Source: Verrucomicrobia bacterium UBA3783
Lineage (GTDB): Bacteria; Verrucomicrobiota; Kiritimatiellia; RFP12; UBA1067
Length of the DNA stretch: 64,000 bases
Direction: 5' to 3'
Assembly: GCA_002369235.1 (NCBI GenBank)
Contig: DFFF01000013.1
Span: 5,150 to 69,149, forward strand
Below are positions 1 to 64,000 of the stretch, piece by piece. The position numbers and the translations under genes were made by a program. The notes below the pieces were generated by a model. That model was not told the origin of the DNA, searched no databases, and worked only from the letters and a program-made list of their open reading frames with translations. The stretch's first letter is position 1. Each line of letters begins with the position of its first letter.

Positions 1-981
1 ATTCTGCAAAAGGTCAACAAGAAGGTGTTCCCCCGCCCCACCGATATCATGGACAATATGCATGAGATCACGCGCCATTGCCATGAAAAGCTCGAGGCCG
101 ATGCTATCGCCGGTCGCGACGATCGCGTGTGGCAGATGCCGCGCATCATAAAAACGAAGGAGGGCGCCGACTTTACAATCGATGACAATGGCGATGTGTG
201 GCGCGTGATCACGCGCATAATGTCGGCCCACGCTTTCGATCTCGCCCAAGGTCCGGAACACGCTCTCGAATGCGGTGCGGCGCTTGGACATTTCCACTAC
301 CTCATTTCCGACATGGATCCCGCGCTCATAGCCGATCCGCTGCCCGGCTTTCACATTACGAGCGGCTATCTCAAGGCTTACGACAAGACGCTAAGAACGA
401 AGAACGCCAAGTCGCTCATTGGCGCCAGCATGGAAGCGAAGCGTCTCGTGAAGTATATCGAGGAGCGCCGCGATCTCGCGCTATGCCTGGAAAAGGCGGA
501 AAAGCGCGGCGAGCTCAAGAAGCGCATGTTCCACGGCGACCCCAAGGTCAACAATATCATGATCGATGACGTCACCGGCAAAGGCACGGCGATGATCGAT
601 CTCGATACCGTGAGTCCCGGACTTATCCACATGGACTTTGGCGATGCGCTCCGCTCCATCTGCAACCCGGTCGGCGAAGAGGAGACCAACCTTGCCAAGG
701 TGGTGTTCGACGAGGATCTGGCCATGGCCTTCTGCAAGGGATACATAAAAGAAGCCGGCGCCTTCCTTACCGATGCCGACCGCGAGTATCTGTTCGATTC
801 CATCCGGCTTCTGCCGTTCGAGCTGGGTCTCCGGTTTTTCCAGGATTATCTCGCCGGCAACGTCTACTTCAAGACCAGCCGCCCCGAGCAAAACCTCAAC
901 CGCGCCCGTGTGCAATTTCGTCTGTGCGAATCGATTGAAGCGCGCGAACGCTCAATCCGCAACGTGCTCAAAAAACTATGA
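1..981 (+). CDS. APH/choline-kinase-like phosphotransferase, 5' end probably outside window
   Basis: Frame is open to the window edge; GTG at 25 is the first start seen. Catalytic loop 'HGDPKVNNIMIDD' plus 'IDLDTV' metal-binding motif are typical of the aminoglycoside-phosphotransferase/ChoK fold. Stop overlaps the next start (ATGA at 978). Confidence 0.7.
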   Translation: MLQKVNKKVFPRPTDIMDNMHEITRHCHEKLEADAIAGRDDRVWQMPRIIKTKEGADFTIDDNGDVWRVITRIMSAHAFDLAQGPEHALECGAALGHFHYLISDMDPALIADPLPGFHITSGYLKAYDKTLRTKNAKSLIGASMEAKRLVKYIEERRDLALCLEKAEKRGELKKRMFHGDPKVNNIMIDDVTGKGTAMIDLDTVSPGLIHMDFGDALRSICNPVGEEETNLAKVVFDEDLAMAFCKGYIKEAGAFLTDADREYLFDSIRLLPFELGLRFFQDYLAGNVYFKTSRPEQNLNRARVQFRLCESIEARERSIRNVLKKL

Positions 982-2534
982 TCGCTGCAATCATTCTTGC
1001 CGCCGCCGTCAAGGTGGCATGCGTTGGCGATTCCATAACCTACGGCTATGGTCTGGCCGATCGCGAGAACGCCTGCTACCCAAACCAGCTCCAGCAATTG
1101 CTGGATGCCGAGAGCAAAGGCGGATACGAGGTGCGCAATTTCGGCAATTCGGGCAGGGGAATCTATCTCGATTCCATGCGCGGCAGCGAAAAGCGCGGCT
1201 TCAAGTGGATGCCGGAGCACAAGGCGGCGCTTGAATGGAAGCCGGATATTGTCGTCTGCAATCTTGGCATCAACGACAATGGCGAATACATCAAGGAGTA
1301 CACCGGAGCGCGCAAGCGCGGCAGCTGGGCGGCCGACTATATCGCGCTTCTGGAGGACTACAAAAAGGCAAATCCCAAGGTAAAATTCTACATCTGGACC
1401 AAGCTTGCGCCGCTCGCGCCGGGACAGCGGTTCTACCGCTCTCCCGAGCCGTTCTTGATGCAGCGCGATCTGGAGAGGGTGGCCAAAAAGATGGGGGCCG
1501 AGGGCATAGACATGCAGGAGCCGCTCAGGGCGGAGATGGATGCGATTTTGGCTTCGGACAAAATCCACCCCAACGCCCAAGGCGCCAGAATCATCGCCGA
1601 GACCACTGCCGCGGCATTGCTGGGCAAGGCTCCCAAAAAGCACTACGAGCCGCCAAAGGACGGCGAAGTGTGGCTTTGCGTGGGGCAAAGCAATATGCAG
1701 AAGGGCTGGAACGAATTCGGCGTTCACGGCGACGAGCGCGAGCGTTGCGCCAAGGAACTGGCTCAGCTTTCCAAGGTGACCGTCAACTTCTGGGATTTCA
1801 ACACCGGCAAGTGGACGCGCCTCACTCCGCAGAACGGCGGCGCGAAGTCGGCCTTTGGCGTCAGCTTCGCAATCCGCCGTGCGCAAGAGAAGAAGACGAC
1901 GGTCAACATGGTGTATGTCGCGGCCGGCGGCGCACCAACCGAAAGTTTCCTGAGCGAAACGACGATGTGCCAAGTGGACAAGGACGGCAATGCCGTGTAT
2001 CCGCATTTGATGGCCATCGCCACCAACCGCCACCGTCTCGACGCCAATGACGACTTCCCGTGCAAGTGGGTGGCTCGCGAGTATCCGCGCCGCTCGGGCA
2101 ATATGGAGGAAGGCCATTGGTGGCCAGTCTCGCTCATGTACGACGAGGGTATCAAGCTTACGCGCAATCTGTTTGCCAGCAAGGATTTCAGGCTCGACGG
2201 CATCTTGTGGTACCAAGGCGAATCAAACGCCACTTTATGCGTCGGCAATCCCGATCAGCCGCTCGACAGCGCCTATATGGAAGAGACGTTATGCGCGGTG
2301 GTTGAAGAACTTCGCGGCAAACGCGAAATCCCGTTTGTCATGATGGGATTGCCAAAGATGAATCGCCCGTGGGAGCCTTACCGTGCGGCGCAGGCCAAGG
2401 TGGCCAAGGAGAAGGGGTGCATCTTTGTCGATACGTTCGCGGCGGGCCTTGGCGAAATGAACGATGTCCACCCGCGCAACAAGATTCCCTTTGCGGAACT
2501 CGCAATCAAGGAACTTAAGAAAGCGGGCAAATGA
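978..2534 (+). CDS. two-domain carbohydrate esterase: SGNH/GDSL hydrolase + sialate-O-acetylesterase-like (SASA/DUF303) domain
   Basis: N-terminal 'VGDSITYG' (block I) and 'GINDN' (block III). C-terminal half carries the 'VGQSNMQKGW' motif of the SASA family. Translationally coupled to the upstream kinase. Confidence 0.7.
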   Translation: MIAAIILAAAVKVACVGDSITYGYGLADRENACYPNQLQQLLDAESKGGYEVRNFGNSGRGIYLDSMRGSEKRGFKWMPEHKAALEWKPDIVVCNLGINDNGEYIKEYTGARKRGSWAADYIALLEDYKKANPKVKFYIWTKLAPLAPGQRFYRSPEPFLMQRDLERVAKKMGAEGIDMQEPLRAEMDAILASDKIHPNAQGARIIAETTAAALLGKAPKKHYEPPKDGEVWLCVGQSNMQKGWNEFGVHGDERERCAKELAQLSKVTVNFWDFNTGKWTRLTPQNGGAKSAFGVSFAIRRAQEKKTTVNMVYVAAGGAPTESFLSETTMCQVDKDGNAVYPHLMAIATNRHRLDANDDFPCKWVAREYPRRSGNMEEGHWWPVSLMYDEGIKLTRNLFASKDFRLDGILWYQGESNATLCVGNPDQPLDSAYMEETLCAVVEELRGKREIPFVMMGLPKMNRPWEPYRAAQAKVAKEKGCIFVDTFAAGLGEMNDVHPRNKIPFAELAIKELKKAGK

Positions 2535-3244
2535 ATCGCTTGCTGGTGGCGAGTGCCGACTTGGCTGTCGAACAGCCGGAGCTTTCGCGCGAGAATCGGC
2601 AGCATCTCAAGGTTCTGCGTCCGGAGCCGGGCGAAATTTTCGAACTCTTTGACGGCGCGGGGCGCTTTAGAGCCTACCGCTGCGATGGCGACAGACTCCA
2701 GGCGGCGGGCGCGGTCGCAATCGCTCCCCGTCCGCCGGAGCTTGCGCTTTTCGCCTGCATCGCCAAGGGGTCGCGATGGGATTGGACGCTTGAAAAGGCT
2801 ACCGAACTTGGCGTCACCCAAATCGTGCCGCTCGTGTCCGAACGCACCATCGTGCGGCTCGATCCGTCCGATCTGGAACCCAAGCGCGAGCGTTGGCAGC
2901 GGATTGTCGACGATGCCGCGCGCCAATGCGGTACGCGCTGGGTGCCGCGCGTCGAAACGCCTGCGAAGCTGATGTCGGCGCTGCCGCAACTGCGCGAGCG
3001 GTTTACGGTGCTGGGCGCACTCACCGATCCTCCATCGCCGCCGATCCTCAAGGTCATGGCCGGTTGGCGAGGCGAAGCGTTGGCGCTGGCGATAGGACCG
3101 GAGGGCGACTTTTCGCCGACGGAACTCGAAGCGCTGATGACGGTATCGCACCCGGCCTCGTTCGGCAACACCATCCTCCGCACCGAGACGGCCGCGATTT
3201 TCGGTCTTGGGGTGTTGGGAGCCTGTCAGCATGCGCGAATATAG
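2531..3244 (+). CDS. rsmE: 16S rRNA (uracil1498-N3)-methyltransferase RsmE
   Basis: Collinear with E. coli RsmE. PUA-like N-terminus and C-terminal 'LAIGPEGDFSPTELEAL...GNTILRTETAAI' SPOUT motif. ATGA overlap with the upstream gene. Confidence 0.8.
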   Translation: MNRLLVASADLAVEQPELSRENRQHLKVLRPEPGEIFELFDGAGRFRAYRCDGDRLQAAGAVAIAPRPPELALFACIAKGSRWDWTLEKATELGVTQIVPLVSERTIVRLDPSDLEPKRERWQRIVDDAARQCGTRWVPRVETPAKLMSALPQLRERFTVLGALTDPPSPPILKVMAGWRGEALALAIGPEGDFSPTELEALMTVSHPASFGNTILRTETAAIFGLGVLGACQHARI

Positions 3245-3830
3245 CCTTGTTGAAATTTTCCGCTCGTTCCAGGGCGAAGGGCGCAATACGGGTAGGCAAG
3301 TGGTGTTTGTGCGCTTTGCCGGCTGCAATCTTGCCTGCCCTTGGTGCGATACCGACAAGTCGCCGCGCTTCCGTCTTGAACTAGCCGAATTGCTGGCTGA
3401 AGTCAAGGCATTTGGCGTCAAATCCGTCATTTTGACCGGCGGCGAGCCCACAATGGTCGAGCACATGGAAGAATTGATCGCCGCGCTCAAGACCGATGGC
3501 TTTTGGATTGGCGTAGAGACCAACGGCACGAACGCACCGGAGTGGCTGCAGTTTGTCGATTATGTGGCCGTATCGCCCAAGCTTGAATATGCCGGGCGCA
3601 CGGTGCTTGCGGCGGCGGACGAAGTGCGAATTGTCGCTTCTGGCGGCGATGCGGCGGCGATTGCGGCATTTTGCCGCGAGATGCGGCGGAAGATCGCCGC
3701 GACCGATTACTATGTAAGCCCCTGCGACAACGATGGCGAGATCGACTTCGCGACCGCAAAGGACGTATTGTCGCGGCTTGACGACTGGAGCCTCAGCGTC
3801 CAGCTCCACAAAATTCTGGGTTTCCGCTGA
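3231..3830 (+). CDS. queE: 7-carboxy-7-deazaguanine synthase QueE (radical SAM)
   Basis: 'VVFVRFAGCNLACPWCDTD' QueE-type cluster motif. ATG at 3231 ('MREYSLVEIF') chosen; the ORF-track start at 3207 overlaps rsmE more deeply. Confidence 0.8.
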   Translation: MREYSLVEIFRSFQGEGRNTGRQVVFVRFAGCNLACPWCDTDKSPRFRLELAELLAEVKAFGVKSVILTGGEPTMVEHMEELIAALKTDGFWIGVETNGTNAPEWLQFVDYVAVSPKLEYAGRTVLAAADEVRIVASGGDAAAIAAFCREMRRKIAATDYYVSPCDNDGEIDFATAKDVLSRLDDWSLSVQLHKILGFR

Positions 3831-4516
3831 TGGGTGGCGAGCCTGAAATAATTTTCGAGGATGGCGACCTTTTGGTCGTGGACAAGCCGTGCGGCATGAT
3901 CGTCCATCCTGCGCCTGGTCACGAGCAAGGCTCGCTTACCGGATGGGCAGTGCGCCATTGCCCGGAAATCGCCAAGGTCGGGAGCGTCTCGCGTCCGGGC
4001 GTGGTGCACCGGCTGGATATCGAGACCAGCGGCGTCATGGTGCTCGCCAAGACCGGCCTTGCATACACGAAGCTCCGCGAAGCTTTCGAGGCGCATTCCG
4101 GCATCGTCAAAAAGTATCTTGCCGTAGTCCATGGTGCGATCAAGCCGGCGAAGGGGAAACTCGAGACGCAAATCGGCCGCAAACCCTGGGATCCAAGGCG
4201 CATGGCGGTCGTCGAGTCGGGCGGCGAAATCGCGCGGACGGCGTGGGAGACGGTCGGCCGTTCGGGCGGCGTTTCGCTTGTGGAGTTTGTCATCGCTACT
4301 GGCCGCACGCACCAGATTCGCGTTCACGCCGCGCACCTTGGCCATCCCATTGCCGGGGACTCTCTTTACGGCGACCGGAAGAAAGACGCGAATTTGCGTC
4401 CGCGTCCCACGCGGCTTATGCTCCATGCCGTGCAACTCGAGTTTTCGCATCCTCGCAGCGGAGAAAGTCTGGTTTTCGCCGCGCCGCCGCCTCGCGAACT
4501 GATTTACGTAAGATAA
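3830..4516 (+). CDS. RluA-family pseudouridine synthase
   Basis: 'VVHRLDIETSGVMVLAK' catalytic-Asp motif and 'GRTHQIRVH' motif. No S4 domain. Start overlaps queE stop (TGATG). Confidence 0.8.
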   Translation: MGGEPEIIFEDGDLLVVDKPCGMIVHPAPGHEQGSLTGWAVRHCPEIAKVGSVSRPGVVHRLDIETSGVMVLAKTGLAYTKLREAFEAHSGIVKKYLAVVHGAIKPAKGKLETQIGRKPWDPRRMAVVESGGEIARTAWETVGRSGGVSLVEFVIATGRTHQIRVHAAHLGHPIAGDSLYGDRKKDANLRPRPTRLMLHAVQLEFSHPRSGESLVFAAPPPRELIYVR

Positions 4517-4519
4517 GCA

Positions 4520-5128
4520 ATGGCCGAAGTCCCCGTCACCAAGGTTTCACTGTTGGGCGCGATTGCCGCCAGCCCCGAGAATGTGCGCTGGACGGAATTC
4601 GCTCGCCGCTACACCCCGATGATGGAGGCGTTCCTTGCCGGGCATTTCCCCTTTCTCGAAAAGGAAGACATTATCCAGGATACGCTTCTCGCGCTCGTCA
4701 AGATACTTCCTTCTTACCGCTATGCGCCGGAAGAAACCGGCCACTTCCACAACTACCTTACCGGAATTCTCTACCGCAAGGCCCAGAAGGCCTGCACCAA
4801 ATCCGCCCGGCGCAAGGAAGTAATGACAGCCTACAAGGAAGAGCCCAAGGTTTCTTCCAATGTCATTGCCGCCGAAAACGCCGAGTTCGAGTGGCGGAAG
4901 TCGATTTTTGAAATTGCGCTCAAGGAACTGCTTGCCGATCCGTCGGTGAAGGAGCGCACTAAGCAAATCTTCCTGCGCGTGGCGGTGAAGGGCGAAAAGC
5001 CCGAAGATGTCGCGGCGGCCTTCGGAATTGAGCGCAATGCCGTAGATCAGGCGAGGAACCGCACGATGCAGAAACTTAAATCCATCGTCGCCGCGCTTAT
5101 CGCCGTGCGCGAAGAAGGGCAGATATGA
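4520..5128 (+). CDS. ECF-type sigma-70 family RNA polymerase sigma factor
   Basis: Region 2 ('DIIQDTLLALVKILPSY') and region 4 helix-turn-helix ('PEDVAAAFGIERNAVDQARNRTMQKLK'). About 200 aa. Confidence 0.7.
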   Translation: MAEVPVTKVSLLGAIAASPENVRWTEFARRYTPMMEAFLAGHFPFLEKEDIIQDTLLALVKILPSYRYAPEETGHFHNYLTGILYRKAQKACTKSARRKEVMTAYKEEPKVSSNVIAAENAEFEWRKSIFEIALKELLADPSVKERTKQIFLRVAVKGEKPEDVAAAFGIERNAVDQARNRTMQKLKSIVAALIAVREEGQI

Positions 5129-6021
5129 GCCTTGCGCTCGAAAACGAACTTGCGGACTTTCTGCGCGGACACGAAATGCCGCATTCGTCGTTCCTTGCCA
5201 AAGAGGGCGATTTCGTGGGCGAGTGGCGCATTACCGCATTTCTCGGACGCGGTGCCATGGGCGAGGTTTTTCGCGCCGTGCGCGACCGGGATGGACAAAT
5301 CGCCGCCCTCAAGATTCTCGCCCGCGACGATGCCATCGCCAAGGCCCGCTTCAACCGCGAGGCCATAATCCTCAAGACGCATCCGCACCGCGCATTCCCG
5401 CGTTTCTTCGATTATTCATCTGGCGGCGAACATCCTTTTCTGGCGATCGAACTCTTGGAGCCTTTCCCGCTGCCTGATTCAGACCGCGATGTCGCTTCGT
5501 TCATGCTCGATTTGTGCGAAGGCGTGGGACTCTTGCATTCACTGGGAATCGTCCATCGCGACATCAAGCCCGAAAATATCATGCGCCGTCCCGACGACCC
5601 TAGACCGGTGCTTATCGATCTGGGGCTGGTCAAGGTGGACGAATCGCTCACCAGGTCCAATCTCTCCATGGTGGACGGACGCCTTGTGGGCTTGGGCACT
5701 CCCGGCTACTCCGCGCCTGAACAATTTTCGGGCGGCAAGATTTCCCCTGCGGCGGACATCCATGCGCTCGGCTCGCTCATCGACCAGTGCTTTTGCGGCA
5801 AGCCTCCGCGCCAGTGGGATCGGATTGTGCGCGGCGCCACTTCGTCGCTCCCGGCGCACCGCTACGCGACGGTGGCAATCTTCGCGCTCGCCATTCGCCG
5901 CCGCTTTTTCCTGCGCAATCTGTCCATCGCGCTTATCTCCATTATCGTCATCCTTGCCGCCGCCTGTCTTCTCCTTGCGCTTCAAGTGATTCCTCGCCTC
6001 GAAGGTCCCCTTGCTTTCTGA
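5125..6021 (+). CDS. Hanks-type Ser/Thr protein kinase with single C-terminal TM helix
   Basis: Gly loop 'LGRGAMGEV', 'ALKIL' lysine, catalytic loop 'HRDIKPENI', 'DLG' (DFG equivalent), 'SAPE'. C-terminal hydrophobic helix 'LSIALISIIVILAAACLLLAL'. ATGA overlap with the sigma gene. Confidence 0.8.
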   Translation: MSLALENELADFLRGHEMPHSSFLAKEGDFVGEWRITAFLGRGAMGEVFRAVRDRDGQIAALKILARDDAIAKARFNREAIILKTHPHRAFPRFFDYSSGGEHPFLAIELLEPFPLPDSDRDVASFMLDLCEGVGLLHSLGIVHRDIKPENIMRRPDDPRPVLIDLGLVKVDESLTRSNLSMVDGRLVGLGTPGYSAPEQFSGGKISPAADIHALGSLIDQCFCGKPPRQWDRIVRGATSSLPAHRYATVAIFALAIRRRFFLRNLSIALISIIVILAAACLLLALQVIPRLEGPLAF

Positions 6022-6030
6022 CGCGATTTT

Positions 6031-6039
6031 TGGTATAAT
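6031..6039 (+). promoter_or_regulatory. extended -10 element TGGTATAAT (window-wide consensus TTTTGnTATAAT)
   Basis: 'ttttTGGTATAATgtgcc' lies 9 nt upstream of the ATG at 6048, implying a leaderless or near-leaderless transcript. Confidence 0.45.
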
Positions 6040-6047
6040 GTGCCTGT

Positions 6048-6335
6048 ATGTTGGAGGATTTTGGCGAAAAAATATTCAAATATGCCATGTGGACTGCCGG
6101 ATTGGCAGTCTTCACATGCGGCATTATTTGCGCTTATACGCCGTATGTCCAATCTCAGGAACTTAAGCTTGAGAGCGACAGGATATCGGAGAAAATCGAA
6201 CTCAAGCGCAAGGAAATCGCCAAACTCAACGATTATCAGCGGCGTTTCAGGATAGACCCCGATTTCGTCGAAAAGATCGCGCGCGAGAACAACCGCGTCT
6301 ACCCCGGCGAACTTGTCTTTGTTTTCGAGGAGTAG
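6048..6335 (+). CDS. FtsB/DivIC-like septum-formation initiator (small bitopic coiled-coil protein)
   Basis: N-terminal TM helix followed by a coiled-coil-like 'ELKLESDRISEKIELKRKEIAKLNDYQRRF' and a 'DPDFVEKIARENNRVYPGELVFVF' tail typical of the FtsB family. Confidence 0.5.
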   Translation: MLEDFGEKIFKYAMWTAGLAVFTCGIICAYTPYVQSQELKLESDRISEKIELKRKEIAKLNDYQRRFRIDPDFVEKIARENNRVYPGELVFVFEE

Positions 6336-6339
6336 GAGC

Positions 6340-7059
6340 ATGGCCAATTTTGCGCGGCTTCTTCTGGGAATCGCCATGTTGCCGGCCTGCTGGGGGTTTT
6401 CCCGCTCGCTTGTCGATGCCGTGTTGTTCGCCAGCGGCACGGAATCTGCGTTTTCTGTCGAGGCCATGAGCCTTCTGGGTGGCATTGCCGCGTTCGCGCT
6501 TTGCTGGTCTACCATCTCCCACCCGATCCGCACTTACGTCTTCGGCCATGAACTGACCCATGCGCTGTGGGGGCTCGTGTTCGGCGCCATGCCCTCGAAT
6601 ATCAAGGTCGGGGCGGCAGGCGGCAGCGTCCAGCTCACCAAGACGAATTTTCTCATCACCCTCGCTCCGTATTTCTTCCCGTTCTATACGTTTGTGGTGA
6701 TAATCGCAGCGCTCGTCACCTACGCATTCTTGCGCCCCTTGCCGTTTTTGCCGCTGTGGATGTTTTTGATCGGCTTTACATGGGCGTTCCATGTGCTTTT
6801 TACTTTGCAGACGCTTACCCGGCGCCAGCCGGACGTCAAGCTTTACGGGCGCGTCTTCAGCTGGACTTTCATATTTATCGCCAACATCGCGCTCATGCTC
6901 GTTTTCCTCGCGTCGGTGACGCCGCTTGAGTTTGCGCAGCTTTGGAGGATTGCAGCGCTCCGCGTCGGCGGGGTTTACTGGAGTGTCGCAATTTTCATCT
7001 GGAAGGGAATATGTATCCTAACGTCCTGGGGTTGCCGTTTCTTCACACGTACGGCTTGA
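6340..7059 (+). CDS. polytopic membrane protein with HExxH motif (putative membrane zincin, DUF3267-like)
   Basis: About 6 hydrophobic helices. 'YVFGHELTHALWG' is an HExxH motif. AGGAG Shine-Dalgarno 6 nt upstream of ATG at 6340; the ORF-track start at 6313 lacks an RBS and overlaps the upstream gene. Confidence 0.5.
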   Translation: MANFARLLLGIAMLPACWGFSRSLVDAVLFASGTESAFSVEAMSLLGGIAAFALCWSTISHPIRTYVFGHELTHALWGLVFGAMPSNIKVGAAGGSVQLTKTNFLITLAPYFFPFYTFVVIIAALVTYAFLRPLPFLPLWMFLIGFTWAFHVLFTLQTLTRRQPDVKLYGRVFSWTFIFIANIALMLVFLASVTPLEFAQLWRIAALRVGGVYWSVAIFIWKGICILTSWGCRFFTRTA

Positions 7060-7757
7060 TGATTGCAATCGGGTTCTTCCTCGCGTGCGCGGTCTTGGAG
7101 CGCGCATTCGGGCGGAAGGATCTCGGCAATCTTGCGGTGGCGCTCGTCCTCGCCGGCATCGTCGGTGCGCGCGCGAGTTATGTGATCGAGCATTGGCAAA
7201 GCGAGTTTGCCGCCGATCCGATATCGGTCCTTTACGTATTTCGCGGCGGGCTGATGTTCTACGGCGGACTTATCCTTGCCACCATCGTGTTTTTCGGCTG
7301 GTGCTTTTGGCGGCGGCAGAATCCGCTCGCAGTCGGCAATCTCGGCACGGTGGTCGTCCCGCTTGCGCATGCCTTCGGGCGCATTGGCTGTTTTTGCTAT
7401 GGCTGCTGCTACGGCAAGGTGTCCGATTCTCCGTTCGCGGTCGTTTTTCCGGTCGGGTCTCCGCAATATTTCATGGATGGCGGCAAGCAGCTCCCGGTCC
7501 TCCCGACCCAGCTTTTCGAGGCGGCGGCGCTTTTCGCGCTTTTCGCATTGCTTTTCTTCGTCTACCGGCGTTATCGTCGCTACACGGCCGGCCTGTATTT
7601 CATGCTTTATGCGGCAATCCGGTTTTCGCTTGAATATCTGCGCGGAGATCCCCGTGCCGCAATCGGGCCGTTTTCAATCTCCCAGGCGATTTCCATCGCC
7701 ATGTTTTTGTTTGGCGCGGGGCTTTTATTCCATGAGCGTGCATCTTATCGTCGGTGA
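7011..7757 (+). CDS. lgt: prolipoprotein diacylglyceryl transferase Lgt (divergent signature)
   Basis: Collinear with E. coli Lgt ('MYPNVLGLPFLHTYGLMIAIGF...', 'GGLMFYGGLI'). The signature block reads 'GRIGCFCYGCCYG' instead of GRxGNFxNGE. Start set at internal ATG 7011. Confidence 0.7.
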   Translation: MYPNVLGLPFLHTYGLMIAIGFFLACAVLERAFGRKDLGNLAVALVLAGIVGARASYVIEHWQSEFAADPISVLYVFRGGLMFYGGLILATIVFFGWCFWRRQNPLAVGNLGTVVVPLAHAFGRIGCFCYGCCYGKVSDSPFAVVFPVGSPQYFMDGGKQLPVLPTQLFEAAALFALFALLFFVYRRYRRYTAGLYFMLYAAIRFSLEYLRGDPRAAIGPFSISQAISIAMFLFGAGLLFHERASYRR

Positions 7758-8739
7758 AGACGACTATCTCGTGGAACGCGCCGCCCGCGCCGCAATCGGC
7801 GATCTCCCGGTCGACGAAATCGATTCCGCGACTTCCGTCAACGCCGCCTTGCAGTTGTCAGACATCTCCAGAGTCCGCTCCGAGGCCTTTGCGGAATCGC
7901 TTTTCGATCCTGTCCGCGCCGTGTGGTGGCGCAACATCGGGTTTCTGCCGGGCGGCGACAGGGGCGGCAAAGGCGAAGACGGCGGCAAAACCTCCGAGGA
8001 CGTGAAGCTCGCGCTCGAAAATCTCGCCAAGGCCATCGCCGCGAATCCCCCTGGCGAATCGGTGAAACTCGTCATCTCCGCGCCAAGGCTGCTGAAGACG
8101 TCGATTTTCGCGAAGACGCTGCAGGGCGTCGCGGACGTCAAATTCTTCGAGACGGCGAAAAGCTGGGAGGCTGCGAAGAACGCCGCCGTGTTCGCGTCGG
8201 ATTGCGCCGCCGAAATGGGGCTCAGGTTCGATTATGGCGCGGTGGATTTGTTCTGCGCGAAGGTGGGCGTATCGTCGCGCTCGATAATGTCGGAAGTTTG
8301 CAAATTGCGCGACTACCTGGGCCCTGGGCGCACGACGATAACAAAAGACGATATCGCCGCCATCACGAGCGCGGGGCCGGGGACCGAGCCGGAGATGTGG
8401 GCCGTGGCCGACGCCGTGATGCGCCGCAATGCCGACGAAGCGCTTGCCGCCGCCATGAATTTCAAGGATGACAGCGGCTTTCCGGTTCCGGTTTTGACGA
8501 CTGTCGAGCGCACGCTCCGTCAGATGCTGGATTTCGATTTGATCAAGGATTCGCTTTCGCCTTGGCAGGCGCGGAAAATGGAAGAGGCGCTGAAAAAATG
8601 GCGGCGCAGCGAATTGCGCTCGGCGCGATTCCGCTTCCTCAACTTGCGCGAACGCGCGGTGAGCGGCAGCGCCGACGCTGGTGAAATGCTCTTTGTGGAA
8701 ATCGTCGGCGCGTGCAAAGGGAAGGGGCTTGGCAGATGA
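7732..8739 (+). CDS. holA: DNA polymerase III delta subunit HolA
   Basis: 'MSVHLIVGEDDYLVERAARAA' is a typical HolA N-terminus. The upstream 456 nt of ORF 7276..8739 is an out-of-frame read-through of lgt. Overlaps lgt by 26 nt. Confidence 0.75.
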   Translation: MSVHLIVGEDDYLVERAARAAIGDLPVDEIDSATSVNAALQLSDISRVRSEAFAESLFDPVRAVWWRNIGFLPGGDRGGKGEDGGKTSEDVKLALENLAKAIAANPPGESVKLVISAPRLLKTSIFAKTLQGVADVKFFETAKSWEAAKNAAVFASDCAAEMGLRFDYGAVDLFCAKVGVSSRSIMSEVCKLRDYLGPGRTTITKDDIAAITSAGPGTEPEMWAVADAVMRRNADEALAAAMNFKDDSGFPVPVLTTVERTLRQMLDFDLIKDSLSPWQARKMEEALKKWRRSELRSARFRFLNLRERAVSGSADAGEMLFVEIVGACKGKGLGR

Positions 8740-9800
8740 TGACGTATTCATTCCCCGGTTTTATCGATGTCCATGTGCATTTCCGCGATCCCGGGATGAC
8801 GGATGCGGAAGACACTGCGTCCGGCGCGGCGGCGGCGGCGGCCGGCGGTTTTGCCGCCGTCGTCACCATGCCCAACACCAATCCCGCAGGCGACAGTGCC
8901 GACTGGATACGGCGTCAGCGCGACGGCGACTATCCCGTCGAAATCATCCCGTCCGCCTGCATCACGAAAGAGCGGCAGGGAAGGGAAGTGTCGGATATGC
9001 AAGCGCTCGCGGCGGCAGGCTGCGCGTTTTTCACCGACGACGGCTCGTTCGTCGCTGACGATAAAGTGATGCTGGAGGCAATGCGAACCGCCGCCAGACT
9101 CGGGATGTGCATTTGCGAACATGCGATGGATCCCAAAGTCCAGGCCGGCGGCGTCATTCGCGATTGCGACCTCGCGCGGCGGCTTGGTCTTCCCGTCATC
9201 AGACCGGAGACCGAGACCGTCGCCATCGAACGCGATTTGAGCCTCTGCCGCGATACCGGGTGCGCATTGCATATCCAGCATATCTCGACGGCGCGCGGCG
9301 TGGAGCTCGTTCGCAACGCCCGGCGCGAAGGGCTCCCGGTCACCGCCGAAGCCACGCCGCACCACCTCGCGTTCTCGTGCGAGGAGCTTGTCTTTGACGA
9401 CGCGAACTTCAAGATGGCGCCGCCGCTGGGCGACAACGACGACCGCGCCGAATTGCGCAAGGCCGTGAAAGACGGGGTATTGATGTTTGCGACCGACCAT
9501 GCGCCGCACCCCGCCGCGACCAAGGACAAGGGATTCCTGAAAAGCGCCAACGGAATAATCGGACTTGAAGCGGCCATTCCGATGACATGGAAAATCATGG
9601 TCGAAGAAGAAGGCATGGATGTGGAGGCTTGGGCGAAAGCGTGGTGGGAAATGCCGCGCCGCATCGTGCGCAATCTGCCGCCCGTCCTGGCGCCGACGGT
9701 TGTGAAAGTGGGCGAGCCATACAAGATGAATGTGGACAAATGGAAGTCGCGCTCCAGAAATTGTCCATATAACGGCTTGACTTTCACCGCCGCAATATGA
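8736..9800 (+). CDS. pyrC: dihydroorotase (class I amidohydrolase)
   Basis: 'FIDVHVHFRDPG' HxH motif and 'FATDHAPH'. ATGATGA overlap with the holA stop. Confidence 0.8.
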   Translation: MMTYSFPGFIDVHVHFRDPGMTDAEDTASGAAAAAAGGFAAVVTMPNTNPAGDSADWIRRQRDGDYPVEIIPSACITKERQGREVSDMQALAAAGCAFFTDDGSFVADDKVMLEAMRTAARLGMCICEHAMDPKVQAGGVIRDCDLARRLGLPVIRPETETVAIERDLSLCRDTGCALHIQHISTARGVELVRNARREGLPVTAEATPHHLAFSCEELVFDDANFKMAPPLGDNDDRAELRKAVKDGVLMFATDHAPHPAATKDKGFLKSANGIIGLEAAIPMTWKIMVEEEGMDVEAWAKAWWEMPRRIVRNLPPVLAPTVVKVGEPYKMNVDKWKSRSRNCPYNGLTFTAAI

Positions 9801-9806
9801 TATAAT
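9798..9806 (+). promoter_or_regulatory. extended -10 TGATATAAT driving tRNA-Pro
   Basis: 'aatATGATATAATAC' ends 19 nt upstream of the tRNA 5' end. Confidence 0.5.
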
Positions 9807-9824
9807 ACTTACACTTTATTCGTT

Positions 9825-9901
9825 CGGAGCGTAGCGCAGTCTGGTAGCGCGTTTGCTTCGGGAGCAAAAGGTCGAGGGTTCAAATCCCTCCGCTCCGACC
9901 A
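9825..9901 (+). tRNA. tRNA-Pro (anticodon CGG)
   Basis: Hand-folded cloverleaf: acceptor CGGAGCG/CGCTCCG, D-stem GCGC, anticodon stem TTTGC/GCAAA, loop TTCGGGA (CGG, G37), T-loop TTCAAAT, discriminator A, encoded CCA. Confidence 0.85.
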
Positions 9902-9967
9902 TTCCCGATTTAGAATATTCCCGACACATCCTAGTTTCTCGCTTTTCAAGTTCTCAAACTTCAATGT

Positions 9968-10079
9968 CAGCCTCCTTTGCCTTCGTAGTCTAGACTTCTC
10001 GACTTCGTAGTCCAGCCTCTTTGCCTTCGTAGTCTAGCCTTCTCGACTTAGAAGTCCAGCTCTCTAGACTTGGTAGGGC
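9968..10079. repeat. family-A intergenic repeat element (copy 1), internally duplicated ~45-bp units
   Basis: 'ccttcgtagtctagNcttctcgacttNgNagtccag' occurs twice in tandem. About 85% identical to a second copy at 39681..39832 in the same orientation. Confidence 0.6.
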
Positions 10080-10236
10080 TTATCGCCCCGCAACCGCCCT
10101 GCCTTCGCGAACGAAAGCGGACGAAAGCGTGAGATAAAACTCAACGGTCGCAGGACAATTGAAGAATCGAAAAATCTCCCCCGATGGGGACAAAAGCGTC
10201 CTGCCGACATTGCGGATTGCATTTTGGGCGGGAAAA

Positions 10237-10245
10237 TGGTATAAT
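10237..10245 (+). promoter_or_regulatory. extended -10 TGGTATAAT upstream of GH29 fucosidase
   Basis: 'aaaaTGGTATAATatatagtcaatATG'. No Shine-Dalgarno sequence between the -10 element and the ATG. Confidence 0.45.
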
Positions 10246-10256
10246 ATATAGTCAAT

Positions 10257-11528
10257 ATGAAGAATACCACGAGAAGGGTTTTGACGACGGTTGCCGCCAT
10301 TGTGTCGTGTGTGGCGGCGGCGGATGCGGCGGCGCCGAGTGCGGCGACACTGAATACGCTCGAAAAGGGCGTCGTCGCGATTGTCCATTTCGGGCCGAAC
10401 ACGTTCACCGGGCGGGAATGGGGATACGGGGATGCTCCGGCCGAGGTGTTTGCGCCGGAGAAATTCAATGCCGCGCAGTGGGCGGCCGTGGCGAAGGCGG
10501 GCGGAATCCGGCGCATCATCCTTGTCTGCAAGCATCATGACGGATTTTGTCTGTGGCCGAGCGCGTACAATGTCGACTACACGGTGGCGAACACGCCGTG
10601 GAGGGACGGGAAGGGCGATCTCGTGAAGGAAGTCCGCGACGCCACGATCGCCGCCGGGCTCGAATTCGGCGTATATCTGTCGCCATGGGACCGCCACCAT
10701 GCGGAATATGCGCGTCCGGCCTACACGGAGTATTTCCACAATCAATGGGCGGAGCTGATGGACAATTACGGGCCGATTTCCGAAGTCTGGCTCGATAGCG
10801 CCAACGGCGGCGACGGATGGTATGGCGGCGCCGGCGAAATGCGCAAGATTCCCGAGGCGTCGGTCTACTACGACCATCCGCGGCTCTTGAAGGCGATAAT
10901 CGAGAAATGTCCGCTCGCCGCGATATTCGGCATGGATACCGACCGCACGCTGCGCTGGCCGGGAAATGAACTCGGCATCGTGCCGGAAGCGGACGATCTC
11001 GTGCACAACGGGCTGTTCCAGCCGCCGGAAGCCGATACGCCGCTCAGGGGAAAATGGTTCTGGCATCCCGACGACCAGGCCAAGAGTCTGGAGGAATTGA
11101 TCGACTGCTACTTTGCAAGCGTTGGCCGCAGCGGAATCCTCGATCTTGGGCTTGCGCCCAACCGGGAAGGGCTTATCGACGATGGCGACGTGCAGCGCCT
11201 CAAGGAATTCGGCGACTGGCTGCGCCGGTTCAACCAGGTCGACTACGCGAAGGACGCCAGGTGCGAGCGTCTCATTACGGGCGAGTGGCGCTGGATTCTT
11301 CCGGAAGCGCGCACATTCGACGCCATCGATCTGGCCGAGGATGTTCGCGACGGGCTGCGGGTCGCCGCGTGGAAGGTCTTCGCCGACGGACGCGAAATCG
11401 CCGGCGGCGGGCAGATCGGCTACCGGCGCATGGTCCGGCTTGATGCGCCGGTGACGGCGAAAGAGATCCGCGTGGAGGTAGAGAGCGACGGCAAGGAGTC
11501 GCTCCGCCTTTCGCTGCGGGAAGTCTGA
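10257..11528 (+). CDS. alpha-L-fucosidase (GH29) with signal peptide
   Basis: Signal peptide 'VAAIVSCVAAADA'. GH29 hallmark 'KHHDGFCLWPS' and 'YLSPWDRHH'. Confidence 0.8.
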   Translation: MKNTTRRVLTTVAAIVSCVAAADAAAPSAATLNTLEKGVVAIVHFGPNTFTGREWGYGDAPAEVFAPEKFNAAQWAAVAKAGGIRRIILVCKHHDGFCLWPSAYNVDYTVANTPWRDGKGDLVKEVRDATIAAGLEFGVYLSPWDRHHAEYARPAYTEYFHNQWAELMDNYGPISEVWLDSANGGDGWYGGAGEMRKIPEASVYYDHPRLLKAIIEKCPLAAIFGMDTDRTLRWPGNELGIVPEADDLVHNGLFQPPEADTPLRGKWFWHPDDQAKSLEELIDCYFASVGRSGILDLGLAPNREGLIDDGDVQRLKEFGDWLRRFNQVDYAKDARCERLITGEWRWILPEARTFDAIDLAEDVRDGLRVAAWKVFADGREIAGGGQIGYRRMVRLDAPVTAKEIRVEVESDGKESLRLSLREV

Positions 11529-11593
11529 CCGTCCCGCTTTTCGCCGCCCCGGACCGATTGGCACCATGGACTATTGTGTTTTGCGCGGATTTT

Positions 11594-11602
11594 TGATATA
11601 AT
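11594..11602 (+). promoter_or_regulatory. extended -10 TGATATAAT upstream of aspS
   Basis: 'tttTTGATATAATACacaaaaatatctAGGAGacATG'. A Shine-Dalgarno sequence (AGGAG) is present here. Confidence 0.5.
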
Positions 11603-11623
11603 ACACAAAAATATCTAGGAGAC

Positions 11624-13438
11624 ATGAAAATGCATCCGTATCGTACCCACAATTGCAATGAACTTAGAGCTGCGGACGTTGGCAAGACGGTCCGTCTTTC
11701 CGGGTGGATGTTCCGTCTGCGCGACCATGGCGGCATTTTGTTTGTGGATCTGCGCGACCACTATGGCATCACGCAGATCGTGGTCCATCCCTCGCGCAGC
11801 TTTTTCGGCCAGGTGGAAAAGGCCCATCTGGAGAGCGTGTTCACGGTGACCGGCGAGGTGAAGCTCCGCACGCCGGACACGATCAACCCCAAGATGGCGA
11901 CCGGCGAGATCGAGGTCGAGGCCAACGAATTCGTGATGGAGAGCGCAAGCGCGGTCACGCCCATCTACATCCCGGATGAAAAGGCGGACGAGAGCGAGGA
12001 CGTGCGGCTCAAGCACCGTTATCTCGACCTGCGCCGCGAGAAGCTGCACAACAACATTATCCTCAGGTCGAACGTGATCAAGTTCCTGCGCGAGCAGATG
12101 TGGTCGAAGGGGTTCAACGAATTCCAGACGCCCATTCTCACTGCGTCGTCGCCGGAGGGTGCGCGCGACTATCTGGTGCCCAGCCGCATCCACCGCGGGC
12201 AGTTCTACGCCTTGCCGCAGGCGCCGCAGATGTTCAAGCAGCTCTTGATGGTCTCCGGCTTCGACAAGTACTTCCAGATTGCGCCGTGCTTCCGCGACGA
12301 GGCGGCGCGCGCCGACCGCAGCCCCGGCGAATTCTATCAGTTGGATATCGAGATGAGCTACGCGACGCAGGACGAGATTTTCGCGGTTGTGGAGGACGTG
12401 GTCGGCAAGACGTTCGCGAAGTTCTCGACGTGGCAGTGCAACGCGGCTCCGTGGCCGCGCATCAAGTACCGCGACGCGATGATGACGTACGGCAGCGACA
12501 AGCCCGACCTGCGCAACCCTCTGAAGTGGGTTGACATGAGCGACTTCTTCAGGCGCGCGTCGTTCAAGGCGTTCGCGAACACTGTTGAGCAGGGCGGGCT
12601 CGTCAAGGGGCTGCTCGTCAAGGGCATTGTCGGCGTCGAGACCAGGACGTGGTTCGACAAGCGCGAGCACAACGTGAAGGAGAACGGCGGCAAGGGCCTC
12701 GGCTACATCTCGTGGACGAAGGAGGGCGAGCTTAAGGGCCCGATCGCCAAGTTCCTTACGCCTGAGCAGCTCGAGGAGATGAAGGGGATTGTTAAGATGG
12801 AGCCTGGCGACGCGCTCTTCTTCATGGCGGCTCCGGTTGACGAGTGCCACCGCCTCTCGGGGCTCGTGCGCACCGACATCGCCAACCACATGACGAACAA
12901 TATCTGCGAGAAGAACTGCTACCGGTTCTGCTGGATTGTGGACTTCCCGTTCTTCGAGAAGGATCCGGAGACGGGCAAGATCATCTTCTCGCACAATCCG
13001 TTCTCGATGCCGCAGGGCGGTCTGGAGGCGCTCGAGACGAAGGCGCCGCTGGAGATCGAGGCGTATCAGTACGATGTGGTGTGCAACGGCATCGAACTTT
13101 CTTCGGGCGCGATCCGCAACCATCGCATCGACATCATGGAGAAGGCGTTCGAGATCGCCGGCTATTCCAAGGAAGTCGTGCAGCAGAAGTTCGGGTGCCT
13201 CTACAACGCATTCCAGTTTGGCGCGCCGCCACACGGCGGCATTGCGCCCGGAGTGGACCGCATGGTGATGCTGCTTACCGACACTCCGAACATCCGCGAG
13301 GTCATCGCGTTTCCGATGAACCAGAAGGCGCAGGATCTCATGATGAACGCGCCGAACTTCGTGACGGAGCAGCAGCTCAGGGAGCTGCACATCAAGATCC
13401 GCGGCACTGAAGGCCAGAGCGCCGCGCCTGCCGTCTGA
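11624..13438 (+). CDS. aspS: aspartate--tRNA ligase
   Basis: 604 aa. OB anticodon-binding N-terminus and class II motifs ('FRDE', 'GGIAPGVDR'). Confidence 0.9.
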
Positions 13439-13938
13439 TGGGGAAAAAGCGTCTTGTATTCACGCTGAAGGCGTGGCCGGCGGTGTTTGGCATCACGGTC
13501 GCGCTTTCCTATCTTACGGAGCTCTTCGCCAAGCATGCCTTCGGCGTGGAGTTTCCCGAACAGGCGCAAGTGCAGGTGATGCGCGACTTGTTCAAGAGCG
13601 GCAATGTCGCGCTTATCGCCGTGAATCTGGTGCTGGTGCTTCTGGCGATGCCGGCGATCGAAGAGGTGCTTTTCCGATGGATTACGCGCTTTGGGATGTG
13701 GCTTTGGGCGCCGATGGCGGCGGCATTCAGTTTAGCGCACTATATCGACTACGGAAGGCTCGCCGCCAATGGCGAATTCGCATTCACCGGCTGGAACGGC
13801 GCTTTCCTCGCGCTGTTTCTTTTCGGCCTTTGCCAGTCGTGGATATACCGCAAGACCGGTCGGCTGTGGTGCGCAATGCTGAACCACGCGCTGTTCAATA
13901 CGACCAACCTCGTCTTGCTTTTCATCATTCCGGCCTGA
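13438..13938 (+). CDS. CPBP-family (CAAX-protease-like) intramembrane metalloprotease
   Basis: 'EEVLFR' (motif 1), 'FSLAH' (motif 2), 'NHALFN' (motif 3), with multiple TM helices. TGATG overlap with aspS. Confidence 0.6.
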   Translation: MGKKRLVFTLKAWPAVFGITVALSYLTELFAKHAFGVEFPEQAQVQVMRDLFKSGNVALIAVNLVLVLLAMPAIEEVLFRWITRFGMWLWAPMAAAFSLAHYIDYGRLAANGEFAFTGWNGAFLALFLFGLCQSWIYRKTGRLWCAMLNHALFNTTNLVLLFIIPA

Positions 13939-13963
13939 AGTCGCAGGCAGAAAGGAATAGGAT

Positions 13964-14698
13964 ATGAACATGATCATGCTTGCGGTGTCGTTTTTCGCCG
14001 CCGTCGCCGCGCAGGAGATTGCGCCGCTAAATGGCGTAAGCAGGGAGAAAGAAACGCTTCCGCGCTGGTCTTGGGAAGGTCGGCACGGCAAATTCATGGA
14101 GCAGATAGCCAACGGCGAAAAGGAGTATGACATCGTATTCGTGGGCGACTCCATAACCGAACTCATGCTCGATGGAAACCGCGGCGGCCGCGAACCGTTC
14201 GACGAGGCGTACGGCGAGTTGAAGACGTTGAATCTCGGAATAATCGGCGACAGGATCGAAAACGTGCTGTGGCGTCTGGAGCACGGCGAGCTCGACGGCT
14301 ACAAGGCCAAGGTCTTCCGCGTGCTGCTGGGGACGAACAACATCCCGAAACGCTGGACGCCGGAGCGGCTCGCCGCGGGCGTCGGACAGATTGTCGCGAC
14401 GATCAGGGAAAAGCACCCTGAGAGCAAGATCGAGATACTTTCGATTCTGCCGCGCAACGACCGCAAAAGTCCAAAAGACGCCATGCAGCGGATTAAGGCG
14501 GCAAACGCGCTCTATGCGCAGCTCTCCGACGGCGAAAGCGTTTTCTTCGTGGATGCGACCGGGCTTTTCCTGAACGAAGACGGATCGGTCAAGAGCGAAC
14601 TGTTCAAGGATGGGCTGCATCCCAATCCCGAGGGCTACCGGGTGTTGTTCGGCAAAGAGAAGCCTGTGCAAATAAGGTTGATGGGGAAACACGGTTGA
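13964..14698 (+). CDS. secreted SGNH/GDSL-family hydrolase
   Basis: Signal peptide. 'VFVGDSIT' (Ser block), 'GTNN', 'DGLHPN' (Asp-His block). Confidence 0.7.
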   Translation: MNMIMLAVSFFAAVAAQEIAPLNGVSREKETLPRWSWEGRHGKFMEQIANGEKEYDIVFVGDSITELMLDGNRGGREPFDEAYGELKTLNLGIIGDRIENVLWRLEHGELDGYKAKVFRVLLGTNNIPKRWTPERLAAGVGQIVATIREKHPESKIEILSILPRNDRKSPKDAMQRIKAANALYAQLSDGESVFFVDATGLFLNEDGSVKSELFKDGLHPNPEGYRVLFGKEKPVQIRLMGKHG

Positions 14699-15480
14699 AG
14701 ATCGTCAAAATATCGCCGCACGGATTTTGCGCCGGAGTGACCGGAGCACTTAAAAAGGCGCTCTCGCTCCAGGGTGAAGTCTATTGTCTTCATGAGCTTG
14801 TGCACAACGAGATCGTAGTCGGCGATTTGCGCAAGCGCGGTTTCAGGTTCGTGGAGGACATCGAGGACGTTCCGGAGGGCGCGACCGTGCTTTTTTCTGC
14901 GCACGGCGTCTCCCCGCAAGTCCGCCGCCGCGCCATGGAACGCAAGCTCAAAGTGGTCGATGCCACCTGCCCGTTCGTCCAGCGCGTGCATGATGCGGCG
15001 AGGAAATACGCCGAGGAAGGCAAGTTCGTGTATGTGATCGGCAAACGCGACCATGCGGAAGTCAAAGGGATACTGGGGGAAATCAAGAATCCGCAATCGC
15101 CTTTGCCGCACAAAATCGCCGTAGTGTCCCAGACTACGATGAATTCAGATCTTGTGGAGAAGACGATTGCGGAACTCAAGAAGACCCACGAAGTGGAGAC
15201 GATGGCACAGGTGTGCCACGCGACGAAACTCCGTCAGGATGCGGTGCGCAATTTCACCGGCGATGCTTTGCTCGTGCTGGGATCGGCGAACAGCTCCAAT
15301 ACGCGCGAGTTGGGCGAAGTTGCGAGGTGCGGAAAGGTCTTTCGCGCCGGAACGCTCGAAGAAGTGAAGGCGATTGATTTTTCCGGCGTGGAGGTTCTCG
15401 GCGTCACATCCGGGGCGTCGACGCCGGAGAGTTTCTACGAGGAGGCGACACGCTGGCTCCATGAGCGGTTTTCCGGTTGA
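14695..15480 (+). CDS. ispH: 4-hydroxy-3-methylbut-2-enyl diphosphate reductase IspH
   Basis: 'GFCAGV', 'TCPFV', 'VCHAT' Cys ligands. TTG start overlapping the upstream stop. Confidence 0.85.
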   Translation: MKIVKISPHGFCAGVTGALKKALSLQGEVYCLHELVHNEIVVGDLRKRGFRFVEDIEDVPEGATVLFSAHGVSPQVRRRAMERKLKVVDATCPFVQRVHDAARKYAEEGKFVYVIGKRDHAEVKGILGEIKNPQSPLPHKIAVVSQTTMNSDLVEKTIAELKKTHEVETMAQVCHATKLRQDAVRNFTGDALLVLGSANSSNTRELGEVARCGKVFRAGTLEEVKAIDFSGVEVLGVTSGASTPESFYEEATRWLHERFSG

Positions 15481-17776
15481 AAGCGCGATCGGGCGCGTAC
15501 GCGAGGCGTTGGGCGCGAACCATCCGGTCGTATTGCAAGCGCCGCCGGGCAGCGGCAAGACCACGGTGGTGCCGCCTGCGCTCATAGATGAAGCGTGGCT
15601 TGACGGCAAGAAAATCGTGATGCTCGAGCCGCGCCGTCTCGCGGCCGTGCGCAGTGCATCGTTCATCGCCGCGCAACTTGGCGAAACTCCCGGCGGCAGG
15701 GTCGGCTATTCGATCCGGCTGGAGCGCAAGGTCTCGCGGGCTACGAGACTTGAAATCGTCACCGAAGGCATGCTCGCGCAGCGCATCCTCGCCGACCCCG
15801 AACTCTCCGATACCGGGCTTGTCATCTTCGACGAGTTCCACGAACGCTCGTTGCAGTGCGACTTGGGGCTTGCGCTTGCGCTGGATGTGAAGCGCGCGCT
15901 GCGTCCGGATTTGCGCATCATGGTGATGTCGGCGACGCTGGATACCGAAAGCATCGCCAGACACCTTGGCGCCGATACCATAACCGCCGAAGGGCGGATG
16001 TATCCGGTCGAGACCAGGTATCTTGGGGATGTGTCCATGACGGCGGCAATCAACATCGCGCTAAAGGAAACGGATGGCGACATCTTGTGCTTTCTGCCGG
16101 GTGCGGGCGAAATCAAGCGCGTGGCCGAGCAGGCGGCGGGCGTCGCCGCCGGATCCGGGAGCATTGCTCCGCTGATCGTTCCGCTATACGGTTCGCTTTC
16201 CAAGGAGGAGCAGGACAAGGCGTTTTGCAGGAGTTCGAGGCGCAAGGTTGTTTTGGCTACATCGATCGCTGAAACAAGTTTGACATTGCCGGGGATTACG
16301 TGTGTAATCGATTCCGGGCTGATGCGCGTGCCGAGATTCAGGCCGGGCACGGGAATGAGCGGACTGGTGACGCTGCCGCTTACGCTTGACCGTGCGGAGC
16401 AGCGGCGCGGGCGCGCCGGACGCGTACGGCCGGGAGTATGCTACAGGCTTTGGAGCGAGAGCGAAAACGCCGTCCGCGGCAAGGCGATGACGCCGGAGAT
16501 TTTCAATGCGGACCTGGCGCCGCTGGTGGCGACGGTCCGTGCCTGGGGAGCGCGGCGGCGAGAAGACCTGCCGTGGCTCGATCCGCCGCCCGAGGCGGCA
16601 TGGAACCAGGCGCTCGCGGTAATCGAGTCGCTGGGCATTCCGGCGGCGGAGTTGGGCGAATATCCGATGCATCCCCGCCTCGCGGCGATGATGATAAAGT
16701 GCGGTCGTCCGGCCGCAAGGCTGGCCGCGATTCTGGAAGAAGGAGGGGCTTCGCACGAGACGGAAATCGGCAAAGTGCGTCTCGGCGAGCGCCAGAAACT
16801 TTTGATGCGTCGCTTTGAGCGTCTGGCGAATGACGCAGACGGTGCGTTTTCGGACGGCTACATGCTGTCCTTCGCCTACCCGGAGCGCGTCGCGAAAAAC
16901 CGCGGCAACGGAACATTCAAAATGGCATCGGGGAAGGGATGCCACTTCGAGCCCGGCGATGCAATGGGCGGCTGCGAATTTGTGGTCGCCGCCGAACTTG
17001 ACGACCGCGAAGGCGACGCCAGGATTTTTCTCGCTGCGGAAATAACGAAGAGCGAAGTTGAAGCGCGGTTCGCCGGTGCGATAAAAAGCGAACCGTTTTG
17101 CGAATGGGATCGGAGGACCGAAAGCGTCCGCTTTGGCGTGCGCCGGAAGCTTGGAAATCTAACGCTCGATGAAAAACCAGCGTCAACAGCCGATGGCGTT
17201 GAAGATGCGCTATTGGAGGGAATACGACAAAAGGGCGTGGACAACCTGCCCTGTTGGACGAAGTCTGCAATCGCGCTGAAGGAGCGAATCGCCTTTGCAT
17301 GGGGTTGGGACGAAGAAAAATTCCTCGAAGCGTTAAAGGGTTTCGTGGGCGGCATTGTCAGATACCGGGATTTGGAGAGTGTGGATTTGTGCGCGGTGAT
17401 GGAGTTCATGCTGACCGATGCCGGGCATTCCCGCGTTGAGCTCGATCGTCTTGCGCCGGCGCGGATTGAAGTGCCGTCCGGCAGCCTGATTCAAGTGCGC
17501 TACGGCGGCGACGAACCGCGAATGGAAGTGCGGCTGCAGGAGTGCTTCGGGATGATGGATTCGCCAAAAGTCCTTGGCGGCAGGATGCCGGTCGTGATGG
17601 TGCTGCTTTCGCCGGCGCAGCGTCCGGTGCAGATAACGAAGGATTTGCGCGGATTCTGGAAAGAAGGGTATGCGCTTGTGCGCAAGGATATGCGTGGACG
17701 GTATCCAAAACACTATTGGCCGGAAGATCCGTTTTCGGCGGTGCCCACGAGGAAAACGAGGCCGAAGAATGTTTGA
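15461..17776 (+). CDS. hrpB: ATP-dependent DEAH-box helicase HrpB
   Basis: 'APPGSGKTT', 'DEFHER', 'SAT', plus HA2 and HrpB C-terminal region. ATG 15461 chosen (N-terminus 'MSGFPVESAIGRVREAL'). Confidence 0.8.
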   Translation: MSGFPVESAIGRVREALGANHPVVLQAPPGSGKTTVVPPALIDEAWLDGKKIVMLEPRRLAAVRSASFIAAQLGETPGGRVGYSIRLERKVSRATRLEIVTEGMLAQRILADPELSDTGLVIFDEFHERSLQCDLGLALALDVKRALRPDLRIMVMSATLDTESIARHLGADTITAEGRMYPVETRYLGDVSMTAAINIALKETDGDILCFLPGAGEIKRVAEQAAGVAAGSGSIAPLIVPLYGSLSKEEQDKAFCRSSRRKVVLATSIAETSLTLPGITCVIDSGLMRVPRFRPGTGMSGLVTLPLTLDRAEQRRGRAGRVRPGVCYRLWSESENAVRGKAMTPEIFNADLAPLVATVRAWGARRREDLPWLDPPPEAAWNQALAVIESLGIPAAELGEYPMHPRLAAMMIKCGRPAARLAAILEEGGASHETEIGKVRLGERQKLLMRRFERLANDADGAFSDGYMLSFAYPERVAKNRGNGTFKMASGKGCHFEPGDAMGGCEFVVAAELDDREGDARIFLAAEITKSEVEARFAGAIKSEPFCEWDRRTESVRFGVRRKLGNLTLDEKPASTADGVEDALLEGIRQKGVDNLPCWTKSAIALKERIAFAWGWDEEKFLEALKGFVGGIVRYRDLESVDLCAVMEFMLTDAGHSRVELDRLAPARIEVPSGSLIQVRYGGDEPRMEVRLQECFGMMDSPKVLGGRMPVVMVLLSPAQRPVQITKDLRGFWKEGYALVRKDMRGRYPKHYWPEDPFSAVPTRKTRPKNV

Positions 17777-18635
17777 GTGCGAGCTGTGTCCGCGAAGATG
17801 CGGCAGGAGACCGGGATTCTGCGGCGCAGGGGAGATGCCGCGCGTCTTCCGGTGGGGGCCGCACTTCGGGGAAGAGCCGCCATTGGTCGGCAAGGGCGGC
17901 TCCGGGTGCGTGTTCTTCTCGCGCTGCACGCTCAAATGCCTTTATTGCCAGAATTCTCCGTGGAGCTGGAAGGGAGAAGGACAAGACAAAACAATCGGAG
18001 AGCTTACGGCCATATTCCGGGAGCTTGCGGTGAATGACGGGTGCTCCAATTGGAATCTCGTCTCGCCCACTCCATATCTGCCGTTCATCCGCGAGGCGAT
18101 AGCGCCGCTGAAAAAGGAAGGGATAGCATTGCCTGTCGTCTGGAATTCGTCGGGATACGAGCGCGTGGAGACGATAGGGGAGTATCGCGACCTTTGCGAT
18201 TGGGCGCTTTTCGACTTGCGATATTCGCGCGAGGAGACGGCGCGCAAAGCGAGTGCCGCCGTCGATTATGTCGCGCACGCCAGAGCGGCGCTTAAATTCG
18301 CCGTGGATGAGGTTTGCGGACCGGAGCGGACGATATGTCGCATTCTCGTTTTGCCGGGGCATCATGAAGAGGCGATCGAGAATCTCGCGTGGATTGCTGC
18401 GAATCTGGGCACGGAGATCATGGTGTCGGTCATGGCGCAATATACGCCCGCCTACAAGGCGCTTGAAACGCCGCCGTTCGACCGCAAGCTTACCGAATAC
18501 GAATACGCCGAGGTGGCCGAGGCCGCGGCGGATTTCGGGTTCGAGAACGGTTGGACGCAAGCGCTGGAGTCCTCAGACCCGGCATTGGCGCTTCTGGGCG
18601 AGAATATGACTAAAGGTCATGGCGCCGTGCGCTGA
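17769..18635 (+). CDS. PflA-like radical SAM activase family protein (AmmeMemoRadiSam-type N-terminus)
   Basis: N-terminal 'CELCPRRCGRRPGFCG' Cys motif followed by 'CTLKCLYCQN' CxxxCxxC. Confidence 0.5.
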   Translation: MFECELCPRRCGRRPGFCGAGEMPRVFRWGPHFGEEPPLVGKGGSGCVFFSRCTLKCLYCQNSPWSWKGEGQDKTIGELTAIFRELAVNDGCSNWNLVSPTPYLPFIREAIAPLKKEGIALPVVWNSSGYERVETIGEYRDLCDWALFDLRYSREETARKASAAVDYVAHARAALKFAVDEVCGPERTICRILVLPGHHEEAIENLAWIAANLGTEIMVSVMAQYTPAYKALETPPFDRKLTEYEYAEVAEAAADFGFENGWTQALESSDPALALLGENMTKGHGAVR

Positions 18636-19906
18636 GAGCGCGATGCGGAGGAAAGAAATCCGCAGAGCGAAAAAGCGAATTTTGCGGCGGCGGCGAGCGC
18701 GAGATACGCTATGAGCGAGGCAATGCTCGAAGGTGAGATCCACAATAGCGCGAACGGCAGGATAAGATTCAATGGAATCCACCATTTGAGAAAGCCGAAT
18801 CTGGCGGCGGAGGCTTCGGTGTTGGTGTAGAGGCATTGGAGTTGAAAGAGAATGTTGATTCCGGTCAACGCCGGCAACGCCCATGCGAACAAGGCGTTCG
18901 TTTCGCCGCCCGGCAAGACCGCGAGTATCCATTTTCCTGCAATCGCGAAAAAAGAGGAAAGCAATATGCCCGCGGCGATGATTGCCGCCGCAGTCTTGAT
19001 TACCAGCGGACGCAAAGATTCGCCGCGCTCGGCAGCTTCGGCGGTGTAGGGGAAAAGGACGGCGAGCAAGACGCCGGACACAAAGCCCAAAATGTCGGAA
19101 AAGCGCGTAAGCATGTAGAATGCGGCGGTTTCGGCATTTGGGAGATTGCGGCGGAAGACGGTTTGCTCTGCGAATCCCAGCATGGCGGCGGAGAGCTGAT
19201 AAGCGAGGATGAGCAGGAAGAGAACGAGAAACCGCTTGACGGCGGGGCGGCGCCAATAGGCGTCGGCCTTGACCGCGAGTTCGCGCCGGAGGAAAAAGAC
19301 GGAGAGGGCGATATTGGCGGCAGGCGAGGCGCTTTGTCCGGCAAAGTAGCCGGAGAGCGGACGGAAAGGCATCGCCACGAGCATTGTCAAAAGGCGCACC
19401 GGGGCGCACAAGACATGCAGGAGCGAGAGTTCGCGGAATTTCTTCAGGCCCTGCAGCGCATTGACATATACTGGCGCAAATGCGCCGATGAAGCCCGAAG
19501 CCAGAATGAGAATGCCAAGAGAGCCTTCGGATATGCGAATCGAATCCATGAAAAACGGCATTGCAATCCGGCTGAGGAGAATGGAGAGCATAAGGAAGAC
19601 GAGCGCGGCGGCGAACACCCCTGATAGCAGCGCTTTCATTTTCCCGAATTCCTTTGCCGTGGCCAGAGAGGTTATTTCCTTCATGAAGGACATGGCAAAC
19701 GCCGAGACCGGTGTCGCCAGCAGGGCGGCAAAAGACGCAAGCGGCAAAACCGCGCCAAGCTCGTCGGGCGATATGAATTTCGGGACCAGCCAGACGCCGA
19801 CAAACAGGTTGAGCAAATCCGCCGAGCGCATCGCCATGAACAGAATGATGGAGTACCACCAGAATTCTCCGATCCGGCTGCGAAATCTATCGAGGGTCGT
19901 TTTCAT
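18617..19906 (-). CDS. MOP-superfamily (Wzx/MurJ-like) polysaccharide/lipid-linked oligosaccharide flippase
   Basis: 429 aa, about 12 hydrophobic helices. Composition and architecture resemble Wzx/MurJ family transporters. Confidence 0.5.
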   Translation of the reverse strand: MKTTLDRFRSRIGEFWWYSIILFMAMRSADLLNLFVGVWLVPKFISPDELGAVLPLASFAALLATPVSAFAMSFMKEITSLATAKEFGKMKALLSGVFAAALVFLMLSILLSRIAMPFFMDSIRISEGSLGILILASGFIGAFAPVYVNALQGLKKFRELSLLHVLCAPVRLLTMLVAMPFRPLSGYFAGQSASPAANIALSVFFLRRELAVKADAYWRRPAVKRFLVLFLLILAYQLSAAMLGFAEQTVFRRNLPNAETAAFYMLTRFSDILGFVSGVLLAVLFPYTAEAAERGESLRPLVIKTAAAIIAAGILLSSFFAIAGKWILAVLPGGETNALFAWALPALTGINILFQLQCLYTNTEASAARFGFLKWWIPLNLILPFALLWISPSSIASLIAYLALAAAAKFAFSLCGFLSSASRSQRTAP

Positions 19907-21699
19907 CTGCCGTGGAATTTCCGGAACAATTCATTGTTCGAGGTGAAGATCATGATGGGCTTTCCTGCCGGAGTGACATACGGCATGCGGCAGGCGGAGA
20001 GGTCTTCGACGAGCATTTCGGACTGTCGGGCGTCGAGTTTGCATGGGCGCTTGCGCATGGATTTGGCGAGCGAGCGGGCGATCAGATCCTCCTTCCAGTT
20101 TTCGCCGACCTTGCGAGCGGACGAAGCGGCGAGGTCTTGCGCGAGGGTCGACAGGATGTCCGCGAGCGGCAGGTTGTCGCCAAGTTGCGGAACGGCGTCT
20201 ATCTTGAAAGTGTCGATGCCGAACTCTTCTATCGCAAACCCGATCCGTTCGAGTTCTTTCATGGAATTTTTTATGCGCACGGATTCTGCGGGGGAAAGTT
20301 TGACTGTTTCCGGGAGAAGCAGGCGTTGCGACGGAATTGACGCTTTTTGGAGTCGCTCGAAGGCGATGCGCTCGTTCGCCGCCGCCGGATTTATCGTGAC
20401 AACACCATCTTCGGTTTCGATTAAAACATAACCAGAGTCAGTACATCCGAGGACATGGAACGTCTTCCACGGAAGCGACGATTTCTTTGGCGCGGTTTCC
20501 GGGAGCGCAAGCTGGACGGGCACCGGCTGCGGTTCGACAGGGTTTGCAGCGGGCATGTCGTTTGCGGCCGTCGCGGGCGGCGGTTTCGACCTTTCCTCCG
20601 ACTTGTCCACCGCAGCCTTGGCGAGGGTGGAAGGCGGCATAGCCGCGAAGGAGGATTTCGCCGCAGGCATGGCGGTCGCGGGGCGACCGCCATCGGTTGC
20701 ACCCAGTCCCAAGGTTTTTTCGATTGCGGCGATAAGGGCATTCTTGACCGCAGAGTTGTTGCGGAAACGCACTTCGCGTTTGGCGGGGTGGACATTTACA
20801 TCGACTTCGCGCGGCGGCAGATCGATGAAGAGGAAAAGCGCTGGTTTAGCCTCTCCCTGCCGGTGCGGATAAGCCTCTTTCAGCGCGTAGGCGACGGACG
20901 GCGCGGATGCGGAGCGGCCATTGATGAAGACATATTGTTCGCGCCGGGTGGGATTGGAAAGATTCGGTCTCTCGATAAATCCCTTGATGGAAATCTCGCC
21001 GGATTGCGAATCGACCGGCAGCAGGGATTCGGAAAGTTCCTGCGGAAAGATATCGGCAATGCGGTCTTTTGCGGCGGCTGCGGGCGGCAGATTGTAGAGT
21101 TCGCGTCCGTCAAGCGTCAGGGAGAAGCCGATTTCCGGGTGCGCCAGCGCCTGCGAGACGAAGATCTGCCGGATATGACCTTCTTCAGTGGCGTATGCGC
21201 GGAGGAACTTGCGTCTGGCGGGGACATTGCAGAAGAGATCGCGCACCTCCACTCTGGTGCCCGCCGGGCATCCGGCGGAGCGGACCTCGGCGACAGTCCC
21301 GGCGTTCACCTGAATGAACACACCTTCATCGAATTCATGCCGGCGCGTGGTGATCGAAAAACGCGAAACGGAAGCGATTGAAGGAATTGCTTCGCCGCGA
21401 AAGCCGAGCGTAGCGATATTTTCGATGTCGTGGACGTCCAGAATCTTGCTGGTTGCCTGGCGTTCAAGCGACAATAGCGCATCGTCCCTTGTCATTCCGC
21501 ATCCATCGTCTTGGATCGATACGAGTTTGCGTCCGCCCTGAACGATGGCGATGCGGATGTGCCGCGAGCCTGCGTCGATCGAGTTTTCGACGAGTTCCTT
21601 GACTACCGATGCCGGACGCTCGACCACTTCGCCGGCGGCAATCTTGTTCGCCACATGGAGAGGGAGGACGTGGACATGGCCGTCAAGGTTAGAAGCCAA
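19903..21699 (-). CDS. mutL: DNA mismatch repair protein MutL
   Basis: GHKL ATPase N-terminus: 'ANKIAAGEVVERPASVVKELVENSIDAG', 'DDGCGM'. Confidence 0.85.
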   Translation of the reverse strand: MASNLDGHVHVLPLHVANKIAAGEVVERPASVVKELVENSIDAGSRHIRIAIVQGGRKLVSIQDDGCGMTRDDALLSLERQATSKILDVHDIENIATLGFRGEAIPSIASVSRFSITTRRHEFDEGVFIQVNAGTVAEVRSAGCPAGTRVEVRDLFCNVPARRKFLRAYATEEGHIRQIFVSQALAHPEIGFSLTLDGRELYNLPPAAAAKDRIADIFPQELSESLLPVDSQSGEISIKGFIERPNLSNPTRREQYVFINGRSASAPSVAYALKEAYPHRQGEAKPALFLFIDLPPREVDVNVHPAKREVRFRNNSAVKNALIAAIEKTLGLGATDGGRPATAMPAAKSSFAAMPPSTLAKAAVDKSEERSKPPPATAANDMPAANPVEPQPVPVQLALPETAPKKSSLPWKTFHVLGCTDSGYVLIETEDGVVTINPAAANERIAFERLQKASIPSQRLLLPETVKLSPAESVRIKNSMKELERIGFAIEEFGIDTFKIDAVPQLGDNLPLADILSTLAQDLAASSARKVGENWKEDLIARSLAKSMRKRPCKLDARQSEMLVEDLSACRMPYVTPAGKPIMIFTSNNELFRKFHGR

Positions 21700-22756
21700 G
21701 GGAAATTCCTTTCCTCAAATAGGTAGGTTCGTCCATGTTCTCGCCGTGCCAGATTGTAGCCTCGCTCTTGACGAATCTGTCGTTCTTCTGCCCGGAGCCC
21801 GAGAGGACCGATTTCGGTTTGTTTCCGGATGATTCTTCCGGCGTCGATTCGAAGAGCATCGCGACTGCGGCGATTCTGCCGCCAAACGATTCTTCGTCGT
21901 TCACGGTAGCGAGGTCGAAGCGCATCGGTTCGCTGAAAGCCTTGCGCAGTCCTCCTGCGACGATTCCCACCTCCGATAGCCGCAGGTCGTCCCCGGCGAG
22001 GATTCCGCAGAGGATGGCGCGCACGGTGCCGGTGCCGCCGGAAACGGCAGGCGAAGAAAGAAGTCTGTCCAGCGCTTCGCGAGCCCGGTTCTCGCCGCTG
22101 GTTTCCACGGCGGCGAAACGGCCATGCCCGGCGCGCGAGAGGATGTTGCGAAGGCGTTCGGCGTCGAGCCGCAGGTAGCCCGGCTTCTCCAGGAGCCGCC
22201 AGAAAAAGGTGATGCCCGTTTCCAGTCTGGCTCTTGCGATGTCGAAGGCTTCCTTCATATTGTCGGTTTCGGCGGCGAGGTCGTTGAGCGGAATGAAGAA
22301 ACTCGCGTTCGCGGCGTCTTCGATCATACGCATCACGCTGCGCGCATGGCGTTGTCGGTCGTCGCCCTCGAAAGTGAAGGGCACGGTGGCGAAGACTATC
22401 GAGGGAATGCCTTTGCGGGCGAGATGCTTGACGGTTTCGAGCGTAGCGCCGCCGCCGGTGCCGCCGCCCAGCGTCGTTACGATCACCGCTATCCGCACGC
22501 CATCGAGATGGGAGTCGATCGCCGATATCGACTCTTCCGCCGCCATGCGTCCGGCAACGATGTCGCCGCCGGCGCCGCGTCCGGCCAGACGATTGCCGCC
22601 GAGCAGGACGAACGGCTCGCACATCTGCGCCGTGGCGGCGTCGGTATCGCACATGATCGTGCGCAGATTGCCGTCGAACGCATCGCGGATTTCGCGCGCG
22701 ATCGTCGATCCCGCAGTCCCGATTCCCGCAAGCAGAATTGATTTCGTGCCGTTCAT
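21689..22756 (-). CDS. ftsZ: divergent cell-division GTPase FtsZ
   Basis: Tubulin signature 'TTLGGGTGGGAT', 'IPLND', C-terminal conserved peptide 'DEPTYLRKG'. The N-terminal G-box 'GIGTAGS' is non-canonical. Confidence 0.7.
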   Translation of the reverse strand: MNGTKSILLAGIGTAGSTIAREIRDAFDGNLRTIMCDTDAATAQMCEPFVLLGGNRLAGRGAGGDIVAGRMAAEESISAIDSHLDGVRIAVIVTTLGGGTGGGATLETVKHLARKGIPSIVFATVPFTFEGDDRQRHARSVMRMIEDAANASFFIPLNDLAAETDNMKEAFDIARARLETGITFFWRLLEKPGYLRLDAERLRNILSRAGHGRFAAVETSGENRAREALDRLLSSPAVSGGTGTVRAILCGILAGDDLRLSEVGIVAGGLRKAFSEPMRFDLATVNDEESFGGRIAAVAMLFESTPEESSGNKPKSVLSGSGQKNDRFVKSEATIWHGENMDEPTYLRKGISLGF

Positions 22757-23958
22757 TTGAAGATTCCTTTGAGAGTGTCGAAGAACGAATGCTCCTCCGG
22801 ATATGCAGCGCGAGCGGCCAGCAGCGCTCCGGCCGCAGTCGCGTACAGCGCAGGCGACTCGTCTTTAGGAAGCCCGGAAATGCGTTTGGGAATGCCGATC
22901 TTGGCCGGGATGCCGAGTTCTTCCTGTATCAGCGTATCGAGTTCGCGCAGCTGGGCGCCGCCGCCGCACAAGACGACCCCGCAATGGAGTCTGGCGAGAA
23001 GTTCCTTTTCTTCCAGATGCTCGCGGATGATGGCGATCAATTCCTTCATCCGTGCATTGACGACGATGCTCAGCGACCGACGTGAAATCGAACGCTCTTC
23101 GCCGCCTGAGGAAGAAGGGGACAGGACGATGCGGCCGGCTTCCTCGTCGTCCGCGATGGTCGCCTGGGCATGGCGGCGCTTGATGACTTCAGAGAGCGAT
23201 TGCGGCAGCGAAAAAGCGTGGACGATGTCATTGGTCACATGGTCGCCGCCCACTCCGATCGATCCGGCGTCGACGAGAACTTCGTTGTCGTATACCGCGT
23301 AGCCGGTCGATCCGCCGCCGAGATCGAGGACGAGAACGCCGTTTTTCTTTTCATGGGCGTCGAGCACGGCTTCTGCGGCGCAGGTGCATGCGAAAAGCGG
23401 ATCGCGCAATTCAAGGTGTGCTCCGTCTGCCGCCGTTTTGGCGTCCTGAATGCGGTTTTTGTCGGCGGTAAGATGAAGGACGTTGAGTTTGAGCGCCCGA
23501 CCGGACATGCCCAGAGGATTCAGGATTCCCGCCATGTTGTCCACGGCATAATCCTGCTCGGCGATGTCCAGCGATGCGAGATCGCCGGTGGCGCCGGCGA
23601 TCTGCCGGGCGTTTTCGGTGACACGATCCACATCTTCCTGAGTGACGTTCCGGCCGGATATCGCCGTCGCGCTTTGCAGTGGCGTGGCGTTCACGTGCGA
23701 GCCGTTTATCACCAGAAACGCATTGGCGATGTCGATCGATCCGCCCTCGGCTTTGCTTTTGCGCTCGATTTCCCCGATTACGCTGCGCACCGATTGCGTC
23801 GCTTGATTGATGTCGATTATCTGCGATTTGCGCACGCCGGTCGACGGAATCGACGCAAACGAGACGAGCTTCATTTCTTCCCCAGCCTCGCTTTCCCCTA
23901 TGGCGAGGACGGTGCGCGATGTTCCTATTTCCAGCGTGGCGTATACGGTGCTGCTCAT
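22753..23958 (-). CDS. ftsA: cell division protein FtsA
   Basis: Actin-fold motifs 'LEIGTSRTVLAIGE', 'VLDLGGGSTGYAV'. Start set at 'MSSTVYATLEIG'; the upstream 67 codons of the ORF lack similarity. Confidence 0.8.
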   Translation of the reverse strand: MSSTVYATLEIGTSRTVLAIGESEAGEEMKLVSFASIPSTGVRKSQIIDINQATQSVRSVIGEIERKSKAEGGSIDIANAFLVINGSHVNATPLQSATAISGRNVTQEDVDRVTENARQIAGATGDLASLDIAEQDYAVDNMAGILNPLGMSGRALKLNVLHLTADKNRIQDAKTAADGAHLELRDPLFACTCAAEAVLDAHEKKNGVLVLDLGGGSTGYAVYDNEVLVDAGSIGVGGDHVTNDIVHAFSLPQSLSEVIKRRHAQATIADDEEAGRIVLSPSSSGGEERSISRRSLSIVVNARMKELIAIIREHLEEKELLARLHCGVVLCGGGAQLRELDTLIQEELGIPAKIGIPKRISGLPKDESPALYATAAGALLAARAAYPEEHSFFDTLKGIFK

Positions 23959-24803
23959 TTTATCGGCTCCTTGGTGTCGGCGTATATTTTCCCGGATTCG
24001 GTCGCATTCCAGATGACGTTGTTGCCGGTAAGGCGCGCATTTATCGCATCGCGCAGGTTGCGCAAGGTGCGAACCATGTTTTCCCTTGTCGCATCCGAAG
24101 GCGCTTCCATGCCTTCCCATGCAATCTTGGCGCGCTGGTAGTTGCCCAGCGTAGTCCACAGGAAATCGGTTTTGCCGGTGTATATTTCCAGAATGCCGAG
24201 TTCCTGGAATTCCGGTTCCTGCGCGGCTTCGATCAGTCTGAGCGCGGCGAGCATGTTGCCGGTCATGCGCTCTCCGCTTTTCGGGAGTCCCGGTGAGGAG
24301 GGGACGCGGATCACCGGGAGCGCCCCGGTGTTGCGGGCGTACTTGAACGCTACGCCTTCGGAATCTGCGACGAGGAAGCTTTCCTGCTTTGCGCCTTGGA
24401 GATTGATCCGTGCGATAGGTTCGCGTTCGGTTACGAAAATCGTCACCTTGGACGGCAGGCGCTTGGTTATCGTGATGTCGCGGATAGTGTGGTATTTGTC
24501 AAGCATCTCTTTGCGCTTGACGGCGAAATCGGTCGTCCACAAATTTGCGCCTTTTCGGTGCAGATCGAATCCCTCGCGGATTGTTTCGGCCTTTATCATC
24601 TTGCCGGTCGATTCCACCAGAACCTGCAGTTGGGGATCGTCGATGACGCATTGCTCGATCCAGCAATCGCGAAGTTTTTTGTAGGCGAACAGCGATCCAA
24701 TCGCCGCAGCGCAGACAAGCGCCATTACGAGAAGGACAAGGATTTCCTTTGCGCTTTTGGGTCTGGAGACTTTGTTTCCGGAGTGGAGTTTTCGCTTACT
24801 CAT
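23955..24803 (-). CDS. ftsQ: cell division protein FtsQ/DivIB (POTRA domain)
   Basis: N-terminal TM helix and POTRA-like region. Position between ddl and ftsA. Confidence 0.65.
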   Translation of the reverse strand: MSKRKLHSGNKVSRPKSAKEILVLLVMALVCAAAIGSLFAYKKLRDCWIEQCVIDDPQLQVLVESTGKMIKAETIREGFDLHRKGANLWTTDFAVKRKEMLDKYHTIRDITITKRLPSKVTIFVTEREPIARINLQGAKQESFLVADSEGVAFKYARNTGALPVIRVPSSPGLPKSGERMTGNMLAALRLIEAAQEPEFQELGILEIYTGKTDFLWTTLGNYQRAKIAWEGMEAPSDATRENMVRTLRNLRDAINARLTGNNVIWNATESGKIYADTKEPIK

Positions 24804-25704
24804 GATCGCAACTCGCTTTCGAAAGAATCAAATCGCACACCTGTCCGAAGGAAAGTCCGGTCTTCATGCCTGCCTTGGGAACTAGCGAATGCGAGGTGAA
24901 GCCCGGAGACGTGTTGAGCTCGAGCACATAGACCTCGCCTTCGGGAGTGACGCGGAAATCGACGCGGGTTACGCCGCGGCATCCAATCGCATCGCAGGCG
25001 GCGGTTGCGATTTCGGACAGTTTCAGCCGTTTGGCCTCTTCTTCGTCCACAAAGGGATAGCGCGTTTCATTGCTGTTGTATTTTTCATCGTATCCATACC
25101 AGCCGTGCGGTGTGACGATTTCGATTGCCGGCAATGCCTTGCCGCCGACGACCCCCACGGTCATTTCGCGCCCGGGGACAAACGCTTCGACAAGAATCTC
25201 TTTGCTGTCCGGCGACATGACACTGGATGCCGCCGCCAGCGCACCGCGCCACTCTTCCGGTCGTGAAACTTTGGTTATGCCCACCGAACTGCCGTCGCAC
25301 GGCGGCTTCACCACCACCGGCAGCGCAAGCGGGCAGACCGGCGCATCGGCCGTGACCGTAGTCCATGGCGCGGTGGGAATCGAGTTTTTGTCAAGAATGC
25401 GCTTGGTGGCGATTTTGTCCATCGCGATCTGCGATGCTTTCGCACCGGGTCCGGTATACGGGATGCCAAGCCGGTCGAGTTCTTTCTGCACTCCGCCCGA
25501 CTCTCCCCAGCCGCCATGCAATGCAATGTATATTTTGCTTGCGCCGGAAAGATCCACGCTTGCGAGCGACTCTTCCTTAAGGTCGATTTCCGCGACTTCA
25601 TATTTGCCCAAAGACCTCAGTCCTTCGGCTATATTGCGTCCGCTCAAAAGCGATATATCGCGCTCGCTCGAGCATCCGCCCATCAAAACAAATATTTTTT
25701 CCAT
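24796..25704 (-). CDS. ddl: D-alanine--D-alanine ligase
   Basis: ATP-grasp fold: 'MGGCSSERDISLLSG', 'VVKPPCDGSSVG', 'ELNTSPGFT'. Confidence 0.85.
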   Translation of the reverse strand: MEKIFVLMGGCSSERDISLLSGRNIAEGLRSLGKYEVAEIDLKEESLASVDLSGASKIYIALHGGWGESGGVQKELDRLGIPYTGPGAKASQIAMDKIATKRILDKNSIPTAPWTTVTADAPVCPLALPVVVKPPCDGSSVGITKVSRPEEWRGALAAASSVMSPDSKEILVEAFVPGREMTVGVVGGKALPAIEIVTPHGWYGYDEKYNSNETRYPFVDEEEAKRLKLSEIATAACDAIGCRGVTRVDFRVTPEGEVYVLELNTSPGFTSHSLVPKAGMKTGLSFGQVCDLILSKASCDHE

Positions 25705-25718
25705 AATTACTGCTGTGT

Positions 25719-25727
25719 ATTATAGCA
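25719..25727 (-). promoter_or_regulatory. extended -10 TGCTATAAT (minus strand) for ddl-ftsQAZ-mutL
   Basis: Minus strand reads 'TTTTGCTATAATACacagcagtaattATG'. Confidence 0.5.
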
Positions 25728-25734
25728 AAAATTA

Positions 25735-25743
25735 TGATATAAT
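25735..25743 (+). promoter_or_regulatory. extended -10 TGATATAAT for murC/B
   Basis: 'attaTGATATAATaacagtATG'. Only 6 nt separate the -10 element from the ATG, so the transcript is likely leaderless. Confidence 0.5.
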
Positions 25744-25749
25744 AACAGT

Positions 25750-27534
25750 ATGAAGATGCATTTTTGCGGAATTGGCGGCGTAGGCATGGCCGCACTTGCC
25801 GCGCTTTTGAAGAGCGAAGGGCACGAGATCGACGGTTGCGATCTCGCGCTTTCGCCGCGCACGGCGTGGCTGGAGAGTCTTGGAATCAAAGTGTTTTGCG
25901 GCCATGATGCGGCGCATGTCAAATCTGCCGAGCTCGTCGTCTCTACGCCGGCGATGGCTGCGGATTCGCCCGAACTTGCCGCCGCGCGGAAAACGATCAT
26001 GCGCGGCGAACTGCTCGCGAAAGTGTCGTCATCCCGCAAAACGGTGGCCGTGTGCGGATCTCACGGCAAAACCACTACCGCCACTTTCACCGCAAAACTC
26101 CTCAAAGAACTGGGCGACGATCCGGCTTGGGCGATCGGCGGCGAGACTGGAGATTTCCCGGTCGCCGGATTCGGCAAAGGTCCGCTCGTCGTCGAAGCCG
26201 ACGAATCCGACGGCACTCTTGCCGGATACCGCTCCGAGATTCTTGTCGTCACCAATTGCGAATACGACCATCCCGACCACTTCAAGACCAAGGCCGACTA
26301 TATTGCCTGTTTTGACGCCGCGCGCAGGAATGCGAAGCGGATAGTAGAGGCGGAAACTTTATCTTTAGAGGACTGGAATATCCCTCTTTCCGCGCCGCAC
26401 AACCGGCGCAATGCGCGGGCGGCGATAGAAGTGGCGAGGATTCTCGGCCATTCAAAGGAAGCGATAGCAAGAGCGCTTCCGGCGGCGGTTGCTGCGCTCC
26501 CAGACAGGAGATTCGAGCGTGTGTCGTCTGGTGTATATATTGACTATGCGCATCATCCTACCGAAATGGCGTGTGCAATCGCCATGGCTCGCGCCGAATG
26601 CAAAGGCCTGCTCAAGGTTCTGTTTCAGCCGCACCGGTATTCGCGCACGAAGGCGTTGCTGAAATCTTTCCCGGCGGCTTTTCGCGATGCGGATGAAGTC
26701 GTCCTGTGTCCCACCTACGCCGCATTCGAAAAACCGGTCGAGGGCGGCGATATCGCAGATCTCTACAAGGAACTTCGCGAAAATCCCCATGCTTATTCGC
26801 TTTCGCTCGCACGAAGCTGTCGCGAAGCCTGGACCCATGCAATGCTGACGCGCAAGGAGGAGGATGTCGTTCTGGTGCTCGGCGCAGGCGACATCGTGAA
26901 GGTCGTCGGCCCTGAAATCCTGCCGCCGCGACGCACGCCGCTTGGCATGGGATCGAACACTTGGCGGAGCGACTTGGCGACGAACGAGGAGTTTTTCGCG
27001 GTCGACTCTCCGGCGGGGCGGCCTGGCGCAAGCCTCGGAATCCCGTGGATGGCGGGAATTCCCGGAACGATCGGAGGGTGGATCAAAATGAATGCCGGTG
27101 CACACGGGCATTCAATCTCCGAACTTGTCGAAGCGGTAAAGGTGGACGGCGTATGGACTGTTCCCAAGTTCGGATACCGCACTAGCGACATCAATGGCGT
27201 TATTGAAGATGTGCGCCTGAAGCCGGTTCCGCCCGGACCGGGCGCGGAGGAATATCTTGCGAGGCGCAGGAAGTTCCCGGTCGGCACGAAGGGCAGTGTT
27301 TTCAAAAATCCCGACGGCGATTTCGCCGGAAGGATTCTCGAAGCGGCGGGCGCAAAGAATCTTTCAGTCGGCGGCGCGAGGGTCTGGAGCGAACACGCGA
27401 ATGTCATCGTGTGCGGACCTGGCGCCGTTCCTGGCGATTTTCTCGCGCTTGCGCGGCTGATGCACAATCGCGCCTTTTTCGCCTGCGGTATCTCGCTGAA
27501 GCCGGAGGTGGTCGGGATCGACACGGACTTCTGA
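25750..27534 (+). CDS. murC: MurC-MurB fusion: UDP-N-acetylmuramate--L-alanine ligase fused to a truncated UDP-N-acetylenolpyruvoylglucosamine reductase
   Basis: Residues 1-~390 are MurC ('GIGGVGM', 'VCGSHGKTTT'). Residues ~390-594 are MurB: 'PLGMGSNT' (GxGSN), 'GIPGTIGGWIKMNAGAHG', 'GSVFKNP', 'GGARVWSEHANVIV' through the C-terminus. About 60 aa of the MurB FAD domain are missing. Confidence 0.8.
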   Translation: MKMHFCGIGGVGMAALAALLKSEGHEIDGCDLALSPRTAWLESLGIKVFCGHDAAHVKSAELVVSTPAMAADSPELAAARKTIMRGELLAKVSSSRKTVAVCGSHGKTTTATFTAKLLKELGDDPAWAIGGETGDFPVAGFGKGPLVVEADESDGTLAGYRSEILVVTNCEYDHPDHFKTKADYIACFDAARRNAKRIVEAETLSLEDWNIPLSAPHNRRNARAAIEVARILGHSKEAIARALPAAVAALPDRRFERVSSGVYIDYAHHPTEMACAIAMARAECKGLLKVLFQPHRYSRTKALLKSFPAAFRDADEVVLCPTYAAFEKPVEGGDIADLYKELRENPHAYSLSLARSCREAWTHAMLTRKEEDVVLVLGAGDIVKVVGPEILPPRRTPLGMGSNTWRSDLATNEEFFAVDSPAGRPGASLGIPWMAGIPGTIGGWIKMNAGAHGHSISELVEAVKVDGVWTVPKFGYRTSDINGVIEDVRLKPVPPGPGAEEYLARRRKFPVGTKGSVFKNPDGDFAGRILEAAGAKNLSVGGARVWSEHANVIVCGPGAVPGDFLALARLMHNRAFFACGISLKPEVVGIDTDF

Positions 27535-27545
27535 AGGGAGACGAG

Positions 27546-28202
27546 ATGAAAACAAGAGGCAGGCATCTTCCGTTCGACATCCTTTACGAAGACGGCGACA
27601 TAATCGTCATCGACAAGCCTGCCGGCATTCTCACTGCGCACACCAAGGTCATCGGGCGCGAAGCGCGCGAAAGCCAGTGGACGGTCGAAAACCTCTTGAC
27701 GGACTATCTTCGCAAGGGACAGGCGAAGTCGCGGAAAAAAGCGTGGCTTGTGCATCGTCTCGATCGCGGCACGAGCGGCGTGATGATGGTCGCCAAATCG
27801 GAAGAGACGGCCAATTGGTATCGGGACAATTGGCACGAACTTACCGAAAAGACGTATCGGCTCAAGGTCTCCGGGAGGATGCCGGCGAGCGAAGGGGAAT
27901 ACCGCAGTTTTCTCAAGGATGACGACCGCACGATGAAAGTGCGCAGCGTTCCCGACGGCGCGGGCGGCAAGCTCGCGGTGACGCGCTGGCGGGTCGTCGG
28001 CGAAACGCGCACGGCTACGGATGTCGAGGCGACTTTGGAGACCGGGCGCAAGAATCAGATACGCGTCCAGTTCGCCGATGCCGGCCACCCGGTCGTCGGC
28101 GATGTGAAGTATGGCGGCAAAAAGGCGGATCGGCTTTATCTGCACGCTTGGCGGCTGAAAGTGAAATTGAGGAACGGCGAATGGAAAACTTTTACAAGCT
28201 AG
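27546..28202 (+). CDS. RluA-family pseudouridine synthase (second paralog)
   Basis: 'LVHRLDRGTSGVMMVAK', 'GRKNQIRVQ'. GGGAG Shine-Dalgarno before ATG 27546. Confidence 0.75.
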   Translation: MKTRGRHLPFDILYEDGDIIVIDKPAGILTAHTKVIGREARESQWTVENLLTDYLRKGQAKSRKKAWLVHRLDRGTSGVMMVAKSEETANWYRDNWHELTEKTYRLKVSGRMPASEGEYRSFLKDDDRTMKVRSVPDGAGGKLAVTRWRVVGETRTATDVEATLETGRKNQIRVQFADAGHPVVGDVKYGGKKADRLYLHAWRLKVKLRNGEWKTFTS

Positions 28203-28744
28203 CGCCATACATTGCGTGGATGGCAATCTTGATGGCGGGGCTCCCGTATTGGGTTCGCACCGTATGCGGCGGCATTCTGCTCTTGCCGTGGATATGGGAG
28301 AAGGCAAGAGGCGGAAGAGAGAAGGGCGGCGGTTGCGGGGCGACCATCCTGCCATCGGCGGTTGCGGGGCTTGCGGTTTTCGCCGTCTGGATTTTTCCGG
28401 AAGTCTCGGGTTTAGTGTCCCCGGCTGCAAAGTCCGCTCCGCCGCATCCATGGATCCAACTCTTCGGGAGCGCTTTCGTGATTGCGGCCGCGGAGGAGCT
28501 TTTCTTCCGCGATTGGCTTTACTGGTGGCTGCTGAAAAACTGGTCCAAGGCGTCGGCATTCGCGCTTTGCGTCCTGCTTTTCGCGGTGGAGCACGACAAA
28601 TTCATTTGCGGCGCGATTGCGGGAATCGTTTATCTGCTGCTTTATTTGCGGCGCGGACTTGTCGCCGCCGTCATTGCGCACGCGACCACCAATTTGGCGC
28701 TTGGTATATATGTCATCTTGACAGGCAGTTGGTATTTTTGGTAA
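28181..28744 (+). CDS. CPBP-family intramembrane metalloprotease (second paralog)
   Basis: 'AEELFFRDW', 'FAVEHDKF', 'AHATTNLAL'. Start at 'MENFYKLAPY'; the ORF-track start is 28148. Confidence 0.55.
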   Translation: MENFYKLAPYIAWMAILMAGLPYWVRTVCGGILLLPWIWEKARGGREKGGGCGATILPSAVAGLAVFAVWIFPEVSGLVSPAAKSAPPHPWIQLFGSAFVIAAAEELFFRDWLYWWLLKNWSKASAFALCVLLFAVEHDKFICGAIAGIVYLLLYLRRGLVAAVIAHATTNLALGIYVILTGSWYFW

Positions 28745-28876
28745 ACTATACATATGGAATCGATTAATTACGAAATAGGCAAGCCGGTTTTCGGCAATTT
28801 TTCGTCAATAAAATTCGCCTACGACGCCTTCAAGGCCCAGCCGATCGATGAAGAGCGGCTCCTTCCGGAAGGCGCG

Positions 28877-29785
28877 ATGGGGGCATCGCGCCCTGCCAAG
28901 CGCCGCACGCTGGTGTCCGAAGCTCCAGTCGCCGGAGTCGGCACGTTTTTCGGCGGCAGAAAGCAGACTATCACCTTCGCCCCCGGCGAAAAGCCCGGGT
29001 GGTGGATACGCCGCATGGATCTGCCGGAACAGCTCGACACCCAGATGGACATCTCCAATCTCTGGACAAGTGCGCAGAATCTGGTGATGCGCTCTGGTTC
29101 TCCGCACAATTATTTGCGAATGGTCGAGCATATCGTCGCGCTCAAGCTCGGGCTGGATGTCGACAATGTGCTCCTCAAGGTGAATTCCGGCGATCCGCCT
29201 TTGTTCGACGCCTCTTCGCTTCCGCTCATCAAGGCCATGGAGCATGCGAAGATCGTGGAGACGGAGGATGACGCCACTTACGTGACTGTGAAAGAACCGG
29301 TCGCCTTCGGCGGCAAGCGCGGAGATTTCCTGCTGTTCCTTCCCGCCGAGGGAGGATCGAAGAATCTGCGCATCGATTGCGCGATCAGCTGGAATACGAT
29401 CATCGGGCGGCAGCGCGTGCGGTTTGACGTCACGCCGGAAACTTTCCGCTATGCGTCCGAGGCGCGCACCAACTGCACCTACCAGCAATATCTCGCGGCG
29501 ATGACGATCGGCAAACTCTTTGCCGCCACGCGCCATTGGGGATACAACAAGAAGAACATCCTCATCCACGGCAAAGACCGGTTCTACTCCGAGCCGCGCT
29601 TCCCCAAGGACGGTAAATTTCTGGAACCCGTGTGGCATCGCGCCACGCTCGACCTCATGGCGGCGCTTGCGCTTACCGGCGCCGACCGTTTTTGCGGCAC
29701 TGTGGTCAGCTATCGCGCCGGTCACACGCTTGATTGCGACGCCGTCCGCGCACTCTACAGGAACGATCTCCTATGCCGCGTCTGA
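28877..29785 (+). CDS. lpxC: UDP-3-O-acyl-N-acetylglucosamine deacetylase LpxC
   Basis: Collinear with E. coli LpxC ('RRTLVSEAPVAGVG', 'MVEHIVALKLGLDVDNVLLKV', 'YRAGHTLDC'). GGAAGG Shine-Dalgarno before ATG 28877. The ORF extends to 28754, which is an alternative start. Confidence 0.75.
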   Translation: MGASRPAKRRTLVSEAPVAGVGTFFGGRKQTITFAPGEKPGWWIRRMDLPEQLDTQMDISNLWTSAQNLVMRSGSPHNYLRMVEHIVALKLGLDVDNVLLKVNSGDPPLFDASSLPLIKAMEHAKIVETEDDATYVTVKEPVAFGGKRGDFLLFLPAEGGSKNLRIDCAISWNTIIGRQRVRFDVTPETFRYASEARTNCTYQQYLAAMTIGKLFAATRHWGYNKKNILIHGKDRFYSEPRFPKDGKFLEPVWHRATLDLMAALALTGADRFCGTVVSYRAGHTLDCDAVRALYRNDLLCRV

Positions 29786-30564
29786 AACTCGAAAAGCCGC
29801 TCGTCGTATTCGATATCGAGTCTACCGGAACATCGCCGCGCAGGGACCGGATAATCGAGCTTGCCGCCATTCGCGTCGCTCCGGACGGAACTGAAGAAAG
29901 CCGTTGCTGGCTGCTCAATCCCACCATTCACATCCCCGAGGAAACGACTGCAATCCACAAGATCGCCGACGAAGACGTGAAGGACTGCCCGACGTTCGCC
30001 GACAAGGCGGCGGAGATATTCGAGTTCTTCCGCGACGCCGCGCTCTCCGGATACAATGCCGACCGCTTCGACATCCCGATGCTCGAAGAGGAATTCGCGC
30101 GCGTCGGGATGAATTTCGGCGCCGCCGCAAGGCCGCATATCGACGTGCAGCGCATATACCACAAAAAAGAGCCTCGCGACCTTTCCGCCGCGCTCAAATA
30201 CTATTGCGGACGCGAGCACACCGGTGCGCATGGCGCAGAGGCCGACACCCGCGCTACGCTTGATATCCTCAAAGCCCAGCTCGAACGCTACGACGATCTC
30301 CCGGACTCCGTCGCCGCGCTCGACGAATATCTCGCGCCGCACGATCCGCTCAACGCCGACCGCAACGGGATGCTGCGCTGGAAGGACGGCGAGCTCACGA
30401 TAAACTTCGGCAAGAAGAAAGGCGAAAAGCTCAAAGACCTCATGTTCAACGAGCCTAAATACCTAAAATGGATAGTCGGCGGCGATTTCGATTCCGATGT
30501 GCGCATGATTGTCAAGGACGCGCTCGAAAACGGCCGGCTTCCGCCAAAACCCGCAGGAATATAG
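29773..30564 (+). CDS. DEDDh (DnaQ-like) 3'-5' exonuclease with C-terminal extension
   Basis: 'LVVFDIESTG' (Exo I), 'SGYNADRFDIPML' (Exo II), 'HGAEADTRAT' (Exo III). Confidence 0.7.
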   Translation: MPRLKLEKPLVVFDIESTGTSPRRDRIIELAAIRVAPDGTEESRCWLLNPTIHIPEETTAIHKIADEDVKDCPTFADKAAEIFEFFRDAALSGYNADRFDIPMLEEEFARVGMNFGAAARPHIDVQRIYHKKEPRDLSAALKYYCGREHTGAHGAEADTRATLDILKAQLERYDDLPDSVAALDEYLAPHDPLNADRNGMLRWKDGELTINFGKKKGEKLKDLMFNEPKYLKWIVGGDFDSDVRMIVKDALENGRLPPKPAGI

Positions 30565-30566
30565 AT

Positions 30567-32102
30567 ATGGCAGACTGTTCGTCCATCCGCAAATTCGCCA
30601 CGGCGGCTGATTACCGCAAGAACTTCATCGTCCAGAGCGAAATCGACAAATATCTCCCCGGCGGCAAACACTTCATCGACGAGGCGAAGATAAACGCGCT
30701 CATTTCGGAGATGGACGAAAAGGGTGCGCCCGATCCAGTGAAGGTAAGGGAGATAATCGCCAAATCGGAGGCGACGCGCGAAACTTTGACGCCGGAAGAA
30801 ACCGCGATTTTGATGCGGGTGTCCGACAAAAACCTCTTTGCGGAAATGGAAGCGGCCGCCGAGCGGATCAAAAAGACCGTCTACGACAACCGCATCGTCG
30901 TGTTTGCGCCCCTGTACATGTCGAATCTCTGCGTGAACGGATGCAAGTATTGCGGCTTTCGCGAGGGCAACAGCGAGCAGCGCCGCCGCGTGCTGACGAT
31001 GGACGAACTCAAGGAAGAGCTTGCGGTCGTCGCCGGGCGCATCGGCCACAAGCGGCTCATAGCCGTCTACGGCGAGCACCAGACCACTTCCACCGAGTAT
31101 ATCGCCGAGACTATCGAGACTTGCTACGCCAATCAGTTCGCCGCCCCGCGCAGCGGAAAGAAAGTGGGCATCCGGCGCGTCAACGTCAACGCCGCGCCGC
31201 TCCCGGTCGCTGATCTCAAAGTCTTGCGCTCGGTCGGAATCGGCACCTTTCAGGTGTTCCAGGAAACCTACAACCGCAAACTTTATGAAGAGATGCATCC
31301 GTCATGGTCGGTGAAGGGCAACTACGATTGGCGCACGACATGCTTCCATCGTTGCCTTGAGGCTGGCGTCGACGATGTGGGGCTCGGCGTTCTATATGGT
31401 CTTTGCGATTGGCGTTTTGAACTGCTCGCGACCATAATGCACGCCCGCGATCTGGAGCGCTGGTTCAACATCGGGCCGCATACGCTGTCCTTCCCGCGTC
31501 TGGAGCCGGCCTCCGGCACGCGCGTCCCCGAAGAGTCGCCATGGCTCATCGACGACGAGACTTTCCACCGCATCGTCGTCATCGCGCGTCTCGCGGTTCC
31601 CTATACCGGCATCATCATCACGGCGCGCGAGAGCGCCAAGAGCCGCAACGGCATCCTTGGCTGCGGCATGACCCAGCTCGATTGTTCCAGCAATATCGCC
31701 ATCAAGGGCTACAGCGATTTCGCCGACGAGGCGCATCAGGAAAAGGAGCGCCAGCAGTTCATGCTTGGCGACAACCGTTCGTTGGACGAGATGGTGCGCT
31801 ATCTCGCCTCGCGGGACATGATCACCAGCTTCTGCACCGCGGGCTATCGCTGCGGCCGCACCGGCGGTTGCATCATGGACGCGCTCAAGACCGGTCGCGA
31901 AGGCAAGTTCTGCAAAATCAACGCGGTGCTTACCTTCCGTGAATGGCTCGACGACTTTGCGTCCGACGAAACCCGCGCAATCGGCGACCGGCTCATCGAC
32001 AAGGAACTCGCAGGCATCAAAGAGTGGCTGCCCAAGTTCTATCCCTCGGTAATGAAGCAATATGAAGCCACGTGCCGCGGCGAACGCGACATCTTCTTTT
32101 GA
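30567..32102 (+). CDS. HydG-like radical SAM tyrosine-lyase family protein (ThiH/HydG clade) with non-canonical C-terminal Cys motif
   Basis: 120-aa N-terminal region then 'FAPLYMSNLCVNGCKYCGF'. Long C-terminal domain ends 'GERDIFF'. C-terminal Cys spacing is C-x5-C-x5-C-x13-C where HydG has CxxC-x22-C. Confidence 0.55.
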   Translation: MADCSSIRKFATAADYRKNFIVQSEIDKYLPGGKHFIDEAKINALISEMDEKGAPDPVKVREIIAKSEATRETLTPEETAILMRVSDKNLFAEMEAAAERIKKTVYDNRIVVFAPLYMSNLCVNGCKYCGFREGNSEQRRRVLTMDELKEELAVVAGRIGHKRLIAVYGEHQTTSTEYIAETIETCYANQFAAPRSGKKVGIRRVNVNAAPLPVADLKVLRSVGIGTFQVFQETYNRKLYEEMHPSWSVKGNYDWRTTCFHRCLEAGVDDVGLGVLYGLCDWRFELLATIMHARDLERWFNIGPHTLSFPRLEPASGTRVPEESPWLIDDETFHRIVVIARLAVPYTGIIITARESAKSRNGILGCGMTQLDCSSNIAIKGYSDFADEAHQEKERQQFMLGDNRSLDEMVRYLASRDMITSFCTAGYRCGRTGGCIMDALKTGREGKFCKINAVLTFREWLDDFASDETRAIGDRLIDKELAGIKEWLPKFYPSVMKQYEATCRGERDIFF

Positions 32103-32112
32103 TCAGTGCATT

Positions 32113-33069
32113 ATGGTCTCGGTAATCATTCCTACCCACAATCGTGCGGAAATGGTCGTGAAGTGCGTCCAAAGCGTACTTGCGAGCGAAGGCGTGGAGC
32201 TCGAGGTCGTCGTGGCGGATGATTGCTCCACGGATGATACGAGAGCGCGGATCGAGCGGATTTTCGGCGGCGAAGCGCGGGTAAAGTATGTGCGCACTGA
32301 ACGGAGCGGGCTTTCGGCGGCCGCCAGGAATTGCGGTGCACGCGCCGCATCGGGAGAGTATTTCTTTTTCCTTGACGACGACAATGAACTCATGCCCGAT
32401 GCGATAAAGGAGCTGCTGGAATGCTTCAGGCGCAATCCTCGCGTGCGGCTGGTCGCGCCGCTCGCCGTCCAGTGGCATGAAGACGGCAGGCGGACCGTGT
32501 GGACCTTGGGATCTCAGTTCAATCCCTGGACTTCCCGGTCCCGCGAGTATTTCGCACCGTCGACGCCGCTTGACGAAATGCCGCCGGCGCCGGTTGGGAA
32601 AAGCGATTTCCCCACTACCTGCAGTCCCAACGCGTTCATGGTGAGGCGCGAGACATTTTTGGAGGTTGATGGATTCGACGAGGGATACGGGATGCAGTTT
32701 GACGAGACGGATTTCGGGCTTAGGGTGACAGCGAACAACCCGAATCTGGGCATGATTTGCGCCAAGGCCATTACGCGCCATTATGGCTATATAGGCCATG
32801 GCGAGGTCGTCGCATTGCGGGCGTTGGGAATAGAGAATGTGCGGCGGGCGTATGTCTTCGGTCGCAACCGGGTCAAGTTTGCGCGGCGGCACTTTGCATG
32901 GTATCAGGCGCTGTCGGTGACGCTGGTGTTCGCGCCCTTGTTGGCTCTCTGGTACTGCACGGTCGCTCTGACAAACGGCCGCCCCGATATCGCCTGGGCG
33001 TATCTCAAGGGGACGCTGGCGGGGATCCTGGGGCTTTACGGCACGAAACTTTATGGTGGCGGCAGATAA
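32113..33069 (+). CDS. family 2 glycosyltransferase
   Basis: 'MVSVIIPTHNRAEMVVKCVQSVL', 'ADDCSTDDT', 'FLDDDN' (DxD). Confidence 0.7.
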   Translation: MVSVIIPTHNRAEMVVKCVQSVLASEGVELEVVVADDCSTDDTRARIERIFGGEARVKYVRTERSGLSAAARNCGARAASGEYFFFLDDDNELMPDAIKELLECFRRNPRVRLVAPLAVQWHEDGRRTVWTLGSQFNPWTSRSREYFAPSTPLDEMPPAPVGKSDFPTTCSPNAFMVRRETFLEVDGFDEGYGMQFDETDFGLRVTANNPNLGMICAKAITRHYGYIGHGEVVALRALGIENVRRAYVFGRNRVKFARRHFAWYQALSVTLVFAPLLALWYCTVALTNGRPDIAWAYLKGTLAGILGLYGTKLYGGGR

Positions 33070-34300
33070 CCAAGGCGCTGCGACCGGCCATTTCCGCAGA
33101 ATGGAGGGCTGGAATTATGAAAAAGGCGCTTCGTTTTTCATAACGATAGCAACAGCGCCGCGCCGTGCGCTTTTTGGGCGTATGGCCGGCGGCAAAATGA
33201 TGCTTTCCCCGCTTGGAATTGAGGTTGCGGCATCGCTTGAACGCATGTCAGGCTTGTCGCCGGCGATCAGCCTTTTTGGCCATGTTGTGATGCCGGACCA
33301 TATTCACTTCAATTGTCATCTTGCCGCCGGACTGGAGGCGCCGCTTAAAACGCTTGGCGCCGCCATCAGGAGTTTCAAGAACCATACTACAAAGGTGTAT
33401 AAGGCTATGCTCGCGAACTCGGTTCGCGAGCCTGCACTGCACTTCCCATCTCCCGCCAGTGCAGGTGTGCGCGATTCCTCTCCCGCCAGTGCAGGCGCGC
33501 GCGATTGCCATTCCGCCAGTGCAGGTGCGCTCGATTCCCCTCCCGCCAGTGCAGGTGCGCTTGATTCCCCTCCCGCCAGTGCAGGTGTGCGCGATTCCTC
33601 TCCCGCCAGTGCAGGTGCGCTCGATTCCTCTCCCGCCAGTGTAGGTGCGCGAACCATGTTCGCGCACACCCTATGGCAGCGCGGCTACCACGACCATCTT
33701 TGTCTTTCGCGCCGCTTCATAGATGCCACAGAACGCTATATCGCTTACAACCCGCTAAAGTGGCAGCTTATGCACGGTCCTGGCGCCGTGCGCGTAGTGG
33801 AACCGGTTTTTTCTCCGCGCCTCGACCCTGGCGATTATTGGAAAGCGGCAGGCAACCTCGCACTTATCGCGCTGGAGATTCCGCTGGTTTCGCTGCGCGT
33901 TTCGCGCGAGGTTGCCGATTTCGCTCCGGTTCTGGCGCGGATGCGCACCGCCGCCGAGCGCGGCTACGCAATCGCGAGCGGCTTTATTTCCAAAGGAGAA
34001 CAGGCAGTGCGCGATATGCTCTGCCATCTGCCGCAAGGCCGTCTTGTGCGTGTCAGGCCGTCGGCAATCCCCAATGCGCGCTTCCGGCCTGAAAGTATTT
34101 ATGTTCGCGCCATGTCCGAGGGACGGTATCTCGAGCTCGGGAAAGGCAATGAAGACTTTGATTTCTCGCGTTCGGCGTGTTTGGACGTAAACCGCGAGAT
34201 TATCGGCATGGCGGCGGCGGGGCGCGGTCTCTCGCTGTATTTCAGAAAAGACGGACTCTACAAACTCTCTGGCGGCGGACAATGGCGAAAAACAAGGTAG
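33053..34300 (+). CDS. RAYT-like HUH tyrosine transposase (IS200/Y1 superfamily) with internal repeat insertion and ~165-aa C-terminal extension
   Basis: HUH 'GHVVMPDHIHF'. Y-motif block 'LWQRGYHDHLCLSRRFIDATERYIAYNPLKWQLMHG' matches the REP-associated tyrosine transposase signature. An alternative start at 33101 would avoid overlap with the GT2 gene. Confidence 0.6.
   Translation: MVAADNQGAATGHFRRMEGWNYEKGASFFITIATAPRRALFGRMAGGKMMLSPLGIEVAASLERMSGLSPAISLFGHVVMPDHIHFNCHLAAGLEAPLKTLGAAIRSFKNHTTKVYKAMLANSVREPALHFPSPASAGVRDSSPASAGARDCHSASAGALDSPPASAGALDSPPASAGVRDSSPASAGALDSSPASVGARTMFAHTLWQRGYHDHLCLSRRFIDATERYIAYNPLKWQLMHGPGAVRVVEPVFSPRLDPGDYWKAAGNLALIALEIPLVSLRVSREVADFAPVLARMRTAAERGYAIASGFISKGEQAVRDMLCHLPQGRLVRVRPSAIPNARFRPESIYVRAMSEGRYLELGKGNEDFDFSRSACLDVNREIIGMAAAGRGLSLYFRKDGLYKLSGGGQWRKTR
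33451..33652 (+). repeat. in-frame 30-bp tandem repeat (6 full + 1 partial unit) inside the RAYT-like CDS
   Basis: 'tcccgccagtgcaggtgcgcKcgattcctc' repeats encode 'PASAG(A/V)RDS(S/P)' decapeptides. Units differ by 1-4 nt. Confidence 0.9.
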
Positions 34301-35886
34301 AGGATTTACAGAGCAAGAAGGTCTGTGCAGACTCGCGAACCCTGTTTGCGGGCGCCGGCGGGCAAATGACGCCGCAATCTGCGCCGATCCGCGAGTTCCA
34401 GCGCCGCAAGCTTGCACAACTGCGCACGGCCAGTTTCGCTCCGTCGCCTTATGAAGGCAAAGTGACTTTGCTTATCTACACCTTTCCTCAAAATCCCGAC
34501 GGCGCGGACTTCGATTGGATAGAGTTTTCGATTTTGCAGAGCTGGTCGGTTTTGGGCAAACTCAAGACGGTCATCGTGGCGAACTCCCGTTTTGCCAAAT
34601 TGGACGCATTTGCCGCCGTTCATCCGGAAGTGGAAATCCAGCTTGCGCCGAACCTGAAGCCCGGCGACTTGGATTCGATGAGCCGGGATATGCTCGCGAA
34701 CTTGTGGCGGCGGTTTTCCACCCCGGAGGTGCTCGTGATCCAGGACGACGGATTTCCGCTCGGCGGCAATCTCGGCGATTTTCTCGGCAAATTCGATTTC
34801 ATCGGTGCGCCGATTTATGCGCCCGGTCTGCGCCGCAAGCTCTTTTATGCCGTCCATCTCCCCTGCTTCAACGGCGGCTTTTCGCTGCGCTCGCGGCGTT
34901 TTTGCCGCTATGTATCGCGTTTCTGGTGCCTCTTCGCCAGATTTTTCATCCGCCCGGGGTCTTTCCTTTCCGGCGAAGATGTCGTATTCTGCTTCCTCTC
35001 CAGATTGAATCCATACGCCTACTTCAAATTCAAGATGCCCGGAGAGCGTGATGCATTGCGTTTTTCCGTCGATACCCTCGGCGGCATTTTGCCTTTGCCC
35101 GGGAAGCGTCCGTTCGGCTTTCACGGCAAAGCGACTTTCGACGCGCTCGAAAAACGGAAAACCGGCAGGCTTGACGAGGTGACGGTTCTCGCGTATCACT
35201 TCTGGGATGAGGCGCGATATGAAAGCGAGTTTGCCCGTCTGGCGCATTCTTTCGAGGAGACTTGGCGATTTTGCGGGGAACTGGAAAGCGTCATTGTGGC
35301 CAACAAGGTGGAGAAGTGCCTTGAGGATTTTGCCGCCGCGCACCGCAATCTGAAAATTCAAGTCGAGCCTTCGCTCGTTCCAGGCAGGATTTTCACGATG
35401 AGCGCCGATATGAACGGCAAGTTGTACACGCGTTTCAATACGCCTTATGTCCTGATAATTCAGAACGACGGCTATCCGCTGCGCTCCGGACTTGAGGAGT
35501 TTGTCGGCAAATGGGATTTCATCGGTGCGCCGTATATTGGACTTCAGTGGTGGAAGCGGCTTGTCGCCGGACTTGCGAACTACCATGTGCAAAACGGCGG
35601 CTTTTCGCTTCGTTCCCGCGAAATCTGCGAGGCCGCCGCCAAGCTCTGGAACGAAAAATACCGCAAACTCGGTGATTGCACTGCGGCATCGGAGGATATT
35701 TTCTACACTTCTACGCTTGTGAGGAGAGAGCCCGCATACCGGCGCAAATTCCGCTTTGCGACAAGTCGCGAGTCGCTGGAATTCTCATGGGATGCCAGCG
35801 TTCCGGTTCCCATGCCGTCAAAACTCCCGTTCGGCTTTCATTGCGACAAGTCGCTCGCGGCGCTGAATCTTCGCCATGCTGTTTAA
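34282..35886 (+). CDS. internally duplicated putative glycosyltransferase-like protein (two ~230-aa homologous halves)
   Basis: Both halves share 'VIVAN..', 'VLVIQDDGFPL / VLIIQNDGYPL', 'KFDFIGAPIYAP / KWDFIGAPYIG', 'NGGFSLRSR', 'LPFGFH'. Start uncertain (ORF from 34177; ATG 34282 used). Confidence 0.45.
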   Translation: MAKNKVEDLQSKKVCADSRTLFAGAGGQMTPQSAPIREFQRRKLAQLRTASFAPSPYEGKVTLLIYTFPQNPDGADFDWIEFSILQSWSVLGKLKTVIVANSRFAKLDAFAAVHPEVEIQLAPNLKPGDLDSMSRDMLANLWRRFSTPEVLVIQDDGFPLGGNLGDFLGKFDFIGAPIYAPGLRRKLFYAVHLPCFNGGFSLRSRRFCRYVSRFWCLFARFFIRPGSFLSGEDVVFCFLSRLNPYAYFKFKMPGERDALRFSVDTLGGILPLPGKRPFGFHGKATFDALEKRKTGRLDEVTVLAYHFWDEARYESEFARLAHSFEETWRFCGELESVIVANKVEKCLEDFAAAHRNLKIQVEPSLVPGRIFTMSADMNGKLYTRFNTPYVLIIQNDGYPLRSGLEEFVGKWDFIGAPYIGLQWWKRLVAGLANYHVQNGGFSLRSREICEAAAKLWNEKYRKLGDCTAASEDIFYTSTLVRREPAYRRKFRFATSRESLEFSWDASVPVPMPSKLPFGFHCDKSLAALNLRHAV

Positions 35887-37096
35887 ACTTGCGGATATTG
35901 CGTGTTTCCTGCTGGCCGACACTATTGCCTGGCTGATGACCCCGTTTGCGCGGATTTATCAATATTTCGCGGCCAAGTCCAACCCCGAAAAGCGCAAAAC
36001 GGTATTTATCGTCGCTAACGACCTCCTTGGCGATGCCTTGGTGAGACTGCCTTTTTACATTCACTTGCGCACAATGTATCCGCGCGACCAATACCGCATT
36101 GTCTGCGCCTTGACCGAACCGATCGCCGCGCTTTTCGCACATGGCGACCTGTTCGATGAAATCGTCATCGATAAAAACCTCCATGACAACCATCCCCTGT
36201 TTTGGCTTTTTGGCAGAAGAGGCATTGTCTGCCCGGTGCTTAGATGGGCGTTTGCCAACAAGATCGACGTCTTTATTTCCATGCTGCGCATCAGATCTCT
36301 CGGCTGCGATTTCGTCTGCCGGTTTTCAAGGCCGGAAGTGCGCCTTGCATATTCATACAAGGAAATGACGCGCCTGTTCCCGGTCGTAGCGAAGGCCCAG
36401 AAGCTTCTTTACGACAAAGGCTATTCGCATCTTCTCGAATCTACCATGGGCGTGCACCAGTTCGACGATTTTGCCAAGGTCGAATCTTTCCTGTCCGGAA
36501 AGGCGCTCGCCCGGCCTGTCGCCTGCCCGGAGGCGTGCCGGCAAGCGTTGCGGTTGCCGGACTGCGGCACCGAAACTGGATTTGAAGATTTCGCGGTTCT
36601 CGTGCCCGGCGCCGGCACTCGTTTTCGCCAATGGCCGACGCGCCGCTTTGCGGAGTTGGCGGACAGGCTTGGCGGCAATTTTGTCATCGTCGGGTCCACG
36701 ACTGAGAAAACCTTGGGCGACGAGATCGTCTCCTGTTCCAAGTCTGGTGCAAGATTCGTGAATCTGTGCGGCAAAACATCGTTGGAACAACTTGGGGCCA
36801 TATTGGCGAAAGCATCTCTTGTCGTGACGAACGAAACCGGAACGGCGACGTATGCGGCGGTGATCGGCGCGCCGACTCTCTGCATCCTCGGCGGCGGCGA
36901 TTTCGGCGCATTCTTCCCCAATCCATATTGCAGGAATACGCGCTCGGTCTATCACGAGCAGCCATGCTTTTGCTGCCGGTGGCATTGCACCAAAGGATTG
37001 GCGCAGGATACCGTGGCGCCGTGCATAGATCCGGTTTCGGTTGATGATGTCTATGCGGCGGCAGTCGATTTGCTCAAGAAGGACAGTTGCAGATGA
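35876..37096 (+). CDS. GT9-family ADP-heptose:LPS heptosyltransferase
   Basis: 'VANDLLGDALVRLPFY', 'LVPGAGTRFRQWPTRRFAELADRL', 'LCGKTSLEQLGAILAKASLVVTNETG'. Confidence 0.75.
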   Translation: MLFKLADIACFLLADTIAWLMTPFARIYQYFAAKSNPEKRKTVFIVANDLLGDALVRLPFYIHLRTMYPRDQYRIVCALTEPIAALFAHGDLFDEIVIDKNLHDNHPLFWLFGRRGIVCPVLRWAFANKIDVFISMLRIRSLGCDFVCRFSRPEVRLAYSYKEMTRLFPVVAKAQKLLYDKGYSHLLESTMGVHQFDDFAKVESFLSGKALARPVACPEACRQALRLPDCGTETGFEDFAVLVPGAGTRFRQWPTRRFAELADRLGGNFVIVGSTTEKTLGDEIVSCSKSGARFVNLCGKTSLEQLGAILAKASLVVTNETGTATYAAVIGAPTLCILGGGDFGAFFPNPYCRNTRSVYHEQPCFCCRWHCTKGLAQDTVAPCIDPVSVDDVYAAAVDLLKKDSCR

Positions 37097-38568
37097 AAGA
37101 CGCAAACTCCATAATCGATTCGTTCGCGAATCTCAAGGTGCTGGTGGCGGGGGATGTTCTGCTCGACCGCTTCCATTATGGTGCGGTAGAGCGCATATCG
37201 CCGGAAGCGCCGGTGCCGGTTTTCCGTCCAGTGCGACTTGTCGAAGCGCCCGGCGGGGCGGGGAATACCGCCCTCAATCTTGCTTCGCTCGGCTGCAAAG
37301 TGCGTCTCGTGGGCAGAACCGGCAAGGATTCGCGCGGCGCCCGGCTTGAAACCCTGTTTCGCGCGGAGAAGAAAATCGCCGCCGGCTTCCTCCGTCAAGC
37401 CGATTGCCCGACGATTGCGAAGACCCGCCTGGTGTCGTCCGGCAACCACATTCTTCGCGTGGACGAAGAGCGGATCGTGCCGCTTTCGGACAAGGATGCG
37501 GCCAATGTCGTCAAGACGGTGAAACGCCACATCGAGGCTTGCGACATCGTGGTTTTGTCCGACTACGCGAAAGGCTTTTTGACGCCCGCTTGCACCCGGC
37601 GGATTATCGCGGCGGCGGCGAAATGCGGCAAGATGGTGGTCGTCGACCCCAAGGGCAAAGACTACGGGAAATATGCCGGTGCGACCTTGGTGAAGCCGAA
37701 CCTGAAGGAGTTTTCGGAGGCGACCGGCAAGACCTTCAACCCTGCGAGCGAAGATTTCCGCCCCGGTCTCATTCGCGCCGCCCGCGATTTCCTCAAGGAA
37801 ACCGGGATAGGGTCGCTGCTCATTACGCTCGGCGAACAGGGGATGCTCTACGTGCCGTCGGAAAATCCGGTCGCCGGCGCGAAATATCTGCCCACCAGAA
37901 CCAAAGAGGTTTTCGACGTCTCCGGCGCGGGCGACACCGTCATCGCCGCGCTTGCCGCCGCCTTGGCCGCCGGTGCGCCGATGGCGGATGCGATGCAGAT
38001 CGCGAATGCGGCGGCGGGAGTCGTAGTGTCGAAAGTAGGCACGGCGACGGTCGCCGCCGCCGAACTCAAGGCGGCATTGACCGATGCCGCAGGCGATCCG
38101 CTGCGCAAGGTGCTTCCAGTCGATGCGCTCAAGCGCGAATTGGCGCGGCTCAAGCGGTCGGGGAAGAAGATTGGTTTCACGAACGGCTGCTTCGACTGCT
38201 GCCATCTCGGACATTTGACTTCGCTCAAAGCGGCAAAGCGGCTGTGCGACATCCTCGTCGTTGGCGTGAATACCGACGCCTGGATCCGCAAGCACAAGGG
38301 CAAAGGCCGTCCGGTTCAGGACGAAGCGACGCGGCTCGCGCTCCTGGCGTCGCTCGAATATGTGGATTACGTCGTGCCGTTTGGCGAAGAGACGGCGTTG
38401 CCGCTCGTGAAGAAGCTGCGCCCGCAGGTCATCGCTAAAGAAGGCTATGCGCTTGCGGACTGGCCGGAAGGACGGTTTGTGGAATCCATCGGCGGCGCAG
38501 CAGTCGCCCTCAAGCGCGTCGAGGGCTATTCCACCACGGCGATTGTCGAAAGGCTGGCGAAACAGTGA
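37087..38568 (+). CDS. hldE: bifunctional D-beta-D-heptose 7-phosphate kinase / heptose 1-phosphate adenylyltransferase HldE
   Basis: Ribokinase-like N-terminal half ('VSGAGDTVIAAL') and cytidylyltransferase C-terminal half ('TNGCFDCCHLGHLTSL'). Confidence 0.85.
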   Translation: MQMKDANSIIDSFANLKVLVAGDVLLDRFHYGAVERISPEAPVPVFRPVRLVEAPGGAGNTALNLASLGCKVRLVGRTGKDSRGARLETLFRAEKKIAAGFLRQADCPTIAKTRLVSSGNHILRVDEERIVPLSDKDAANVVKTVKRHIEACDIVVLSDYAKGFLTPACTRRIIAAAAKCGKMVVVDPKGKDYGKYAGATLVKPNLKEFSEATGKTFNPASEDFRPGLIRAARDFLKETGIGSLLITLGEQGMLYVPSENPVAGAKYLPTRTKEVFDVSGAGDTVIAALAAALAAGAPMADAMQIANAAAGVVVSKVGTATVAAAELKAALTDAAGDPLRKVLPVDALKRELARLKRSGKKIGFTNGCFDCCHLGHLTSLKAAKRLCDILVVGVNTDAWIRKHKGKGRPVQDEATRLALLASLEYVDYVVPFGEETALPLVKKLRPQVIAKEGYALADWPEGRFVESIGGAAVALKRVEGYSTTAIVERLAKQ

Positions 38569-39038
38569 GACGCGCCCTGTTTCTCGACCGCGACGGCACG
38601 ATAAACGTCGATTACGGCTATGTCTTCGAGCCGGAGAAATTCGTGTTCATCGATGGCGTCTTCGAGTTTTGCCGGGAAGCCCGGAAGAAGGGTTATCTAA
38701 TCATCGTTGTCACCAATCAAAGCGGAATCGAGCGCGGATATTTCAGCGAAAGGGATTTCGACGCCATAACCAGGCATATGGTGGCGAAGTTCGCCGAAAA
38801 CGGCGTGGCGATCGATGACGTCTTTTATTGCCCAAGCCTCTCCGGCGAAGACCGCAAGCCCAAGGCGGGCATGTTCCTCAAGGCGCAGGCGAAGTGGAAT
38901 ATCGACATGGCAAATTCGCTGAATATCGGCGATAAGGAACGCGACCTTGAAGCGGGAAGGGCGGCAGGCGTAGGCGTGAATATCTTGTTCAAGGGCGATT
39001 ATGGTGCGCTCATGCCATATCTTCACGACGCAAATTGA
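38565..39038 (+). CDS. gmhB: D-glycero-D-manno-heptose 1,7-bisphosphate phosphatase GmhB (HAD-IIIA)
   Basis: 'LFLDRDGTIN' DxDxT motif, 'VVTNQSG', 'GDKERD'. Confidence 0.8.
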   Translation: MRRALFLDRDGTINVDYGYVFEPEKFVFIDGVFEFCREARKKGYLIIVVTNQSGIERGYFSERDFDAITRHMVAKFAENGVAIDDVFYCPSLSGEDRKPKAGMFLKAQAKWNIDMANSLNIGDKERDLEAGRAAGVGVNILFKGDYGALMPYLHDAN

Positions 39039-39050
39039 AAGGGTGCAGGA

Positions 39051-39671
39051 ATGAAACCGACGACAAACGCGATTTTCGGGTCTCTTTTCGAACGCTACCC
39101 CGCATTGTCGGCATGCCGCGATGGGGTCATGGCCGCGTTCGAGACTTTGCTTTCCGTGTATGCCCAAGGCGGCAAGGCGCTCATTTGCGGCAATGGCGGC
39201 AGTGCGGCGGATTGCGAGCATATTGCGGGCGAGCTGATGAAAACCTTCAAGAAACGCCGCCCCTTGCCTGCGGATATCGCATCGAAACTTCCGCCTGGAC
39301 TCGCATCGAAACTGGAGGCGGCATTGCCTGCGATTTCACTCGTTTCGATGACGGGCATAATGTCGGCTGCGGCGAACGATGTGTCGTGGGAGGTGGCTTT
39401 TGCCCAGCAAGCGCTCGGCCTCGCGAAGAAGGAAGACGTGCTTATTGCCATATCGACGAGCGGAAACAGCGCAAATTGCGTTGCGGCGGCGGAAGTCATG
39501 AAGGCGATTGGCGGCAAAACGGTCGCTCTCACCGGCGAAAATCCCTCGAAACTCGCTGAAATCTGCGATATTGCGATAAAAGTGCCGGCAAGCGAGACTT
39601 ACCGGATTCAAGAGCTGCACCTGCCGGTCTACCACACGATTTGCGCAATGCTCGAAGAAGAACTGTTTTAG
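39051..39671 (+). CDS. gmhA: phosphoheptose isomerase GmhA (SIS domain)
   Basis: 'ALICGNGGSAADCEHIAGEL', 'LIAISTSGNSANCV'. Confidence 0.8.
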   Translation: MKPTTNAIFGSLFERYPALSACRDGVMAAFETLLSVYAQGGKALICGNGGSAADCEHIAGELMKTFKKRRPLPADIASKLPPGLASKLEAALPAISLVSMTGIMSAAANDVSWEVAFAQQALGLAKKEDVLIAISTSGNSANCVAAAEVMKAIGGKTVALTGENPSKLAEICDIAIKVPASETYRIQELHLPVYHTICAMLEEELF

Positions 39672-39680
39672 TCGGGGAAC

Positions 39681-39832
39681 TCTTTCCTTCGTAGTGTAGA
39701 TTTCTCGACTTCGTAGTCCAGCCTCTTTTCCTTCGTAGTCTAGGCTTCTCGACTTAGAAGTCCAGGCTTCTAGACTTAGAAGTCCAGCTCTCTAGACTTG
39801 GTAGGGCGGCCTTCTAGACTTGGCAGGGCGGC
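39681..39832. repeat. family-A intergenic repeat element (copy 2)
   Basis: Same unit and orientation as 9968..10079, with extra 'cttctagacttagaagtccag' sub-repeats. Confidence 0.6.
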
Positions 39833-39955
39833 AATCCCATCTCTGTGCATCGCGGATGCTTGCGCACCCTTCGGGTTTGGCTTCGCCAAATCTGCCTCAG
39901 CCCTCAGCCCTAACTTATTGGATATTGGATGCTGGCTGTTGGATATTGGATATTT

Positions 39956-40050
39956 GCACATTCAACACCGTCTCGACCTCCGTAGCCTTGGCGTAGGAGG
40001 TTCTCGACCTCCGTAGCCTTGGCGTAGGAGGTTTCCCGTTTTTCCGCCGC
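39956..40050. repeat. family-B repeat element; left arm of inverted pair flanking the giant gene
   Basis: 'gcacattcaacaccgtctcgacctccgtagcc' (39956..39987) is the exact reverse complement of 46698..46729. Internal 'ctcgacctccgtagccttggcgtaggagg' is duplicated. Preceded by a 'ttggatattggat' x2 direct repeat. Confidence 0.6.
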
Positions 40051-40085
40051 AAAAATTTCCTAGAAATCACTTGAAAAAAAAAAAA

Positions 40086-40094
40086 TGCTATACT
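40086..40094 (+). promoter_or_regulatory. extended -10 TGCTATACT preceded by A12 tract
   Basis: 'gaaaaaaaaaaaaTGCTATACTatcggg'. About 130 nt upstream of the giant-gene ATG. Confidence 0.45.
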
Positions 40095-40110
40095 ATCGGG
40101 CAGTTGTTCA

Positions 40111-40197
40111 TATTCCTGCACTGTACTTGGAACAAGCGTTTAGTTTCGTAGCGGTTATCTAGGCGTTTTATTTGCTTCCAAGTACAGTGCAGGGGTA
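40111..40197 (+). promoter_or_regulatory. 5'-leader hairpin: 18-bp perfect stem (22 bp with wobbles) enclosing a 43-nt loop
   Basis: 40115..40132 'cctgcactgtacttggaa' is the exact reverse complement of 40176..40193. The Shine-Dalgarno 'agagagga' (40209..40216) lies just downstream. Confidence 0.5.
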
Positions 40198-40224
40198 TGA
40201 ATTGAAAAAAGAGAGGAAAAGATT

Positions 40225-43200
40225 ATGCAAAACGTTGCCAGGAAAACAATTCGCATGGTCATGAAAATCGCGCGCACCGTCGCGCTACTACTCGCCGTCG
40301 GCGCGGCTGGCGGAGCATGGGCAGATACGCCGTCATTGCTCAACTACATGAGCTTCGATAACACGGCTAATAAGGGTGTCGTCATACAGAAAGACGCAGG
40401 CACAATTGACCCAGTTAAGATAGATGGTGATTATGTCAATTACACAACAACTGACAATGCAAAGTTCGGAAACCATGCTTACCAAGCCAATAATGGTACT
40501 ATCGGGCTTCAGGATAACGATTCTGGCCTAGTCTCAAATGATGGTGGCTGGACTATCAGCTTTTGGTTCCATCCAAATGGCCAGTCCAACTGGAACTCCT
40601 TTTTTGGTTTCGGGTTGTTCAATGGGGACAATTATTTCTTTGTGAAGAATGGTAGCAACGCTTTCATTATCTACAAAGATACCACGTCAACAGATGATAG
40701 CGCACTTGGAACGCCTGCTCTAGGAGCTGTATCATATACGGCGTCGGCTTGGAATCACGTTGTGCTGGCATGTGCGGCTGGCACCGGCACCGTGACGCTT
40801 TATGTAAATGGTTCGTCGTGCGGTTCATTCACAATTGCAACTGACACATCCCTTCGAGAAGTGCTTTTGTGCCGCGGTCGCTGGCATAGCGATTCCAGCT
40901 CAGCATTTTATCGCAACAAGCAAACAACCTGGTTCGACGACTTCGCGCTGTTCGGCGGTGCTCTGACGCCATCGGCTGTCAAGACGATAGCGATGGGTGC
41001 GGATACTGCGCTTGGCCTCTACAATGCCGGCGAGTTAAACTTCTCTCGTTCTATCAATGTCAACTTCTATTATCTCTACAGTGGTAGTACGCCGTACACG
41101 GCTGTTTCCTTGGGCAACAATGGAACTGCCGCAGTGAACTCCAGCAGCGAAGGTTACGGCCAATACGCGGTAGAAGGTACATACTGGTCGGATGTGCTTG
41201 CAACGAGCACGGCGGCGCAAAGCGTAAAGGTGTTTGATGGCTCTGCCACATCTGATTCCACCGTCACTGCGACGATATCTGGCGCCAATGGCGGTGATTT
41301 CACGCAAAGCGCCTTCGATCATCATATCATGAGCGGCTACATTTCCGACTCGTCATCAAAGCTTGAGCCGACCGTCACATTTGCCAACATACCCTTTGCA
41401 AACTATCGGGTAGTGCTATATTTTGCCGTCAGTGGAGGCTCTGCCAGCAAGAAATACGGCTATGTCACGCTGAACGATACGATCAATGTCGCGGGCAACG
41501 GCAGCACGACCATATATGGCGATGGAGGAGCGACGGGATGGGGCGGCGCAGCAGTTGCAGCAAACAGTAAGAACAACATACTCCTCGGTCAGAACACGCT
41601 TGTTTCGCCTGTAATTGTAAACAATGCATCGGGCACTCTCAAAGTAAAAAGCCACGCGCTCTATAGCGGCAACACTGCTACATACTATGCAGGCCTTGCG
41701 GCAATTCAGATAGTCGAAGTTACGCCGAATTCAACTACGGGCACATATACATTCTCTCCCGCTGCCGATACGACGACTGCAATAACAAGTTCCTCAAGCT
41801 GGGATGACCTTCCTACCGGCAAGGGCGAAGATATAACTATTTCCATTTCAGGCGATGCGACGATTAATGTTGATAGGGATATGGCGTTTGGTACGATCAC
41901 GATTGCGAGCACCAGCGAAAGCGCGGCGACGCTAACTTTCGCTGGCTCGTGCCTCATCAACGCCACGCAAGTCAATGTCCCTGCCAATGTCACGGTGAAG
42001 TATGCTTCGTCCGTTTCCGGTGGCGCACCAATTATCAATGCGCCTGTCGTGCTCAACGATGCCACGGCCGCATTGGAAATCGCCGCTCCGGCGACGATGG
42101 CAAATGCGATTTCCGGTTCCGGCGAGGTCGTCGTATCCGCGAATGCAGTCGTGTTTACTGTTAAGAATACTTTCACAGGCGGTCTCACCGTGAAGAGCGG
42201 CGGCCTCGCAAAGACAACCGTCGCGGCGACAACAGGCGGCGGATTCGGTGGCACTGGAACAAATCCACAAGTTGGAACAATTACAGTAGAGAATGGCGGT
42301 ACCGTTGACGTCGCGAATTGCTATGGCAAGTGCGTGTATTCGCTCACAATCGAAGGTGATGGCGTGGATAATCAAGGGGCTGTCATTTGTTCATCTGCAA
42401 TAGGTGAGACCGAAAGGCAAATTACAGGTATTACGCTTACGGGAAACGCGTCGATTTCTTGTGCCAACAACTGGGGGCTTATCGCAAACGAATATACTGC
42501 AACAACCTTGTCATTAGGGTCTTATACACTCGAAAAGAAAGGCTCTGCGGCATTTTGGCTTACACGCACAACAGTGAGCGGTACGGGAACTTTGGATATC
42601 AAGGAAGGCATACTTGCTACAGGCGGTGCCACAAGCGGTACTTTAAATACAAGGGGCAATTGGACATATACAAGCAATTCGTCCGCACCTATCGTCATAC
42701 GAAATGGCGCCGCATTGACGGTCAACAATGCATCGTTGCGGGCAGATTCACTTACACTTGATTCCGGCAGTTCCATGAGTGTTGGCGGCGGCGCGTATGC
42801 GCTTGTCAACAATTCTGGCACATTGACTGCAAACGGCTCTGTTTCCGTAGCCGGAACGCTTTATATTGGCTGGAGCGGCAACGCCAGTTTCGTCGTCGGC
42901 TCCGACGTTGAAGTTACGGGCACAGGGCTTATTCATTTGATGTCAACCGCAACCATTACCAAGCAGGCGAGTGGCACGATCACCATCGGTCCTAATGCGA
43001 TGGTGCGGTGGATAGACTGCTCGTGGACTAACGAAAATGCTGGTGACATATTCAGGGGAGATGGAACATTGAGTTTGGAGGGAACTGGAGGAAACTATTC
43101 GTACTATCCAGATCCGTGTGCGTTTCCGGGAACGCTGAATGTAGTTACCCGAAACGGCACCTCCGATTACCACGCATATTACGCATACTTCAGTGGCGAC

Positions 43201-46200
43201 CCAAGTAAATTCACGGCAAGACCAAAGCTTCTTTTGGCTTGTGGAACGGAAGCGGATACTGGAAGTGTCCAGCTTGGAAGTCCAGCGCTTGGCAAAACGA
43301 TGAGCGTACGCGATTTGAATGGGCATGCTGTTATTTATCCTTGGGCAAGCAGCTCTGGCACGTTTACAATAGATACGCTTCAAAGGTCGGACACATCCTT
43401 CAACGGCATATTCGTGCAATATGCTGCTAATCAAGGTATTTCTGCGCTGACAGTCCGTGGCGAAACGGAAGCGACGCAGACGCACAGCCTTACGCTAACG
43501 AAGGCAAGCACGACTACTGGCGCCGCGACTGTCTGCGACAACGCGAAACTTATCTTCACCTCTTCCGGCTCGTGGGCGAACGGTACGGTGTCTGTTGCCA
43601 ATGGCGGGTATCTGGAAGTGAACAACTCCGACCCTGTCGCTTCGACGCTCGATTTGCAGTCTGGCGGCACGATTACAATCAAGACTGTCACGACGACAAC
43701 AACGACTGGAGAAGGCGACGAGGCCGTGGAAGAAACGACGACGAGCGTAGTGCCGATAGCGGCCGGCACGGTGACGTTCCCGGATTCCGGCGAGGCGGTG
43801 ATCGACATCTCTGCAATTCCCGATCTTGCTTCCAAAGAAAGCGTGGCAATAATCAACGCGACGACGTCGCTTGATTCGGACGTCTCGAAGATTCGTCTTA
43901 TCGGCAAGCCCTACTCGCTGAAGGTCGATGGCAATGCGCTCAAGGTCGTGAACGATGGCGGTCTTGTCTGGGATTCTGCGAAAGGCTGGGGTGAGAAGGA
44001 TGCCGCGAAATATGACGAGGCGACGATAACTTCGCCTGGCACGGTCGCGCTTGACGGCACGAGCCTCGCGTTCGATAAATTGACTCTCGCCGGCTCTGGC
44101 ACGGTCTCTTTCTCGCGGACCGGCGACGAGACGATTACGGTGAACAACATCGTTATTGGAAGCGGCGTGACTCTGGATGTGTCGGCGGCGCTGAACATAT
44201 CGGCTGGAGCGAGAATAACCGGCGACGGAACGCTGAACATTCCGAACGGCGTCACTCTTACGCTCGACGGCGTGACATGCTCTGCGAAGATAACCGCGCA
44301 AAACGGCGGCACTCTCGTAACGAAGGGCGCGACGGAGCTCTCTAACGATAACAACAACTTTGCATATGGCAGCCTTATCAAGGTCCTGACTGGCACGGCG
44401 ACGGTCAATGCGCATTTTAGTGCGTATAATTCTGCCGGTCGTGGTTTCCACGGCAACATCACGATTGCCGAAGGCGCGACATTCGTGAACAGCAAGACGG
44501 AATCCTTCGACTGCAACGCCGATTCGTCGCATCCGATTGTCGTCGATGTCTATGGCACTCTTTCAATGGGTTCGACCCGCTGGACGCTTGGCAACTACAA
44601 CACGATAAAGTTGCACGAAGATGCGACGATTACGGGTGAGGGAGATTCCTCATCTAACGGTGCGCTTAACGGTGCGCTCGATGTCGAGAACAATGTCACG
44701 ACATTCAAGATTATCGCGGACGGCAACGCGACGATACCCGCCAATATCCGAACCCGTAGCAAGATGCTTGTCGAAGTGTCCAACGGAAAGAATCTGACAT
44801 TCTCTGGGTCGCTTATAAGTTATGGCGATGGCAGCATCATGGAAGTAGTTTCCGGCCAAGTGACTACGACTACGCTGCCGGGCTTCAAAGTCAAGATCGA
44901 CGAAGGCGCGACATTCACGCTGAAGGATGCCGTATGGTCAGGTTCTACCGCCGACAAGTTCTCCGGCACAGGCACGCTGGAGTTGTATTCTGCGACCGCG
45001 TCCAAGGAGCATACGGCGACAGGTTCGACATTTGCCGGCATTGTCAAGTTCTCGAACGAAGGGGACAACCAGTGCAACATCAAGCCGTCAGGAGCCGCGA
45101 TGTTCACCGCGAGACCCGAATGGATCGCGAATGCATCAAGCATCCACCTTGGCGACGCCTCCAGCTACTACAACAATCTGGAGCACCCGATTCAAATCAG
45201 GAACTTGTCCGGCTCCAGTTCGGCCACGCTGAGAGCTGTGTATGGTGGCGCACTCTACAACTTCCTCATAGAGACTGTGCAGGAACGCGATACAGAATAC
45301 GCCGGCGAATTCACGCAAGGCGAGGCAACCATCAACTCCCAAAAAGTTGGGCGTTATACCAACCTGAAAGTCTTGGGCAACAATGCAAACGAGGTCCACA
45401 CCCTGACATTGTCGAAAGCGCAGAATACCGGAAACAATGTAGGACATTATGCAAGCACGTTGACGGTCTCAGATTACGGCAAGGTCAAGTTCACGTCCGT
45501 AGCAGGATGGGGGAACGGAACAGTAATCGTTGGAGCGAACGGCTATCTAGAGTCGTCTAGTTCTGCGGAATCCATTGCGGCGACGCTGACGCTGCAGGAT
45601 GGCGCGACGGTGGTGCGTGGTTCGCAACCTGTCAAGGCGACGGCGCTGACAGCGCTTGATGCCAATGCGACAATCAAGATTGCTTTTGCTGATGGCGTTA
45701 CGCCGGAAGATGGCATGGTCGTGTTGAGCGGCACTTGGGCTACAACACCACCGGATGCGGCGCGCTTTGCGTTCGCAAATTGGTTTGCATATGATGCTTT
45801 GTATGAATTTGAAGTTACCTCAACTGCCGTAAATATTAGGGAAAAGACAGAGACTGTTAGTGTTGATGAAACACCCATTACAGTCGGGTATCCCTGGATA
45901 GCGACAGCACAACGGAATACAACCCAAACGCCAGGTGCTAATTTGAACGACCTTGCGGATCTAAATACATATCTTACAAACAATGGTCTCAACGGCATGC
46001 CGCGTGCGGTGTCGTACCTGCTGGGGCTTGAGAATCCCGACGATGCGACGACGGCGTTTGTAATGGAGTCGGCGAGTGTTTCGTCGGGTGAGGGCAACAC
46101 TCCCGTTCTCACCTTCACGGGTAAGTCATATTCGACCGACCGAGCTACAGTGACATACAAGGTATTCGGCGGCGATTCGCCTGACAGTATGAGTGAAGTC

Positions 46201-46299
46201 ACTCCGGATAGCAATTCTGGCAATGTAATAACAGTGACAGTTCCCACGGAGTCGAGAGTTAAATATTATAAGTTGGAAATGACTGTCACGCCGAATTAA
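40225..46299 (+). CDS. 2,024-aa secreted giant protein: signal peptide + LamG/concanavalin-like lectin domain + long Thr/Ser/Gly/Asn-rich parallel beta-helix-type repeats
   Basis: Sec signal 'IARTVALLLAVGAAGGAWA'. LamG-like block ('WTISFWFHP', 'TVTLYVNGSSCG', 'WFDDFALFGG'). Downstream repeated 'G(T/S)xT(L/V)xxxG' beta-solenoid segments with an obvious internal duplication ('HSLTLTKASTTTGAATVCDNAKLIFTSSGSWANGTVSVANGGYLE' vs 'HTLTLSKAQNTGNNVGHYASTLTVSDYGKVKFTSVAGWGNGTVIVGANGYLE'). No PEP-CTERM and no autotransporter barrel. Confidence 0.8.
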   Translation: MQNVARKTIRMVMKIARTVALLLAVGAAGGAWADTPSLLNYMSFDNTANKGVVIQKDAGTIDPVKIDGDYVNYTTTDNAKFGNHAYQANNGTIGLQDNDSGLVSNDGGWTISFWFHPNGQSNWNSFFGFGLFNGDNYFFVKNGSNAFIIYKDTTSTDDSALGTPALGAVSYTASAWNHVVLACAAGTGTVTLYVNGSSCGSFTIATDTSLREVLLCRGRWHSDSSSAFYRNKQTTWFDDFALFGGALTPSAVKTIAMGADTALGLYNAGELNFSRSINVNFYYLYSGSTPYTAVSLGNNGTAAVNSSSEGYGQYAVEGTYWSDVLATSTAAQSVKVFDGSATSDSTVTATISGANGGDFTQSAFDHHIMSGYISDSSSKLEPTVTFANIPFANYRVVLYFAVSGGSASKKYGYVTLNDTINVAGNGSTTIYGDGGATGWGGAAVAANSKNNILLGQNTLVSPVIVNNASGTLKVKSHALYSGNTATYYAGLAAIQIVEVTPNSTTGTYTFSPAADTTTAITSSSSWDDLPTGKGEDITISISGDATINVDRDMAFGTITIASTSESAATLTFAGSCLINATQVNVPANVTVKYASSVSGGAPIINAPVVLNDATAALEIAAPATMANAISGSGEVVVSANAVVFTVKNTFTGGLTVKSGGLAKTTVAATTGGGFGGTGTNPQVGTITVENGGTVDVANCYGKCVYSLTIEGDGVDNQGAVICSSAIGETERQITGITLTGNASISCANNWGLIANEYTATTLSLGSYTLEKKGSAAFWLTRTTVSGTGTLDIKEGILATGGATSGTLNTRGNWTYTSNSSAPIVIRNGAALTVNNASLRADSLTLDSGSSMSVGGGAYALVNNSGTLTANGSVSVAGTLYIGWSGNASFVVGSDVEVTGTGLIHLMSTATITKQASGTITIGPNAMVRWIDCSWTNENAGDIFRGDGTLSLEGTGGNYSYYPDPCAFPGTLNVVTRNGTSDYHAYYAYFSGDPSKFTARPKLLLACGTEADTGSVQLGSPALGKTMSVRDLNGHAVIYPWASSSGTFTIDTLQRSDTSFNGIFVQYAANQGISALTVRGETEATQTHSLTLTKASTTTGAATVCDNAKLIFTSSGSWANGTVSVANGGYLEVNNSDPVASTLDLQSGGTITIKTVTTTTTTGEGDEAVEETTTSVVPIAAGTVTFPDSGEAVIDISAIPDLASKESVAIINATTSLDSDVSKIRLIGKPYSLKVDGNALKVVNDGGLVWDSAKGWGEKDAAKYDEATITSPGTVALDGTSLAFDKLTLAGSGTVSFSRTGDETITVNNIVIGSGVTLDVSAALNISAGARITGDGTLNIPNGVTLTLDGVTCSAKITAQNGGTLVTKGATELSNDNNNFAYGSLIKVLTGTATVNAHFSAYNSAGRGFHGNITIAEGATFVNSKTESFDCNADSSHPIVVDVYGTLSMGSTRWTLGNYNTIKLHEDATITGEGDSSSNGALNGALDVENNVTTFKIIADGNATIPANIRTRSKMLVEVSNGKNLTFSGSLISYGDGSIMEVVSGQVTTTTLPGFKVKIDEGATFTLKDAVWSGSTADKFSGTGTLELYSATASKEHTATGSTFAGIVKFSNEGDNQCNIKPSGAAMFTARPEWIANASSIHLGDASSYYNNLEHPIQIRNLSGSSSATLRAVYGGALYNFLIETVQERDTEYAGEFTQGEATINSQKVGRYTNLKVLGNNANEVHTLTLSKAQNTGNNVGHYASTLTVSDYGKVKFTSVAGWGNGTVIVGANGYLESSSSAESIAATLTLQDGATVVRGSQPVKATALTALDANATIKIAFADGVTPEDGMVVLSGTWATTPPDAARFAFANWFAYDALYEFEVTSTAVNIREKTETVSVDETPITVGYPWIATAQRNTTQTPGANLNDLADLNTYLTNNGLNGMPRAVSYLLGLENPDDATTAFVMESASVSSGEGNTPVLTFTGKSYSTDRATVTYKVFGGDSPDSMSEVTPDSNSGNVITVTVPTESRVKYYKLEMTVTPN

Positions 46300-46326
46300 T
46301 TAACCACATTTAGTCGTTATTTGCTA

Positions 46327-46359
46327 GTCGCGGCGGTTTGAATAAATCCGCCGCGACTG
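46327..46359 (+). terminator. hairpin after giant gene (11-bp GC-rich stem, no U-tract)
   Basis: 'agtcgcggcgg-tttgaataaat-ccgccgcgact'. Confidence 0.4.
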
Positions 46360-46405
46360 CGGTCTTGTCAAAGCGTCGAACGCCTCCCTACGCATGGCAA
46401 CAAGA

Positions 46406-46575
46406 TTTCACCCAATGCGTTTTCACTTTTCACCCAGTCGATTTCGTTTTTCACCTGGTCAATTTCATTTTTCACCTGGTCAATTCCGCTTTTCACCCAA
46501 TGAGTTTTCACTTTTCACCCAGTCGATTTCGTTTTCCACCCAATGCGTTCCGTGTGTTCCGCGTATTCCGTGGTT
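46406..46575. repeat. non-coding tandem array of ~21-22-bp units (about 7 units)
   Basis: Units: 'cacccaatgcgttttcactttt', 'cacccagtcgatttcgttttt', 'cacctggtcaatttcattttt', 'cacctggtcaattccgctttt', 'cacccaatgagttttcactttt', 'cacccagtcgatttcgtttt', and a decayed unit. Confidence 0.8.
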
Positions 46576-46629
46576 AATATCAAACCCGCCGAAGGCATCC
46601 CAAGAAACTCTGCGTCTCTGCGTCTCTGC

Positions 46630-46729
46630 GTTAAAAAAAAAAAAACACAGGGAACCTCCTACGCCATCCTCCTTCGCCAAGGCTACGGAGGACAAGTGGC
46701 TACGGAGGTCGAGACGGTGTTGAATGTGC
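46630..46729. repeat. family-B repeat element; right arm, inverted
   Basis: Reverse complement of 46698..46729 equals 39956..39987 (32/32). Also shares the 'ttggcgNaggagg' block and a poly-A/T tract (A13 at 46633). Confidence 0.6.
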
Positions 46730-46780
46730 CTCTGTGTGGTTGAAATTCTCCGGCGACGCAAGAAAGTTAGATTAGGCTAT

Positions 46781-46809
46781 TGACTTTGCCGCGTCTAATA
46801 TGATATAAT
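46781..46809 (+). promoter_or_regulatory. sigma70-type promoter: TTGACT -35, 17-bp spacer, TGATATAAT
   Basis: 'cTTGACTttgccgcgtctaataTGATATAATacgggg'. 37 nt upstream of the ATG at 46846. Confidence 0.6.
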
Positions 46810-46845
46810 ACGGGGCAATCGAATCCAAAACAAGGATAATCAACA

Positions 46846-47850
46846 ATGAAACTAAATACCATCATGGCTCTTGCGGCGGCGGCTTCCATTTCGGGCATGG
46901 CTTTCGCTCAGGAGCAGGAAACGGCCCCGGCAACGGCTGAAACCCAGCCTGCGGCGGTGGAAGAAGCCGCTCCGGTCGCGGCGGCGGAAACGTCTGCGGA
47001 GGAAGAGCAGCTCGACGAAGAGGAATGCTCCATCGTCTCGGCGGAGTTCGGCCTCGCGTTCGACTCCAAGTACCTCACTTACGGCGTGGTCGACGGCAAG
47101 GACCCGATCGTCACCCCCAGTGCGACGGTCACTTTCTTCGATACGCTCTACTTCGGCGTCGAGGCGATCTTCGACGTGACGAAGGGCAACGGCAAGCGCG
47201 GCGACTACGGCAGGCGCGCCGGCCAGTGGACGACGCTCGATGCGATCGTCGGCGTTACGCACGACTTCGATCTCGGCGACACGCTCGGTGCGCTCACCGT
47301 GGACGTGAATTACATCTACGAATACATCCGCCGCTACAAGATGCACAACGCCGCCCTCGAGGACAAGTCGATGGACGATACGCAGTATGTCAACCTCGAA
47401 CTCTCCCTGGGCGATCTCTGGTTCGAGCCGACGCTCGCCATCGAGCGCGACATCATGCTCGACAACGGCACCTATGTGAACCTCGAAGTCGGCCACACCT
47501 TCACCGTCATCGGCGAAGAGGATGATCCGGTCGTGACGCTCCGTCCTGCGGTCGGTCAGGGCTGGGGCAATTCGCTGCGCACTCACGGCTACTTCGCCGA
47601 CAGCATGCCCGGCGAGAGCTTCTCGCACGGCGGGCTCATGGATACGTCCTTCTCGCTCACGGCGGAATGGGCGATTTGCGAGTACCTCACCCTGTCGGGC
47701 TATGTCGCCTACTACGACTATCTCTTCGACAGCACGATGCGTGATGCGGCGCGCTACTACAACGGCGTCTGGAATCATCGCGGGCGTGAAAACAACAAGG
47801 GCGACAGCGCCCAGTTCGTCGGCGGCCTCGCGCTCACTGCCAGCTTCTGA
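46846..47850 (+). CDS. putative outer-membrane beta-barrel (porin-like) protein
   Basis: Signal peptide 'ALAAAASISGMAFA'. Acidic Ala/Glu-rich linker. Alternating amphipathic beta-strand pattern. C-terminal 'LALTASF' with terminal Phe. Confidence 0.5.
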   Translation: MKLNTIMALAAAASISGMAFAQEQETAPATAETQPAAVEEAAPVAAAETSAEEEQLDEEECSIVSAEFGLAFDSKYLTYGVVDGKDPIVTPSATVTFFDTLYFGVEAIFDVTKGNGKRGDYGRRAGQWTTLDAIVGVTHDFDLGDTLGALTVDVNYIYEYIRRYKMHNAALEDKSMDDTQYVNLELSLGDLWFEPTLAIERDIMLDNGTYVNLEVGHTFTVIGEEDDPVVTLRPAVGQGWGNSLRTHGYFADSMPGESFSHGGLMDTSFSLTAEWAICEYLTLSGYVAYYDYLFDSTMRDAARYYNGVWNHRGRENNKGDSAQFVGGLALTASF

Positions 47851-47892
47851 CGGATGGCGGCGCGATGAGGAAAAAGCGCCGTATCATAGGTT

Positions 47893-47921
47893 AAACGAGC
47901 AAGCGTCCGCATTTGCGGGCG
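47893..47921 (+). terminator. Rho-independent terminator
   Basis: 'agcgtccgc-attt-gcgggcgct' 9-bp stem followed by 'tgttttt'. Confidence 0.65.
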
Positions 47922-47957
47922 CTTGTTTTTGCACCATTGCATTCTTGCGCGAATTTT

Positions 47958-47966
47958 GGTATAATA
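47958..47966 (+). promoter_or_regulatory. extended -10 TGGTATAAT upstream of carB
   Basis: 'aaTTTTGGTATAATACaccaaac'. 33 nt before the ATG at 48000; weak Shine-Dalgarno 'ggaaagg'. Confidence 0.5.
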
Positions 47967-47999
47967 CACCAAACAACCGAAATTTGGAAAGGCGGCGAA

Positions 48000-50900
48000 A
48001 TGAAGCGCGCAGACGTAGACAAGGTATTGATTATCGGTTCGGGTCCGATTGTCATCGGACAGGCCTGTGAATTCGACTATTCGGGCACGCAGGCGTGCAA
48101 GGCTTTGAGGGCGTGCGGATACAAGGTGGTGCTGGTGAACTCCAATCCGGCGACGATCATGACGGATCCCGTGATGGCGGATGCCACATACATCGAACCC
48201 TTGAACGAGGCGCGGCTCGAACAGATCATCGAGAAGGAACGGCCAGATGCGATACTCCCAAACCTCGGCGGCCAGACCGGACTCAACCTTTCGATGGAAC
48301 TGGCGAAGAAGGGGATTCTCGACAAATACGGCGTCAAGGTGATCGGCGTCAATCTGGACGCGATCGAGCGCGGCGAAGACCGTGAAGTGTTCAAGGCGAC
48401 GATGGCGTCGCTGGGGATCGAGACGCCGCGCTCCGGGATCGTGCATTCGGTAGAAGAGGCGGTGAAGCTGGTCGAAGAGGAGATCGGCTATCCGGTGGTG
48501 GTGAGGCCTGCGTACACGATGGGCGGCGCCGGCGGCGGATTCTGCTACAATGTGGAAGAACTCCGCACGATTTGCGCGCGCGGGCTTGACGCCTCGCTTA
48601 CGCACCAGTGCCTCATCGAGGAGTCGATCCTGAATTGGGAAGAACTTGAAGTGGAAGTGGTGCGCGACGCCAAGAACCAGATGATCGCGATCTGCTTCAT
48701 CGAGAATATCGACGCGGTAGGCGTGCACACTGGCGACAGTTATTGCGCGGCGCCGTTTTTGACGATCTCCAAGGAACTCGAAGAGCGGCTGAAGCGCGAT
48801 GCGTTCAAGATCGTGGAGGCGATCGGCGTGATCGGCGGCTGCAACGTGCAGTGGGCGCACGATCCCAAGACGGGACGGGTCGTGATCATCGAGATCAACC
48901 CCCGCACCAGCCGCTCCTCGGCGCTGGCGTCGAAGGCGACGGGCTTCCCGATCGCGCTCGTCTCGGCGAAACTCGCCGCCGGAATGACGCTTGACGAAAT
49001 GCCTTATTGGCGCGACGGAACGCTGGAGAAGTATACGCCGTCGGGCGATTACGTGGTGTTGAAGTTCGCGCGCTGGGCGTTCGAGAAGTTCCGCGGCGTG
49101 GAGGACAGGCTCGGCACGCAGATGAAGGCCGTGGGCGAGGTGATGAGCATCGGCAAGACCTACAAGGAAACGCTGCAAAAGGCGATTCGCGCCTTGGAGC
49201 GCGGCCGTGCGGGGCTTGGAATGGTGAAAGAGTTCCGCGAAAAGAGCCTCGACGAACTCTTGAAGATGCTCGCCGTGCCCAACTCCGAGCGCCACTTCCA
49301 GATGTACGAAGCGCTCAGGAAGGGCGCCACGGACGAACAGATATTCGAGCGCACCGGAGTGAAGGGATACTTCGTGCAGCAGATGCGCGAACTCGTGGAA
49401 GAGGAAGAGGAGCTGCTCAGGCACAAGGGAGCCAAGTTGCCGGACGCGCTGCTGATCCAGGCGAAGAAGGACGGATTCAGCGACAAGTATCTTGCGCAGC
49501 TGCTGGGCGTGGAGGAGAAGTCGATCCGCGAGCGGCGCAAGGCGCTTGGATGCGTGGAGACGTGGCATGCGGTGCCGGTGAGCGGAGTCGAGGGCCAGGC
49601 GTACTACTACTCTTCGTACAACGGCAAGCCGGGCGAAGTGCCGGTTTCGTCGAATCCGAAGAAGGTGATGATCCTCGGCGGCGGTCCCAACCGCATCGGG
49701 CAGGGCATCGAGTTCGACTACTGCTGCTGCCATGCGGCGATGGCGATGCGCGAGATGGGCTACGAGACGATAATCGTCAACTGCAACCCCGAGACCGTTT
49801 CCACCGACTACGACACCTCCGACAAACTCTACTTCGAGCCGGTGACGGTGGAGGACGTGCTGCAGATCTACGAAGCGGAGAAGCCCGAAGGCATAATCGT
49901 GCAGTTCGGTGGCCAGACGCCGCTCAATATCGCGCGCGGACTCGAGGAGGCGGGATGCCGCATTCTGGGAACGAGCGTGGATTCCATCGATGACGCCGAA
50001 GACCGCGACCTGTTCCACTCGATCATGGACAAGCTCGGCATCCCGATGCCGGAGTCGATGATGGCGAGCGACCTTGAAGGCGCGATCGCCTGCGCGGACA
50101 AGCTCGGCTATCCGCTCATCATCCGTCCGTCGTTCGTCCTGGGCGGACGCGGCATGGAGGTGATCTACGACGAGCTCATGCTCAAGGAATATGTCGCCAA
50201 GGCTGTCGGCGTGACGCCCGACCGTCCGCTCTATCTCGACCGGTTCCTCTGCCACGCGATGGAGTGCGAGGCCGATGCGCTGTCGGACGGCAAGGATGTG
50301 TTCATTCCTGCGATCATGCAGCATATCGAGCTTGCGGGAATCCACTCCGGCGATTCGGCGTGCGTTCTGCCGCCCGAGGGCATTCCCGAGGATTCCAAGC
50401 GCACGATTATCGAATACACGCGCCGGATCGCGAACGAGCTCAAGGTCGTGGGGCTCATGAACATGCAGTTCGCGATCGAGAACGGCAAGGTGTATGTGAT
50501 CGAGGCCAATCCGCGCGCTTCGCGCACGGTGCCGCTCGTGTCCAAGGTGGGCGGCACGCAGATGGCGGGAATCGCCACGCGGCTCATGCTTGGCGAGACG
50601 ATAGTTTCGATGGGGCTTGACAAGCACAAGACGATCCCCTACTTCGGCGTCAAGGAAGCGGTGCTGCCGTTCGACAAGTTCCCGGAGGTGGATCCGGTGC
50701 TCGGGCCGGAAATGCGTTCCACGGGCGAAGTGCTGGGGCTCGCGGAGACGTTCGGGCTCGCATACTACAAGTCGCAGGAGGCGGCGGGCTCGCCGCTCCC
50801 GATAGAGACCGGCAAGATGCTTGTTTCGCTTTCCGAGAAGACGCCGGACGCGATCGAGGCCGTAGTGCGGCTCTCGCAGCTCGGGTTCGAGGTGGTCGGC

Positions 50901-51218
50901 ACCGAGGGGACGATCAAGTTCCTCGCCGGGCATGGCGTCAAGGGTGCGACGGTCGCGAAGATCGGCGAGGGGCGTCCGGACGTGCTCGACCTCATCAAGA
51001 ACCGCGAGGTGAAGCTCATCATCAATACGCCGTCGGGGCGGCGCGATTCGCGCGCCGACGACAGCCGCATCCGTCAGGCGGCGATCAAATACCGCGTGCC
51101 GTATTTGACGACGATCGCGGCGGCGAAGGCGGCGTCGGAAGGCATTGCGGCGGCGATGAGCGGCAAGGGGCAGGTGCGTCCGCTCCAGTCCTACCATGCT
51201 TCAATAACCATATCGTAA
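48000..51218 (+). CDS. carB: carbamoyl-phosphate synthase large subunit
   Basis: 1,072 aa. Duplicated ATP-grasp halves and MGS-like C-terminus. N-terminus 'MKRADVDKVLIIGSGPIVIGQACEFDYSG'. The 87 upstream nt of the ORF are non-coding. Confidence 0.9.
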   Translation: MKRADVDKVLIIGSGPIVIGQACEFDYSGTQACKALRACGYKVVLVNSNPATIMTDPVMADATYIEPLNEARLEQIIEKERPDAILPNLGGQTGLNLSMELAKKGILDKYGVKVIGVNLDAIERGEDREVFKATMASLGIETPRSGIVHSVEEAVKLVEEEIGYPVVVRPAYTMGGAGGGFCYNVEELRTICARGLDASLTHQCLIEESILNWEELEVEVVRDAKNQMIAICFIENIDAVGVHTGDSYCAAPFLTISKELEERLKRDAFKIVEAIGVIGGCNVQWAHDPKTGRVVIIEINPRTSRSSALASKATGFPIALVSAKLAAGMTLDEMPYWRDGTLEKYTPSGDYVVLKFARWAFEKFRGVEDRLGTQMKAVGEVMSIGKTYKETLQKAIRALERGRAGLGMVKEFREKSLDELLKMLAVPNSERHFQMYEALRKGATDEQIFERTGVKGYFVQQMRELVEEEEELLRHKGAKLPDALLIQAKKDGFSDKYLAQLLGVEEKSIRERRKALGCVETWHAVPVSGVEGQAYYYSSYNGKPGEVPVSSNPKKVMILGGGPNRIGQGIEFDYCCCHAAMAMREMGYETIIVNCNPETVSTDYDTSDKLYFEPVTVEDVLQIYEAEKPEGIIVQFGGQTPLNIARGLEEAGCRILGTSVDSIDDAEDRDLFHSIMDKLGIPMPESMMASDLEGAIACADKLGYPLIIRPSFVLGGRGMEVIYDELMLKEYVAKAVGVTPDRPLYLDRFLCHAMECEADALSDGKDVFIPAIMQHIELAGIHSGDSACVLPPEGIPEDSKRTIIEYTRRIANELKVVGLMNMQFAIENGKVYVIEANPRASRTVPLVSKVGGTQMAGIATRLMLGETIVSMGLDKHKTIPYFGVKEAVLPFDKFPEVDPVLGPEMRSTGEVLGLAETFGLAYYKSQEAAGSPLPIETGKMLVSLSEKTPDAIEAVVRLSQLGFEVVGTEGTIKFLAGHGVKGATVAKIGEGRPDVLDLIKNREVKLIINTPSGRRDSRADDSRIRQAAIKYRVPYLTTIAAAKAASEGIAAAMSGKGQVRPLQSYHASITIS

Positions 51219-51239
51219 AACCTAGGAAAGGGGAAACAA

Positions 51240-52301
51240 ATGAAAATTCTCGTAACCGGCGGCGCAGGCTTCATCGGAAGCCACACGGTGGTTGAACTCC
51301 TCAATGCCGGCCATCAGGTCGTGGTCGTGGACAACCTTTGCAATTCGTCGCGCGAATCGCTCAGGCGCGTCAAGGCAATCACGGGAAAGAGCGTCAAGTT
51401 CTACAAGCTTGACATTCGCGACGAAGCGGGGCTCAACGAGGTGCTCGACAAGGAAGGCAAGATCGACGCCACGATTCACTTTGCCGCCCTCAAGGCGGTG
51501 GGCGAATCGACGCGCATCCCGCTCAAGTACTACAACAACAACCTCGGCGGCACGTTTACGCTCCTCAAATGCCTTGCCGACCATGGCTGCAAGAACATCG
51601 TCTTTTCGAGCTCCGCCACGGTCTACGGCCAGCCTGAAAAGGTCCCGATCCGCGAGGACTTCCCCACGCCCGGCTGCACCAACGCCTACGGTTGGACAAA
51701 GCTCATGATGGAGCAGGTCTTCAAGGATGTGCAGAAGGCCGATCCCGAATGGAATGTCATTCTCCTCAGATACTTCAACCCGATCGGTGCGCACAAGAGC
51801 GGACTTATCGGCGAAGATCCCGCCGGCATTCCCAACAACCTGCTGCCGTATGTGGCGCAAGTCGCAGTCGGCCGGCTGCCGGAACTCAACGTCTTCGGCA
51901 ACGACTATCCCACCAAGGACGGCACGGGCGTGCGCGACTACATCCATGTCGTGGATCTCGCGCTCGGCCACCTCAAGGCGATTGAAAAGCTCGAGAAGGA
52001 GCCGAAGCTCGGACTCAAGATCTACAACCTCGGCACCGGCAAAGGGTATTCGGTCCTTGAGATCGTGAAGGCGTTCGAGAAGGCATCGAAGCGCAAGGTG
52101 CCCTACAAGATCCAGCCGCGCCGCCCCGGCGATATTGCGGTGTGCTACGCCGATCCCGCGCTCGCGGCGAAGGAACTGGGCTGGAAGGCGGTGCGCGGCA
52201 TCGAGGAAATGTGCAGCGACGCCTGGAGATGGCAGTCGAAAAACCCCTACGGATTCGGCAAGGCTCCCAAAGCCAAGAAGGCGGCGAAAAAAGCGAAGTG
52301 A
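51240..52301 (+). CDS. galE: UDP-glucose 4-epimerase GalE (SDR), Lys/Ala-rich C-terminal tail
   Basis: '[15 protein letters not shown]', 'YGWTK' (YxxxK), 'SSSATVYG'. Tail '[13 protein letters not shown]'. Confidence 0.8.
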
Positions 52302-52837
52302 CCGCGAAGGATCATATCCTTTGTGCGGTGGAGGCCGAGCTCAAGCTGTTGCGCGAGCTCGGCGTTCGTGTTGTAGAAGGAACATGGAACCGGGAATCCG
52401 GAGCTGGCAATGCTGTCAAGGCCGCCAAGGCCGCCGATGTGAAACCATCGCCGGCGGCCAGCCCCGCGTTCCGGAATCCGGTTGCCGAATCCCCAGCGCC
52501 GGAGCAGGTGGTATTTCTCCATCACGCTCCATTGTCGGCGGAGGCGGCGGAGATTGTGGAGAAGGCGTCGGCTGCGCTGGAATGGAACTGCAAGGTCGTC
52601 ACCGGCGGTGCATTGCCGCCGGCGAAACTCTACATTGCGCTAGGGTCGGAGGCGGTGAAGAGGTTTTTCCCTGGCGAGCGCGCCGCGCCCTATACCTATC
52701 TGAAATCGCGCACCGATGTGTTCGTGACGAAATCGCCGGAGTTGATCGTCAAGAATCGCGACCCCGGCTTTGTCAAGAAACTCAAGGTTGAATTGTGGAC
52801 GGGACTCAAAGGAGTGAAACAGCGCCATGAAACATGA
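52298..52837 (+). CDS. hypothetical protein (~180 aa), no internal Met; GTG start inferred
   Basis: Open frame between galE and pyrK with coding-like composition. The 180 codons contain no ATG. A GTG overlaps the galE stop. Confidence 0.35.
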
Positions 52838-53591
52838 CGAAAAGGCCGAGGTTCTGGAGAACCGGGAATTTGCCGCCGGATACAGGTATCTGGTGGTTTC
52901 CGCGCCCAGACAGGCGGCGGAAATGCAGCCGGGGCAGTTTGTGCATGTCCGCGTGCCGACGCTGGAGAGGTCGGCGTTGAGGCGCCCGTTTTCCGTCTTC
53001 AACGCCGGGGACGGCAAGGTCACGGTGCTTTACAAGACGGTCGGGCGCGGCACCGAGGCGCTCTCGAAGGTGAAGGCAGGCGAATTCGTGAATATGGAAG
53101 GGCCTTTGGGCAAGGGATTTCCGCTTTCCTGCAAGGGTACGGCGTTTTTGGTCGGCGGCGGATTCGGCGTTGCGCCGCTCTATTTCCTCGCCCGCCGCTT
53201 GCCGAAGTCGATTCTTTTTGTGGGCGGGCGCACCAAGGATGATCTGCTGGCGCTCGACAGATTCGCGGAGATCGGAGTGGAGGCGCGGATTGCCACGAAC
53301 GACGGCAGCGCCGGCGAGAAGGGGTTCGTCACCGGTCCTCTGGATGCCGCGATCAACGAGTTCCGCGCGAAGGGCGAGGAGTTTGAACTTTTCACTTGCG
53401 GACCGGACGGACTGCTCAGGGCGGTCACCGAGCGTGCGCTCGAGCTCAAGGTCCCCGGCTGGATCAGCGTGGACCGTCACATGATCTGCGGCATGGGGGC
53501 GTGCTTTGCGTGCATCCAGAAGACGGTGCGCGGCAATTCGCGCTGCTGCATCGAAGGCCCGGTTTTCAAGGCGGAGGAACTCGTATGGTGA
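52827..53591 (+). CDS. pyrK: dihydroorotate dehydrogenase electron-transfer subunit PyrK
   Basis: FAD/NAD-binding fold and a 2Fe-2S Cys cluster 'CGMGACFAC...RCC'. Confidence 0.8.
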   Translation: MKHDEKAEVLENREFAAGYRYLVVSAPRQAAEMQPGQFVHVRVPTLERSALRRPFSVFNAGDGKVTVLYKTVGRGTEALSKVKAGEFVNMEGPLGKGFPLSCKGTAFLVGGGFGVAPLYFLARRLPKSILFVGGRTKDDLLALDRFAEIGVEARIATNDGSAGEKGFVTGPLDAAINEFRAKGEEFELFTCGPDGLLRAVTERALELKVPGWISVDRHMICGMGACFACIQKTVRGNSRCCIEGPVFKAEELVW

Positions 53592-54514
53592 ACATGGAAG
53601 TGGAGCTTGGCGCGCTCAAGATGCGCACCCCGGTCGCCACGGCGTCGGGCACGTTTGGGTATGGCTACGAATATGCGGATTTGATCGACTACTCAAAGCT
53701 CGGCGCGGTGACGGCGAAGGGCGTGAGGATGGAGGCGTGGCCCGGCAACCCGATGCCGCGCCACTGCGAGGTGGAAGGCGGGCTCGTGAACGCGATCGGT
53801 CTGCAGGGGCAAGGCGTCAAGCATTTTCTCGAGCGCGACATGTTTCTATATTCGCGCGTCGTCAAGGATCCCGTCCCGGTGATCGTGAACATCTGGGGAC
53901 AGAGCGAAGAAGAATATGCCGAGGTCGCAGCGGCGGTTTCGGCGGCGGCGCATCCCTTGATCGGCGCCTTGGAGATGAATGTCAGCTGCCCCAACGTCAA
54001 GGCCGGCGGACATACTTTCGGCCAGGATCCCAAGGTGCTGGAGTCGGTCGTAGCGAAAGTCCGCGCCGCCACGAAGCTTCCGCTCATCGTCAAGCTTGCG
54101 CCCAATGTGCCGTCGATCGTCCCCTACATCCGCGCCTGCGAAAACGGCGGCGCCGACGCCTTGAGCCTCATCAACACCATCCCGGCGATGGTGATCGACA
54201 TCGAGCGCCGCGTTCCGGTGCTCGCCAATCGCTCCGGCGGACTCAGCGGACGCGCGATCCATCCCGCCGCCGTGAAACTCGTCTACGACGCGCACCGGGC
54301 GACGAAGCTCCCGATTCTCGCGATGGGCGGCGTCTACGAGGCCAAGGATGCGATTGAATTCATGCTTGCGGGAGCGACGGCGGTAGCGATAGGCACCGCC
54401 ACTTTCTCCGCGCCGGATACCGCCGCCAAAGTCTGCGACGGAATCGCCGCGTATTGCGAGAGGCACGGCTTTGCCGCCGCGAAAGAACTTACGGGGGCGA
54501 TATGCGAATCTTGA
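53585..54514 (+). CDS. pyrD: dihydroorotate dehydrogenase catalytic subunit (class 1B) PyrD
   Basis: 'ASGTFGYG', 'NVSCPN', 'GGLSG', 'GATAVAIGTA'. ATG 53585 overlaps the pyrK stop. Confidence 0.85.
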   Translation: MVNMEVELGALKMRTPVATASGTFGYGYEYADLIDYSKLGAVTAKGVRMEAWPGNPMPRHCEVEGGLVNAIGLQGQGVKHFLERDMFLYSRVVKDPVPVIVNIWGQSEEEYAEVAAAVSAAAHPLIGALEMNVSCPNVKAGGHTFGQDPKVLESVVAKVRAATKLPLIVKLAPNVPSIVPYIRACENGGADALSLINTIPAMVIDIERRVPVLANRSGGLSGRAIHPAAVKLVYDAHRATKLPILAMGGVYEAKDAIEFMLAGATAVAIGTATFSAPDTAAKVCDGIAAYCERHGFAAAKELTGAICES

Positions 54515-55602
54515 GCCGGTACATATTGCGCGAGTATCTAGTTCCGCTTTGCTACTGCCTCGCGGGATTTCTTTCAATTTATGTGCTTTTCGAACTCTTC
54601 GGGTCGTTCTCGCGCATCATGAACGCGAATCCGGACTTCCCTGTCATTGTCAGGTATTTTCTCGCCTACCTCGGCCCGTCGTTCCACTATATGGCGCCTG
54701 CGGTGCTGATGCTCGCCGCGCTTTACACTATGTGGTCGTTCTGCCGCCATTCCGAACTCGTGGCCATGCGCGCCAACGGCATAAGTTTCCTAGCGATCGC
54801 CAGCCCAATGCTCGCCACGGCACTCGCGATGACGGCGTTCGTGTATTGGGTCAACGAGAGCTATGTGCCCGATACCGCCCACTGGGCGGTGCGGTTCAAG
54901 AACGCCCGCTTCAGTCTCGAGAAGATGGACACCGCCGATGACATCATCTTCCGCAACGCCAAGGATTCGCGCACTTGGATGGTCGATAGATTCGGCGATG
55001 AAGAAGGCTATGTTCTCGAGGGCGTGAAGATTGCTCTCGACCGTCCGTTCGGCGGCGCACGCGAACGCACGATCACCGCCGACAAGGCCGAGTATCTCGA
55101 CGGCGTGTGGTGGCTCACGAATCCCAAGGTTCAGCACTATGACGCCGCCGGATCGGAGATTGCGACCCCCGTGCCCGAGCTCGACGCGCTCCCTTACCGC
55201 AGTTTCCCGGAACTCACCGAGCGTCCGATGGATTTTATTCTCCAGAACCGGCCGTGGGAATACAATTCGATCGCCGACCGCATCCACTTCCTCAAAACCC
55301 GCCGCGACATCTCCGATGAGCAGCGGCAGAAATACATCTACGACACCGCTTCGCGGATTCTCGCGCCCTGGGCGTGCGTGCTTATCGTTCTGATCGCCAT
55401 TCCCGCGGGAGTTGCCTCGGGCAGGCAAAGCGTGTTCAAGGGCATCCTCGGGGCGCTCGGTTTGTTCTTCTCGTTCTACGCGCTCGTGATCTTGGGCATG
55501 ATTCTCGCCAACCTCGGGTGGCTTTGGCCGATTCCCGCAGCGGTGATTCCGTACGCGATTTTCCTTGCCATTGGCATTGTGGCGTTTCGGCGTCAGCGCT
55601 GA
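54502..55602 (+). CDS. LptF/LptG-family LPS export permease
   Basis: 'MRILSRYILREYL' N-terminus, 3 TM + periplasmic beta-jellyroll + 3 TM architecture (YjgP/YjgQ family). Confidence 0.7.
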   Translation: MRILSRYILREYLVPLCYCLAGFLSIYVLFELFGSFSRIMNANPDFPVIVRYFLAYLGPSFHYMAPAVLMLAALYTMWSFCRHSELVAMRANGISFLAIASPMLATALAMTAFVYWVNESYVPDTAHWAVRFKNARFSLEKMDTADDIIFRNAKDSRTWMVDRFGDEEGYVLEGVKIALDRPFGGARERTITADKAEYLDGVWWLTNPKVQHYDAAGSEIATPVPELDALPYRSFPELTERPMDFILQNRPWEYNSIADRIHFLKTRRDISDEQRQKYIYDTASRILAPWACVLIVLIAIPAGVASGRQSVFKGILGALGLFFSFYALVILGMILANLGWLWPIPAAVIPYAIFLAIGIVAFRRQR

Positions 55603-55625
55603 ACGATTTTCCGGAGGGAGGCTTT

Positions 55626-57992
55626 ATGGCACAGGAAACGACCCCGATGATGCGCCAGTACATGGCGATCAAGCGCGAGGTGCCGCCGGGCGCGATTGTA
55701 ATGTTCAGGCTCGGCGACTTCTACGAAATGTTCGGCGAGGATGCGATTGTCGCATCGCCGATTCTCGGCGCCACGCTTACCCAGCGCAACGGCATGCCGA
55801 TGTGCGGCGTGCCGTTCCACGCTTTGGACGGCTATCTCGCAAAACTCATCCGCGCCGGCAAGACCGCCGCCCTTTGCGATCAGGTGGAAGACCCGAAACT
55901 CGCCAAAGGCCTGGTGCGCCGCGAGATTACGCGCATCGTCACGCCGGGCACGGTCACTGAAGAGAGCATCCTCGATGAATCATGCTCCAACTACATCGCC
56001 GCCGTGGATGGCGATGGCGTCGCGATTCTCGATTTGTCCACCGGCGAGTTCGTCTGCGAGAAGGGCGAGGATGCGCTGGAGCGCTACAATCCCGCCGAAA
56101 TCCTCCGCAAGGACGAAGACAACGCCTGGACTTTCGCGTTCGATGTGGCCATGGAGACGCTGACGCGCCACTTCAAGGTTCTGTCGCTCGATGGATTCGG
56201 GCTCGACGATCCCGCGCTCGTCTGCGCCGCCGGTGCGCTCGTGTATTATGTCGGCACCACGCTGCGCCATCCGCTAGACCATGTGCGCAAGGTCCGCGTC
56301 GCCTCCGGCGGCGGTTCGCTTGTGCTTGACGGCGGCACTGTGCGCCATCTCCAGCTGCTGCCCGCGCCGGGCGTCGACCGCTCCGCCACGCTTTTGGGCG
56401 TGCTCGATGTCACGAAAACCCCGATGGGCGCGAGAACCATGCGCAACTGGATACGCCAGCCGCTCGCCACGGTGGAGGCGATCAACGCCCGCACGGACGA
56501 AGTGGCGCACTATGTGGAAGACCGCGCCGCGTTGACCACGCTGCGCGGACTCCTCGCCGGAGTGCGCGACCTCGAGCGGCTCGTGGCCAAGACCGACTCC
56601 GGCCGCGCCAACCCTCGCGACCTCAAGGCGCTGGCCGGATCCCTGCGCCCGATTCCGCAGATAATGCCGCTTTGCGACAAGCCGCTCGTGGCCGAGGAAA
56701 AACTCGTCGATCTCATCGACCGCGCCATCGCCGACGATCCGCCGGTCATGATGGCGGACGGCGGCTTCATCCGCAGCGGATTCGACCCGGAACTCGATTC
56801 GCTGCGCGCCATCGCGCGAGACGGCCACGCCTGGATCGCCGAGTATCAGACCAGGGAGCAGGAACGCACCGGCATCAAGTATCTCAAGGTCAAGTATGTC
56901 AAGAATTTCGGGTTTGTGATTGAAATCTCCAAGGCATTCGCCCATCTTGCGCCGCCCGACTACCAGCGCCGCCAGACGCTCACGACAGGCGAGAGATTCG
57001 TGACGGACGAGCTGCGCAAATACGAACAGCAGGTCCTCGGCGCCAATGAAAAGGCCGTAGCCATAGAACAGAGGCTTTACAAGGGGTTGATCGACGAAAT
57101 CGTCGCGAAAACCGTGGAACTTCAGGACGATGCGCGAATGCTCGGAGAACTCGACGCCATTCTATCGCTCGCGGATCGTGCGCTGGCGGCGGGCTATGTG
57201 CGCGCGGAAATCGACGATAGCGAAGTCCTGGACATTGCAGACGGTCGCCATCCAATCATCGAACAGCTTCCCGACGCCGAGCCGTTCGTGCCCAATTCCG
57301 CACATCTCGATTGCGATCAGAACCAGATCATGCTCATCACCGGCCCGAACATGGCCGGAAAATCCACGTATCTCCGCCAGGTCGCCACAATCGCAATCAT
57401 GGCGCAGGTAGGCAGCTTCGTGCCGGCGTCGTCGATGCGTCTTGGCGTGCTCGACCGCGTGTTCACGCGCATTGGCGCCGGCGACGATCTGGCGCGCGGA
57501 CGCTCCACCTTCCTCGTGGAAATGCAGGAGACCGCGAACATCCTCAACAATGCCACGCGCCGCTCGTTGATCGTGCTCGATGAAATCGGCCGCGGCACCA
57601 GCACCTTCGACGGCATCTCGATCGCCTGGTCGGTCGCCGAGTATCTCTACGGGCGCAAGGAATCAAAGGCCAAGACGCTCTTCGCAACCCATTATCACGA
57701 ACTTACCGACCTCTCCGACATCTTCCCCGGCATAAAGAACTACACGGTGCGCGTGAAGGAGGAGAACGGAAGGGTGGTGTTTCTGCGCCGCATCGTCGAA
57801 GGCGTGGCCGAGAAGAGCTTTGGCATCAACGTGGGTGCGATGGCGGGGTTGCCCCGGGAGGTGGTCGAACGCGCGAGCGAGATTCTGCGGAATCTCGAAG
57901 CGAATGAGATCGATGTTTCCGGCCAATCGCGCGTCGTCCGCCACCCTCGAAAGAAACTTTCCGAACTCCCCGGCCAGATGGCGTTCTTCTGA
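55626..57992 (+). CDS. mutS: DNA mismatch repair protein MutS
   Basis: 'MMRQYMAIKREVP', 'FRLGDFYEMF', Walker A 'GPNMAGKSTY', 'STFLVEM', 'DEIGRGTST'. GGAGG Shine-Dalgarno before ATG 55626. Confidence 0.85.
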   Translation: MAQETTPMMRQYMAIKREVPPGAIVMFRLGDFYEMFGEDAIVASPILGATLTQRNGMPMCGVPFHALDGYLAKLIRAGKTAALCDQVEDPKLAKGLVRREITRIVTPGTVTEESILDESCSNYIAAVDGDGVAILDLSTGEFVCEKGEDALERYNPAEILRKDEDNAWTFAFDVAMETLTRHFKVLSLDGFGLDDPALVCAAGALVYYVGTTLRHPLDHVRKVRVASGGGSLVLDGGTVRHLQLLPAPGVDRSATLLGVLDVTKTPMGARTMRNWIRQPLATVEAINARTDEVAHYVEDRAALTTLRGLLAGVRDLERLVAKTDSGRANPRDLKALAGSLRPIPQIMPLCDKPLVAEEKLVDLIDRAIADDPPVMMADGGFIRSGFDPELDSLRAIARDGHAWIAEYQTREQERTGIKYLKVKYVKNFGFVIEISKAFAHLAPPDYQRRQTLTTGERFVTDELRKYEQQVLGANEKAVAIEQRLYKGLIDEIVAKTVELQDDARMLGELDAILSLADRALAAGYVRAEIDDSEVLDIADGRHPIIEQLPDAEPFVPNSAHLDCDQNQIMLITGPNMAGKSTYLRQVATIAIMAQVGSFVPASSMRLGVLDRVFTRIGAGDDLARGRSTFLVEMQETANILNNATRRSLIVLDEIGRGTSTFDGISIAWSVAEYLYGRKESKAKTLFATHYHELTDLSDIFPGIKNYTVRVKEENGRVVFLRRIVEGVAEKSFGINVGAMAGLPREVVERASEILRNLEANEIDVSGQSRVVRHPRKKLSELPGQMAFF

Positions 57993-58690
57993 TGAATCGC
58001 ATAATCATCGAGCCGGAGGAAATCGAGAAGGGGTGCGTTGTCCTTTCCGGGCGGCGGTTTGAACATATCAAGACCGTGCTCAAAAGCGATGTCGGCGATA
58101 TTCTCAAGACCGGAGAATTGAACGGCAAAATCGGCACCGGGAAGATCGCCGCAATCGACGACAAGAGTGTCACGCTCGAAATCGACCATTCGACCGACGC
58201 TCCGCCGCCGTGGTTCGACCTTATTCTCGCTCCGCCCCGGCCGCGGGTCTTCAAGCGTCTACTGGCGCAGCTAACCGCGCTGGGCATGCGCAAGCTCTTT
58301 CTGGTCGGGGCGAAAAAAGTCGAGAAGGATTTCTGGGGCGCCACTATCCTCAAAGAGGAAAACTACCGTCCGTTGCTTATCGAAGGCCTGGAGCAATGCG
58401 GAGCGACTGCCTTGCCGGAAATCCGCATTTCCCGCAATCTCAAGCGCTTCGTTGAATCCCAATGCTTAGGTCCGTGTCGTCTCATCGCGCATCCGGGCGG
58501 CAGAACGGTTGCCCCTTGGGCCGATACAATCGAAAAATCTCTCCCTGTGTTCGCCGTCGGCCCGGAAGGCGGCTGGACCGACGACGAGGTTGCGCTCTTC
58601 GAGGCGCATGGCTTTTCGCGCGTTTCATTAGGCCCGCGCATTCTCCGCACCGACACTGCACTCCTCGCGCTAATCGGCCGCTACCTCTGA
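57992..58690 (+). CDS. RsmE-family SPOUT methyltransferase (second paralog)
   Basis: 'FAVGPEGGWTDDEVAL...GPRILRTDTALLALIG', same architecture as rsmE at 2531. Confidence 0.7.
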   Translation: MNRIIIEPEEIEKGCVVLSGRRFEHIKTVLKSDVGDILKTGELNGKIGTGKIAAIDDKSVTLEIDHSTDAPPPWFDLILAPPRPRVFKRLLAQLTALGMRKLFLVGAKKVEKDFWGATILKEENYRPLLIEGLEQCGATALPEIRISRNLKRFVESQCLGPCRLIAHPGGRTVAPWADTIEKSLPVFAVGPEGGWTDDEVALFEAHGFSRVSLGPRILRTDTALLALIGRYL

Positions 58691-58932
58691 AAGAAGGGCA
58701 CGGGAAAGATTTTTCGATTTTTCGATTGTATTGGGTGATAAGCCCTACAGTTTCAGGTTGGAGAATTGGCGAAGGCGCGACAGTGCGGCAGAAACCGCGA
58801 GAACGGCGAACGAAATGGCAAGCAGCGTCCAGACGCACATCTGAAATCCGCAAATCTGATGTATACCCGCATCGACACAATCCTGCCGCCCGGTGTTGCA
58901 ATCTGTTTTCTCGAATAAGGGCTTATATCCTC

Positions 58933-60000
58933 TTATTGCAGATTTTTACGGTAGAACGCCTCGATGCGGTCGAAGGGAATGGCGTTTTTGCCGCCGCCGT
59001 CGTAGAGGTCGCAGTGCGTGGCGCCGGGAACGATGACGAGTTCCTTGTTTTCGCCCTTGAGCATCTCATAAGCCGTCTCGCCGAAGTAGCGGCTGTGCGC
59101 CTTTTCACCATGCAGCACCATCACCGCGCTCTCGATCTCGCCCGCGTAGGCGAGAAGTTTCGAGTTGATGAACGAGAGGGCGGACGTCTTGTTCCAGCCG
59201 CCGTTGGAGTTGAGCGAGCGAGGATGGTAGCCGCGAGGAGTCTTGTAATAGGCGTAATAGTCCTTCACAAACTGCGGTGCGTCGTCGGGAAGGGCATCCG
59301 GCACGCCGCCGCCAAGCTCGTAGGTCCCGGCCTTGAAGTCCTTGATGCGCTGGGCGTTCATCGCTTCCTTCTTCGCCTTGCGCGCCGCCGCGCTGTCTTC
59401 GCTGTCGAAGTAGCCGTTTGCCGTCACGCGCGTCATGTCGTACATCGTCGAGGCCACCGTCGCCTTTACGCGCGTATCGACCGCCGCCGCGTTGATGGCA
59501 AGCCCTCCCCAGCCGCAAATCCCAAGAATGCCGACTTTCTCCGCATCCACATCGTCGCGGGAGATGAGATAATCCACCGCCGCCTGGAAATCTTCGGTGT
59601 TGATGTCCGGCGAGGCTACATAGCGCGGCTCCCCGCCAGATTCGCCAGTGAACGACGGATCGAACGCAATGGTGAGAAATCCGCGCTCCGCGAGCGTCTG
59701 CGCGTAAAGGCCGCTTGATTGCTCCTTCACCGCGCCAAACGGACCCGATACCGCAATCGCCGCAAACTTTCCGTTCCCTTCTTCTCCGTTCCACGTTCCC
59801 TGTTCCCCGTTCCCCGCTTTCGGCTTGTACACATCCGCCGCGAGCGTAATGCCGAAACGGTTTTTGAATGACACCTTGCAGTGTTCTACTTTGTCTGACT
59901 TCGGAAACGTCTTGTCCCAGCCGGTCGTCAGTTCCGCAGCGTTTGCCGCGATTGCCATCGCCGTTGCCATGATCATTCCTCCTGTGAGCAGTGTGTTCAT
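58933..60000 (-). CDS. secreted alpha/beta-hydrolase fold protein (dienelactone-hydrolase-like)
   Basis: Signal peptide. 'GILGICGWGG' nucleophile-elbow-like GxSxG variant (GxCxG). 'VLHGEKAH'. Confidence 0.55.
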   Translation of the reverse strand: MNTLLTGGMIMATAMAIAANAAELTTGWDKTFPKSDKVEHCKVSFKNRFGITLAADVYKPKAGNGEQGTWNGEEGNGKFAAIAVSGPFGAVKEQSSGLYAQTLAERGFLTIAFDPSFTGESGGEPRYVASPDINTEDFQAAVDYLISRDDVDAEKVGILGICGWGGLAINAAAVDTRVKATVASTMYDMTRVTANGYFDSEDSAAARKAKKEAMNAQRIKDFKAGTYELGGGVPDALPDDAPQFVKDYYAYYKTPRGYHPRSLNSNGGWNKTSALSFINSKLLAYAGEIESAVMVLHGEKAHSRYFGETAYEMLKGENKELVIVPGATHCDLYDGGGKNAIPFDRIEAFYRKNLQ

Positions 60001-60062
60001 TTTCCTGACTCCGTTGTTTTGCAAATACAATCGAAAAATCGATTAATCGAAAAATCTTTCCT

Positions 60063-60139
60063 TGGTGGGGACTGAGGGACTCGAACCCCCGACCCGCTGC
60101 GTGTAAAGCAGCTGCTCTAACCAACTGAGCTAAATCCCC
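60063..60139 (-). tRNA. tRNA-Val (anticodon TAC)
   Basis: Reverse-complement fold: acceptor GGGGATT/AGTCCCC, D-stem GCTC, anticodon stem GCTGC/GCAGC, loop TTTACAC, T-loop TTCGAGT, encoded CCA. Confidence 0.8.
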
Positions 60140-60153
60140 GGCAAACGAGGAGG

Positions 60154-60162
60154 ATTATATCA
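60154..60162 (-). promoter_or_regulatory. extended -10 TGATATAAT (minus strand) for tRNA-Val
   Basis: Minus strand 'aaaataTGATATAATcctcctcgtttgcc' ends 15 nt before the tRNA 5' end. Confidence 0.5.
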
Positions 60163-60257
60163 TATTTTCCTTGCGCAAATCAATAGGGTAAAATCGAAAA
60201 CTCACCGGCGGCGGTCGCGGGTGCGGCATCTGCAGCCTTGCATTTCCACACGATTTT

Positions 60258-60266
60258 TGATATAAT
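60258..60266 (+). promoter_or_regulatory. extended -10 TGATATAAT for the GreA-domain gene
   Basis: 'cgaTTTTTGATATAATACcgcc'. 30 nt before ATG 60296. Confidence 0.5.
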
Positions 60267-60295
60267 ACCGCCAAAATTTTGAAACGGAGATGCAA

Positions 60296-62314
60296 ATGGC
60301 AGATATCGACAATGTAGTGACTGAACTTGCCGCGAAGACCGAAGCGAAGGATTTTGCCGGGGCTTTTGATCTCGTCCGGGCCAACCTCAAGGAACTTGGC
60401 AAAGCCATGGGCGCGGAAGGAATCCGCGACGCGCTCAAATCGGCGACGACCTCGCGTGTGTACAAATCTTTCGTCGACGGCGTGGGGCTTGGGACGCTGG
60501 CATTGGACGATGCGTTCGCGAAACTCGAAAAACTCCTTTCTTTCAAAGAGGGTTCGCTTGTGCTTTCGTCCACATGGGGGCTGGGGAAGGTGCGCAGGAT
60601 CGACGATTTCTACAAGCGCATAACCGTTGATTTCCGGCTGCGCCGCGGACATCAATTCACCTACGACGCCGCGTGCGATATGATCGTTTCGGCACCGGAG
60701 AACCACATTCTCGTGTGGCGCGAGGCTGATCCGGCGGCGTTCGAGGCGATGCGCAAGAACGAACCGGGGAAGTTCGTCAAGCGCGTCGTGGAAAGCTACG
60801 GCGGCGTTTCGCTCGTCAAGCTTGAGGACATATTCGTCGCAAACGGTTTCGTGAAAAAGCCGGAATGGAAGGCCTTTTGGGACAGTGCGCGCAAGGAACT
60901 GGTGAAGGACAAGTGCGTGAAGATTCCGGTGAAGCGCACGGATCCGATCGAAGTCCGCGCCCAGGCCGAGGATTATTCCGACAACTGGCTCACGGCGTTT
61001 TCGCACGAGACCGACCCCAAGCTCATCCTCGCCGGCATCAAGGAATACAAGGCCGCCAAGCGTCCGATGTCCGAAGATGTTCTCGACATATTCAAGACGC
61101 GGCTTGCGTTTGCGGTCACGGCGGCAAAGCGCAGCGACGACGCGCTTTATTCGCGTCTTGCGTCGCTCGTGTCGAAGTTCGGTTTCGACGAGCCTTCGGC
61201 CAAGGAGATGCGCGAGTATCTCATGGAGCGCGGGAGATTCGTGAAGGCGGCGGCGGAATTGCCCGCGAGCGAAGTTGGCGATCTCATTTCGTTTTTGTCC
61301 GGCGGCGAAGACTCCGCGCAGGTGCGCGCGACCATTTACCGTCAGCTTCCCAATCTTTGCTATGCCGCGGTGCAGGAGGTTATCAAGGCGTTCGGCGACG
61401 ATGCGGCCTGCCGCGAGGCGGTGGGAACGCTGCTCAAGGCGCCTGCAGCGCCGGCGACGCTCGTCGCGCTCGTCGTCGGGCGCTATGCCGATTTCGCCGC
61501 ATGGAAAGAACTGCCGCCGCTGGCGACGATCGTCATGCACGCCATTGCGCTGGGCGAAGGGCGTCAGGGCGGCGAAACGCTGCGCATGCAGAATATCGTC
61601 CGCAGGCTCTTTTCCACCAAGGATTGGCTCGAGGAGACGTTCGCGCGGCTCGACGCCGATTCGCAAAAGCTCGTCTTCGAGCGCTTCCAGGCGTCGCTCG
61701 GCTGGGAGTCGGCCTCGCAGCATATCGTCGTCACGCGCATGACGAAGATCGCTCCGCAGCTCGCCTCGCTCGTCGTCAAGGCCGAGACGAAGCGCGAGTA
61801 TCCGCCGGTGACGAGTTTCAGGAGCTTTGCGCTCAAGAAGGCCGAATATCTCAAACTCATCAACGAGGATATGCCCGCGAATGTGAAGAAAATCGAATTC
61901 GCCAAGGGATTCGGCGACCTTTCCGAAAACGCGGAATACCAGTATGCCAAGGACGAGCAGCGCGCGCTCATGCAGAAGCAGACGCTCATGCAGGCGGAGC
62001 TCGAAGCCGTGAAGCCCTCGAACTTTGCCGACGCCACGACCGAAGAGGTCATGCCCGGCGTGATGGTCACCGTGCAGACCGACGACGGCGGCAAGACTTA
62101 TGCCATTCTCGGCGAATGGGACAATGACGTCGAGATGGGGATTCTTTCGCAGAAGGCGCGGCTTGCGGTCAACATGCTCGGCAAGAAGGAAGGCGACAAG
62201 TTCGAACTTCCCGGCACTGCGGGCGAAACGAAATTTGGTGTGATCAAACTGATTTCGCCGCTCACCGAAGCGGTGAAGGAATGGATGAAAGTACCGGAAG
62301 GAGTGCAGATATGA
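60296..62314 (+). CDS. large protein with C-terminal GreA/GreB-family domain (N-terminal ~500 aa of unknown function)
   Basis: C-terminal 'FGDLSENAEYQYAKDEQRALMQKQTLMQAELEAV' (Gre coiled-coil finger, acidic tip) and FKBP-like 'VMPGVMVTVQTDDGGKTYAILGEWDND'. Confidence 0.6.
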   Translation: MADIDNVVTELAAKTEAKDFAGAFDLVRANLKELGKAMGAEGIRDALKSATTSRVYKSFVDGVGLGTLALDDAFAKLEKLLSFKEGSLVLSSTWGLGKVRRIDDFYKRITVDFRLRRGHQFTYDAACDMIVSAPENHILVWREADPAAFEAMRKNEPGKFVKRVVESYGGVSLVKLEDIFVANGFVKKPEWKAFWDSARKELVKDKCVKIPVKRTDPIEVRAQAEDYSDNWLTAFSHETDPKLILAGIKEYKAAKRPMSEDVLDIFKTRLAFAVTAAKRSDDALYSRLASLVSKFGFDEPSAKEMREYLMERGRFVKAAAELPASEVGDLISFLSGGEDSAQVRATIYRQLPNLCYAAVQEVIKAFGDDAACREAVGTLLKAPAAPATLVALVVGRYADFAAWKELPPLATIVMHAIALGEGRQGGETLRMQNIVRRLFSTKDWLEETFARLDADSQKLVFERFQASLGWESASQHIVVTRMTKIAPQLASLVVKAETKREYPPVTSFRSFALKKAEYLKLINEDMPANVKKIEFAKGFGDLSENAEYQYAKDEQRALMQKQTLMQAELEAVKPSNFADATTEEVMPGVMVTVQTDDGGKTYAILGEWDNDVEMGILSQKARLAVNMLGKKEGDKFELPGTAGETKFGVIKLISPLTEAVKEWMKVPEGVQI

Positions 62315-62877
62315 AAAAAGAAAAAGAAGCTCCCGTGAGACCGCAGCCGCCCAAAAAGCCGGCTTCCAAGCCCATGTCGCCTGCGGAAATGCGCAAGTTC
62401 GTGATGGGAATCGCGGACGAAAAGAAGCGCGAGGCCGAGGCGATCGACAACCGCGGCGAGGATGAAGGGGCGATCAAACTCAAGAAGCGTCCTTCCACCC
62501 GCCAGGCCGGCGAGAAAACCAACACCTTCCCCGCCGCCGATCTTGCCGAATTCCGTGCGCTGCTCGAGGCCGAACGCGCCAAGGCGCTTTCGGGCGTGGA
62601 TGCGATGAAAGCGACCGGCTTCAACGAATCAGGCGACCGCGAAAGCGACGGCGGCGACGGCACCAACCAGACGCTCCGCCTCCAGGCGCTCGGTCAGATG
62701 GGGTCGATCAATACAATCCTCCACAAGATCGACGAGGCCATGCACCGCATAGACGACGGCACTTACGGCATCTGCACCGCCTGCGGACAGCTTATCCGCA
62801 AACCGCGTCTGCTGAACCAGCCGTTCGTGACGACGTGCATGGAATGCCAGAACGCGATGGAGAAGAACAAGATTTGA
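62311..62877 (+). CDS. DksA/TraR-family C4 zinc-finger protein
   Basis: 'CTACGQLIRKPRLLNQPFVTTCMECQ' (CxxC...CxxC). Lys/Pro-rich N-terminus. ATG overlaps the upstream stop (ATATGA). Confidence 0.7.
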   Translation: MKKEKEAPVRPQPPKKPASKPMSPAEMRKFVMGIADEKKREAEAIDNRGEDEGAIKLKKRPSTRQAGEKTNTFPAADLAEFRALLEAERAKALSGVDAMKATGFNESGDRESDGGDGTNQTLRLQALGQMGSINTILHKIDEAMHRIDDGTYGICTACGQLIRKPRLLNQPFVTTCMECQNAMEKNKI

Positions 62878-63344
62878 TCAAGCGCATTCTCGCGGCGCTG
62901 GTAATCGCGCTCAATCTTGCCTTTGCCGACCAGGTAGTCAAGGAACTCGCGGTGGCGAATCTCAAGAATTCGCCGCCGGTCGAGGTGGTAGATGGTTTCT
63001 TCGCGCTTGCATACGTTGAAAACCGCGGGTGTGCGTGGGGGATGATGCAAGGCAAGGTTTGGCCGCTTGCGGTTTTCGCGCTTGCCGTTTTGGCGATTCT
63101 CGTGTGGAAGCACAAGGAGGTTTTCGGGTCGGGTGTGGTCGTTCCCGGTCTGCTGTATGCAGGGATTGCAGGCAATTTGATCGACCGCGTGTTTCGCGGC
63201 CATGTGGTGGACATGTTCGATTTCCGCTTCGGAACCTGGCATTTTCCCTGCTTTAACGTGGCCGATTCGCTTATCTGCATTGCGGTTGCGCTGATGGTTT
63301 TCAATGAAGCGCGCAGCGTATATTCTCGCCGGACCCACCGCTAG
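62874..63344 (+). CDS. lspA: lipoprotein signal peptidase (signal peptidase II)
   Basis: 'YVENRGCAWGM', 'AGNLIDRVFRGHVVDMFDF', 'WHFPCFNVADSLI' (catalytic Asp). TTG start overlapping the dksA-like stop; an alternative ATG lies at 62844. Confidence 0.7.
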   Translation: MIKRILAALVIALNLAFADQVVKELAVANLKNSPPVEVVDGFFALAYVENRGCAWGMMQGKVWPLAVFALAVLAILVWKHKEVFGSGVVVPGLLYAGIAGNLIDRVFRGHVVDMFDFRFGTWHFPCFNVADSLICIAVALMVFNEARSVYSRRTHR

Positions 63345-63984
63345 CGGCAAAAGCGCGATTGCCGCCGCGCTTGCGCGGGAGATGGGCGCGTGGGTGCTCT
63401 CGGCCGATTCCATGCTTGTTTACCGCGGGATGGACATCGGCACGGCGAAACCGCCGCCGCAAGAGCGCGAGGAATTCCACATGGGCGGCATCGATGTCGT
63501 GACGCCGGCCGAAGAATTTTCGTCCGGCAAATGGCTTGAGGCGGCGAAATCATGGATCGACAAAACGCCGCCCGGAAAACCGATTGTCATTGTGGGCGGC
63601 ACCGGGCTTTATTTTTCCGCGCTGCTGCGCGGGCTCGATCGCGAATGGAAGAATCCGCCGCCAGAATATCCGGTCTTGAAGGTCGACCGCGAAGTCCTGC
63701 GGCGGCGAATCGCCTCGCGGCTCGAGGCGATGTTCGCGGCGGGGCTGGAAGAGGAAAAACGCCGCCTTCACGAACTTTACCCAAAATGGTCGCGCACCGC
63801 CGCGCTCGCAATCGGCTATCGCGAGGGCGATTCGCGCGAGAAGATATTCGTGCGCACCTGCCAGCTGGCCAAGCGTCAGGATACCTGGTTCCGGCATCAG
63901 TCGACGCCGATTTATGTCGAGCCGACGGTTGATGCCGTCAGAGCGTGCTGGAACGAACGCGGTCCCTGGACTGTGCAATTTTAG
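63304..63984 (+). CDS. miaA: tRNA dimethylallyltransferase MiaA (compact form)
   Basis: P-loop 'ILAGPTASGKSAIA', 'DSMLVYRGMDIGTAKP', 'VGGTGLY', C-terminal 'AKRQDTWFR'. Confidence 0.7.
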   Translation: MKRAAYILAGPTASGKSAIAAALAREMGAWVLSADSMLVYRGMDIGTAKPPPQEREEFHMGGIDVVTPAEEFSSGKWLEAAKSWIDKTPPGKPIVIVGGTGLYFSALLRGLDREWKNPPPEYPVLKVDREVLRRRIASRLEAMFAAGLEEEKRRLHELYPKWSRTAALAIGYREGDSREKIFVRTCQLAKRQDTWFRHQSTPIYVEPTVDAVRACWNERGPWTVQF

Positions 63985-64000
63985 GGCACAGAGAGGGATT

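Follow-up and report, generated by a model that had tools for sequence, protein, structure and literature searches.

The auxiliary cluster of HydG is the site where iron gains CO and CN−, and its layout of three cysteine ligands and one open iron is central to the current mechanism. In this [4Fe-4S] cluster one iron is left without a cysteine ligand from the protein, and a free cysteine bridges to a fifth, 'dangler' iron (PMC8855341, PMC10114646), to which the protein contributes a single ligand, the conserved histidine numbered His265 in TiHydG (PMC8855341). The cluster-binding motif C-x2-C-x22-C was found to be essential by mutagenesis (PMC9431212). The spacing of the C-terminal motif nevertheless varies within the family, and C-x4-C-x23-25-C candidates from Clostridium acetogens have been proposed with caution (PMC9431212). 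The cultured Kiritimatiella glycovorans is reported to encode two [FeFe] hydrogenases of the bifurcating type and to be a probable producer of H2 (PMC5148204). Nothing specific on HydG in Kiritimatiellae or on the hydrogenases of Butyricimonas, and no published description of a C-x5-C-x19-C form or of an extra cysteine at +12, was found in the literature searched, the coverage of which was incomplete. The structures 4WCX (Thermoanaerobacter italicus) and 4RTB (Carboxydothermus hydrogenoformans) served as HydG references.

The gene described here lies in a stretch of 64,000 nucleotides, referred to as the window, and its features are collected in Table 1. In the list of open reading frames it begins with the ATG at 30567 and ends with the stop codon at 32100-32102. 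An alternative ATG is located upstream, at 30468. However, the closest homologues (n = 120) are 510-511 residues long, and the exonuclease gene at 29734..30564 ends 2 nt before the ATG at 30567, which supports the latter as the right start.

Table 1. Coordinates of the hydG-type gene and its features in the window
Feature	Position	Strand	Basis
hydG-type gene, 511 aa plus stop	30567..32102	+	ORF, TIGR03955, match to 4wcx_A, AlphaFold model
Radical SAM cluster motif C122-x3-C126-x2-C129 (CVNGCKYC)	30930..30953	+	Motif scan, inside Radical_SAM 118-277
His305 in GPHT, HydG-specific, putative equivalent of TiHydG His265	31479..31481	+	Conservation, model position
BATS domain, residues 308-418	31488..31820	+	Pfam PF06968, 53.7 bits
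HydG-specific C-terminal domain, residues ~419-511, ending GERDIFF	31821..32099	+	Aligned end to end with 4wcx_A, 4rtb_A
Variant motif C423-TA-G426-YR-C429-GRTGG-C435-x13-C449	31833..31913	+	Alignment to HydG C-x2-C-x22-C

The protein scored 414.3 bits against the HydG model TIGR03955 (cutoff 312.15), in a match that spans positions 9-468 of the 470-position profile, and 229.8 bits against the ThiH model TIGR02351, i.e. below the cutoff of 380 (both NCBIfam); its orthologues reach 421-446 bits on TIGR03955. Pfam recognises a Radical_SAM domain in residues 118-277, followed by the BATS domain. Among solved structures the top matches were the two HydG entries, 4wcx_A, with E 3.7e-111 and an alignment extending to the final residue, and 4rtb_A, followed by ThiH (7pd1_A, E 5.6e-38) and then NosL. 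The C-terminal domain aligned through residue 480 of 480 in 4wcx_A and ends in GERDIFF, as compared to GERDLYF in TiHydG. In public annotation, several of the 120 nearest clusters carry the NCBI names Kiritimatiellia or Kiritimatiellae MAG HydG, and JGI labels several homologues '2-iminoacetate synthase'. The assignment to HydG is thus already known, as the NCBI pipeline names these proteins HydG. That the gene would instead encode ThiH, the 2-iminoacetate synthase of thiamine biosynthesis, or a ThiH-like lyase mis-scored as HydG, might be argued from the 230 bits that the ThiH model gives over the core and from the JGI names. Still, this score falls far under the ThiH cutoff while the HydG score exceeds its own, the cluster domain of ~90 residues that ThiH lacks is present and aligned, Pfam scans of ~49 window ORFs turned up no thiamine genes, and orthologues adjoin hydF. 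The cutoffs in combination with the C-terminal domain rule out ThiH, and we give this explanation practically no chance of being right.

The departure from described HydG proteins is found in the auxiliary-cluster motif, where the segment syCtaCyrmgrtgdrfmsfaksgqihnfC of TiHydG and ChHydG aligns with sfCtaGyrCgrtgGCimdalktgregkfC in the query. The CTAC-YRM of 4WCX is replaced by CTAG-YRC, so that the second auxiliary cysteine of HydG, at +3, corresponds to Gly426. Two cysteines are specific to the query, C429 at +6 and C435 at +12, and C423 (+0) and C449 (+26) align with the first and third HydG ligands, respectively. The literal C-x2-C-x22-C motif is consequently absent, although a three-cysteine set, C-x5-C-x19-C, is available, and the GRTG loop of HydG is kept. 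The earlier note had described the protein as HydG-like, with a radical SAM core resembling that of the ThiH/HydG clade and an end like that of HydG, with the second cysteine exchanged for glycine, extra cysteines at +6 and +12 and a conserved span of 26 residues. The HMM scores on both sides of the cutoffs and the alignments to 4wcx_A and 4rtb_A bear out this description in each of these respects. Neither a canonical CxxC concealed by misread spacing nor a clear ThiH with thiamine genes nearby was found, since the alignment gives Gly at +3, the ThiH score is below cutoff and the window contains no thi genes.

The variant motif is conserved among the orthologues, a comparison that the same note had proposed. 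In the full-length alignment of the clade (n = 137), C423, G426 and C429 are each conserved to 100%, C449 to 99% and C435 to 93%, the remainder at the last position being the Lys of Butyricimonas; the CX3CX2C motif of the radical SAM cluster (C122/C126/C129) is conserved to 99%. The nearest 90%-identity clusters (best 120) are 72-96% identical to the query, and 111 of them contain exactly FCTAGYRCGRTGGCIMDALKTGREGKFCKINA, while nearly all of the other nine differ at non-cysteine positions only. JBGURT01 (ruminal_MAG_11) holds a 96% identical copy. When species-representative genomes were scanned, 80 loci were obtained; almost all belong to gut or rumen Kiritimatiellae MAGs, labelled variously Verrucomicrobia or Lentisphaerae. 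Comparison of the window gene with six orthologues gave dN/dS values of 0.03-0.17 (Nei-Gojobori; one further pair, L081, was left out because of an internal indel that put the codons out of register). An artefact of sequencing or assembly, or a pseudogene in decay, either of which would make the odd cysteine pattern meaningless, has no observation in its favour and is difficult to reconcile with these data: the ORF is intact and of full length, the identical motif recurs in many independent assemblies among the nearest clusters as well as in the 80 species-level genomes, and dN/dS is low. The invariance across 137 full-length members likewise shows that the pattern is not due to chance or sequencing error. 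Motif conservation and dN/dS together rule out this explanation, which we consider hardly credible. As judged from these sequence comparisons, the protein is strongly constrained and its cysteine pattern is maintained by selection. Further clade-specific changes near the site (PSFC to TSFC, Phe+13 to Ile, and CxPNA to CK(I/L)NA) suggest a remodelled pocket.

Beyond the Kiritimatiellae group, an exhaustive search of 50%-identity representatives revealed a gap, the next cluster (P0121, 789 members) being 54% identical and including WP_099294737.1 of Butyricimonas sp. Marseille-P3923, an isolate of the Bacteroidota with the assembly GCA_900184685.1. Representatives with E<=1e-30 numbered 319. The motif of this Butyricimonas subclade, CTAGYRCGRTGDK, has Gly at +3, Cys at +6 and Lys at +12. 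CTAGYRC was observed also in short fragments from other lineages, with K-C, E-C, N-K, Q-K or K-K at +11/+12. A third group (P0126, 42% identity) has CTAGYRE and two cysteines only. All other relatives at 35-46% identity carry the canonical C-T-[AGS]-C, and none of them has a cysteine at +6. Searching outwards from the P0118 cluster led back to the same sequences, a closed set, and recovered no Kiritimatiellae of intermediate position (e.g. K. glycovorans). In a neighbour-joining tree, calculated without support values and thus tentative in its topology, the Kiritimatiellae and Butyricimonas sequences form one clade with P0126 as sister, placed inside the radiation of canonical HydG, and the ThiH-like sequences fall outside that radiation.

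The overall fold is that of HydG. An AlphaFold2 model built from a 36-sequence alignment had a mean pLDDT of 92.5 and a pTM of 0.92, and its best Foldseek match was 4wcx_A, with a TM-score of 0.96 (target-normalised) and an rmsd of 1.8 Å over 477 columns, the C-terminal domain included; 4rtb, ThiH, NosL and HydE followed. Shared with HydG are the N-terminal helices, the radical SAM TIM barrel with CX3CX2C, the BATS domain and the C-terminal cluster domain, at ~40% identity to 4WCX, and the N-terminus is ~14 residues longer than that of TiHydG. With ThiH (7PD1) the protein has in common the BATS domain and the radical SAM core of a tyrosine lyase, the TM-score over the core being 0.89-0.90; the GPHT histidine, like the C-terminal cluster domain, is lacking in ThiH and present in the query. 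The C-terminal domain is modelled as mostly helical, with one short strand at residues 419-421 and block-mean pLDDT values of 84-98. C423 is placed after this strand and C429 in the loop that follows helix 425-428, which has a single turn. Helix 433-442 holds C435 in its opening turn, and C449 lies near the beginning of helix 444-463.

The histidine of the GPHT motif was found in 35 of 41 HydG-like sequences, in none of nine ThiH-like sequences and in 136 of the 137 members of the variant clade. In the model, a strand of the barrel begins at H305, on the side that faces towards the C-terminal domain. On the basis of conservation and predicted secondary-structure position we infer that H305 is the equivalent of TiHydG His265, and its retention indicates that the variant would keep the machinery for a dangler iron. 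H292, in MHARD, was considered as the dangler histidine and rejected because it is equally conserved in ThiH-like sequences. As H292 is not specific to HydG, the Gln found at this position in the P0118 cluster does not represent loss of the dangler ligand.

The genomic surroundings of the gene in the window are of a housekeeping nature. Pfam identified ddl, a murC-murB fusion, ftsQ/A/Z and lpxC, as well as carB, pyrD, lptF/G, mutS and mutL. An RNase_T exonuclease is encoded immediately upstream of hydG, with LpxC further upstream, and downstream follow GT2, DUF5672, a GT9 heptosyltransferase, HldE and neighbouring genes of the ADP-heptose pathway. No hydA, hydE or hydF was found in the window by Pfam analysis of ~49 ORFs and a scan for H-cluster and HydF motifs. 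The earlier note was thus accurate regarding both the missing hyd genes and the neighbouring exonuclease and LPS-type glycosyltransferases. However, the hydrogenase-independent role that it implied from the missing genes did not hold up, as orthologues adjoin hydF and two of them lie 4.7 kb from a hydA. The neighbours seen in the window are common to only 3 of 80 species loci (L002-L004), and clustering of flanking ORFs from these 80 loci revealed no recurrent partner, which rules out a conserved operon around the window gene. Likewise, 78 of the 80 closest species loci showed no hyd neighbour of hydG. Since the neighbourhood of hydG is shuffled between species, the missing hyd genes in the window say little.

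The link to hydrogenase maturation comes from the orthologues. In L081, hydF starts 3 nt past the stop codon of the variant hydG; its product scores 477 bits on TIGR03918 (cutoff 326) and contains the GTPase P-loop and a C-x-H...H-C-x-x-C motif. A second hydG-hydF pair is located at a contig end (L079). Using HydF as bait retrieved 120 clusters of 83-100% identity, indicating that HydF is common in the Kiritimatiellae group. Six HydF-baited look-ups covered 14 places (L083-L094 and L088), and in all 14 the gene directly upstream of hydF encodes a radical SAM and BATS protein, of full length (511 aa) where the contig allows, with one shorter gene call (L085, 472 aa). Thirteen of these genes contain the identical FCTAGYRCGRTGGC...C motif, and in the remaining one (L091) the contig does not extend over this part of the gene. 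Altogether, a hydG with the identical motif precedes hydF on 15 contigs in at least four flanking contexts, with hydG-hydF gaps of 3-192 nt. The genes around the pair vary (hemB/gltS, rpmA, pth, rfbB), and the constancy of the pair amid changing surroundings is strong evidence that the variant is the partner of HydF. In another part of the family, HydF and HydG occur naturally fused (P0133). In two loci (L065, L070), the contig with hydG also encodes, 4.7 kb upstream, a 473-aa [FeFe] hydrogenase with a match to Fe_hyd_lg_C; against the group B model TIGR04105, 'monomeric [FeFe] hydrogenase', this protein reaches 518 bits (cutoff 450). Genomes with such arrangements include CACZDG01 (RUG12514), with a hydG-hydF pair, and JBNMKZ01, with hydA near hydG. 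No hydE was found in the 1.37 Mb of flanks around the clade's hydG and hydF genes, where a scan for radical SAM motifs and tblastn searches using HydE-like domains from HydG fusion proteins gave only cross-hits into hydG.

These neighbours also bear on the notion that the protein is a neofunctionalised HydG paralogue, in which four cysteines would fully ligate the auxiliary cluster, leaving no open iron for the dangler, and whose product (e.g. free CO/CN−, or only dehydroglycine and p-cresol) would serve a non-hydrogenase pathway. The loss of the canonical second cysteine, the conservation of four motif-region cysteines across the Kiritimatiellae branch and the absence of hyd genes from the window and most orthologous loci are all compatible with such a role, and a canonical hydG could be present elsewhere in these genomes, the searches having covered flanking DNA. 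Nevertheless, the identical four-cysteine protein is encoded directly upstream of hydF in many contigs, 136 of 137 members have H305, and the score on the HydG model is well over the cutoff. Moreover, the combination of Gly at +3 and Cys at +6 occurs with Lys at +12 in Butyricimonas, which places the fourth cysteine outside the core change. We therefore regard a paralogue of this kind as improbable.

Instead, we estimate a probability of about 80% that the gene encodes the functional HydG of a gut or rumen Kiritimatiellae bacterium, which helps to build the active site of [FeFe] hydrogenase and holds its auxiliary cluster by C-x5-C-x19-C rather than C-x2-C-x22-C, where both ligation and activity are deduced from sequence. 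The N-terminal radical SAM [4Fe-4S] cluster, bound by C122, C126 and C129, would cleave tyrosine as in other HydGs, and the fragments would yield CO and CN− on iron bound at the C-terminal auxiliary cluster. The resulting Fe(CO)2(CN)(cysteinate) unit would then be passed on to HydE and HydF and end up in the H-cluster of [FeFe] hydrogenases whose genes lie in other parts of the genome. In the auxiliary [4Fe-4S] cluster, C423 and C449 would serve as ligands in their canonical places, the second ligand having moved from +3 (now Gly426) to +6 (C429); the fourth iron would stay open for cysteine and Fe(II), and H305 would hold the fifth, dangler iron. As the canonical motif is essential elsewhere, a functional protein with Gly at +3 needs real compensation, and this is what the distribution of the residues points to. 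Gly at +3 is paired with Cys at +6 in both the Kiritimatiellae and the Butyricimonas branches, and in the representative search Cys at +6 never occurred together with a canonical CxxC. In the Butyricimonas branch, the equivalents of C423, C429 and C449 are the only cysteines available.

C435 is fixed in the Kiritimatiellae branch, yet the Lys in its place in Butyricimonas shows that the core change does not depend on it. It may belong to the second sphere, cap the unique iron in the resting state, or be unrelated to the cluster. A functional HydG in which the relocated ligand is C435 rather than C429, or in which the two alternate, for example with C435 capping the unique iron at rest until displaced by free cysteine, would fit the invariance of C435 in the Kiritimatiellae branch and the proximity of both residues to the cluster-binding loop in sequence, as seen from the secondary structure of the model. 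However, C429 is 100% conserved in both branches, and Butyricimonas, with Lys at +12 and no Cys at +3, must rely on C429, making such a relocation very improbable. Alternatively, with C429 as the second ligand, C435 of the Kiritimatiellae might act as a fourth protein ligand at the site-differentiated auxiliary iron, either as a cap that stays on until the arrival of free cysteine and Fe(II) or as the source of the bridging thiolate. We consider this unlikely. If true, product assembly or release would differ from the free-cysteine 'dangler' model of the Shewanella and Thermoanaerobacter HydGs, and the Kiritimatiellae enzyme would be a naturally occurring system in which to test the dangler iron, whose role is disputed.

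In comparison with known systems, the C-x5-C-x19-C reading thus describes a protein that resembles HydG in having the first and third auxiliary cysteines in register, the GRTG loop, the GPHT histidine, a C-terminal GERD-x-x-F and, in orthologues, an adjoining hydF. It is unlike HydG in having Gly at +3, Cys at +6 in the whole clade and Cys at +12 in the Kiritimatiellae branch. The Clostridium acetogen candidates similarly depart from C-x2-C-x22-C, but with x4 rather than x5 between the first two cysteines, and a fourth cysteine was not reported for them (PMC9431212). Those candidates fell short of the published HydG motifs, whereas the query passes the HydG model and its relatives adjoin hydF. 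The variant is conserved but modest, and represents no new enzyme class or pathway.

This conserved clade is abundant in samples from gut and rumen and, by the criteria available from sequence, very probably functional. It would follow that the second ligand of the HydG auxiliary cluster may occupy +6 rather than +3, and that the protein may tolerate a fourth cysteine nearby. The forms found here, C-x5-C with or without the cysteine at +12 and the two-cysteine CTAGYRE, are ready-made variants for work on ligand geometry and the dangler site. Annotation rules that demand C-x2-C-x22-C would wrongly discard real HydGs.

A further departure from the canonical HydG motif, beside that of the variant hydG product of the window, in which the auxiliary-cluster motif carries Gly at +3 and Cys at +6, +12 and +26 from the first Cys, is seen in the database relative P0126 (497 aa) and its cluster; P0126 scores 459 bits against the HydG profile TIGR03955 (cutoff 312.15 bits). 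Its motif reads CTAGYRE, with Gly at +3 and Glu at +6, and only two of the auxiliary-motif Cys are left. In a neighbour-joining tree, the topology of which is tentative, P0126 is placed as sister to the variant clade of Kiritimatiellae and Butyricimonas branches. Canonical HydG, defined by C-x2-C-x22-C, was also found in several fused forms among the database proteins, i.e. joined to HydF (P0133), preceded by a second radical SAM domain (P0123), combined with HypC/HupF and radical SAM domains (P0124 and P0130), or combined with GAF and histidine-kinase ATPase domains (P0160).

A radical SAM protein of 295-321 aa is encoded in the window and at three of the database loci carrying variant hydG. 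No NCBIfam family was matched by this protein, and pyruvate formate-lyase activase was retrieved as a weak match only. Two variant hydG loci, L011 and L054, lie on separate contigs of the metagenome-assembled genome RUI187 (JAILJX01), with 86% and 84% identity to the query. Either the gene has been duplicated or the bin is mixed.

Positions of features in the window and at related loci
Feature	Locus	Position	Strand	Remark
RsmE-type (Methyltrans_RNA) methyltransferase gene	window	2531-3244	+	first of two
Radical SAM protein gene	window	17670-18635	+	12 kb upstream of hydG
Mur ligase/MurB_C ORF	window	25750-27534	+	
Repeat ORF	window	33053-34300	+	415 aa
30-bp tandem repeat	window	33449-33651		6.8 copies, 88% matches
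Laminin-domain ORF	window	40225-46299	+	2024 aa
RsmE-type (Methyltrans_RNA) methyltransferase gene	window	57992-58690	+	second of two
Radical SAM protein gene	L065	1591-2478		directly after group B hydA
Radical SAM protein gene	L070	about 1717-2505		directly after group B hydA
Radical SAM protein gene	L026	about 11625-12410		directly after variant hydG

Elsewhere in the window, one ORF within the division and cell-wall cluster is apparently a murC-murB fusion, with Mur ligase (MurC-like) domains and, at the C-terminus, a MurB_C domain. Downstream of hydG, the tandem repeat lies in the middle of its ORF and is translated into decapeptide repeats of the S-P-A-S-A-G-(A/V)-R-D type; a Pfam scan of the product returned no match, and a homologue is present at one related locus (L033). 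The sole Pfam match in the 2024-aa ORF is Laminin_G_3 (residues 101-252), and the G+C content around this ORF, 0.50-0.55, is lower than the 0.58-0.61 found elsewhere. The stretch that holds it may be an acquired surface-protein island.

Follow-up and report, generated by a model that had tools for sequence, protein, structure and literature searches.

The gene under study lies on the forward strand at 33053..34300 of the window, the 64-kb stretch of DNA that was analysed, and its ORF encodes a protein of 415 aa in which an HUH-Y1 (RAYT-like) domain is fused to a DprA-like domain. The HUH-Y1 core is interrupted. Its first half, running from beta1 to alphaC, is encoded at 33110..33427 and its second half, which comprises beta4 and the helix bearing the catalytic tyrosine, at 33665..33787. 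The DprA-like Rossmann (SLOG) domain follows directly at 33788..34291 (residues 246-413). Between the two halves of the core lies a tandem array bracketed by hairpins, all of it translated. The start at 33053 is preferred because two residues upstream of M17, R15 and R16, are at least 90% conserved; M17, the start in two database gene calls, was ruled out by this conserved RR pair immediately before it.

The gene overlaps both of its neighbours, as a sequence-only reading of the window had stated. Upstream is a GT2 glycosyltransferase gene (32062..33069, forward strand; Pfam PF00535, E 7.6e-32), with which it shares 17 nt. The overlapping gene downstream (34177..35886, forward strand) starts either at the GTG at 34177 or at the ATG at 34282, as in the gene call for locus L001. 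It had been described as GT-like, but it encodes a double DUF5672 protein (Pfam PF18922), which belongs to no recognised glycosyltransferase family.

The window contains one copy of the gene, and the genomes of the GTDB species contain 52 loci, at 1-2 per MAG. The surrounding genes are sugar-pathway genes and do not include tnpB. At all six places located by exact protein match the gene sits in a glycan cluster. The adjacent genes of 47 loci nearly always run in the same direction as the gene, at a distance of about -4 to +50 nt. Upstream neighbours include a TPP enzyme (9/42) and GT1/GT4 (8/42), while downstream an NAD-epimerase is found in 9/44, alongside DUF5672, GT2, GT8, RgpF and DegT. 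In one homologue, P0115, the protein is fused to an epimerase by read-through. Paralog number and cluster context had been put forward as checks on the idea of a domesticated single-copy RAYT. The low copy number and the placement in a sugar/LPS operon stand, but the contrast between a domesticated and an ordinary active RAYT is void, because RAYTs are normally single-copy (PMC5581495).

A RAYT-type HUH-Y1 domain

The two motifs on which the RAYT-like identification had rested are both present and intact: PDHIHF at residues 81-86 and LWQRGYHDH...YIAYNPLKWQLMHG at residues 207-242. The HUH motif itself is H83-I-H85, encoded at 33299-33307, W208 is encoded at 33674-33676, and Y229-IAY-N233-P234 at 33737-33754. 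All 120 homologues compared keep the HUH and Y---NP motifs unchanged. Residue by residue, H83 and H85 of the beta3 metal-binding motif PDH83-I-H85F are invariant, as are W208, Y229 and Y232, and N233 and P234 are at least 90% conserved. These 120 sequences, whose identity to the window protein is about 55%, share 53 invariant columns in total, among them the HUH, tyrosine and DprA-like motifs. Both the alignment and the structure model place Y229, within ERYIAYNP, at the single catalytic-tyrosine position on the helix that follows beta4, and Y229-I-A-Y-N233-P234 fits the class-2 signature Y---NP (PMC6006769). The predicted structure is confident except at the loop, with the tyrosine helix spanning residues 220-241. 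It has an HUH-Y1 fold, for which E. coli TnpA_REP is the top HUH structural match. The ORF is intact in all 49 of the distinct genes examined.

NCBIfam REP_Tyr_transpos is the sole HMM match of the protein. NF047646 scores 48.9 bits, or 58 bits without the array, both below the curated cut-off of 80. A Pfam scan of the full-length protein gave no match, and Pfam PF01797 (Y1_Tnp) reached 14.5 bits once the array was deleted, below its gathering score of 23 bits. That score is reached by some more distant proteins that share the two-domain layout (P0166, 32.5 bits; P0197, 26 bits; P0190, 23.0 bits). The HMM search that had been proposed as a check on the family assignment thus points to REP_Tyr_transpos and misses the curated thresholds of both Y1_Tnp and NF047646. 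Searches of PDB sequences, run with the protein on its own and also with two profiles, found no significant match, and although there are 536 homologues, a precomputed Pfam domain is recorded in 0 among the 119 non-fusion matches listed. Motifs and fold place the N-terminal domain in class 2 of the HUH-Y1 proteins, the RAYT (TnpA_REP) type; its catalytic HUH and tyrosine are intact, and a nuclease/ligase role is predicted for it.

A DprA-like C-terminal domain

The C-terminal extension, put at about 165 aa from the sequence alone, measures about 170 aa beyond the Y1 core. The length was right, but this is not a mere extension: it is a conserved DprA-like domain that defines the whole family. 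The C-terminal 173 aa match no Pfam or NCBIfam family, and DNA_processg_A (PF02481) in particular gave no match. The domain has a Rossmann-like (SLOG) fold, and in a profile search against the PDB HpDprA appeared only at E 0.4, so that the likeness to DprA is at the level of fold only. By analogy with DprA, the domain probably holds single-stranded DNA. Despite a fold match to ShosA, PADLOC returned no match and a Shosta-like defence role is unsupported. A literature search for fusions of a Y1/HUH protein to DprA or SLOG domains found none. The combination of a Y1 nuclease with a DprA-like domain is a new domain architecture and points to a possible mode of ssDNA capture.

Hairpins and a tandem array inside the gene

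The distance from MPDH to the conserved tryptophan is 128 aa in the window protein and 46 aa in uninterrupted relatives; the insert is therefore about 82 aa, close to the roughly 85 aa of decapeptides previously noted between the two motifs. Most of it is encoded by a tandem array at 33449..33651 (forward strand), detected by TRF as 6.8 copies of a 30-bp unit with 88% matches, which is translated in frame throughout as PASAGxRDSS decapeptides. The structure model predicts that the array is disordered (pLDDT <50).

The sequence-only reading had found no flanking REP hairpins. Instead, two perfect inverted hairpins bracket the array and a degenerate third follows the stop codon; none lies upstream of the gene. 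The left hairpin, GCTCGCGAAC-tcg-GTTCGCGAGC (33409..33431, forward strand), has a perfect 10-bp stem and a 3-nt loop, codes for LANSVRE and, as ssDNA, folds with a dG of -12.4 kcal/mol (z -5.4). The right hairpin, GTGCGCGAAC-cat-GTTCGCGCAC (33645..33667, forward strand), is preceded by GTAG, has a stem and loop of the same dimensions, codes for ARTMFAH and folds with a dG of -12.9 kcal/mol (z -5.8). It is an inverted copy of the left end: once the right end is reverse-complemented, some 31 nt of the two can be aligned, and the changes in the stem are compensated. The third hairpin, CTCGCGAAC-cct-GTTTGCGGG (34332..34352, forward strand), is located 34 nt past the stop codon and is oriented like the right end; it can be aligned with the left end after reverse complementation, and its fold is weak (z -0.9). 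Only three matches to CGCGAACNNNGTTCGCG with at most one mismatch occur in the 64 kb, all of them at this gene.

The whole array, folded as ssDNA, is no better than its shuffles (z -1.4). Structure resides in the two flanking hairpins rather than in the repeat units. Neither the 30-bp unit nor the core CCAGTGCAGG recurs elsewhere in the 64-kb window (chance expectation 0), and an Rfam scan of the window found two tRNAs only, with no match for the hairpins. Among alleles that are 97-99% identical outside the array, unit numbers are 7, 7, 4, 3 and 2, and the insert is in frame in every allele compared. A repeat insertion is indeed present, but rather than merely a peptide repeat it is a hairpin-ended, REPIN-like DNA element.

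The dispersed tctcgacNtcgtagNc repeats of the window had been suggested as REP/REPIN partners of the enzyme. They are intergenic tandem repeats at 39664-40032 and 46406-46729, on either side of a 2024-aa ORF. They show no connection with the gene and were ruled out as partners, being unrelated in sequence to the CGCGAAC hairpins.

Hairpin elements in relatives

The relatives compared are gut and rumen Kiritimatiellae MAGs, which provided 49 distinct genes, 40 with an insert and 9 uninterrupted. At least one perfect hairpin is present in the loop insert of 39 of the 40 insert-bearing genes, and in 27 of the 40 at least two hairpins bracket the insert; none of the 9 uninterrupted genes has one. 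All of the insert-bearing genes fall within one clade of the tree. The density of perfect hairpins is 1.29 per kb within the gene; across 548 kb of flanking sequence it is 0.053 per kb. Throughout the family the loops are nCA on the left and TGn on the right, and the hairpins are therefore inverted in orientation; stem variants are fully compensated. The hairpins of the relatives have a GGCC-type stem, so that they share their design with those of the window while differing in sequence.

The GGCC-type element is also found in frame in neighbouring genes of three relatives' contigs: L036, which has three in 2.5 kb, located at GT-GT and DUF5672-gene junctions, L018, where the sites are the linker of a TPP enzyme and a loop of a dehydratase, and L019. 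A GT fusion is a further site of such in-frame, non-disrupting insertion in the relatives; in the window only the gene itself carries one. Dispersed copies of this GGCC-type hairpin occur on rumen and gut contigs, most of the metagenome contigs being placed in the lineage on GC content, source and peptide context alone; 56 of the 60 lie within ORFs of at least 200 aa, with all three reading frames used. Host ORFs include those for CysRS, ValRS, RsmB, a PurF-like protein and a Kdo transferase. The dispersed copies in relatives are therefore intragenic, not extragenic, and the window has no further copies in its 64 kb.

Interpretation

The explanation that we favour, and consider fairly probable, is that the gene encodes a RAYT-type two-domain ssDNA enzyme accompanied by cognate REPIN-like elements that tolerate translation. 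On this account the decapeptide insertion would be a DNA element and not an evolved protein module, composed of a pair of ends, inverted and about 31 nt long, that each contain a perfect hairpin of 10 bp and a 3-nt loop and that enclose the 30-bp array, whose unit would be a copy of the sequence adjoining the right hairpin. Having settled in frame in the surface loop between alphaC and beta4, the element would be translated as a disordered linker that the fold tolerates. Its unit number appears to shift fast, from 2 to 7, and slippage, or cleavage and rejoining at the base of the hairpins, may be the cause. By analogy with REP/RAYT systems the hairpins are likely cognate substrates on which the enzyme would act, and gene, internal element and 3' hairpin may together make up a REPtron-like unit with translatable REPs. 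In relatives, hairpins of the same design would have spread in frame through many genes, much as Rickettsia palindromic elements have done. The steady placement of the gene in glycan operons is a feature of which this model gives no account.

A more far-reaching proposal, which we regard as possible but tentative, is that of an undescribed system of gut and rumen Kiritimatiellae in which a vertically kept HUH-Y1/DprA-like enzyme maintains hairpin-pair elements. These would be able to live inside essential genes (those for aminoacyl-tRNA synthetases, PurF and sugar enzymes), as well as in the catalytic-domain loop of the enzyme itself, because they are stop-free in the three frames observed. 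They might give rise to linkers, tails at the C-terminus and gene fusions that evolve fast, and possibly remodel surface-glycan operons.

Could the insert instead be a low-complexity linker made by slippage in a tolerant loop, with hairpins that are incidental or act as slippage hot spots and a protein whose host function is unrelated to them? The disorder of the array, a unit length that is a multiple of three, a copy number that varies as in ordinary VNTRs and the failure of the whole array to fold better than shuffled sequence all agree with this. It is nonetheless unlikely: in 27/40 relatives the insert lies between perfect hairpins that share a single design and that are found in 0/9 uninterrupted genes, these hairpins keep their inverted orientation and compensated stems, and the identical element recurs in other genes of the same contigs.

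Slightly less likely again is a cis-regulatory role, whereby the protein, by binding the internal and 3' hairpins of its gene or transcript, autoregulates itself or the glycan operon, or whereby the hairpins affect RNA stability or translational coupling at gene junctions. The clustering of hairpins in and directly after the gene, and at the junctions of co-directional overlapping operons, would suit such a role, as would the effect of REPs on mRNA turnover described in PMC3479197 and PMC3733652. Most dispersed copies, however, lie deep in unrelated ORFs, such as aminoacyl-tRNA synthetase genes, rather than at junctions; both orientations are found, and an Rfam match is absent.

We hold it improbable that the enzyme is a generator of surface-glycan diversity, cutting and rejoining ssDNA at junction hairpins to shuffle glycosyltransferase and sugar cassettes, loosely as in integron attC recombination, while the DprA-like domain feeds RecA. 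Its appeal comes from the glycan clusters at 6/6 places, the tight co-directional neighbours of the 47 loci (among them TPP enzyme, GT, NAD-epimerase, DUF5672, RgpF and DegT), the L036 junction elements and the epimerase fusion of P0115, yet housekeeping genes carry elements equally commonly, no rearranged cassette pairs were seen, and glycan genes may just be abundant in these genomes. It is very improbable that the repeat insertion has disrupted a RAYT and left an inactivated relic: HMM scores below threshold would fit, but the ORF is intact in 49/49 genes, 53 columns are invariant in 120 sequences, the structure model is confident outside the loop and the insert is in frame in every allele.

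If the favoured reading of a RAYT-type enzyme with translatable REPIN-like elements is correct, it bears on the long-standing puzzle of the purpose and persistence of RAYTs and their REP/REPIN partners. A candidate substrate inside the enzyme's own gene, with a copy number that varies between strains, would offer a built-in read-out of activity. The translated hairpins in the housekeeping genes of relatives would make this the second lineage, after Rickettsia, to have palindromic elements in frame, here with a candidate mobilising enzyme. In terms of annotation, the inserts cause spurious fusions and tails in the gene calls of MAGs.

Comparison with known systems

RAYT/TnpA_REP proteins form class 2 of the TnpA_Y1 family, represented by E. 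coli YafM (4ER8; Quentin et al. 2018, PMC6006769; Bertels et al. 2017, PMC5581495). The window protein scores below the NCBIfam and Pfam cut-offs, and its 170-aa DprA-like domain is absent from the C-terminal domains described for TnpA_REP, which are HTH, DnaA_C and subclass-specific tails (PMC6006769). Known hairpins flank the RAYT gene, whereas here they lie inside the ORF, apart from the degenerate third just past its stop codon, and those of relatives are intragenic, not extragenic. Like REPIN/MITE-like elements, the insert has two inverted REP hairpins around a spacer, as the alignment of its ends over about 31 nt indicates; dispersed copies, a further feature of such elements, are found on the relatives' contigs L018, L019 and L036 and in metagenomes, with none further in the window. 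Compared with DprA/Smf and ShosA of the SLOG superfamily, the window protein is without SAM or winged-helix accessory domains, and its domain is fused to an HUH nuclease and matches neither Pfam DNA_processg_A nor PADLOC.

TnpA_REP subclass 2.4 (Bertels group 4) has REP insertions inside the tnpA_REP gene (PMC6006769). The likeness is that of cognate repeats (cognate, in the present case, by analogy) within their own coding sequence, giving a core-domain insertion of variable length and sequence. Subclass 2.4 is found in Cyanobacteria and Bacteroidetes; its variable insertion separates beta3 from alphaC, its motifs read NH[IFV]H and YIxNNP, and its proteins, of about 194 aa, lack a large C-terminal domain. 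The window family, by contrast, is found in Kiritimatiellae; its insertion separates alphaC from beta4, its motifs read DH[IV]H and YIAYNP, and its proteins have a DprA-like domain in addition.

Rickettsia palindromic elements (RPEs) are in-frame selfish DNA (PMC10969869). As with RPEs, short palindromic repeats are found here in frame in unrelated genes, often essential ones, at sites where the fold can accommodate them. The likeness drawn here is one of design. The present elements are hairpin pairs of smaller size, often accompanied by tandem arrays. Unlike RPEs, they are found together with a Y1 enzyme that is a candidate for mobilising them and that has an element in its own gene.

A hairpin-ended element within the gene

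A REPIN-like element, in frame and variable in unit number, lies within the alphaC-beta4 loop of the RAYT-like gene at 33053-34300 (+ strand, 415 aa). Tandem Repeats Finder detects a single array, at 33449-33651, consisting of 6.8 copies of a 30-bp unit with 88% matches, in agreement with the decapeptide insertion reported by the sequence-only reading. The unit is found nowhere else in the 64-kb window, where 0 matches are expected by chance. The same reading held that flanking REP hairpins are missing; this is contradicted by two perfect hairpins that bracket the array as perfect inverted repeats, and by a third copy beyond the gene. The left hairpin, GCTCGCGAAC-tcg-GTTCGCGAGC (33409-33431), and the right hairpin, GTGCGCGAAC-cat-GTTCGCGCAC (33645-33667), each have a perfect 10-bp stem and a 3-nt loop, and fold as ssDNA with calculated energies of -12.4 kcal/mol (z -5.4) and -12.9 kcal/mol (z -5.8), respectively. 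With one mismatch at most, the core CGCGAACNNNGTTCGCG has just three matches in the 64 kb; the third lies at 34334, 34 nt past the stop codon. Over ~31 nt the left end aligns with the reverse complements of the right end and of the downstream copy, and stem differences are compensated; like those of a REPIN, the ends are thus copies of each other in inverted orientation. The window's CGCGAAC hairpin variant was not found elsewhere within the 64 kb.

The 30-bp unit repeats the sequence leading into the right hairpin, part of that hairpin's left arm included. Unit number is 7, 4, 3 and 2 in four alleles whose sequences are 97-99% identical apart from the array, compared with 7 in the window, and all are in frame. 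By analogy with TnpA_REP proteins and their REPs, the enzyme may recognise and process the hairpins; alphaC-beta4 insertions are noted to be close to the REP-recognition region (PMC6006769). Units could be gained or lost by slippage, or by cleavage and rejoining.

Hairpins across the family

Enlargement of the loop is tied to hairpin pairs family-wide. Among 49 distinct genes compared (the window, loci from GTDB species genomes and contig look-ups), the alphaC-beta4 loop is enlarged in 40 and has a minimal spacing of 46-47 aa in nine. Perfect hairpins, defined by a stem of at least 7 bp and a 3-nt loop, are present in the insert of 39 of the 40 enlarged-loop genes, with two or more in 27, and at this loop in 0/9 uninterrupted genes. 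Where the loop is enlarged, the first hairpin commonly begins 106-148 nt past the MPDH codons and the last typically ends 2-25 nt ahead of the Trp codon. Stems are usually TGGCC(G/A)A(A/G)C or related sequences, and their base changes are perfectly compensated in every case. The loops, nCA on the left and TGn on the right, reveal the inverted orientation of the hairpins. The semi-conserved peptides 'LAEHSSA' and 'DG[RQ]TxFGQ' are the two hairpins in different reading frames, and in several homologues the same pair brackets a C-terminal low-complexity tail. Counting the gene together with 250 nt, perfect hairpins number 1.29 per kb; the flanks (548 kb) have 0.053 per kb. In a neighbour-joining tree all insert-bearing genes group in a single clade, to which the uninterrupted genes are basal, and inserts of different lengths are intermixed within that clade; the pattern suggests a single, ancient colonisation of the loop followed by fast turnover.

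The family is represented by 52 loci in GTDB species genomes, at 1-2 copies per MAG, nearly all in MAGs from gut and rumen under the labels Kiritimatiellae, Verrucomicrobia or Lentisphaerae. Two loci each are also present in UBA3750, H07633-L1_cleanbin_000036 and SRR873595_bin.42, and contig SUWC01000006.1 carries divergent paralogues ~9 kb apart (L023 and L040), both with loop inserts.

A two-domain HUH-Y1/DprA-like protein

The protein has two domains, HUH-Y1 and DprA-like, and its catalytic motifs are intact. Conservation of R15 and R16 among homologues favours the start at 33053 over one at M17. PDHIHF occupies residues 81-86 and LWQRGYHDH...ERYIAYNPLKW residues 207-237. In a 120-sequence alignment H83, H85, W208, Y229 and Y232 are invariant, bearing out the earlier description of both motifs, and many C-terminal positions are invariant too (for example S280/L281/S284, S309-G-F-x-S-x-G-E316, N341, P346-E347, G365-N366, R373 and N380). 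AlphaFold2, run on this alignment, gives a model (mean pLDDT 80, pTM 0.70) with two confident domains and residues 126-203 disordered; by secondary-structure order the insert falls between helix alphaC (97-123) and strand beta4 (213-216).

A Pfam search with the full-length protein gave no match; Y1_Tnp scores 14.5 bits once the array is deleted, against a gathering score of 23. That threshold is reached by the N-terminal domains of the distant homologues P0166 (32.5), P0197 (26) and P0190 (23.0 bits), which have the two-domain layout. The sole NCBIfam match, REP_Tyr_transpos (48.9 bits, or 58 without the array), is of the HUH-Y1 type proposed by the sequence-only reading and scores below the cut-off of 80. 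The search of a large protein collection yielded 536 relatives, the best 120 of which exceed 400 bits at ~45-65% identity, most with full-length coverage, and measure 322-469 aa, except for one 692-aa fusion. The few named relatives are labelled as Kiritimatiellae MAG proteins, and one bears the name RayT.

The link to DprA is sub-threshold by sequence: a nine-sequence profile detects HpDprA with an E value of 0.4 across the corresponding region. An exhaustive search of 1.84 billion proteins with the C-terminal 170 aa retrieved only 96 cluster representatives. Distant matches to this domain (~30-38% identity to the query) retain the two-domain layout; therefore what had been described as a long C-terminal extension is indeed present, but as a conserved DprA-like domain by which a small Y1 fusion family is defined. 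This domain may bind ssDNA.

Genomic surroundings

The gene shares 17 nt with the upstream GT2 gene (32062-33069), confirming the coupling noted earlier. The downstream ORF likewise overlaps it; this had been called GT-like and is a double-DUF5672 ORF, followed by GT9 and HldE-like genes. Directly upstream of the GT2 gene are an RNase T-like exonuclease gene (29734-30564) and a radical-SAM/BATS (HydG/ThiH-like) gene (30468-32102), a pair also found in locus L001 and unusual surroundings for an LPS-core gene string.

The family gene shows an apparent association with glycan clusters, which were found at 6/6 sites located by exact protein match. Neighbours are almost always co-directional, with gaps typically of about -4 to +50 nt. 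In raw counts, upstream neighbours (n=42) include TPP enzymes (9), GT1/GT4 (8), GT2 (2) and DUF5672 (2), and downstream neighbours (n=44) NAD-epimerase/dehydratase (9), DUF5672 (4), GT1 (3) and GT2 (2), along with GT8, RgpF, DegT and an acyltransferase.

Dispersed copies in relatives

In-frame copies of the element are also dispersed in other genes of relatives. Locus L036 contains a ~100-130-nt element three times within 2.5 kb: as an in-frame linker joining two glycosyltransferase halves, at the C-terminus encoded by a DUF5672 ORF and in the family-gene loop. The first of these unites GT1/GT4-like and GT8-like halves in a 931-aa ORF (2334-5129), and the second forms the C-terminal tail of the ORF at 4916-6010. 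L018 and L019 have in-frame copies in a TPP-enzyme N-M linker and a sugar-dehydratase loop. In P0115 (L006/L007, 8001-10079; 692 aa) the family gene is joined to an NAD-dependent epimerase through a read-through linker containing 'DGRTAFGQT', the hairpin element. In MAG annotation, such read-through may give rise to gene fusions, whether spurious or genuine.

A metagenome scan for TGGCCRAACNNNGTTYGGCCA found, among the matches listed, perfect palindromes at at least 100 loci, at least 19 of which also have the family gene. Most of these contigs were assigned to the lineage by source, GC content and context only. On contigs of GC 0.5 or higher, again among the matches listed, 56/60 hairpins fall within stop-free ORFs at least 200 aa long, compared with 91% of random positions, so there is no extragenic bias; all three reading frames are used (28:22:6). 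Pfam identity was clear for 8/10 sampled host ORFs: CysRS, ValRS, RsmB, a PurF-like amidotransferase, peptidase C10, an AroC-AroD fusion, a Sel1-repeat protein and a Kdo transferase. The low-GC matches are probably unrelated. Four contigs of 36-39% GC (L082, L105, L146 and L150) carry the palindrome TGGCCAAAC-ata-GTTTGGCCA within a recurring short ORF, 'WPNIVRPHFLNMVRNMRKFLVK', probably a separate repeat family of another organism.

Other repeats in the window

A perfect 32-nt inverted repeat (39956-39987 / 46698-46729) flanks a 2024-aa ORF (40225-46299). The intergenic regions on both sides contain 22-, 31- and 21-bp tandem repeats of the TCTCGACyTCGTAGyC and TTTTCACCC types (also at 39664-40032 and 46406-46561). 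This 6.7-kb segment could be invertible, or its flanks could merely share repeats. Just upstream of the ORF is a 26-nt inverted repeat (40107-40132 / 40176-40201; 92% complementary, 43-nt spacer) that includes the 9-mers CCTGCACTG / CAGTGCAGG; the same pair occurs at the array's left edge in the RAYT-like gene, which may be coincidence. A 122-nt repeat (9958-10079) adjoining a tRNA gene (9825-9898) recurs with 74-79% identity in the repeat-rich intergenic region at 39664-39829. A 32-nt motif ending TTTTTGGTATAAT / TTTTGATATAAT, with an upstream TTGC, is present at 6008-6039, 11571-11602, 47934-47965 and 60235-60266, and looks like a shared strong promoter.

Comparison with known systems

As a whole, the sequence-only interpretation of a domesticated RAYT is supported in part. 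The dispersed in-frame hairpins of relatives resemble the in-frame palindromic elements of Rickettsia (PMC10969869). In the Y1-family survey of Quentin et al., C-terminal domains are HTH, DnaA_C or subclass-specific, and a DprA-like domain is absent among those listed there (PMC6006769); no fusion of Y1 to DprA or to SLOG came up in literature searches. REP insertion inside a tnpA_REP gene is precedented, having been documented in subclass 2.4 and some members of 2.8 (PMC6006769). Those insertions, however, are at another loop and in proteins without an extra domain; the present family has the alphaC-beta4 site and the DprA-like domain.

Follow-up and report, generated by a model that had tools for sequence, protein, structure and literature searches.

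Does an exact inverted repeat on either side of a gene mark the ends of a mobile element? The question is raised by a locus in a 64,000-nt stretch of DNA (the window), in which the sequence at 39956-39987 (GCACATTCAACACCGTCTCGACCTCCGTAGCC) is the exact reverse complement of that at 46698-46729 (32 of 32 positions), the two copies bracketing a unit with a giant gene (Table 1). Elsewhere the window consists of core chromosomal genes (for AspRS, MutL, FtsZ/FtsA, Ddl, a Mur ligase fusion, LpxC and CarB, among others), and the host is a rumen Kiritimatiellia bacterium, as indicated by the matches to a short hairpin unit described below, by the nearest homologue of the 334-aa protein encoded to the right of the unit, which is annotated as Kiritimatiellae, and by same-strain contigs from sheep-rumen metagenomes, the population being represented in the samples behind SRR873607, SRR5322961, ERZ28612948 and ERZ1756086. 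The initial annotation took the bracketed unit for a cassette delimited by MITE- or REPIN-like arms. We favour a different explanation, which we regard as fairly probable: the 6.8-kb unit is an alternative cargo of a strain-variable slot, its arms are opposed copies of an intergenic module and not transposon ends, and its product is likely a glycan-binding adhesin.

The inverted repeat is real, as had been claimed: no match arose in 100 shuffles that kept dinucleotide frequencies, and even with three mismatches allowed the 32-mer has just two copies in the window. Because a looser similarity, also noted earlier, runs on inward of the 32-mer (39972-40000 versus 46668-46696, 90%; 40020-40043 versus 46643-46666, 88%), the arms are about 88 nt long. 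Alignment of the window arms with copies on two further contigs, one from a sister strain (L015, of the GCA_017394665.1 population) and one from an unrelated locus (L023), revealed that each arm is one copy of a mosaic intergenic module made up of TATTGGA heptamers, GCACATTCAACACCG, one to three 31-nt hairpin units, TTCCCKG and a homopolymer run. The 32-mer is itself composite, its first 15 nt being module and its last 17 nt belonging to a 31-nt hairpin unit (TCTCG followed by a 26-nt hairpin) inserted into the module. In both arms this unit lies at the identical junction, after CACCG, which requires either site-specific insertion or local duplication or conversion. With units in direct tandem on the left and nested on the right, the arms do not consist of two inverted REPs forming one long hairpin. 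Each arm instead folds into a compound hairpin with a T-run facing the gene (dG -37.2 and -34.2 kcal/mol, z about -3.5). Consistent with the initial annotation, no target-site duplication was seen in the form of a direct repeat beside the arms (left flank ending in GGATATTT; right flank starting with CTCTGTGTGG), and Rfam holds no family for the arms or for the leader hairpin of the gene.

Table 1. Coordinates of the bracketed unit, its repeat modules and its flanks in the window.
Feature	Position	Strand	Description
Conserved left flank, heptose operon	35876..39671	+	GT9 heptosyltransferase; PfkB kinase + cytidylyltransferase fusion (HldE-like); HAD phosphatase (GmhB-like); SIS isomerase (GmhA-like)
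22-bp tandem array	39683..39832		3' of gmhA stop codon; same family after tRNA-Pro at 9958-10079 and before L023 modules
TATTGGA heptamer array	39916..39955	+	Outer part of left module; homologous to L015 84-134 and 4651-4708 and to L023 12624-12654 and 12824-12863
Left arm	39956..40043	+	15-nt module core GCACATTCAACACCG (39956-39970), two identical 31-nt hairpin units (39971-40032), then TTCCCGTTTTT
A-run and inferred promoter	40074..40095	+	13 A, then extended -10 TGcTATACT (40087-40095); inferred from sequence
5' leader hairpin	40107..40201	+	26-nt arms; dG -56.5 kcal/mol, z -7.1
Giant ORF	40225..46299	+	2,024 aa; Sec-type signal peptide, LamG, beta-helix
Hairpin 3' of stop codon	46326..46358	+	G+C-rich; dG -28 kcal/mol
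21-bp tandem array	46406..46549		6.4 copies at 46406-46542; 80% identical to L015 3040-3209; also downstream of P0002 homologue in L041
Further module pieces	46576..46645		AATATCAAACCCGCCGAAGGCATCCCAAGAAAC (also in L015, L016, L017), CTCTGCGT x3 (46608-46631), run of 13 A (46633-46645)
Right arm	46643..46740	-	ACCACACAGAG, GCACATTCAACACCG, hairpin unit with second 31-nt unit nested in its loop, TTCCCTGTG, then 13 T
First gene of conserved right flank	46780..47850	+	Promoter TTGACT-18-TATAAT preceded by TG; 334-aa conserved secreted protein, function unassigned

Copy number and orientation of the module outside the window could be read from the sister strain and from one extra locus, a metagenome scan with GCACATTCARCACCGTYTCSHSY having returned 11 matches of which 10 were chance occurrences inside unrelated genes, mostly of high-GC organisms, and L023 alone was real. 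In L015 the module occurs in three copies within 5 kb, all in direct orientation, with module copies that lack hairpin units (GCACATTCAACACCG/TTTCCCG), and in L023 it forms a direct tandem pair downstream of a FadL-type gene, in terminator orientation. The arm copies in these contigs are direct or tandem and never inverted pairs, an outcome that the initial annotation had named beforehand as refuting its reading of the arms.

Comparison with the sister strain revealed the real exchange points. Three sister contigs (L015, L016 and L017) are 97.7-97.8% and 95.8% identical to the window from 46751 onward and carry different genes in the slot, encoding a 726-aa unknown protein, Fic, DUF2204/DUF6036 and an EcoRI-like methylase; the anticipated presence/absence polymorphism among close relatives was thereby found, in a strain with 97.8% identical flanks. 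A further difference between L016 and L015 falls exactly at a module edge. On the left, window 40031-40085 is 100% identical to L015 130-184 and the identity stops inside the A-run; on the right, window 46363-46532 matches L015 3040-3209 at 80%, and in L015 the 726-aa gene is immediately followed by what remains of the terminator of the giant gene, its 3' half. One cargo swap removes only about 40086-46362, its breakpoints lying at the A-run (about 40086) and in the terminator (about 46360), that is, inside the arms. With direct and tandem module copies elsewhere and breakpoints in these positions, the claim that MITE- or REPIN-like arms delimit a mobile unit is not supported. What is supported of the proposed cassette is an accessory unit with other cargo in the sister strain. 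The outer end of the right arm does lie about 10-20 bp from a strain breakpoint (sister homology resumes at 46751), as a delimiting role for the arms would also predict. The left end of the L015 contig lies inside a module copy, and L007, L008 and L015 all end in repeats. These results are mostly corrective: where a genome is rich in repeats, a gene can be bracketed by a perfect inverted repeat without belonging to a mobile element.

The bracketed segment differs in composition from its surroundings, with a GC content of 0.48-0.55 versus about 0.59-0.60 around it and a GC3 of 0.566 for the giant gene versus 0.733 +/- 0.055 for 27 other window genes. The giant gene is real and under purifying selection, since its dN/dS is 0.25-0.27 against two homologues. 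Compared with its counterpart on contig L041 it shows a mosaic pattern with patches that are 83-89% identical, and to judge from this alignment it is mosaic between strains. The giant ORF, structured leader, hairpin and 21-bp array of the initial annotation are all present, and the hairpin at 46326-46358 is probably the gene's own terminator; for the promoter, the extended -10 can be inferred from sequence but is absent from the output of a consensus promoter scan. As stated earlier, no transposase lies inside the segment, the seven longest alternative ORFs being without meaningful Pfam match, and no recombinase or transposase was found in the window ORFs scanned (all but those in 30468-33069, 53396-58690 and 62281-63984). 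Homologues of the giant gene elsewhere adjoin a DDE transposase and AAA ATPases, and in other genomes they are without arms.

The encoded protein begins with a Sec-type signal peptide (aa 1-33, ending AWA/D), followed by a Laminin_G_3 domain (PF13385) at aa 101-252 (E 3.9e-11, 43.7 bits versus a Pfam cutoff of 27.6). In predicted structures it adopts a right-handed parallel beta-helix (pectate-lyase-like) fold of about 1,400 residues, from about aa 510 to 1890, with helices at aa 1889-1943 and then a beta domain of about 80 aa at the C-terminus. This agrees with the secreted LamG and beta-helix protein without recognisable sorting signal that had been described, but the accompanying "internal duplications" are weakly supported, a single pair being detectable (aa 919-1097 versus aa 1556-1735, 28% identity, E 3e-7). 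Foldseek gave local matches to pentraxin, CBM35/66 and the lectin module of PilC, although the part of the model concerned is of low confidence. Between the two functions raised by the initial annotation, the predicted fold is closest to autotransporter-type adhesins, whereas the lyase-like alternative found no Pfam or NCBIfam enzyme family (lyase or hydrolase) matching the protein. It differs from the type V beta-helical adhesins (Ag43, TibA, UpaB, Vag8, Fap2, HMW1) in its N-terminal LamG domain and in having neither a C-terminal 12-stranded beta-barrel translocator as in type Va autotransporters (none in Pfam/NCBIfam searches or in the modelled C-terminus) nor a TPS domain (no Pfam match to PF05860, the N-terminus being signal peptide and then LamG). 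A sequence search of the PDB gave no match, and a phage tail-fibre origin is unsupported because IMG/VR gave none either. The family is rare and without Pfam coverage (only 9 homologues in 5.8e9 proteins, and 188 in 1.84e9 representatives). The most likely role of the protein is that of a surface or extracellular glycan-binding adhesin. A rare giant beta-helix family is thus placed at a hypervariable, surface-related locus of uncultured rumen Kiritimatiellia, where it may contribute to differences between strains in how they attach to fibre, to mucus or to other cells. We found no paper joining Kiritimatiell* with LamG, and a general literature search returned community surveys only.

In the explanation that we favour, the slot lies between the heptose (LPS core) operon and the 334-aa gene, which is followed by carB, and its cargo differs by strain. 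The present cargo would be a self-contained unit with its own extended -10 promoter, leader hairpin, ORF and terminator, and its product may be exported by the Sec route with its N-terminal LamG lectin domain carried on a stalk formed by the right-handed beta-helix. The 32-bp inverted repeat results from two mosaic module copies in opposite orientation, each with a hairpin unit at the same point. Cargo would probably be exchanged by recombination, either within these intergenic modules that the strains share or, once DNA has been taken up, in the conserved flanks, and probably not by excision of an arm-to-arm element. The arms, as oriented, may in addition insulate the giant gene from outside transcription.

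Several other explanations of the arms were weighed against this slot. If they were the terminal inverted repeats of a non-autonomous MITE- or REPIN-like cassette, with the 6.8 kb moved in trans by a transposase encoded elsewhere, the perfect repeat, the closeness of the right arm to a strain breakpoint and the foreign-looking composition of the giant gene would be accommodated, and a weak Y1_Tnp-like ORF (E 4e-4, below cutoff) does lie near a giant-gene homologue in another genome (L001). We nevertheless consider such a cassette unlikely, given that there is no target-site duplication and no transposase among the scanned window ORFs, that the arm sequence is direct and tandem elsewhere, that the hairpin unit forming half of the 32-mer was inserted separately and is missing from the sister copies, that one swap has its breakpoints inside the arms, and that homologues in other genomes do without them. 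MITEs measure tens to a few hundred bp and exist in many copies with the same end-to-end structure, whereas the unit here spans 6,774 bp with a full gene and the arm copies in L015 and L023 are unpaired; a composite transposon has an IS with transposase at both ends, whereas the arms are non-coding, about 88 nt long and have no transposase inside or beside them. The exact repeat could also let recombination between the arms flip the gene as a switch, and one Logan contig (L010) indeed begins at 46700, inside the arm. However, assembly by a de Bruijn graph at a k of about 31 (an assumed value) would be expected to break at a 32-mer repeat, the segment contains the promoter and terminator as well as the leader, such that inversion would not uncouple expression, and no recombinase gene was found among the scanned ORFs nearby. 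Inversion chimeras would read GGATATTT + 32-mer + ACTTGTCC or ACCACACAGAG + 32-mer + TTGGCGTAGG, or GGATATTT + 32-mer + ACTTGTCCTCC and ACCACACAGAG + 32-mer + TTGGCGTAGGAGG; two same-strain contigs from independent samples (L006 and L009) cross the left and right junctions, both in window orientation. The inversion raised by the initial annotation was not borne out, and we hold an invertible segment to be very improbable.

A reading that is compatible with the slot and its modules, though doubtful in itself, is that the arms owe their retention mainly to a role as intrinsic terminators or insulators, which face inward and shield a costly giant gene from heptose-operon read-through and antisense transcription. 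The stable compound hairpin and T-rich run facing the gene in each arm, the listing of a terminator-like minus-strand element at the right arm by the sequence scan and the position of the L023 module after its FadL-type gene are all in its favour, but the left arm has a broken T-run (UUUCCCGUUUUU), the right flank is not expected to give rise to a minus-strand transcript and the sister strain modules lack hairpin units altogether. A terminator role of the right arm is speculative because no gene is known to transcribe toward it on the minus strand. Different cargo genes separated by imperfect palindromic modules also bring to mind an integron-like cassette array with the hairpin-bearing modules as attC-like sites. 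The attC core consensus is RYYYAAC/GTTRRRY, which the arm core ATTCAAC/GTTGAAT fits by our own reading, but we estimate the chance of such a 7-mer match in a 15-mer at roughly 2%, and the two core-like heptamers are 6.7 kb apart and not within one attC. Integrons moreover have an adjacent IntI integrase with attI, and cassettes of a promoterless ORF with a single attC (R''-L''...L'-R'), whereas the giant gene has its own -10 and leader; neither a tyrosine recombinase nor any other recombinase domain was found in the ORFs scanned in the window and the sister locus. An integron-like origin therefore seems to us extremely unlikely.

Set beside known repeat families, the modules of the strain-variable slot resemble the REP/BIME elements of enterobacteria and pseudomonads in being intergenic mosaics with a palindromic unit that follow genes, vary between strains and are often terminator-like. 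They differ in sequence and phylum, their motifs are themselves built of short units (7-, 8-, 21- and 22-mers) in tandem, coding genes also contain the palindromic unit, as they do not in the case of REPs, and no RAYT gene was seen among the scanned window ORFs. With REPIN/RAYT systems they share dispersed copies and a short hairpin whose stem is immediately preceded by a conserved tetranucleotide (here C-Y-T-G). A REPIN, by contrast, consists of two inverted REPs of about 100 bp in all, whereas the units here are tandem or nested and the inverted copies 6.7 kb apart; a RAYT is hinted at only by the sub-threshold Y1_Tnp match in L001, and the strictly extragenic location of REPs and REPINs contrasts with the unit's occurrence in frame in four genes of related MAGs. 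Rickettsia palindromic elements likewise place a hairpin unit in frame within housekeeping genes, but they are about 100-150 nt long versus 31 nt plus flanking heptamers here, belong to another phylum, and differ from a unit whose loop is found on contigs of very different GC. The slot as a whole is reminiscent of replacement-type flexible genomic islands, with conserved core flanks (here LPS core synthesis and carB), unrelated cargo in close strains, atypical composition and cargo that is surface-exposed or defence-related, except that its junctions are structured repeat modules and one swap ends in a terminator hairpin and a homopolymer run.

The 31-nt hairpin unit extends beyond this locus. 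Its 6-bp stem is covarying, with C-Y-T-G directly 5' of it (G in 42 of 46 copies), and it is found beside TTCCCYG heptamers, in loops of its own copies and in frame in housekeeping genes; it is also present in independent assemblies of the same strain. A scan of genome contigs with TCTCGACCTCCGTAGCCWYKKSK gave four matches, all in other rumen Kiritimatiellia MAGs, and the loop GTAGCCTTGGCGNA recurs on IMG/VR contigs (phage or prophage) with a GC content from 36% to 71%, the stems covarying. Rfam has nothing for the viral copies, nhmmer with the unit over 327 kb yielded no further diverged copies, and the loop string was found in no paper. Likenesses of the loop to 16S helix 45, 5S rRNA, SRP RNA and sequencing adapters were partial matches only and were dropped. 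We tentatively raise the possibility, which we think less probable than its negation, that the unit represents a family of very small hairpin elements not described before, which is shared between phyla and inserts site-specifically. If so, the exact 32-bp repeat would reflect a mobile hairpin that inserted twice independently or was copied after insertion. It may be moved by an enzyme of the HUH/Y1 type, and the mosaic modules that it targets may be the recombination substrate for cargo shuffling in the slot. As a real mobile element, the hairpin would be among the smallest known and a new example of selfish DNA tolerated by proteins, and with a loop conserved across very different genomes and in-frame copies in essential genes this by-catch could outweigh the main finding. 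A peptide search for the in-frame unit (doubled 41-aa query) retrieved one 51-aa protein only. In related MAGs four genes, some of them housekeeping genes, contain the unit in frame, namely those for ScpB, an NtrC-type regulator, RseP and a glycosyltransferase; it lies at permissive sites such as the tail of ScpB, the linker of the NtrC-type protein and a loop of RseP.

The exact 32-bp inverted repeat reported by the initial annotation around the giant gene was confirmed, as was its list of contents for the 6.8-kb unit: putative promoter, leader, ORF, hairpin and 21-bp array were all located (see table). The 32-mer match arose in none of the shuffles of the window, and no third copy occurs within the window even with up to three mismatches permitted. 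As looser complementarity extends inward of the 32-mers (29 nt at 90%, then 24 nt at 88%), each arm is ~88 nt long. TGcTATACT ahead of the giant gene is the same kind of extended -10 as that of other window genes (TTTTTGGTATAAT-type promoters), and the leader hairpin matched no Rfam family. A promoter-like repeat family ending TTTTTGRTATAAT (extended -10) lies upstream of several genes, and TGcTATACT with its A-run is a weaker variant of it.

Positions of features in the window (or on the contig named)
Feature	Position	Detail
Left 32-mer	39956-39987	reverse complement of right 32-mer
Right 32-mer	46698-46729	
Extended -10 TGcTATACT	40087-40095	after run of 13 A; read from sequence
Leader hairpin of giant gene		95 nt; dG -56.5 kcal/mol, z -7.1
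Giant ORF	40225-46299	2,024 codons; between arms
G+C-rich hairpin		after giant-gene stop codon; between arms
21-bp tandem array		downstream of giant gene; between arms
Nested 31-nt unit, right arm	46668-46696	within 46646-46714
Nested 31-nt unit, L023	12700-12742	
In-frame 31-nt units	L011 7173-7220; L013 7423-7472; L014 1580-1629; L012 2645-2694	
Loop pattern, viral/prophage contig L036	3879-3896; 3986-4003	examples
Repeats ending TTTTTGRTATAAT	6008-6039; 11571-11602; 47934-47965; 60235-60266	
22-bp arrays	9958-10079; 39683-39832; L023 12344-12511	
Arrays near tRNA-Val	58703-58732; 59772-59816; 60024-60061	
Mur ligase/MurB ORF	25750-27534	594 aa
415-aa ORF	33053-34300	
30-bp tandem array	33449-33651	6.8 copies, 88% matches

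Alignment of both window arms with related sequences from other loci defined a composite intergenic module, of which each arm is a copy. Its parts follow in this order: TATTGGA heptamers, GCACATTCAACACCG, at least one 31-nt hairpin unit (a 26-nt hairpin together with TCTCG or ACTTG), TTCCCKG, a homopolymer run and CTCTGCGT octamers. The sister-strain contig L015 has three copies of the core 15-mer in a 5-kb stretch, all in one orientation, and these module copies lack the hairpin unit (GCACATTCAACACCG is directly followed by TTTCCCGTTTT). An unrelated locus, L023, has a direct tandem pair of complete modules (period 209 bp) downstream of a FadL-type gene, and both contain the exact 32-mer. Because the unit is missing from the L015 copies and present in those of L023, the 32-bp identity resolves into 15 nt of module and 17 nt of inserted unit; similarly, since the copies are direct in L015 and in direct tandem in L023, the inverted arrangement is not constant for the family. 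The proposal that the arms are transposon-like (MITE/REPIN) ends fails on both counts, and the mosaic intergenic repeats are instead REP/BIME-like. The left arm carries two identical 31-nt units in tandem, the right arm one unit with a second nested in its loop, and L023 holds a further nested copy; such nesting suggests that the hairpin itself was the target of an insertion or the site of a templated duplication. The RNA fold of each arm is a compound hairpin (dG -37.2 and -34.2 kcal/mol), after which the gene-facing strand has a T-rich run, and the arms may add inward-facing termination.

In composition the bracketed segment is foreign: its GC, 0.48-0.55, lies below the roughly 0.59-0.60 of its surroundings, and GC3 of the giant gene is 0.566 versus 0.733 +/- 0.055 (minimum 0.651) in 27 other genes. 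Homology to the sister strain (GCA_017394665.1, L015; also L016 and L017) starts at window 46751, ~10 bp beyond the right module, and runs rightward at 97.8% identity. Left of this point the sister strain carries other genes, encoding a 726-aa unknown protein, Fic, DUF2204/DUF6036 and an EcoRI-like methylase with two unknowns, and L016 diverges again from L015 exactly at a module edge; the slot is polymorphic between strains. Window 40031-40085 and L015 130-184 are identical, the 21-bp arrays downstream of the giant gene and of L015's 726-aa gene agree at 80%, and directly after the stop codon of the latter, unrelated gene L015 retains the 3' half of a giant-gene terminator (L015 3020-3060 versus L041 6120-6160), with the same sequence as in the terminator of the P0002 homologue on L041. 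On the basis of these three correspondences the giant gene belongs to the sister-strain slot, and the half-terminator is a scar showing that a giant gene once occupied, or alternates in, this slot. The swap thus replaced about 40086-46362; its two breakpoints, one in the A-run and one within the terminator, fall inside the arms.

The cassette claim therefore survives in part: foreign composition and different sister-strain cargo speak for it, whereas the swap breakpoints inside the arms speak against it. Mobilisation of such a cassette in trans is improbable, as no transposase was found, no target-site duplication is present and arm pairing is inconsistent. In these two absences the initial annotation was right: alternative ORFs inside the unit gave no meaningful Pfam match, no direct repeat flanks the arms, and the window ORFs scanned (those outside 30468-33069, 53396-58690 and 62281-63984) encode no recombinase or transposase domain. 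That the bracketed segment is invertible is more improbable still, because a flip would be without regulatory effect and no contig supports one. Same-strain contigs from independent samples span the left (L006) and right (L009) junctions in the window's orientation, other same-strain contigs break in repeats (L010, for example, starts at 46700), and neither inversion nor an arm-to-arm empty site was seen among same-strain and sister contigs. An integron-like array is the least credible account, given that no integrase was found and that the cassettes have their own promoters. Module copies sit at the slot junctions and each arm carries an identical unit insertion, and we infer that cargo was exchanged by recombination in shared intergenic modules or conserved flanks. 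The slot is of the replacement-type variable locus kind, with beta-helix adhesin-like cargo.

The giant gene is a real, rare, strain-variable accessory gene. A word-indexed search of 5.8e9 proteins returned nine homologues, and phmmer run in full against 1.84e9 representatives returned 188 (55 with E<=1e-30), all of them long proteins; no Pfam domain was detected in the five homologues tested. The gene is a self-contained unit, and its dN/dS of 0.25-0.27 against two homologues shows purifying selection. The N-terminus (basic stretch, hydrophobic stretch, AWA|D) reads as a Sec signal peptide; Pfam assigned Laminin_G_3 only, NCBIfam nothing, and no PDB sequence matched. Two AlphaFold models based on an alignment of 10 sequences are confident starting at aa 510 and all-beta, with short regular strands of solenoid type, in agreement with Foldseek at weak E-values. 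The modelled C-terminus comprises four helices, then a small beta domain (last ~80 residues), a C-terminal barrel and TPS domain being absent, and a single internal duplication is detectable (aa 919-1097 versus 1556-1735, E 3e-7).

Homologues have low GC3 compared with their neighbour genes, lie beside a DDE transposase, PF09820 or AAA_14/DUF4143 ATPases, or a RelB antitoxin, and are mosaics with patches 83-89% identical. We read the protein as one that probably binds glycans, at the surface or extracellularly, and that diversifies and is exchanged horizontally; it is presumably an adhesin and may alternatively be an enzymatic beta-helix. Contigs with homologues (L002-L005, L041) are often scarcely longer than the gene (6.2-9 kb), which fits repeats or multi-copy genes on either side breaking assemblies. 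On L001 (34-1122), 7.6 kb upstream of the closest homologue (76% identity), a 362-aa ORF could encode a RAYT-like enzyme: it matches IS200-like Y1_Tnp weakly (E 4e-4, below cutoff) and has a C-terminal winged helix.

The part most worth further study is the small hairpin unit. In a scan of one genome per species, the arm's unit matched only rumen Kiritimatiellia MAGs. There it lies in frame, flanked by TTCCCYG heptamers, within housekeeping genes, three in ruminal_MAG_11 and one in RGIG6712, adding GTSYAKATEVETGN to an ScpB tail, an NtrC-type linker and an RseP loop (which exceeds that of the Aquifex structure by 16 residues) and, in another frame, PPSPRLRRSR to a glycosyltransferase. Its loop, CCGTAGCCTTGGCGAAGG (pattern CCGTAGCCTTGGCG(N)AGG), is not confined to the phylum of these MAGs: 41 viral or prophage stretches in IMG/VR, of GC 0.36 to 0.71, carry it (contigs L030-L074), and IMGVR_UViG_3300037755_001324 has at least five copies. 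Across 46 distinct copies, covariation is seen at the stem positions beyond the fixed core (87% and 96% paired versus 46% and 56% in shuffles, with 0/2,000 shuffles attaining the observed pairing), with three Watson-Crick pair types at each; pairing ends after 6-7 bp. A C-Y-T-G immediately 5' of the stem is conserved, in contrast to the free 3' side, an asymmetry that recalls REP and IS200/IS605 ends and that we take as a lead only. The unit matched no Rfam family and no paper in the literature searched.

The remaining window is core chromosome (AspRS, HrpB, MutL, FtsZ, FtsA, Ddl, a Mur ligase fusion, LpxC, the heptose operon, CarB, an epimerase, PyrK and a GreA-domain protein), with MutS annotated at the corresponding position on L009. 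Rumen-sample metagenome contigs are 99.97-100% identical to the window, and the 334-aa protein encoded downstream has its best homologue in a protein annotated as Kiritimatiellae. One ORF is an apparent MurC-MurB fusion, with Mur ligase domains joined to the C-terminal domain of MurB. The 415-aa ORF has no Pfam domain, and its 30-bp array would encode a 10-residue tandem repeat. Short tandem arrays (periods 7, 8, 21, 22 and 31) make up most intergenic DNA of this organism, including a 22-bp family (CTTCGTAGTCCAGCCTTCTCGA) after tRNA-Pro, gmhA and the FadL-type gene. Next to tRNA-Val, TTCCCCG heptamers and GATTTTTC/AATCGAAA octamers form arrays that include a 25-nt inverted pair 1.3 kb apart and share motif kinds with the modules.
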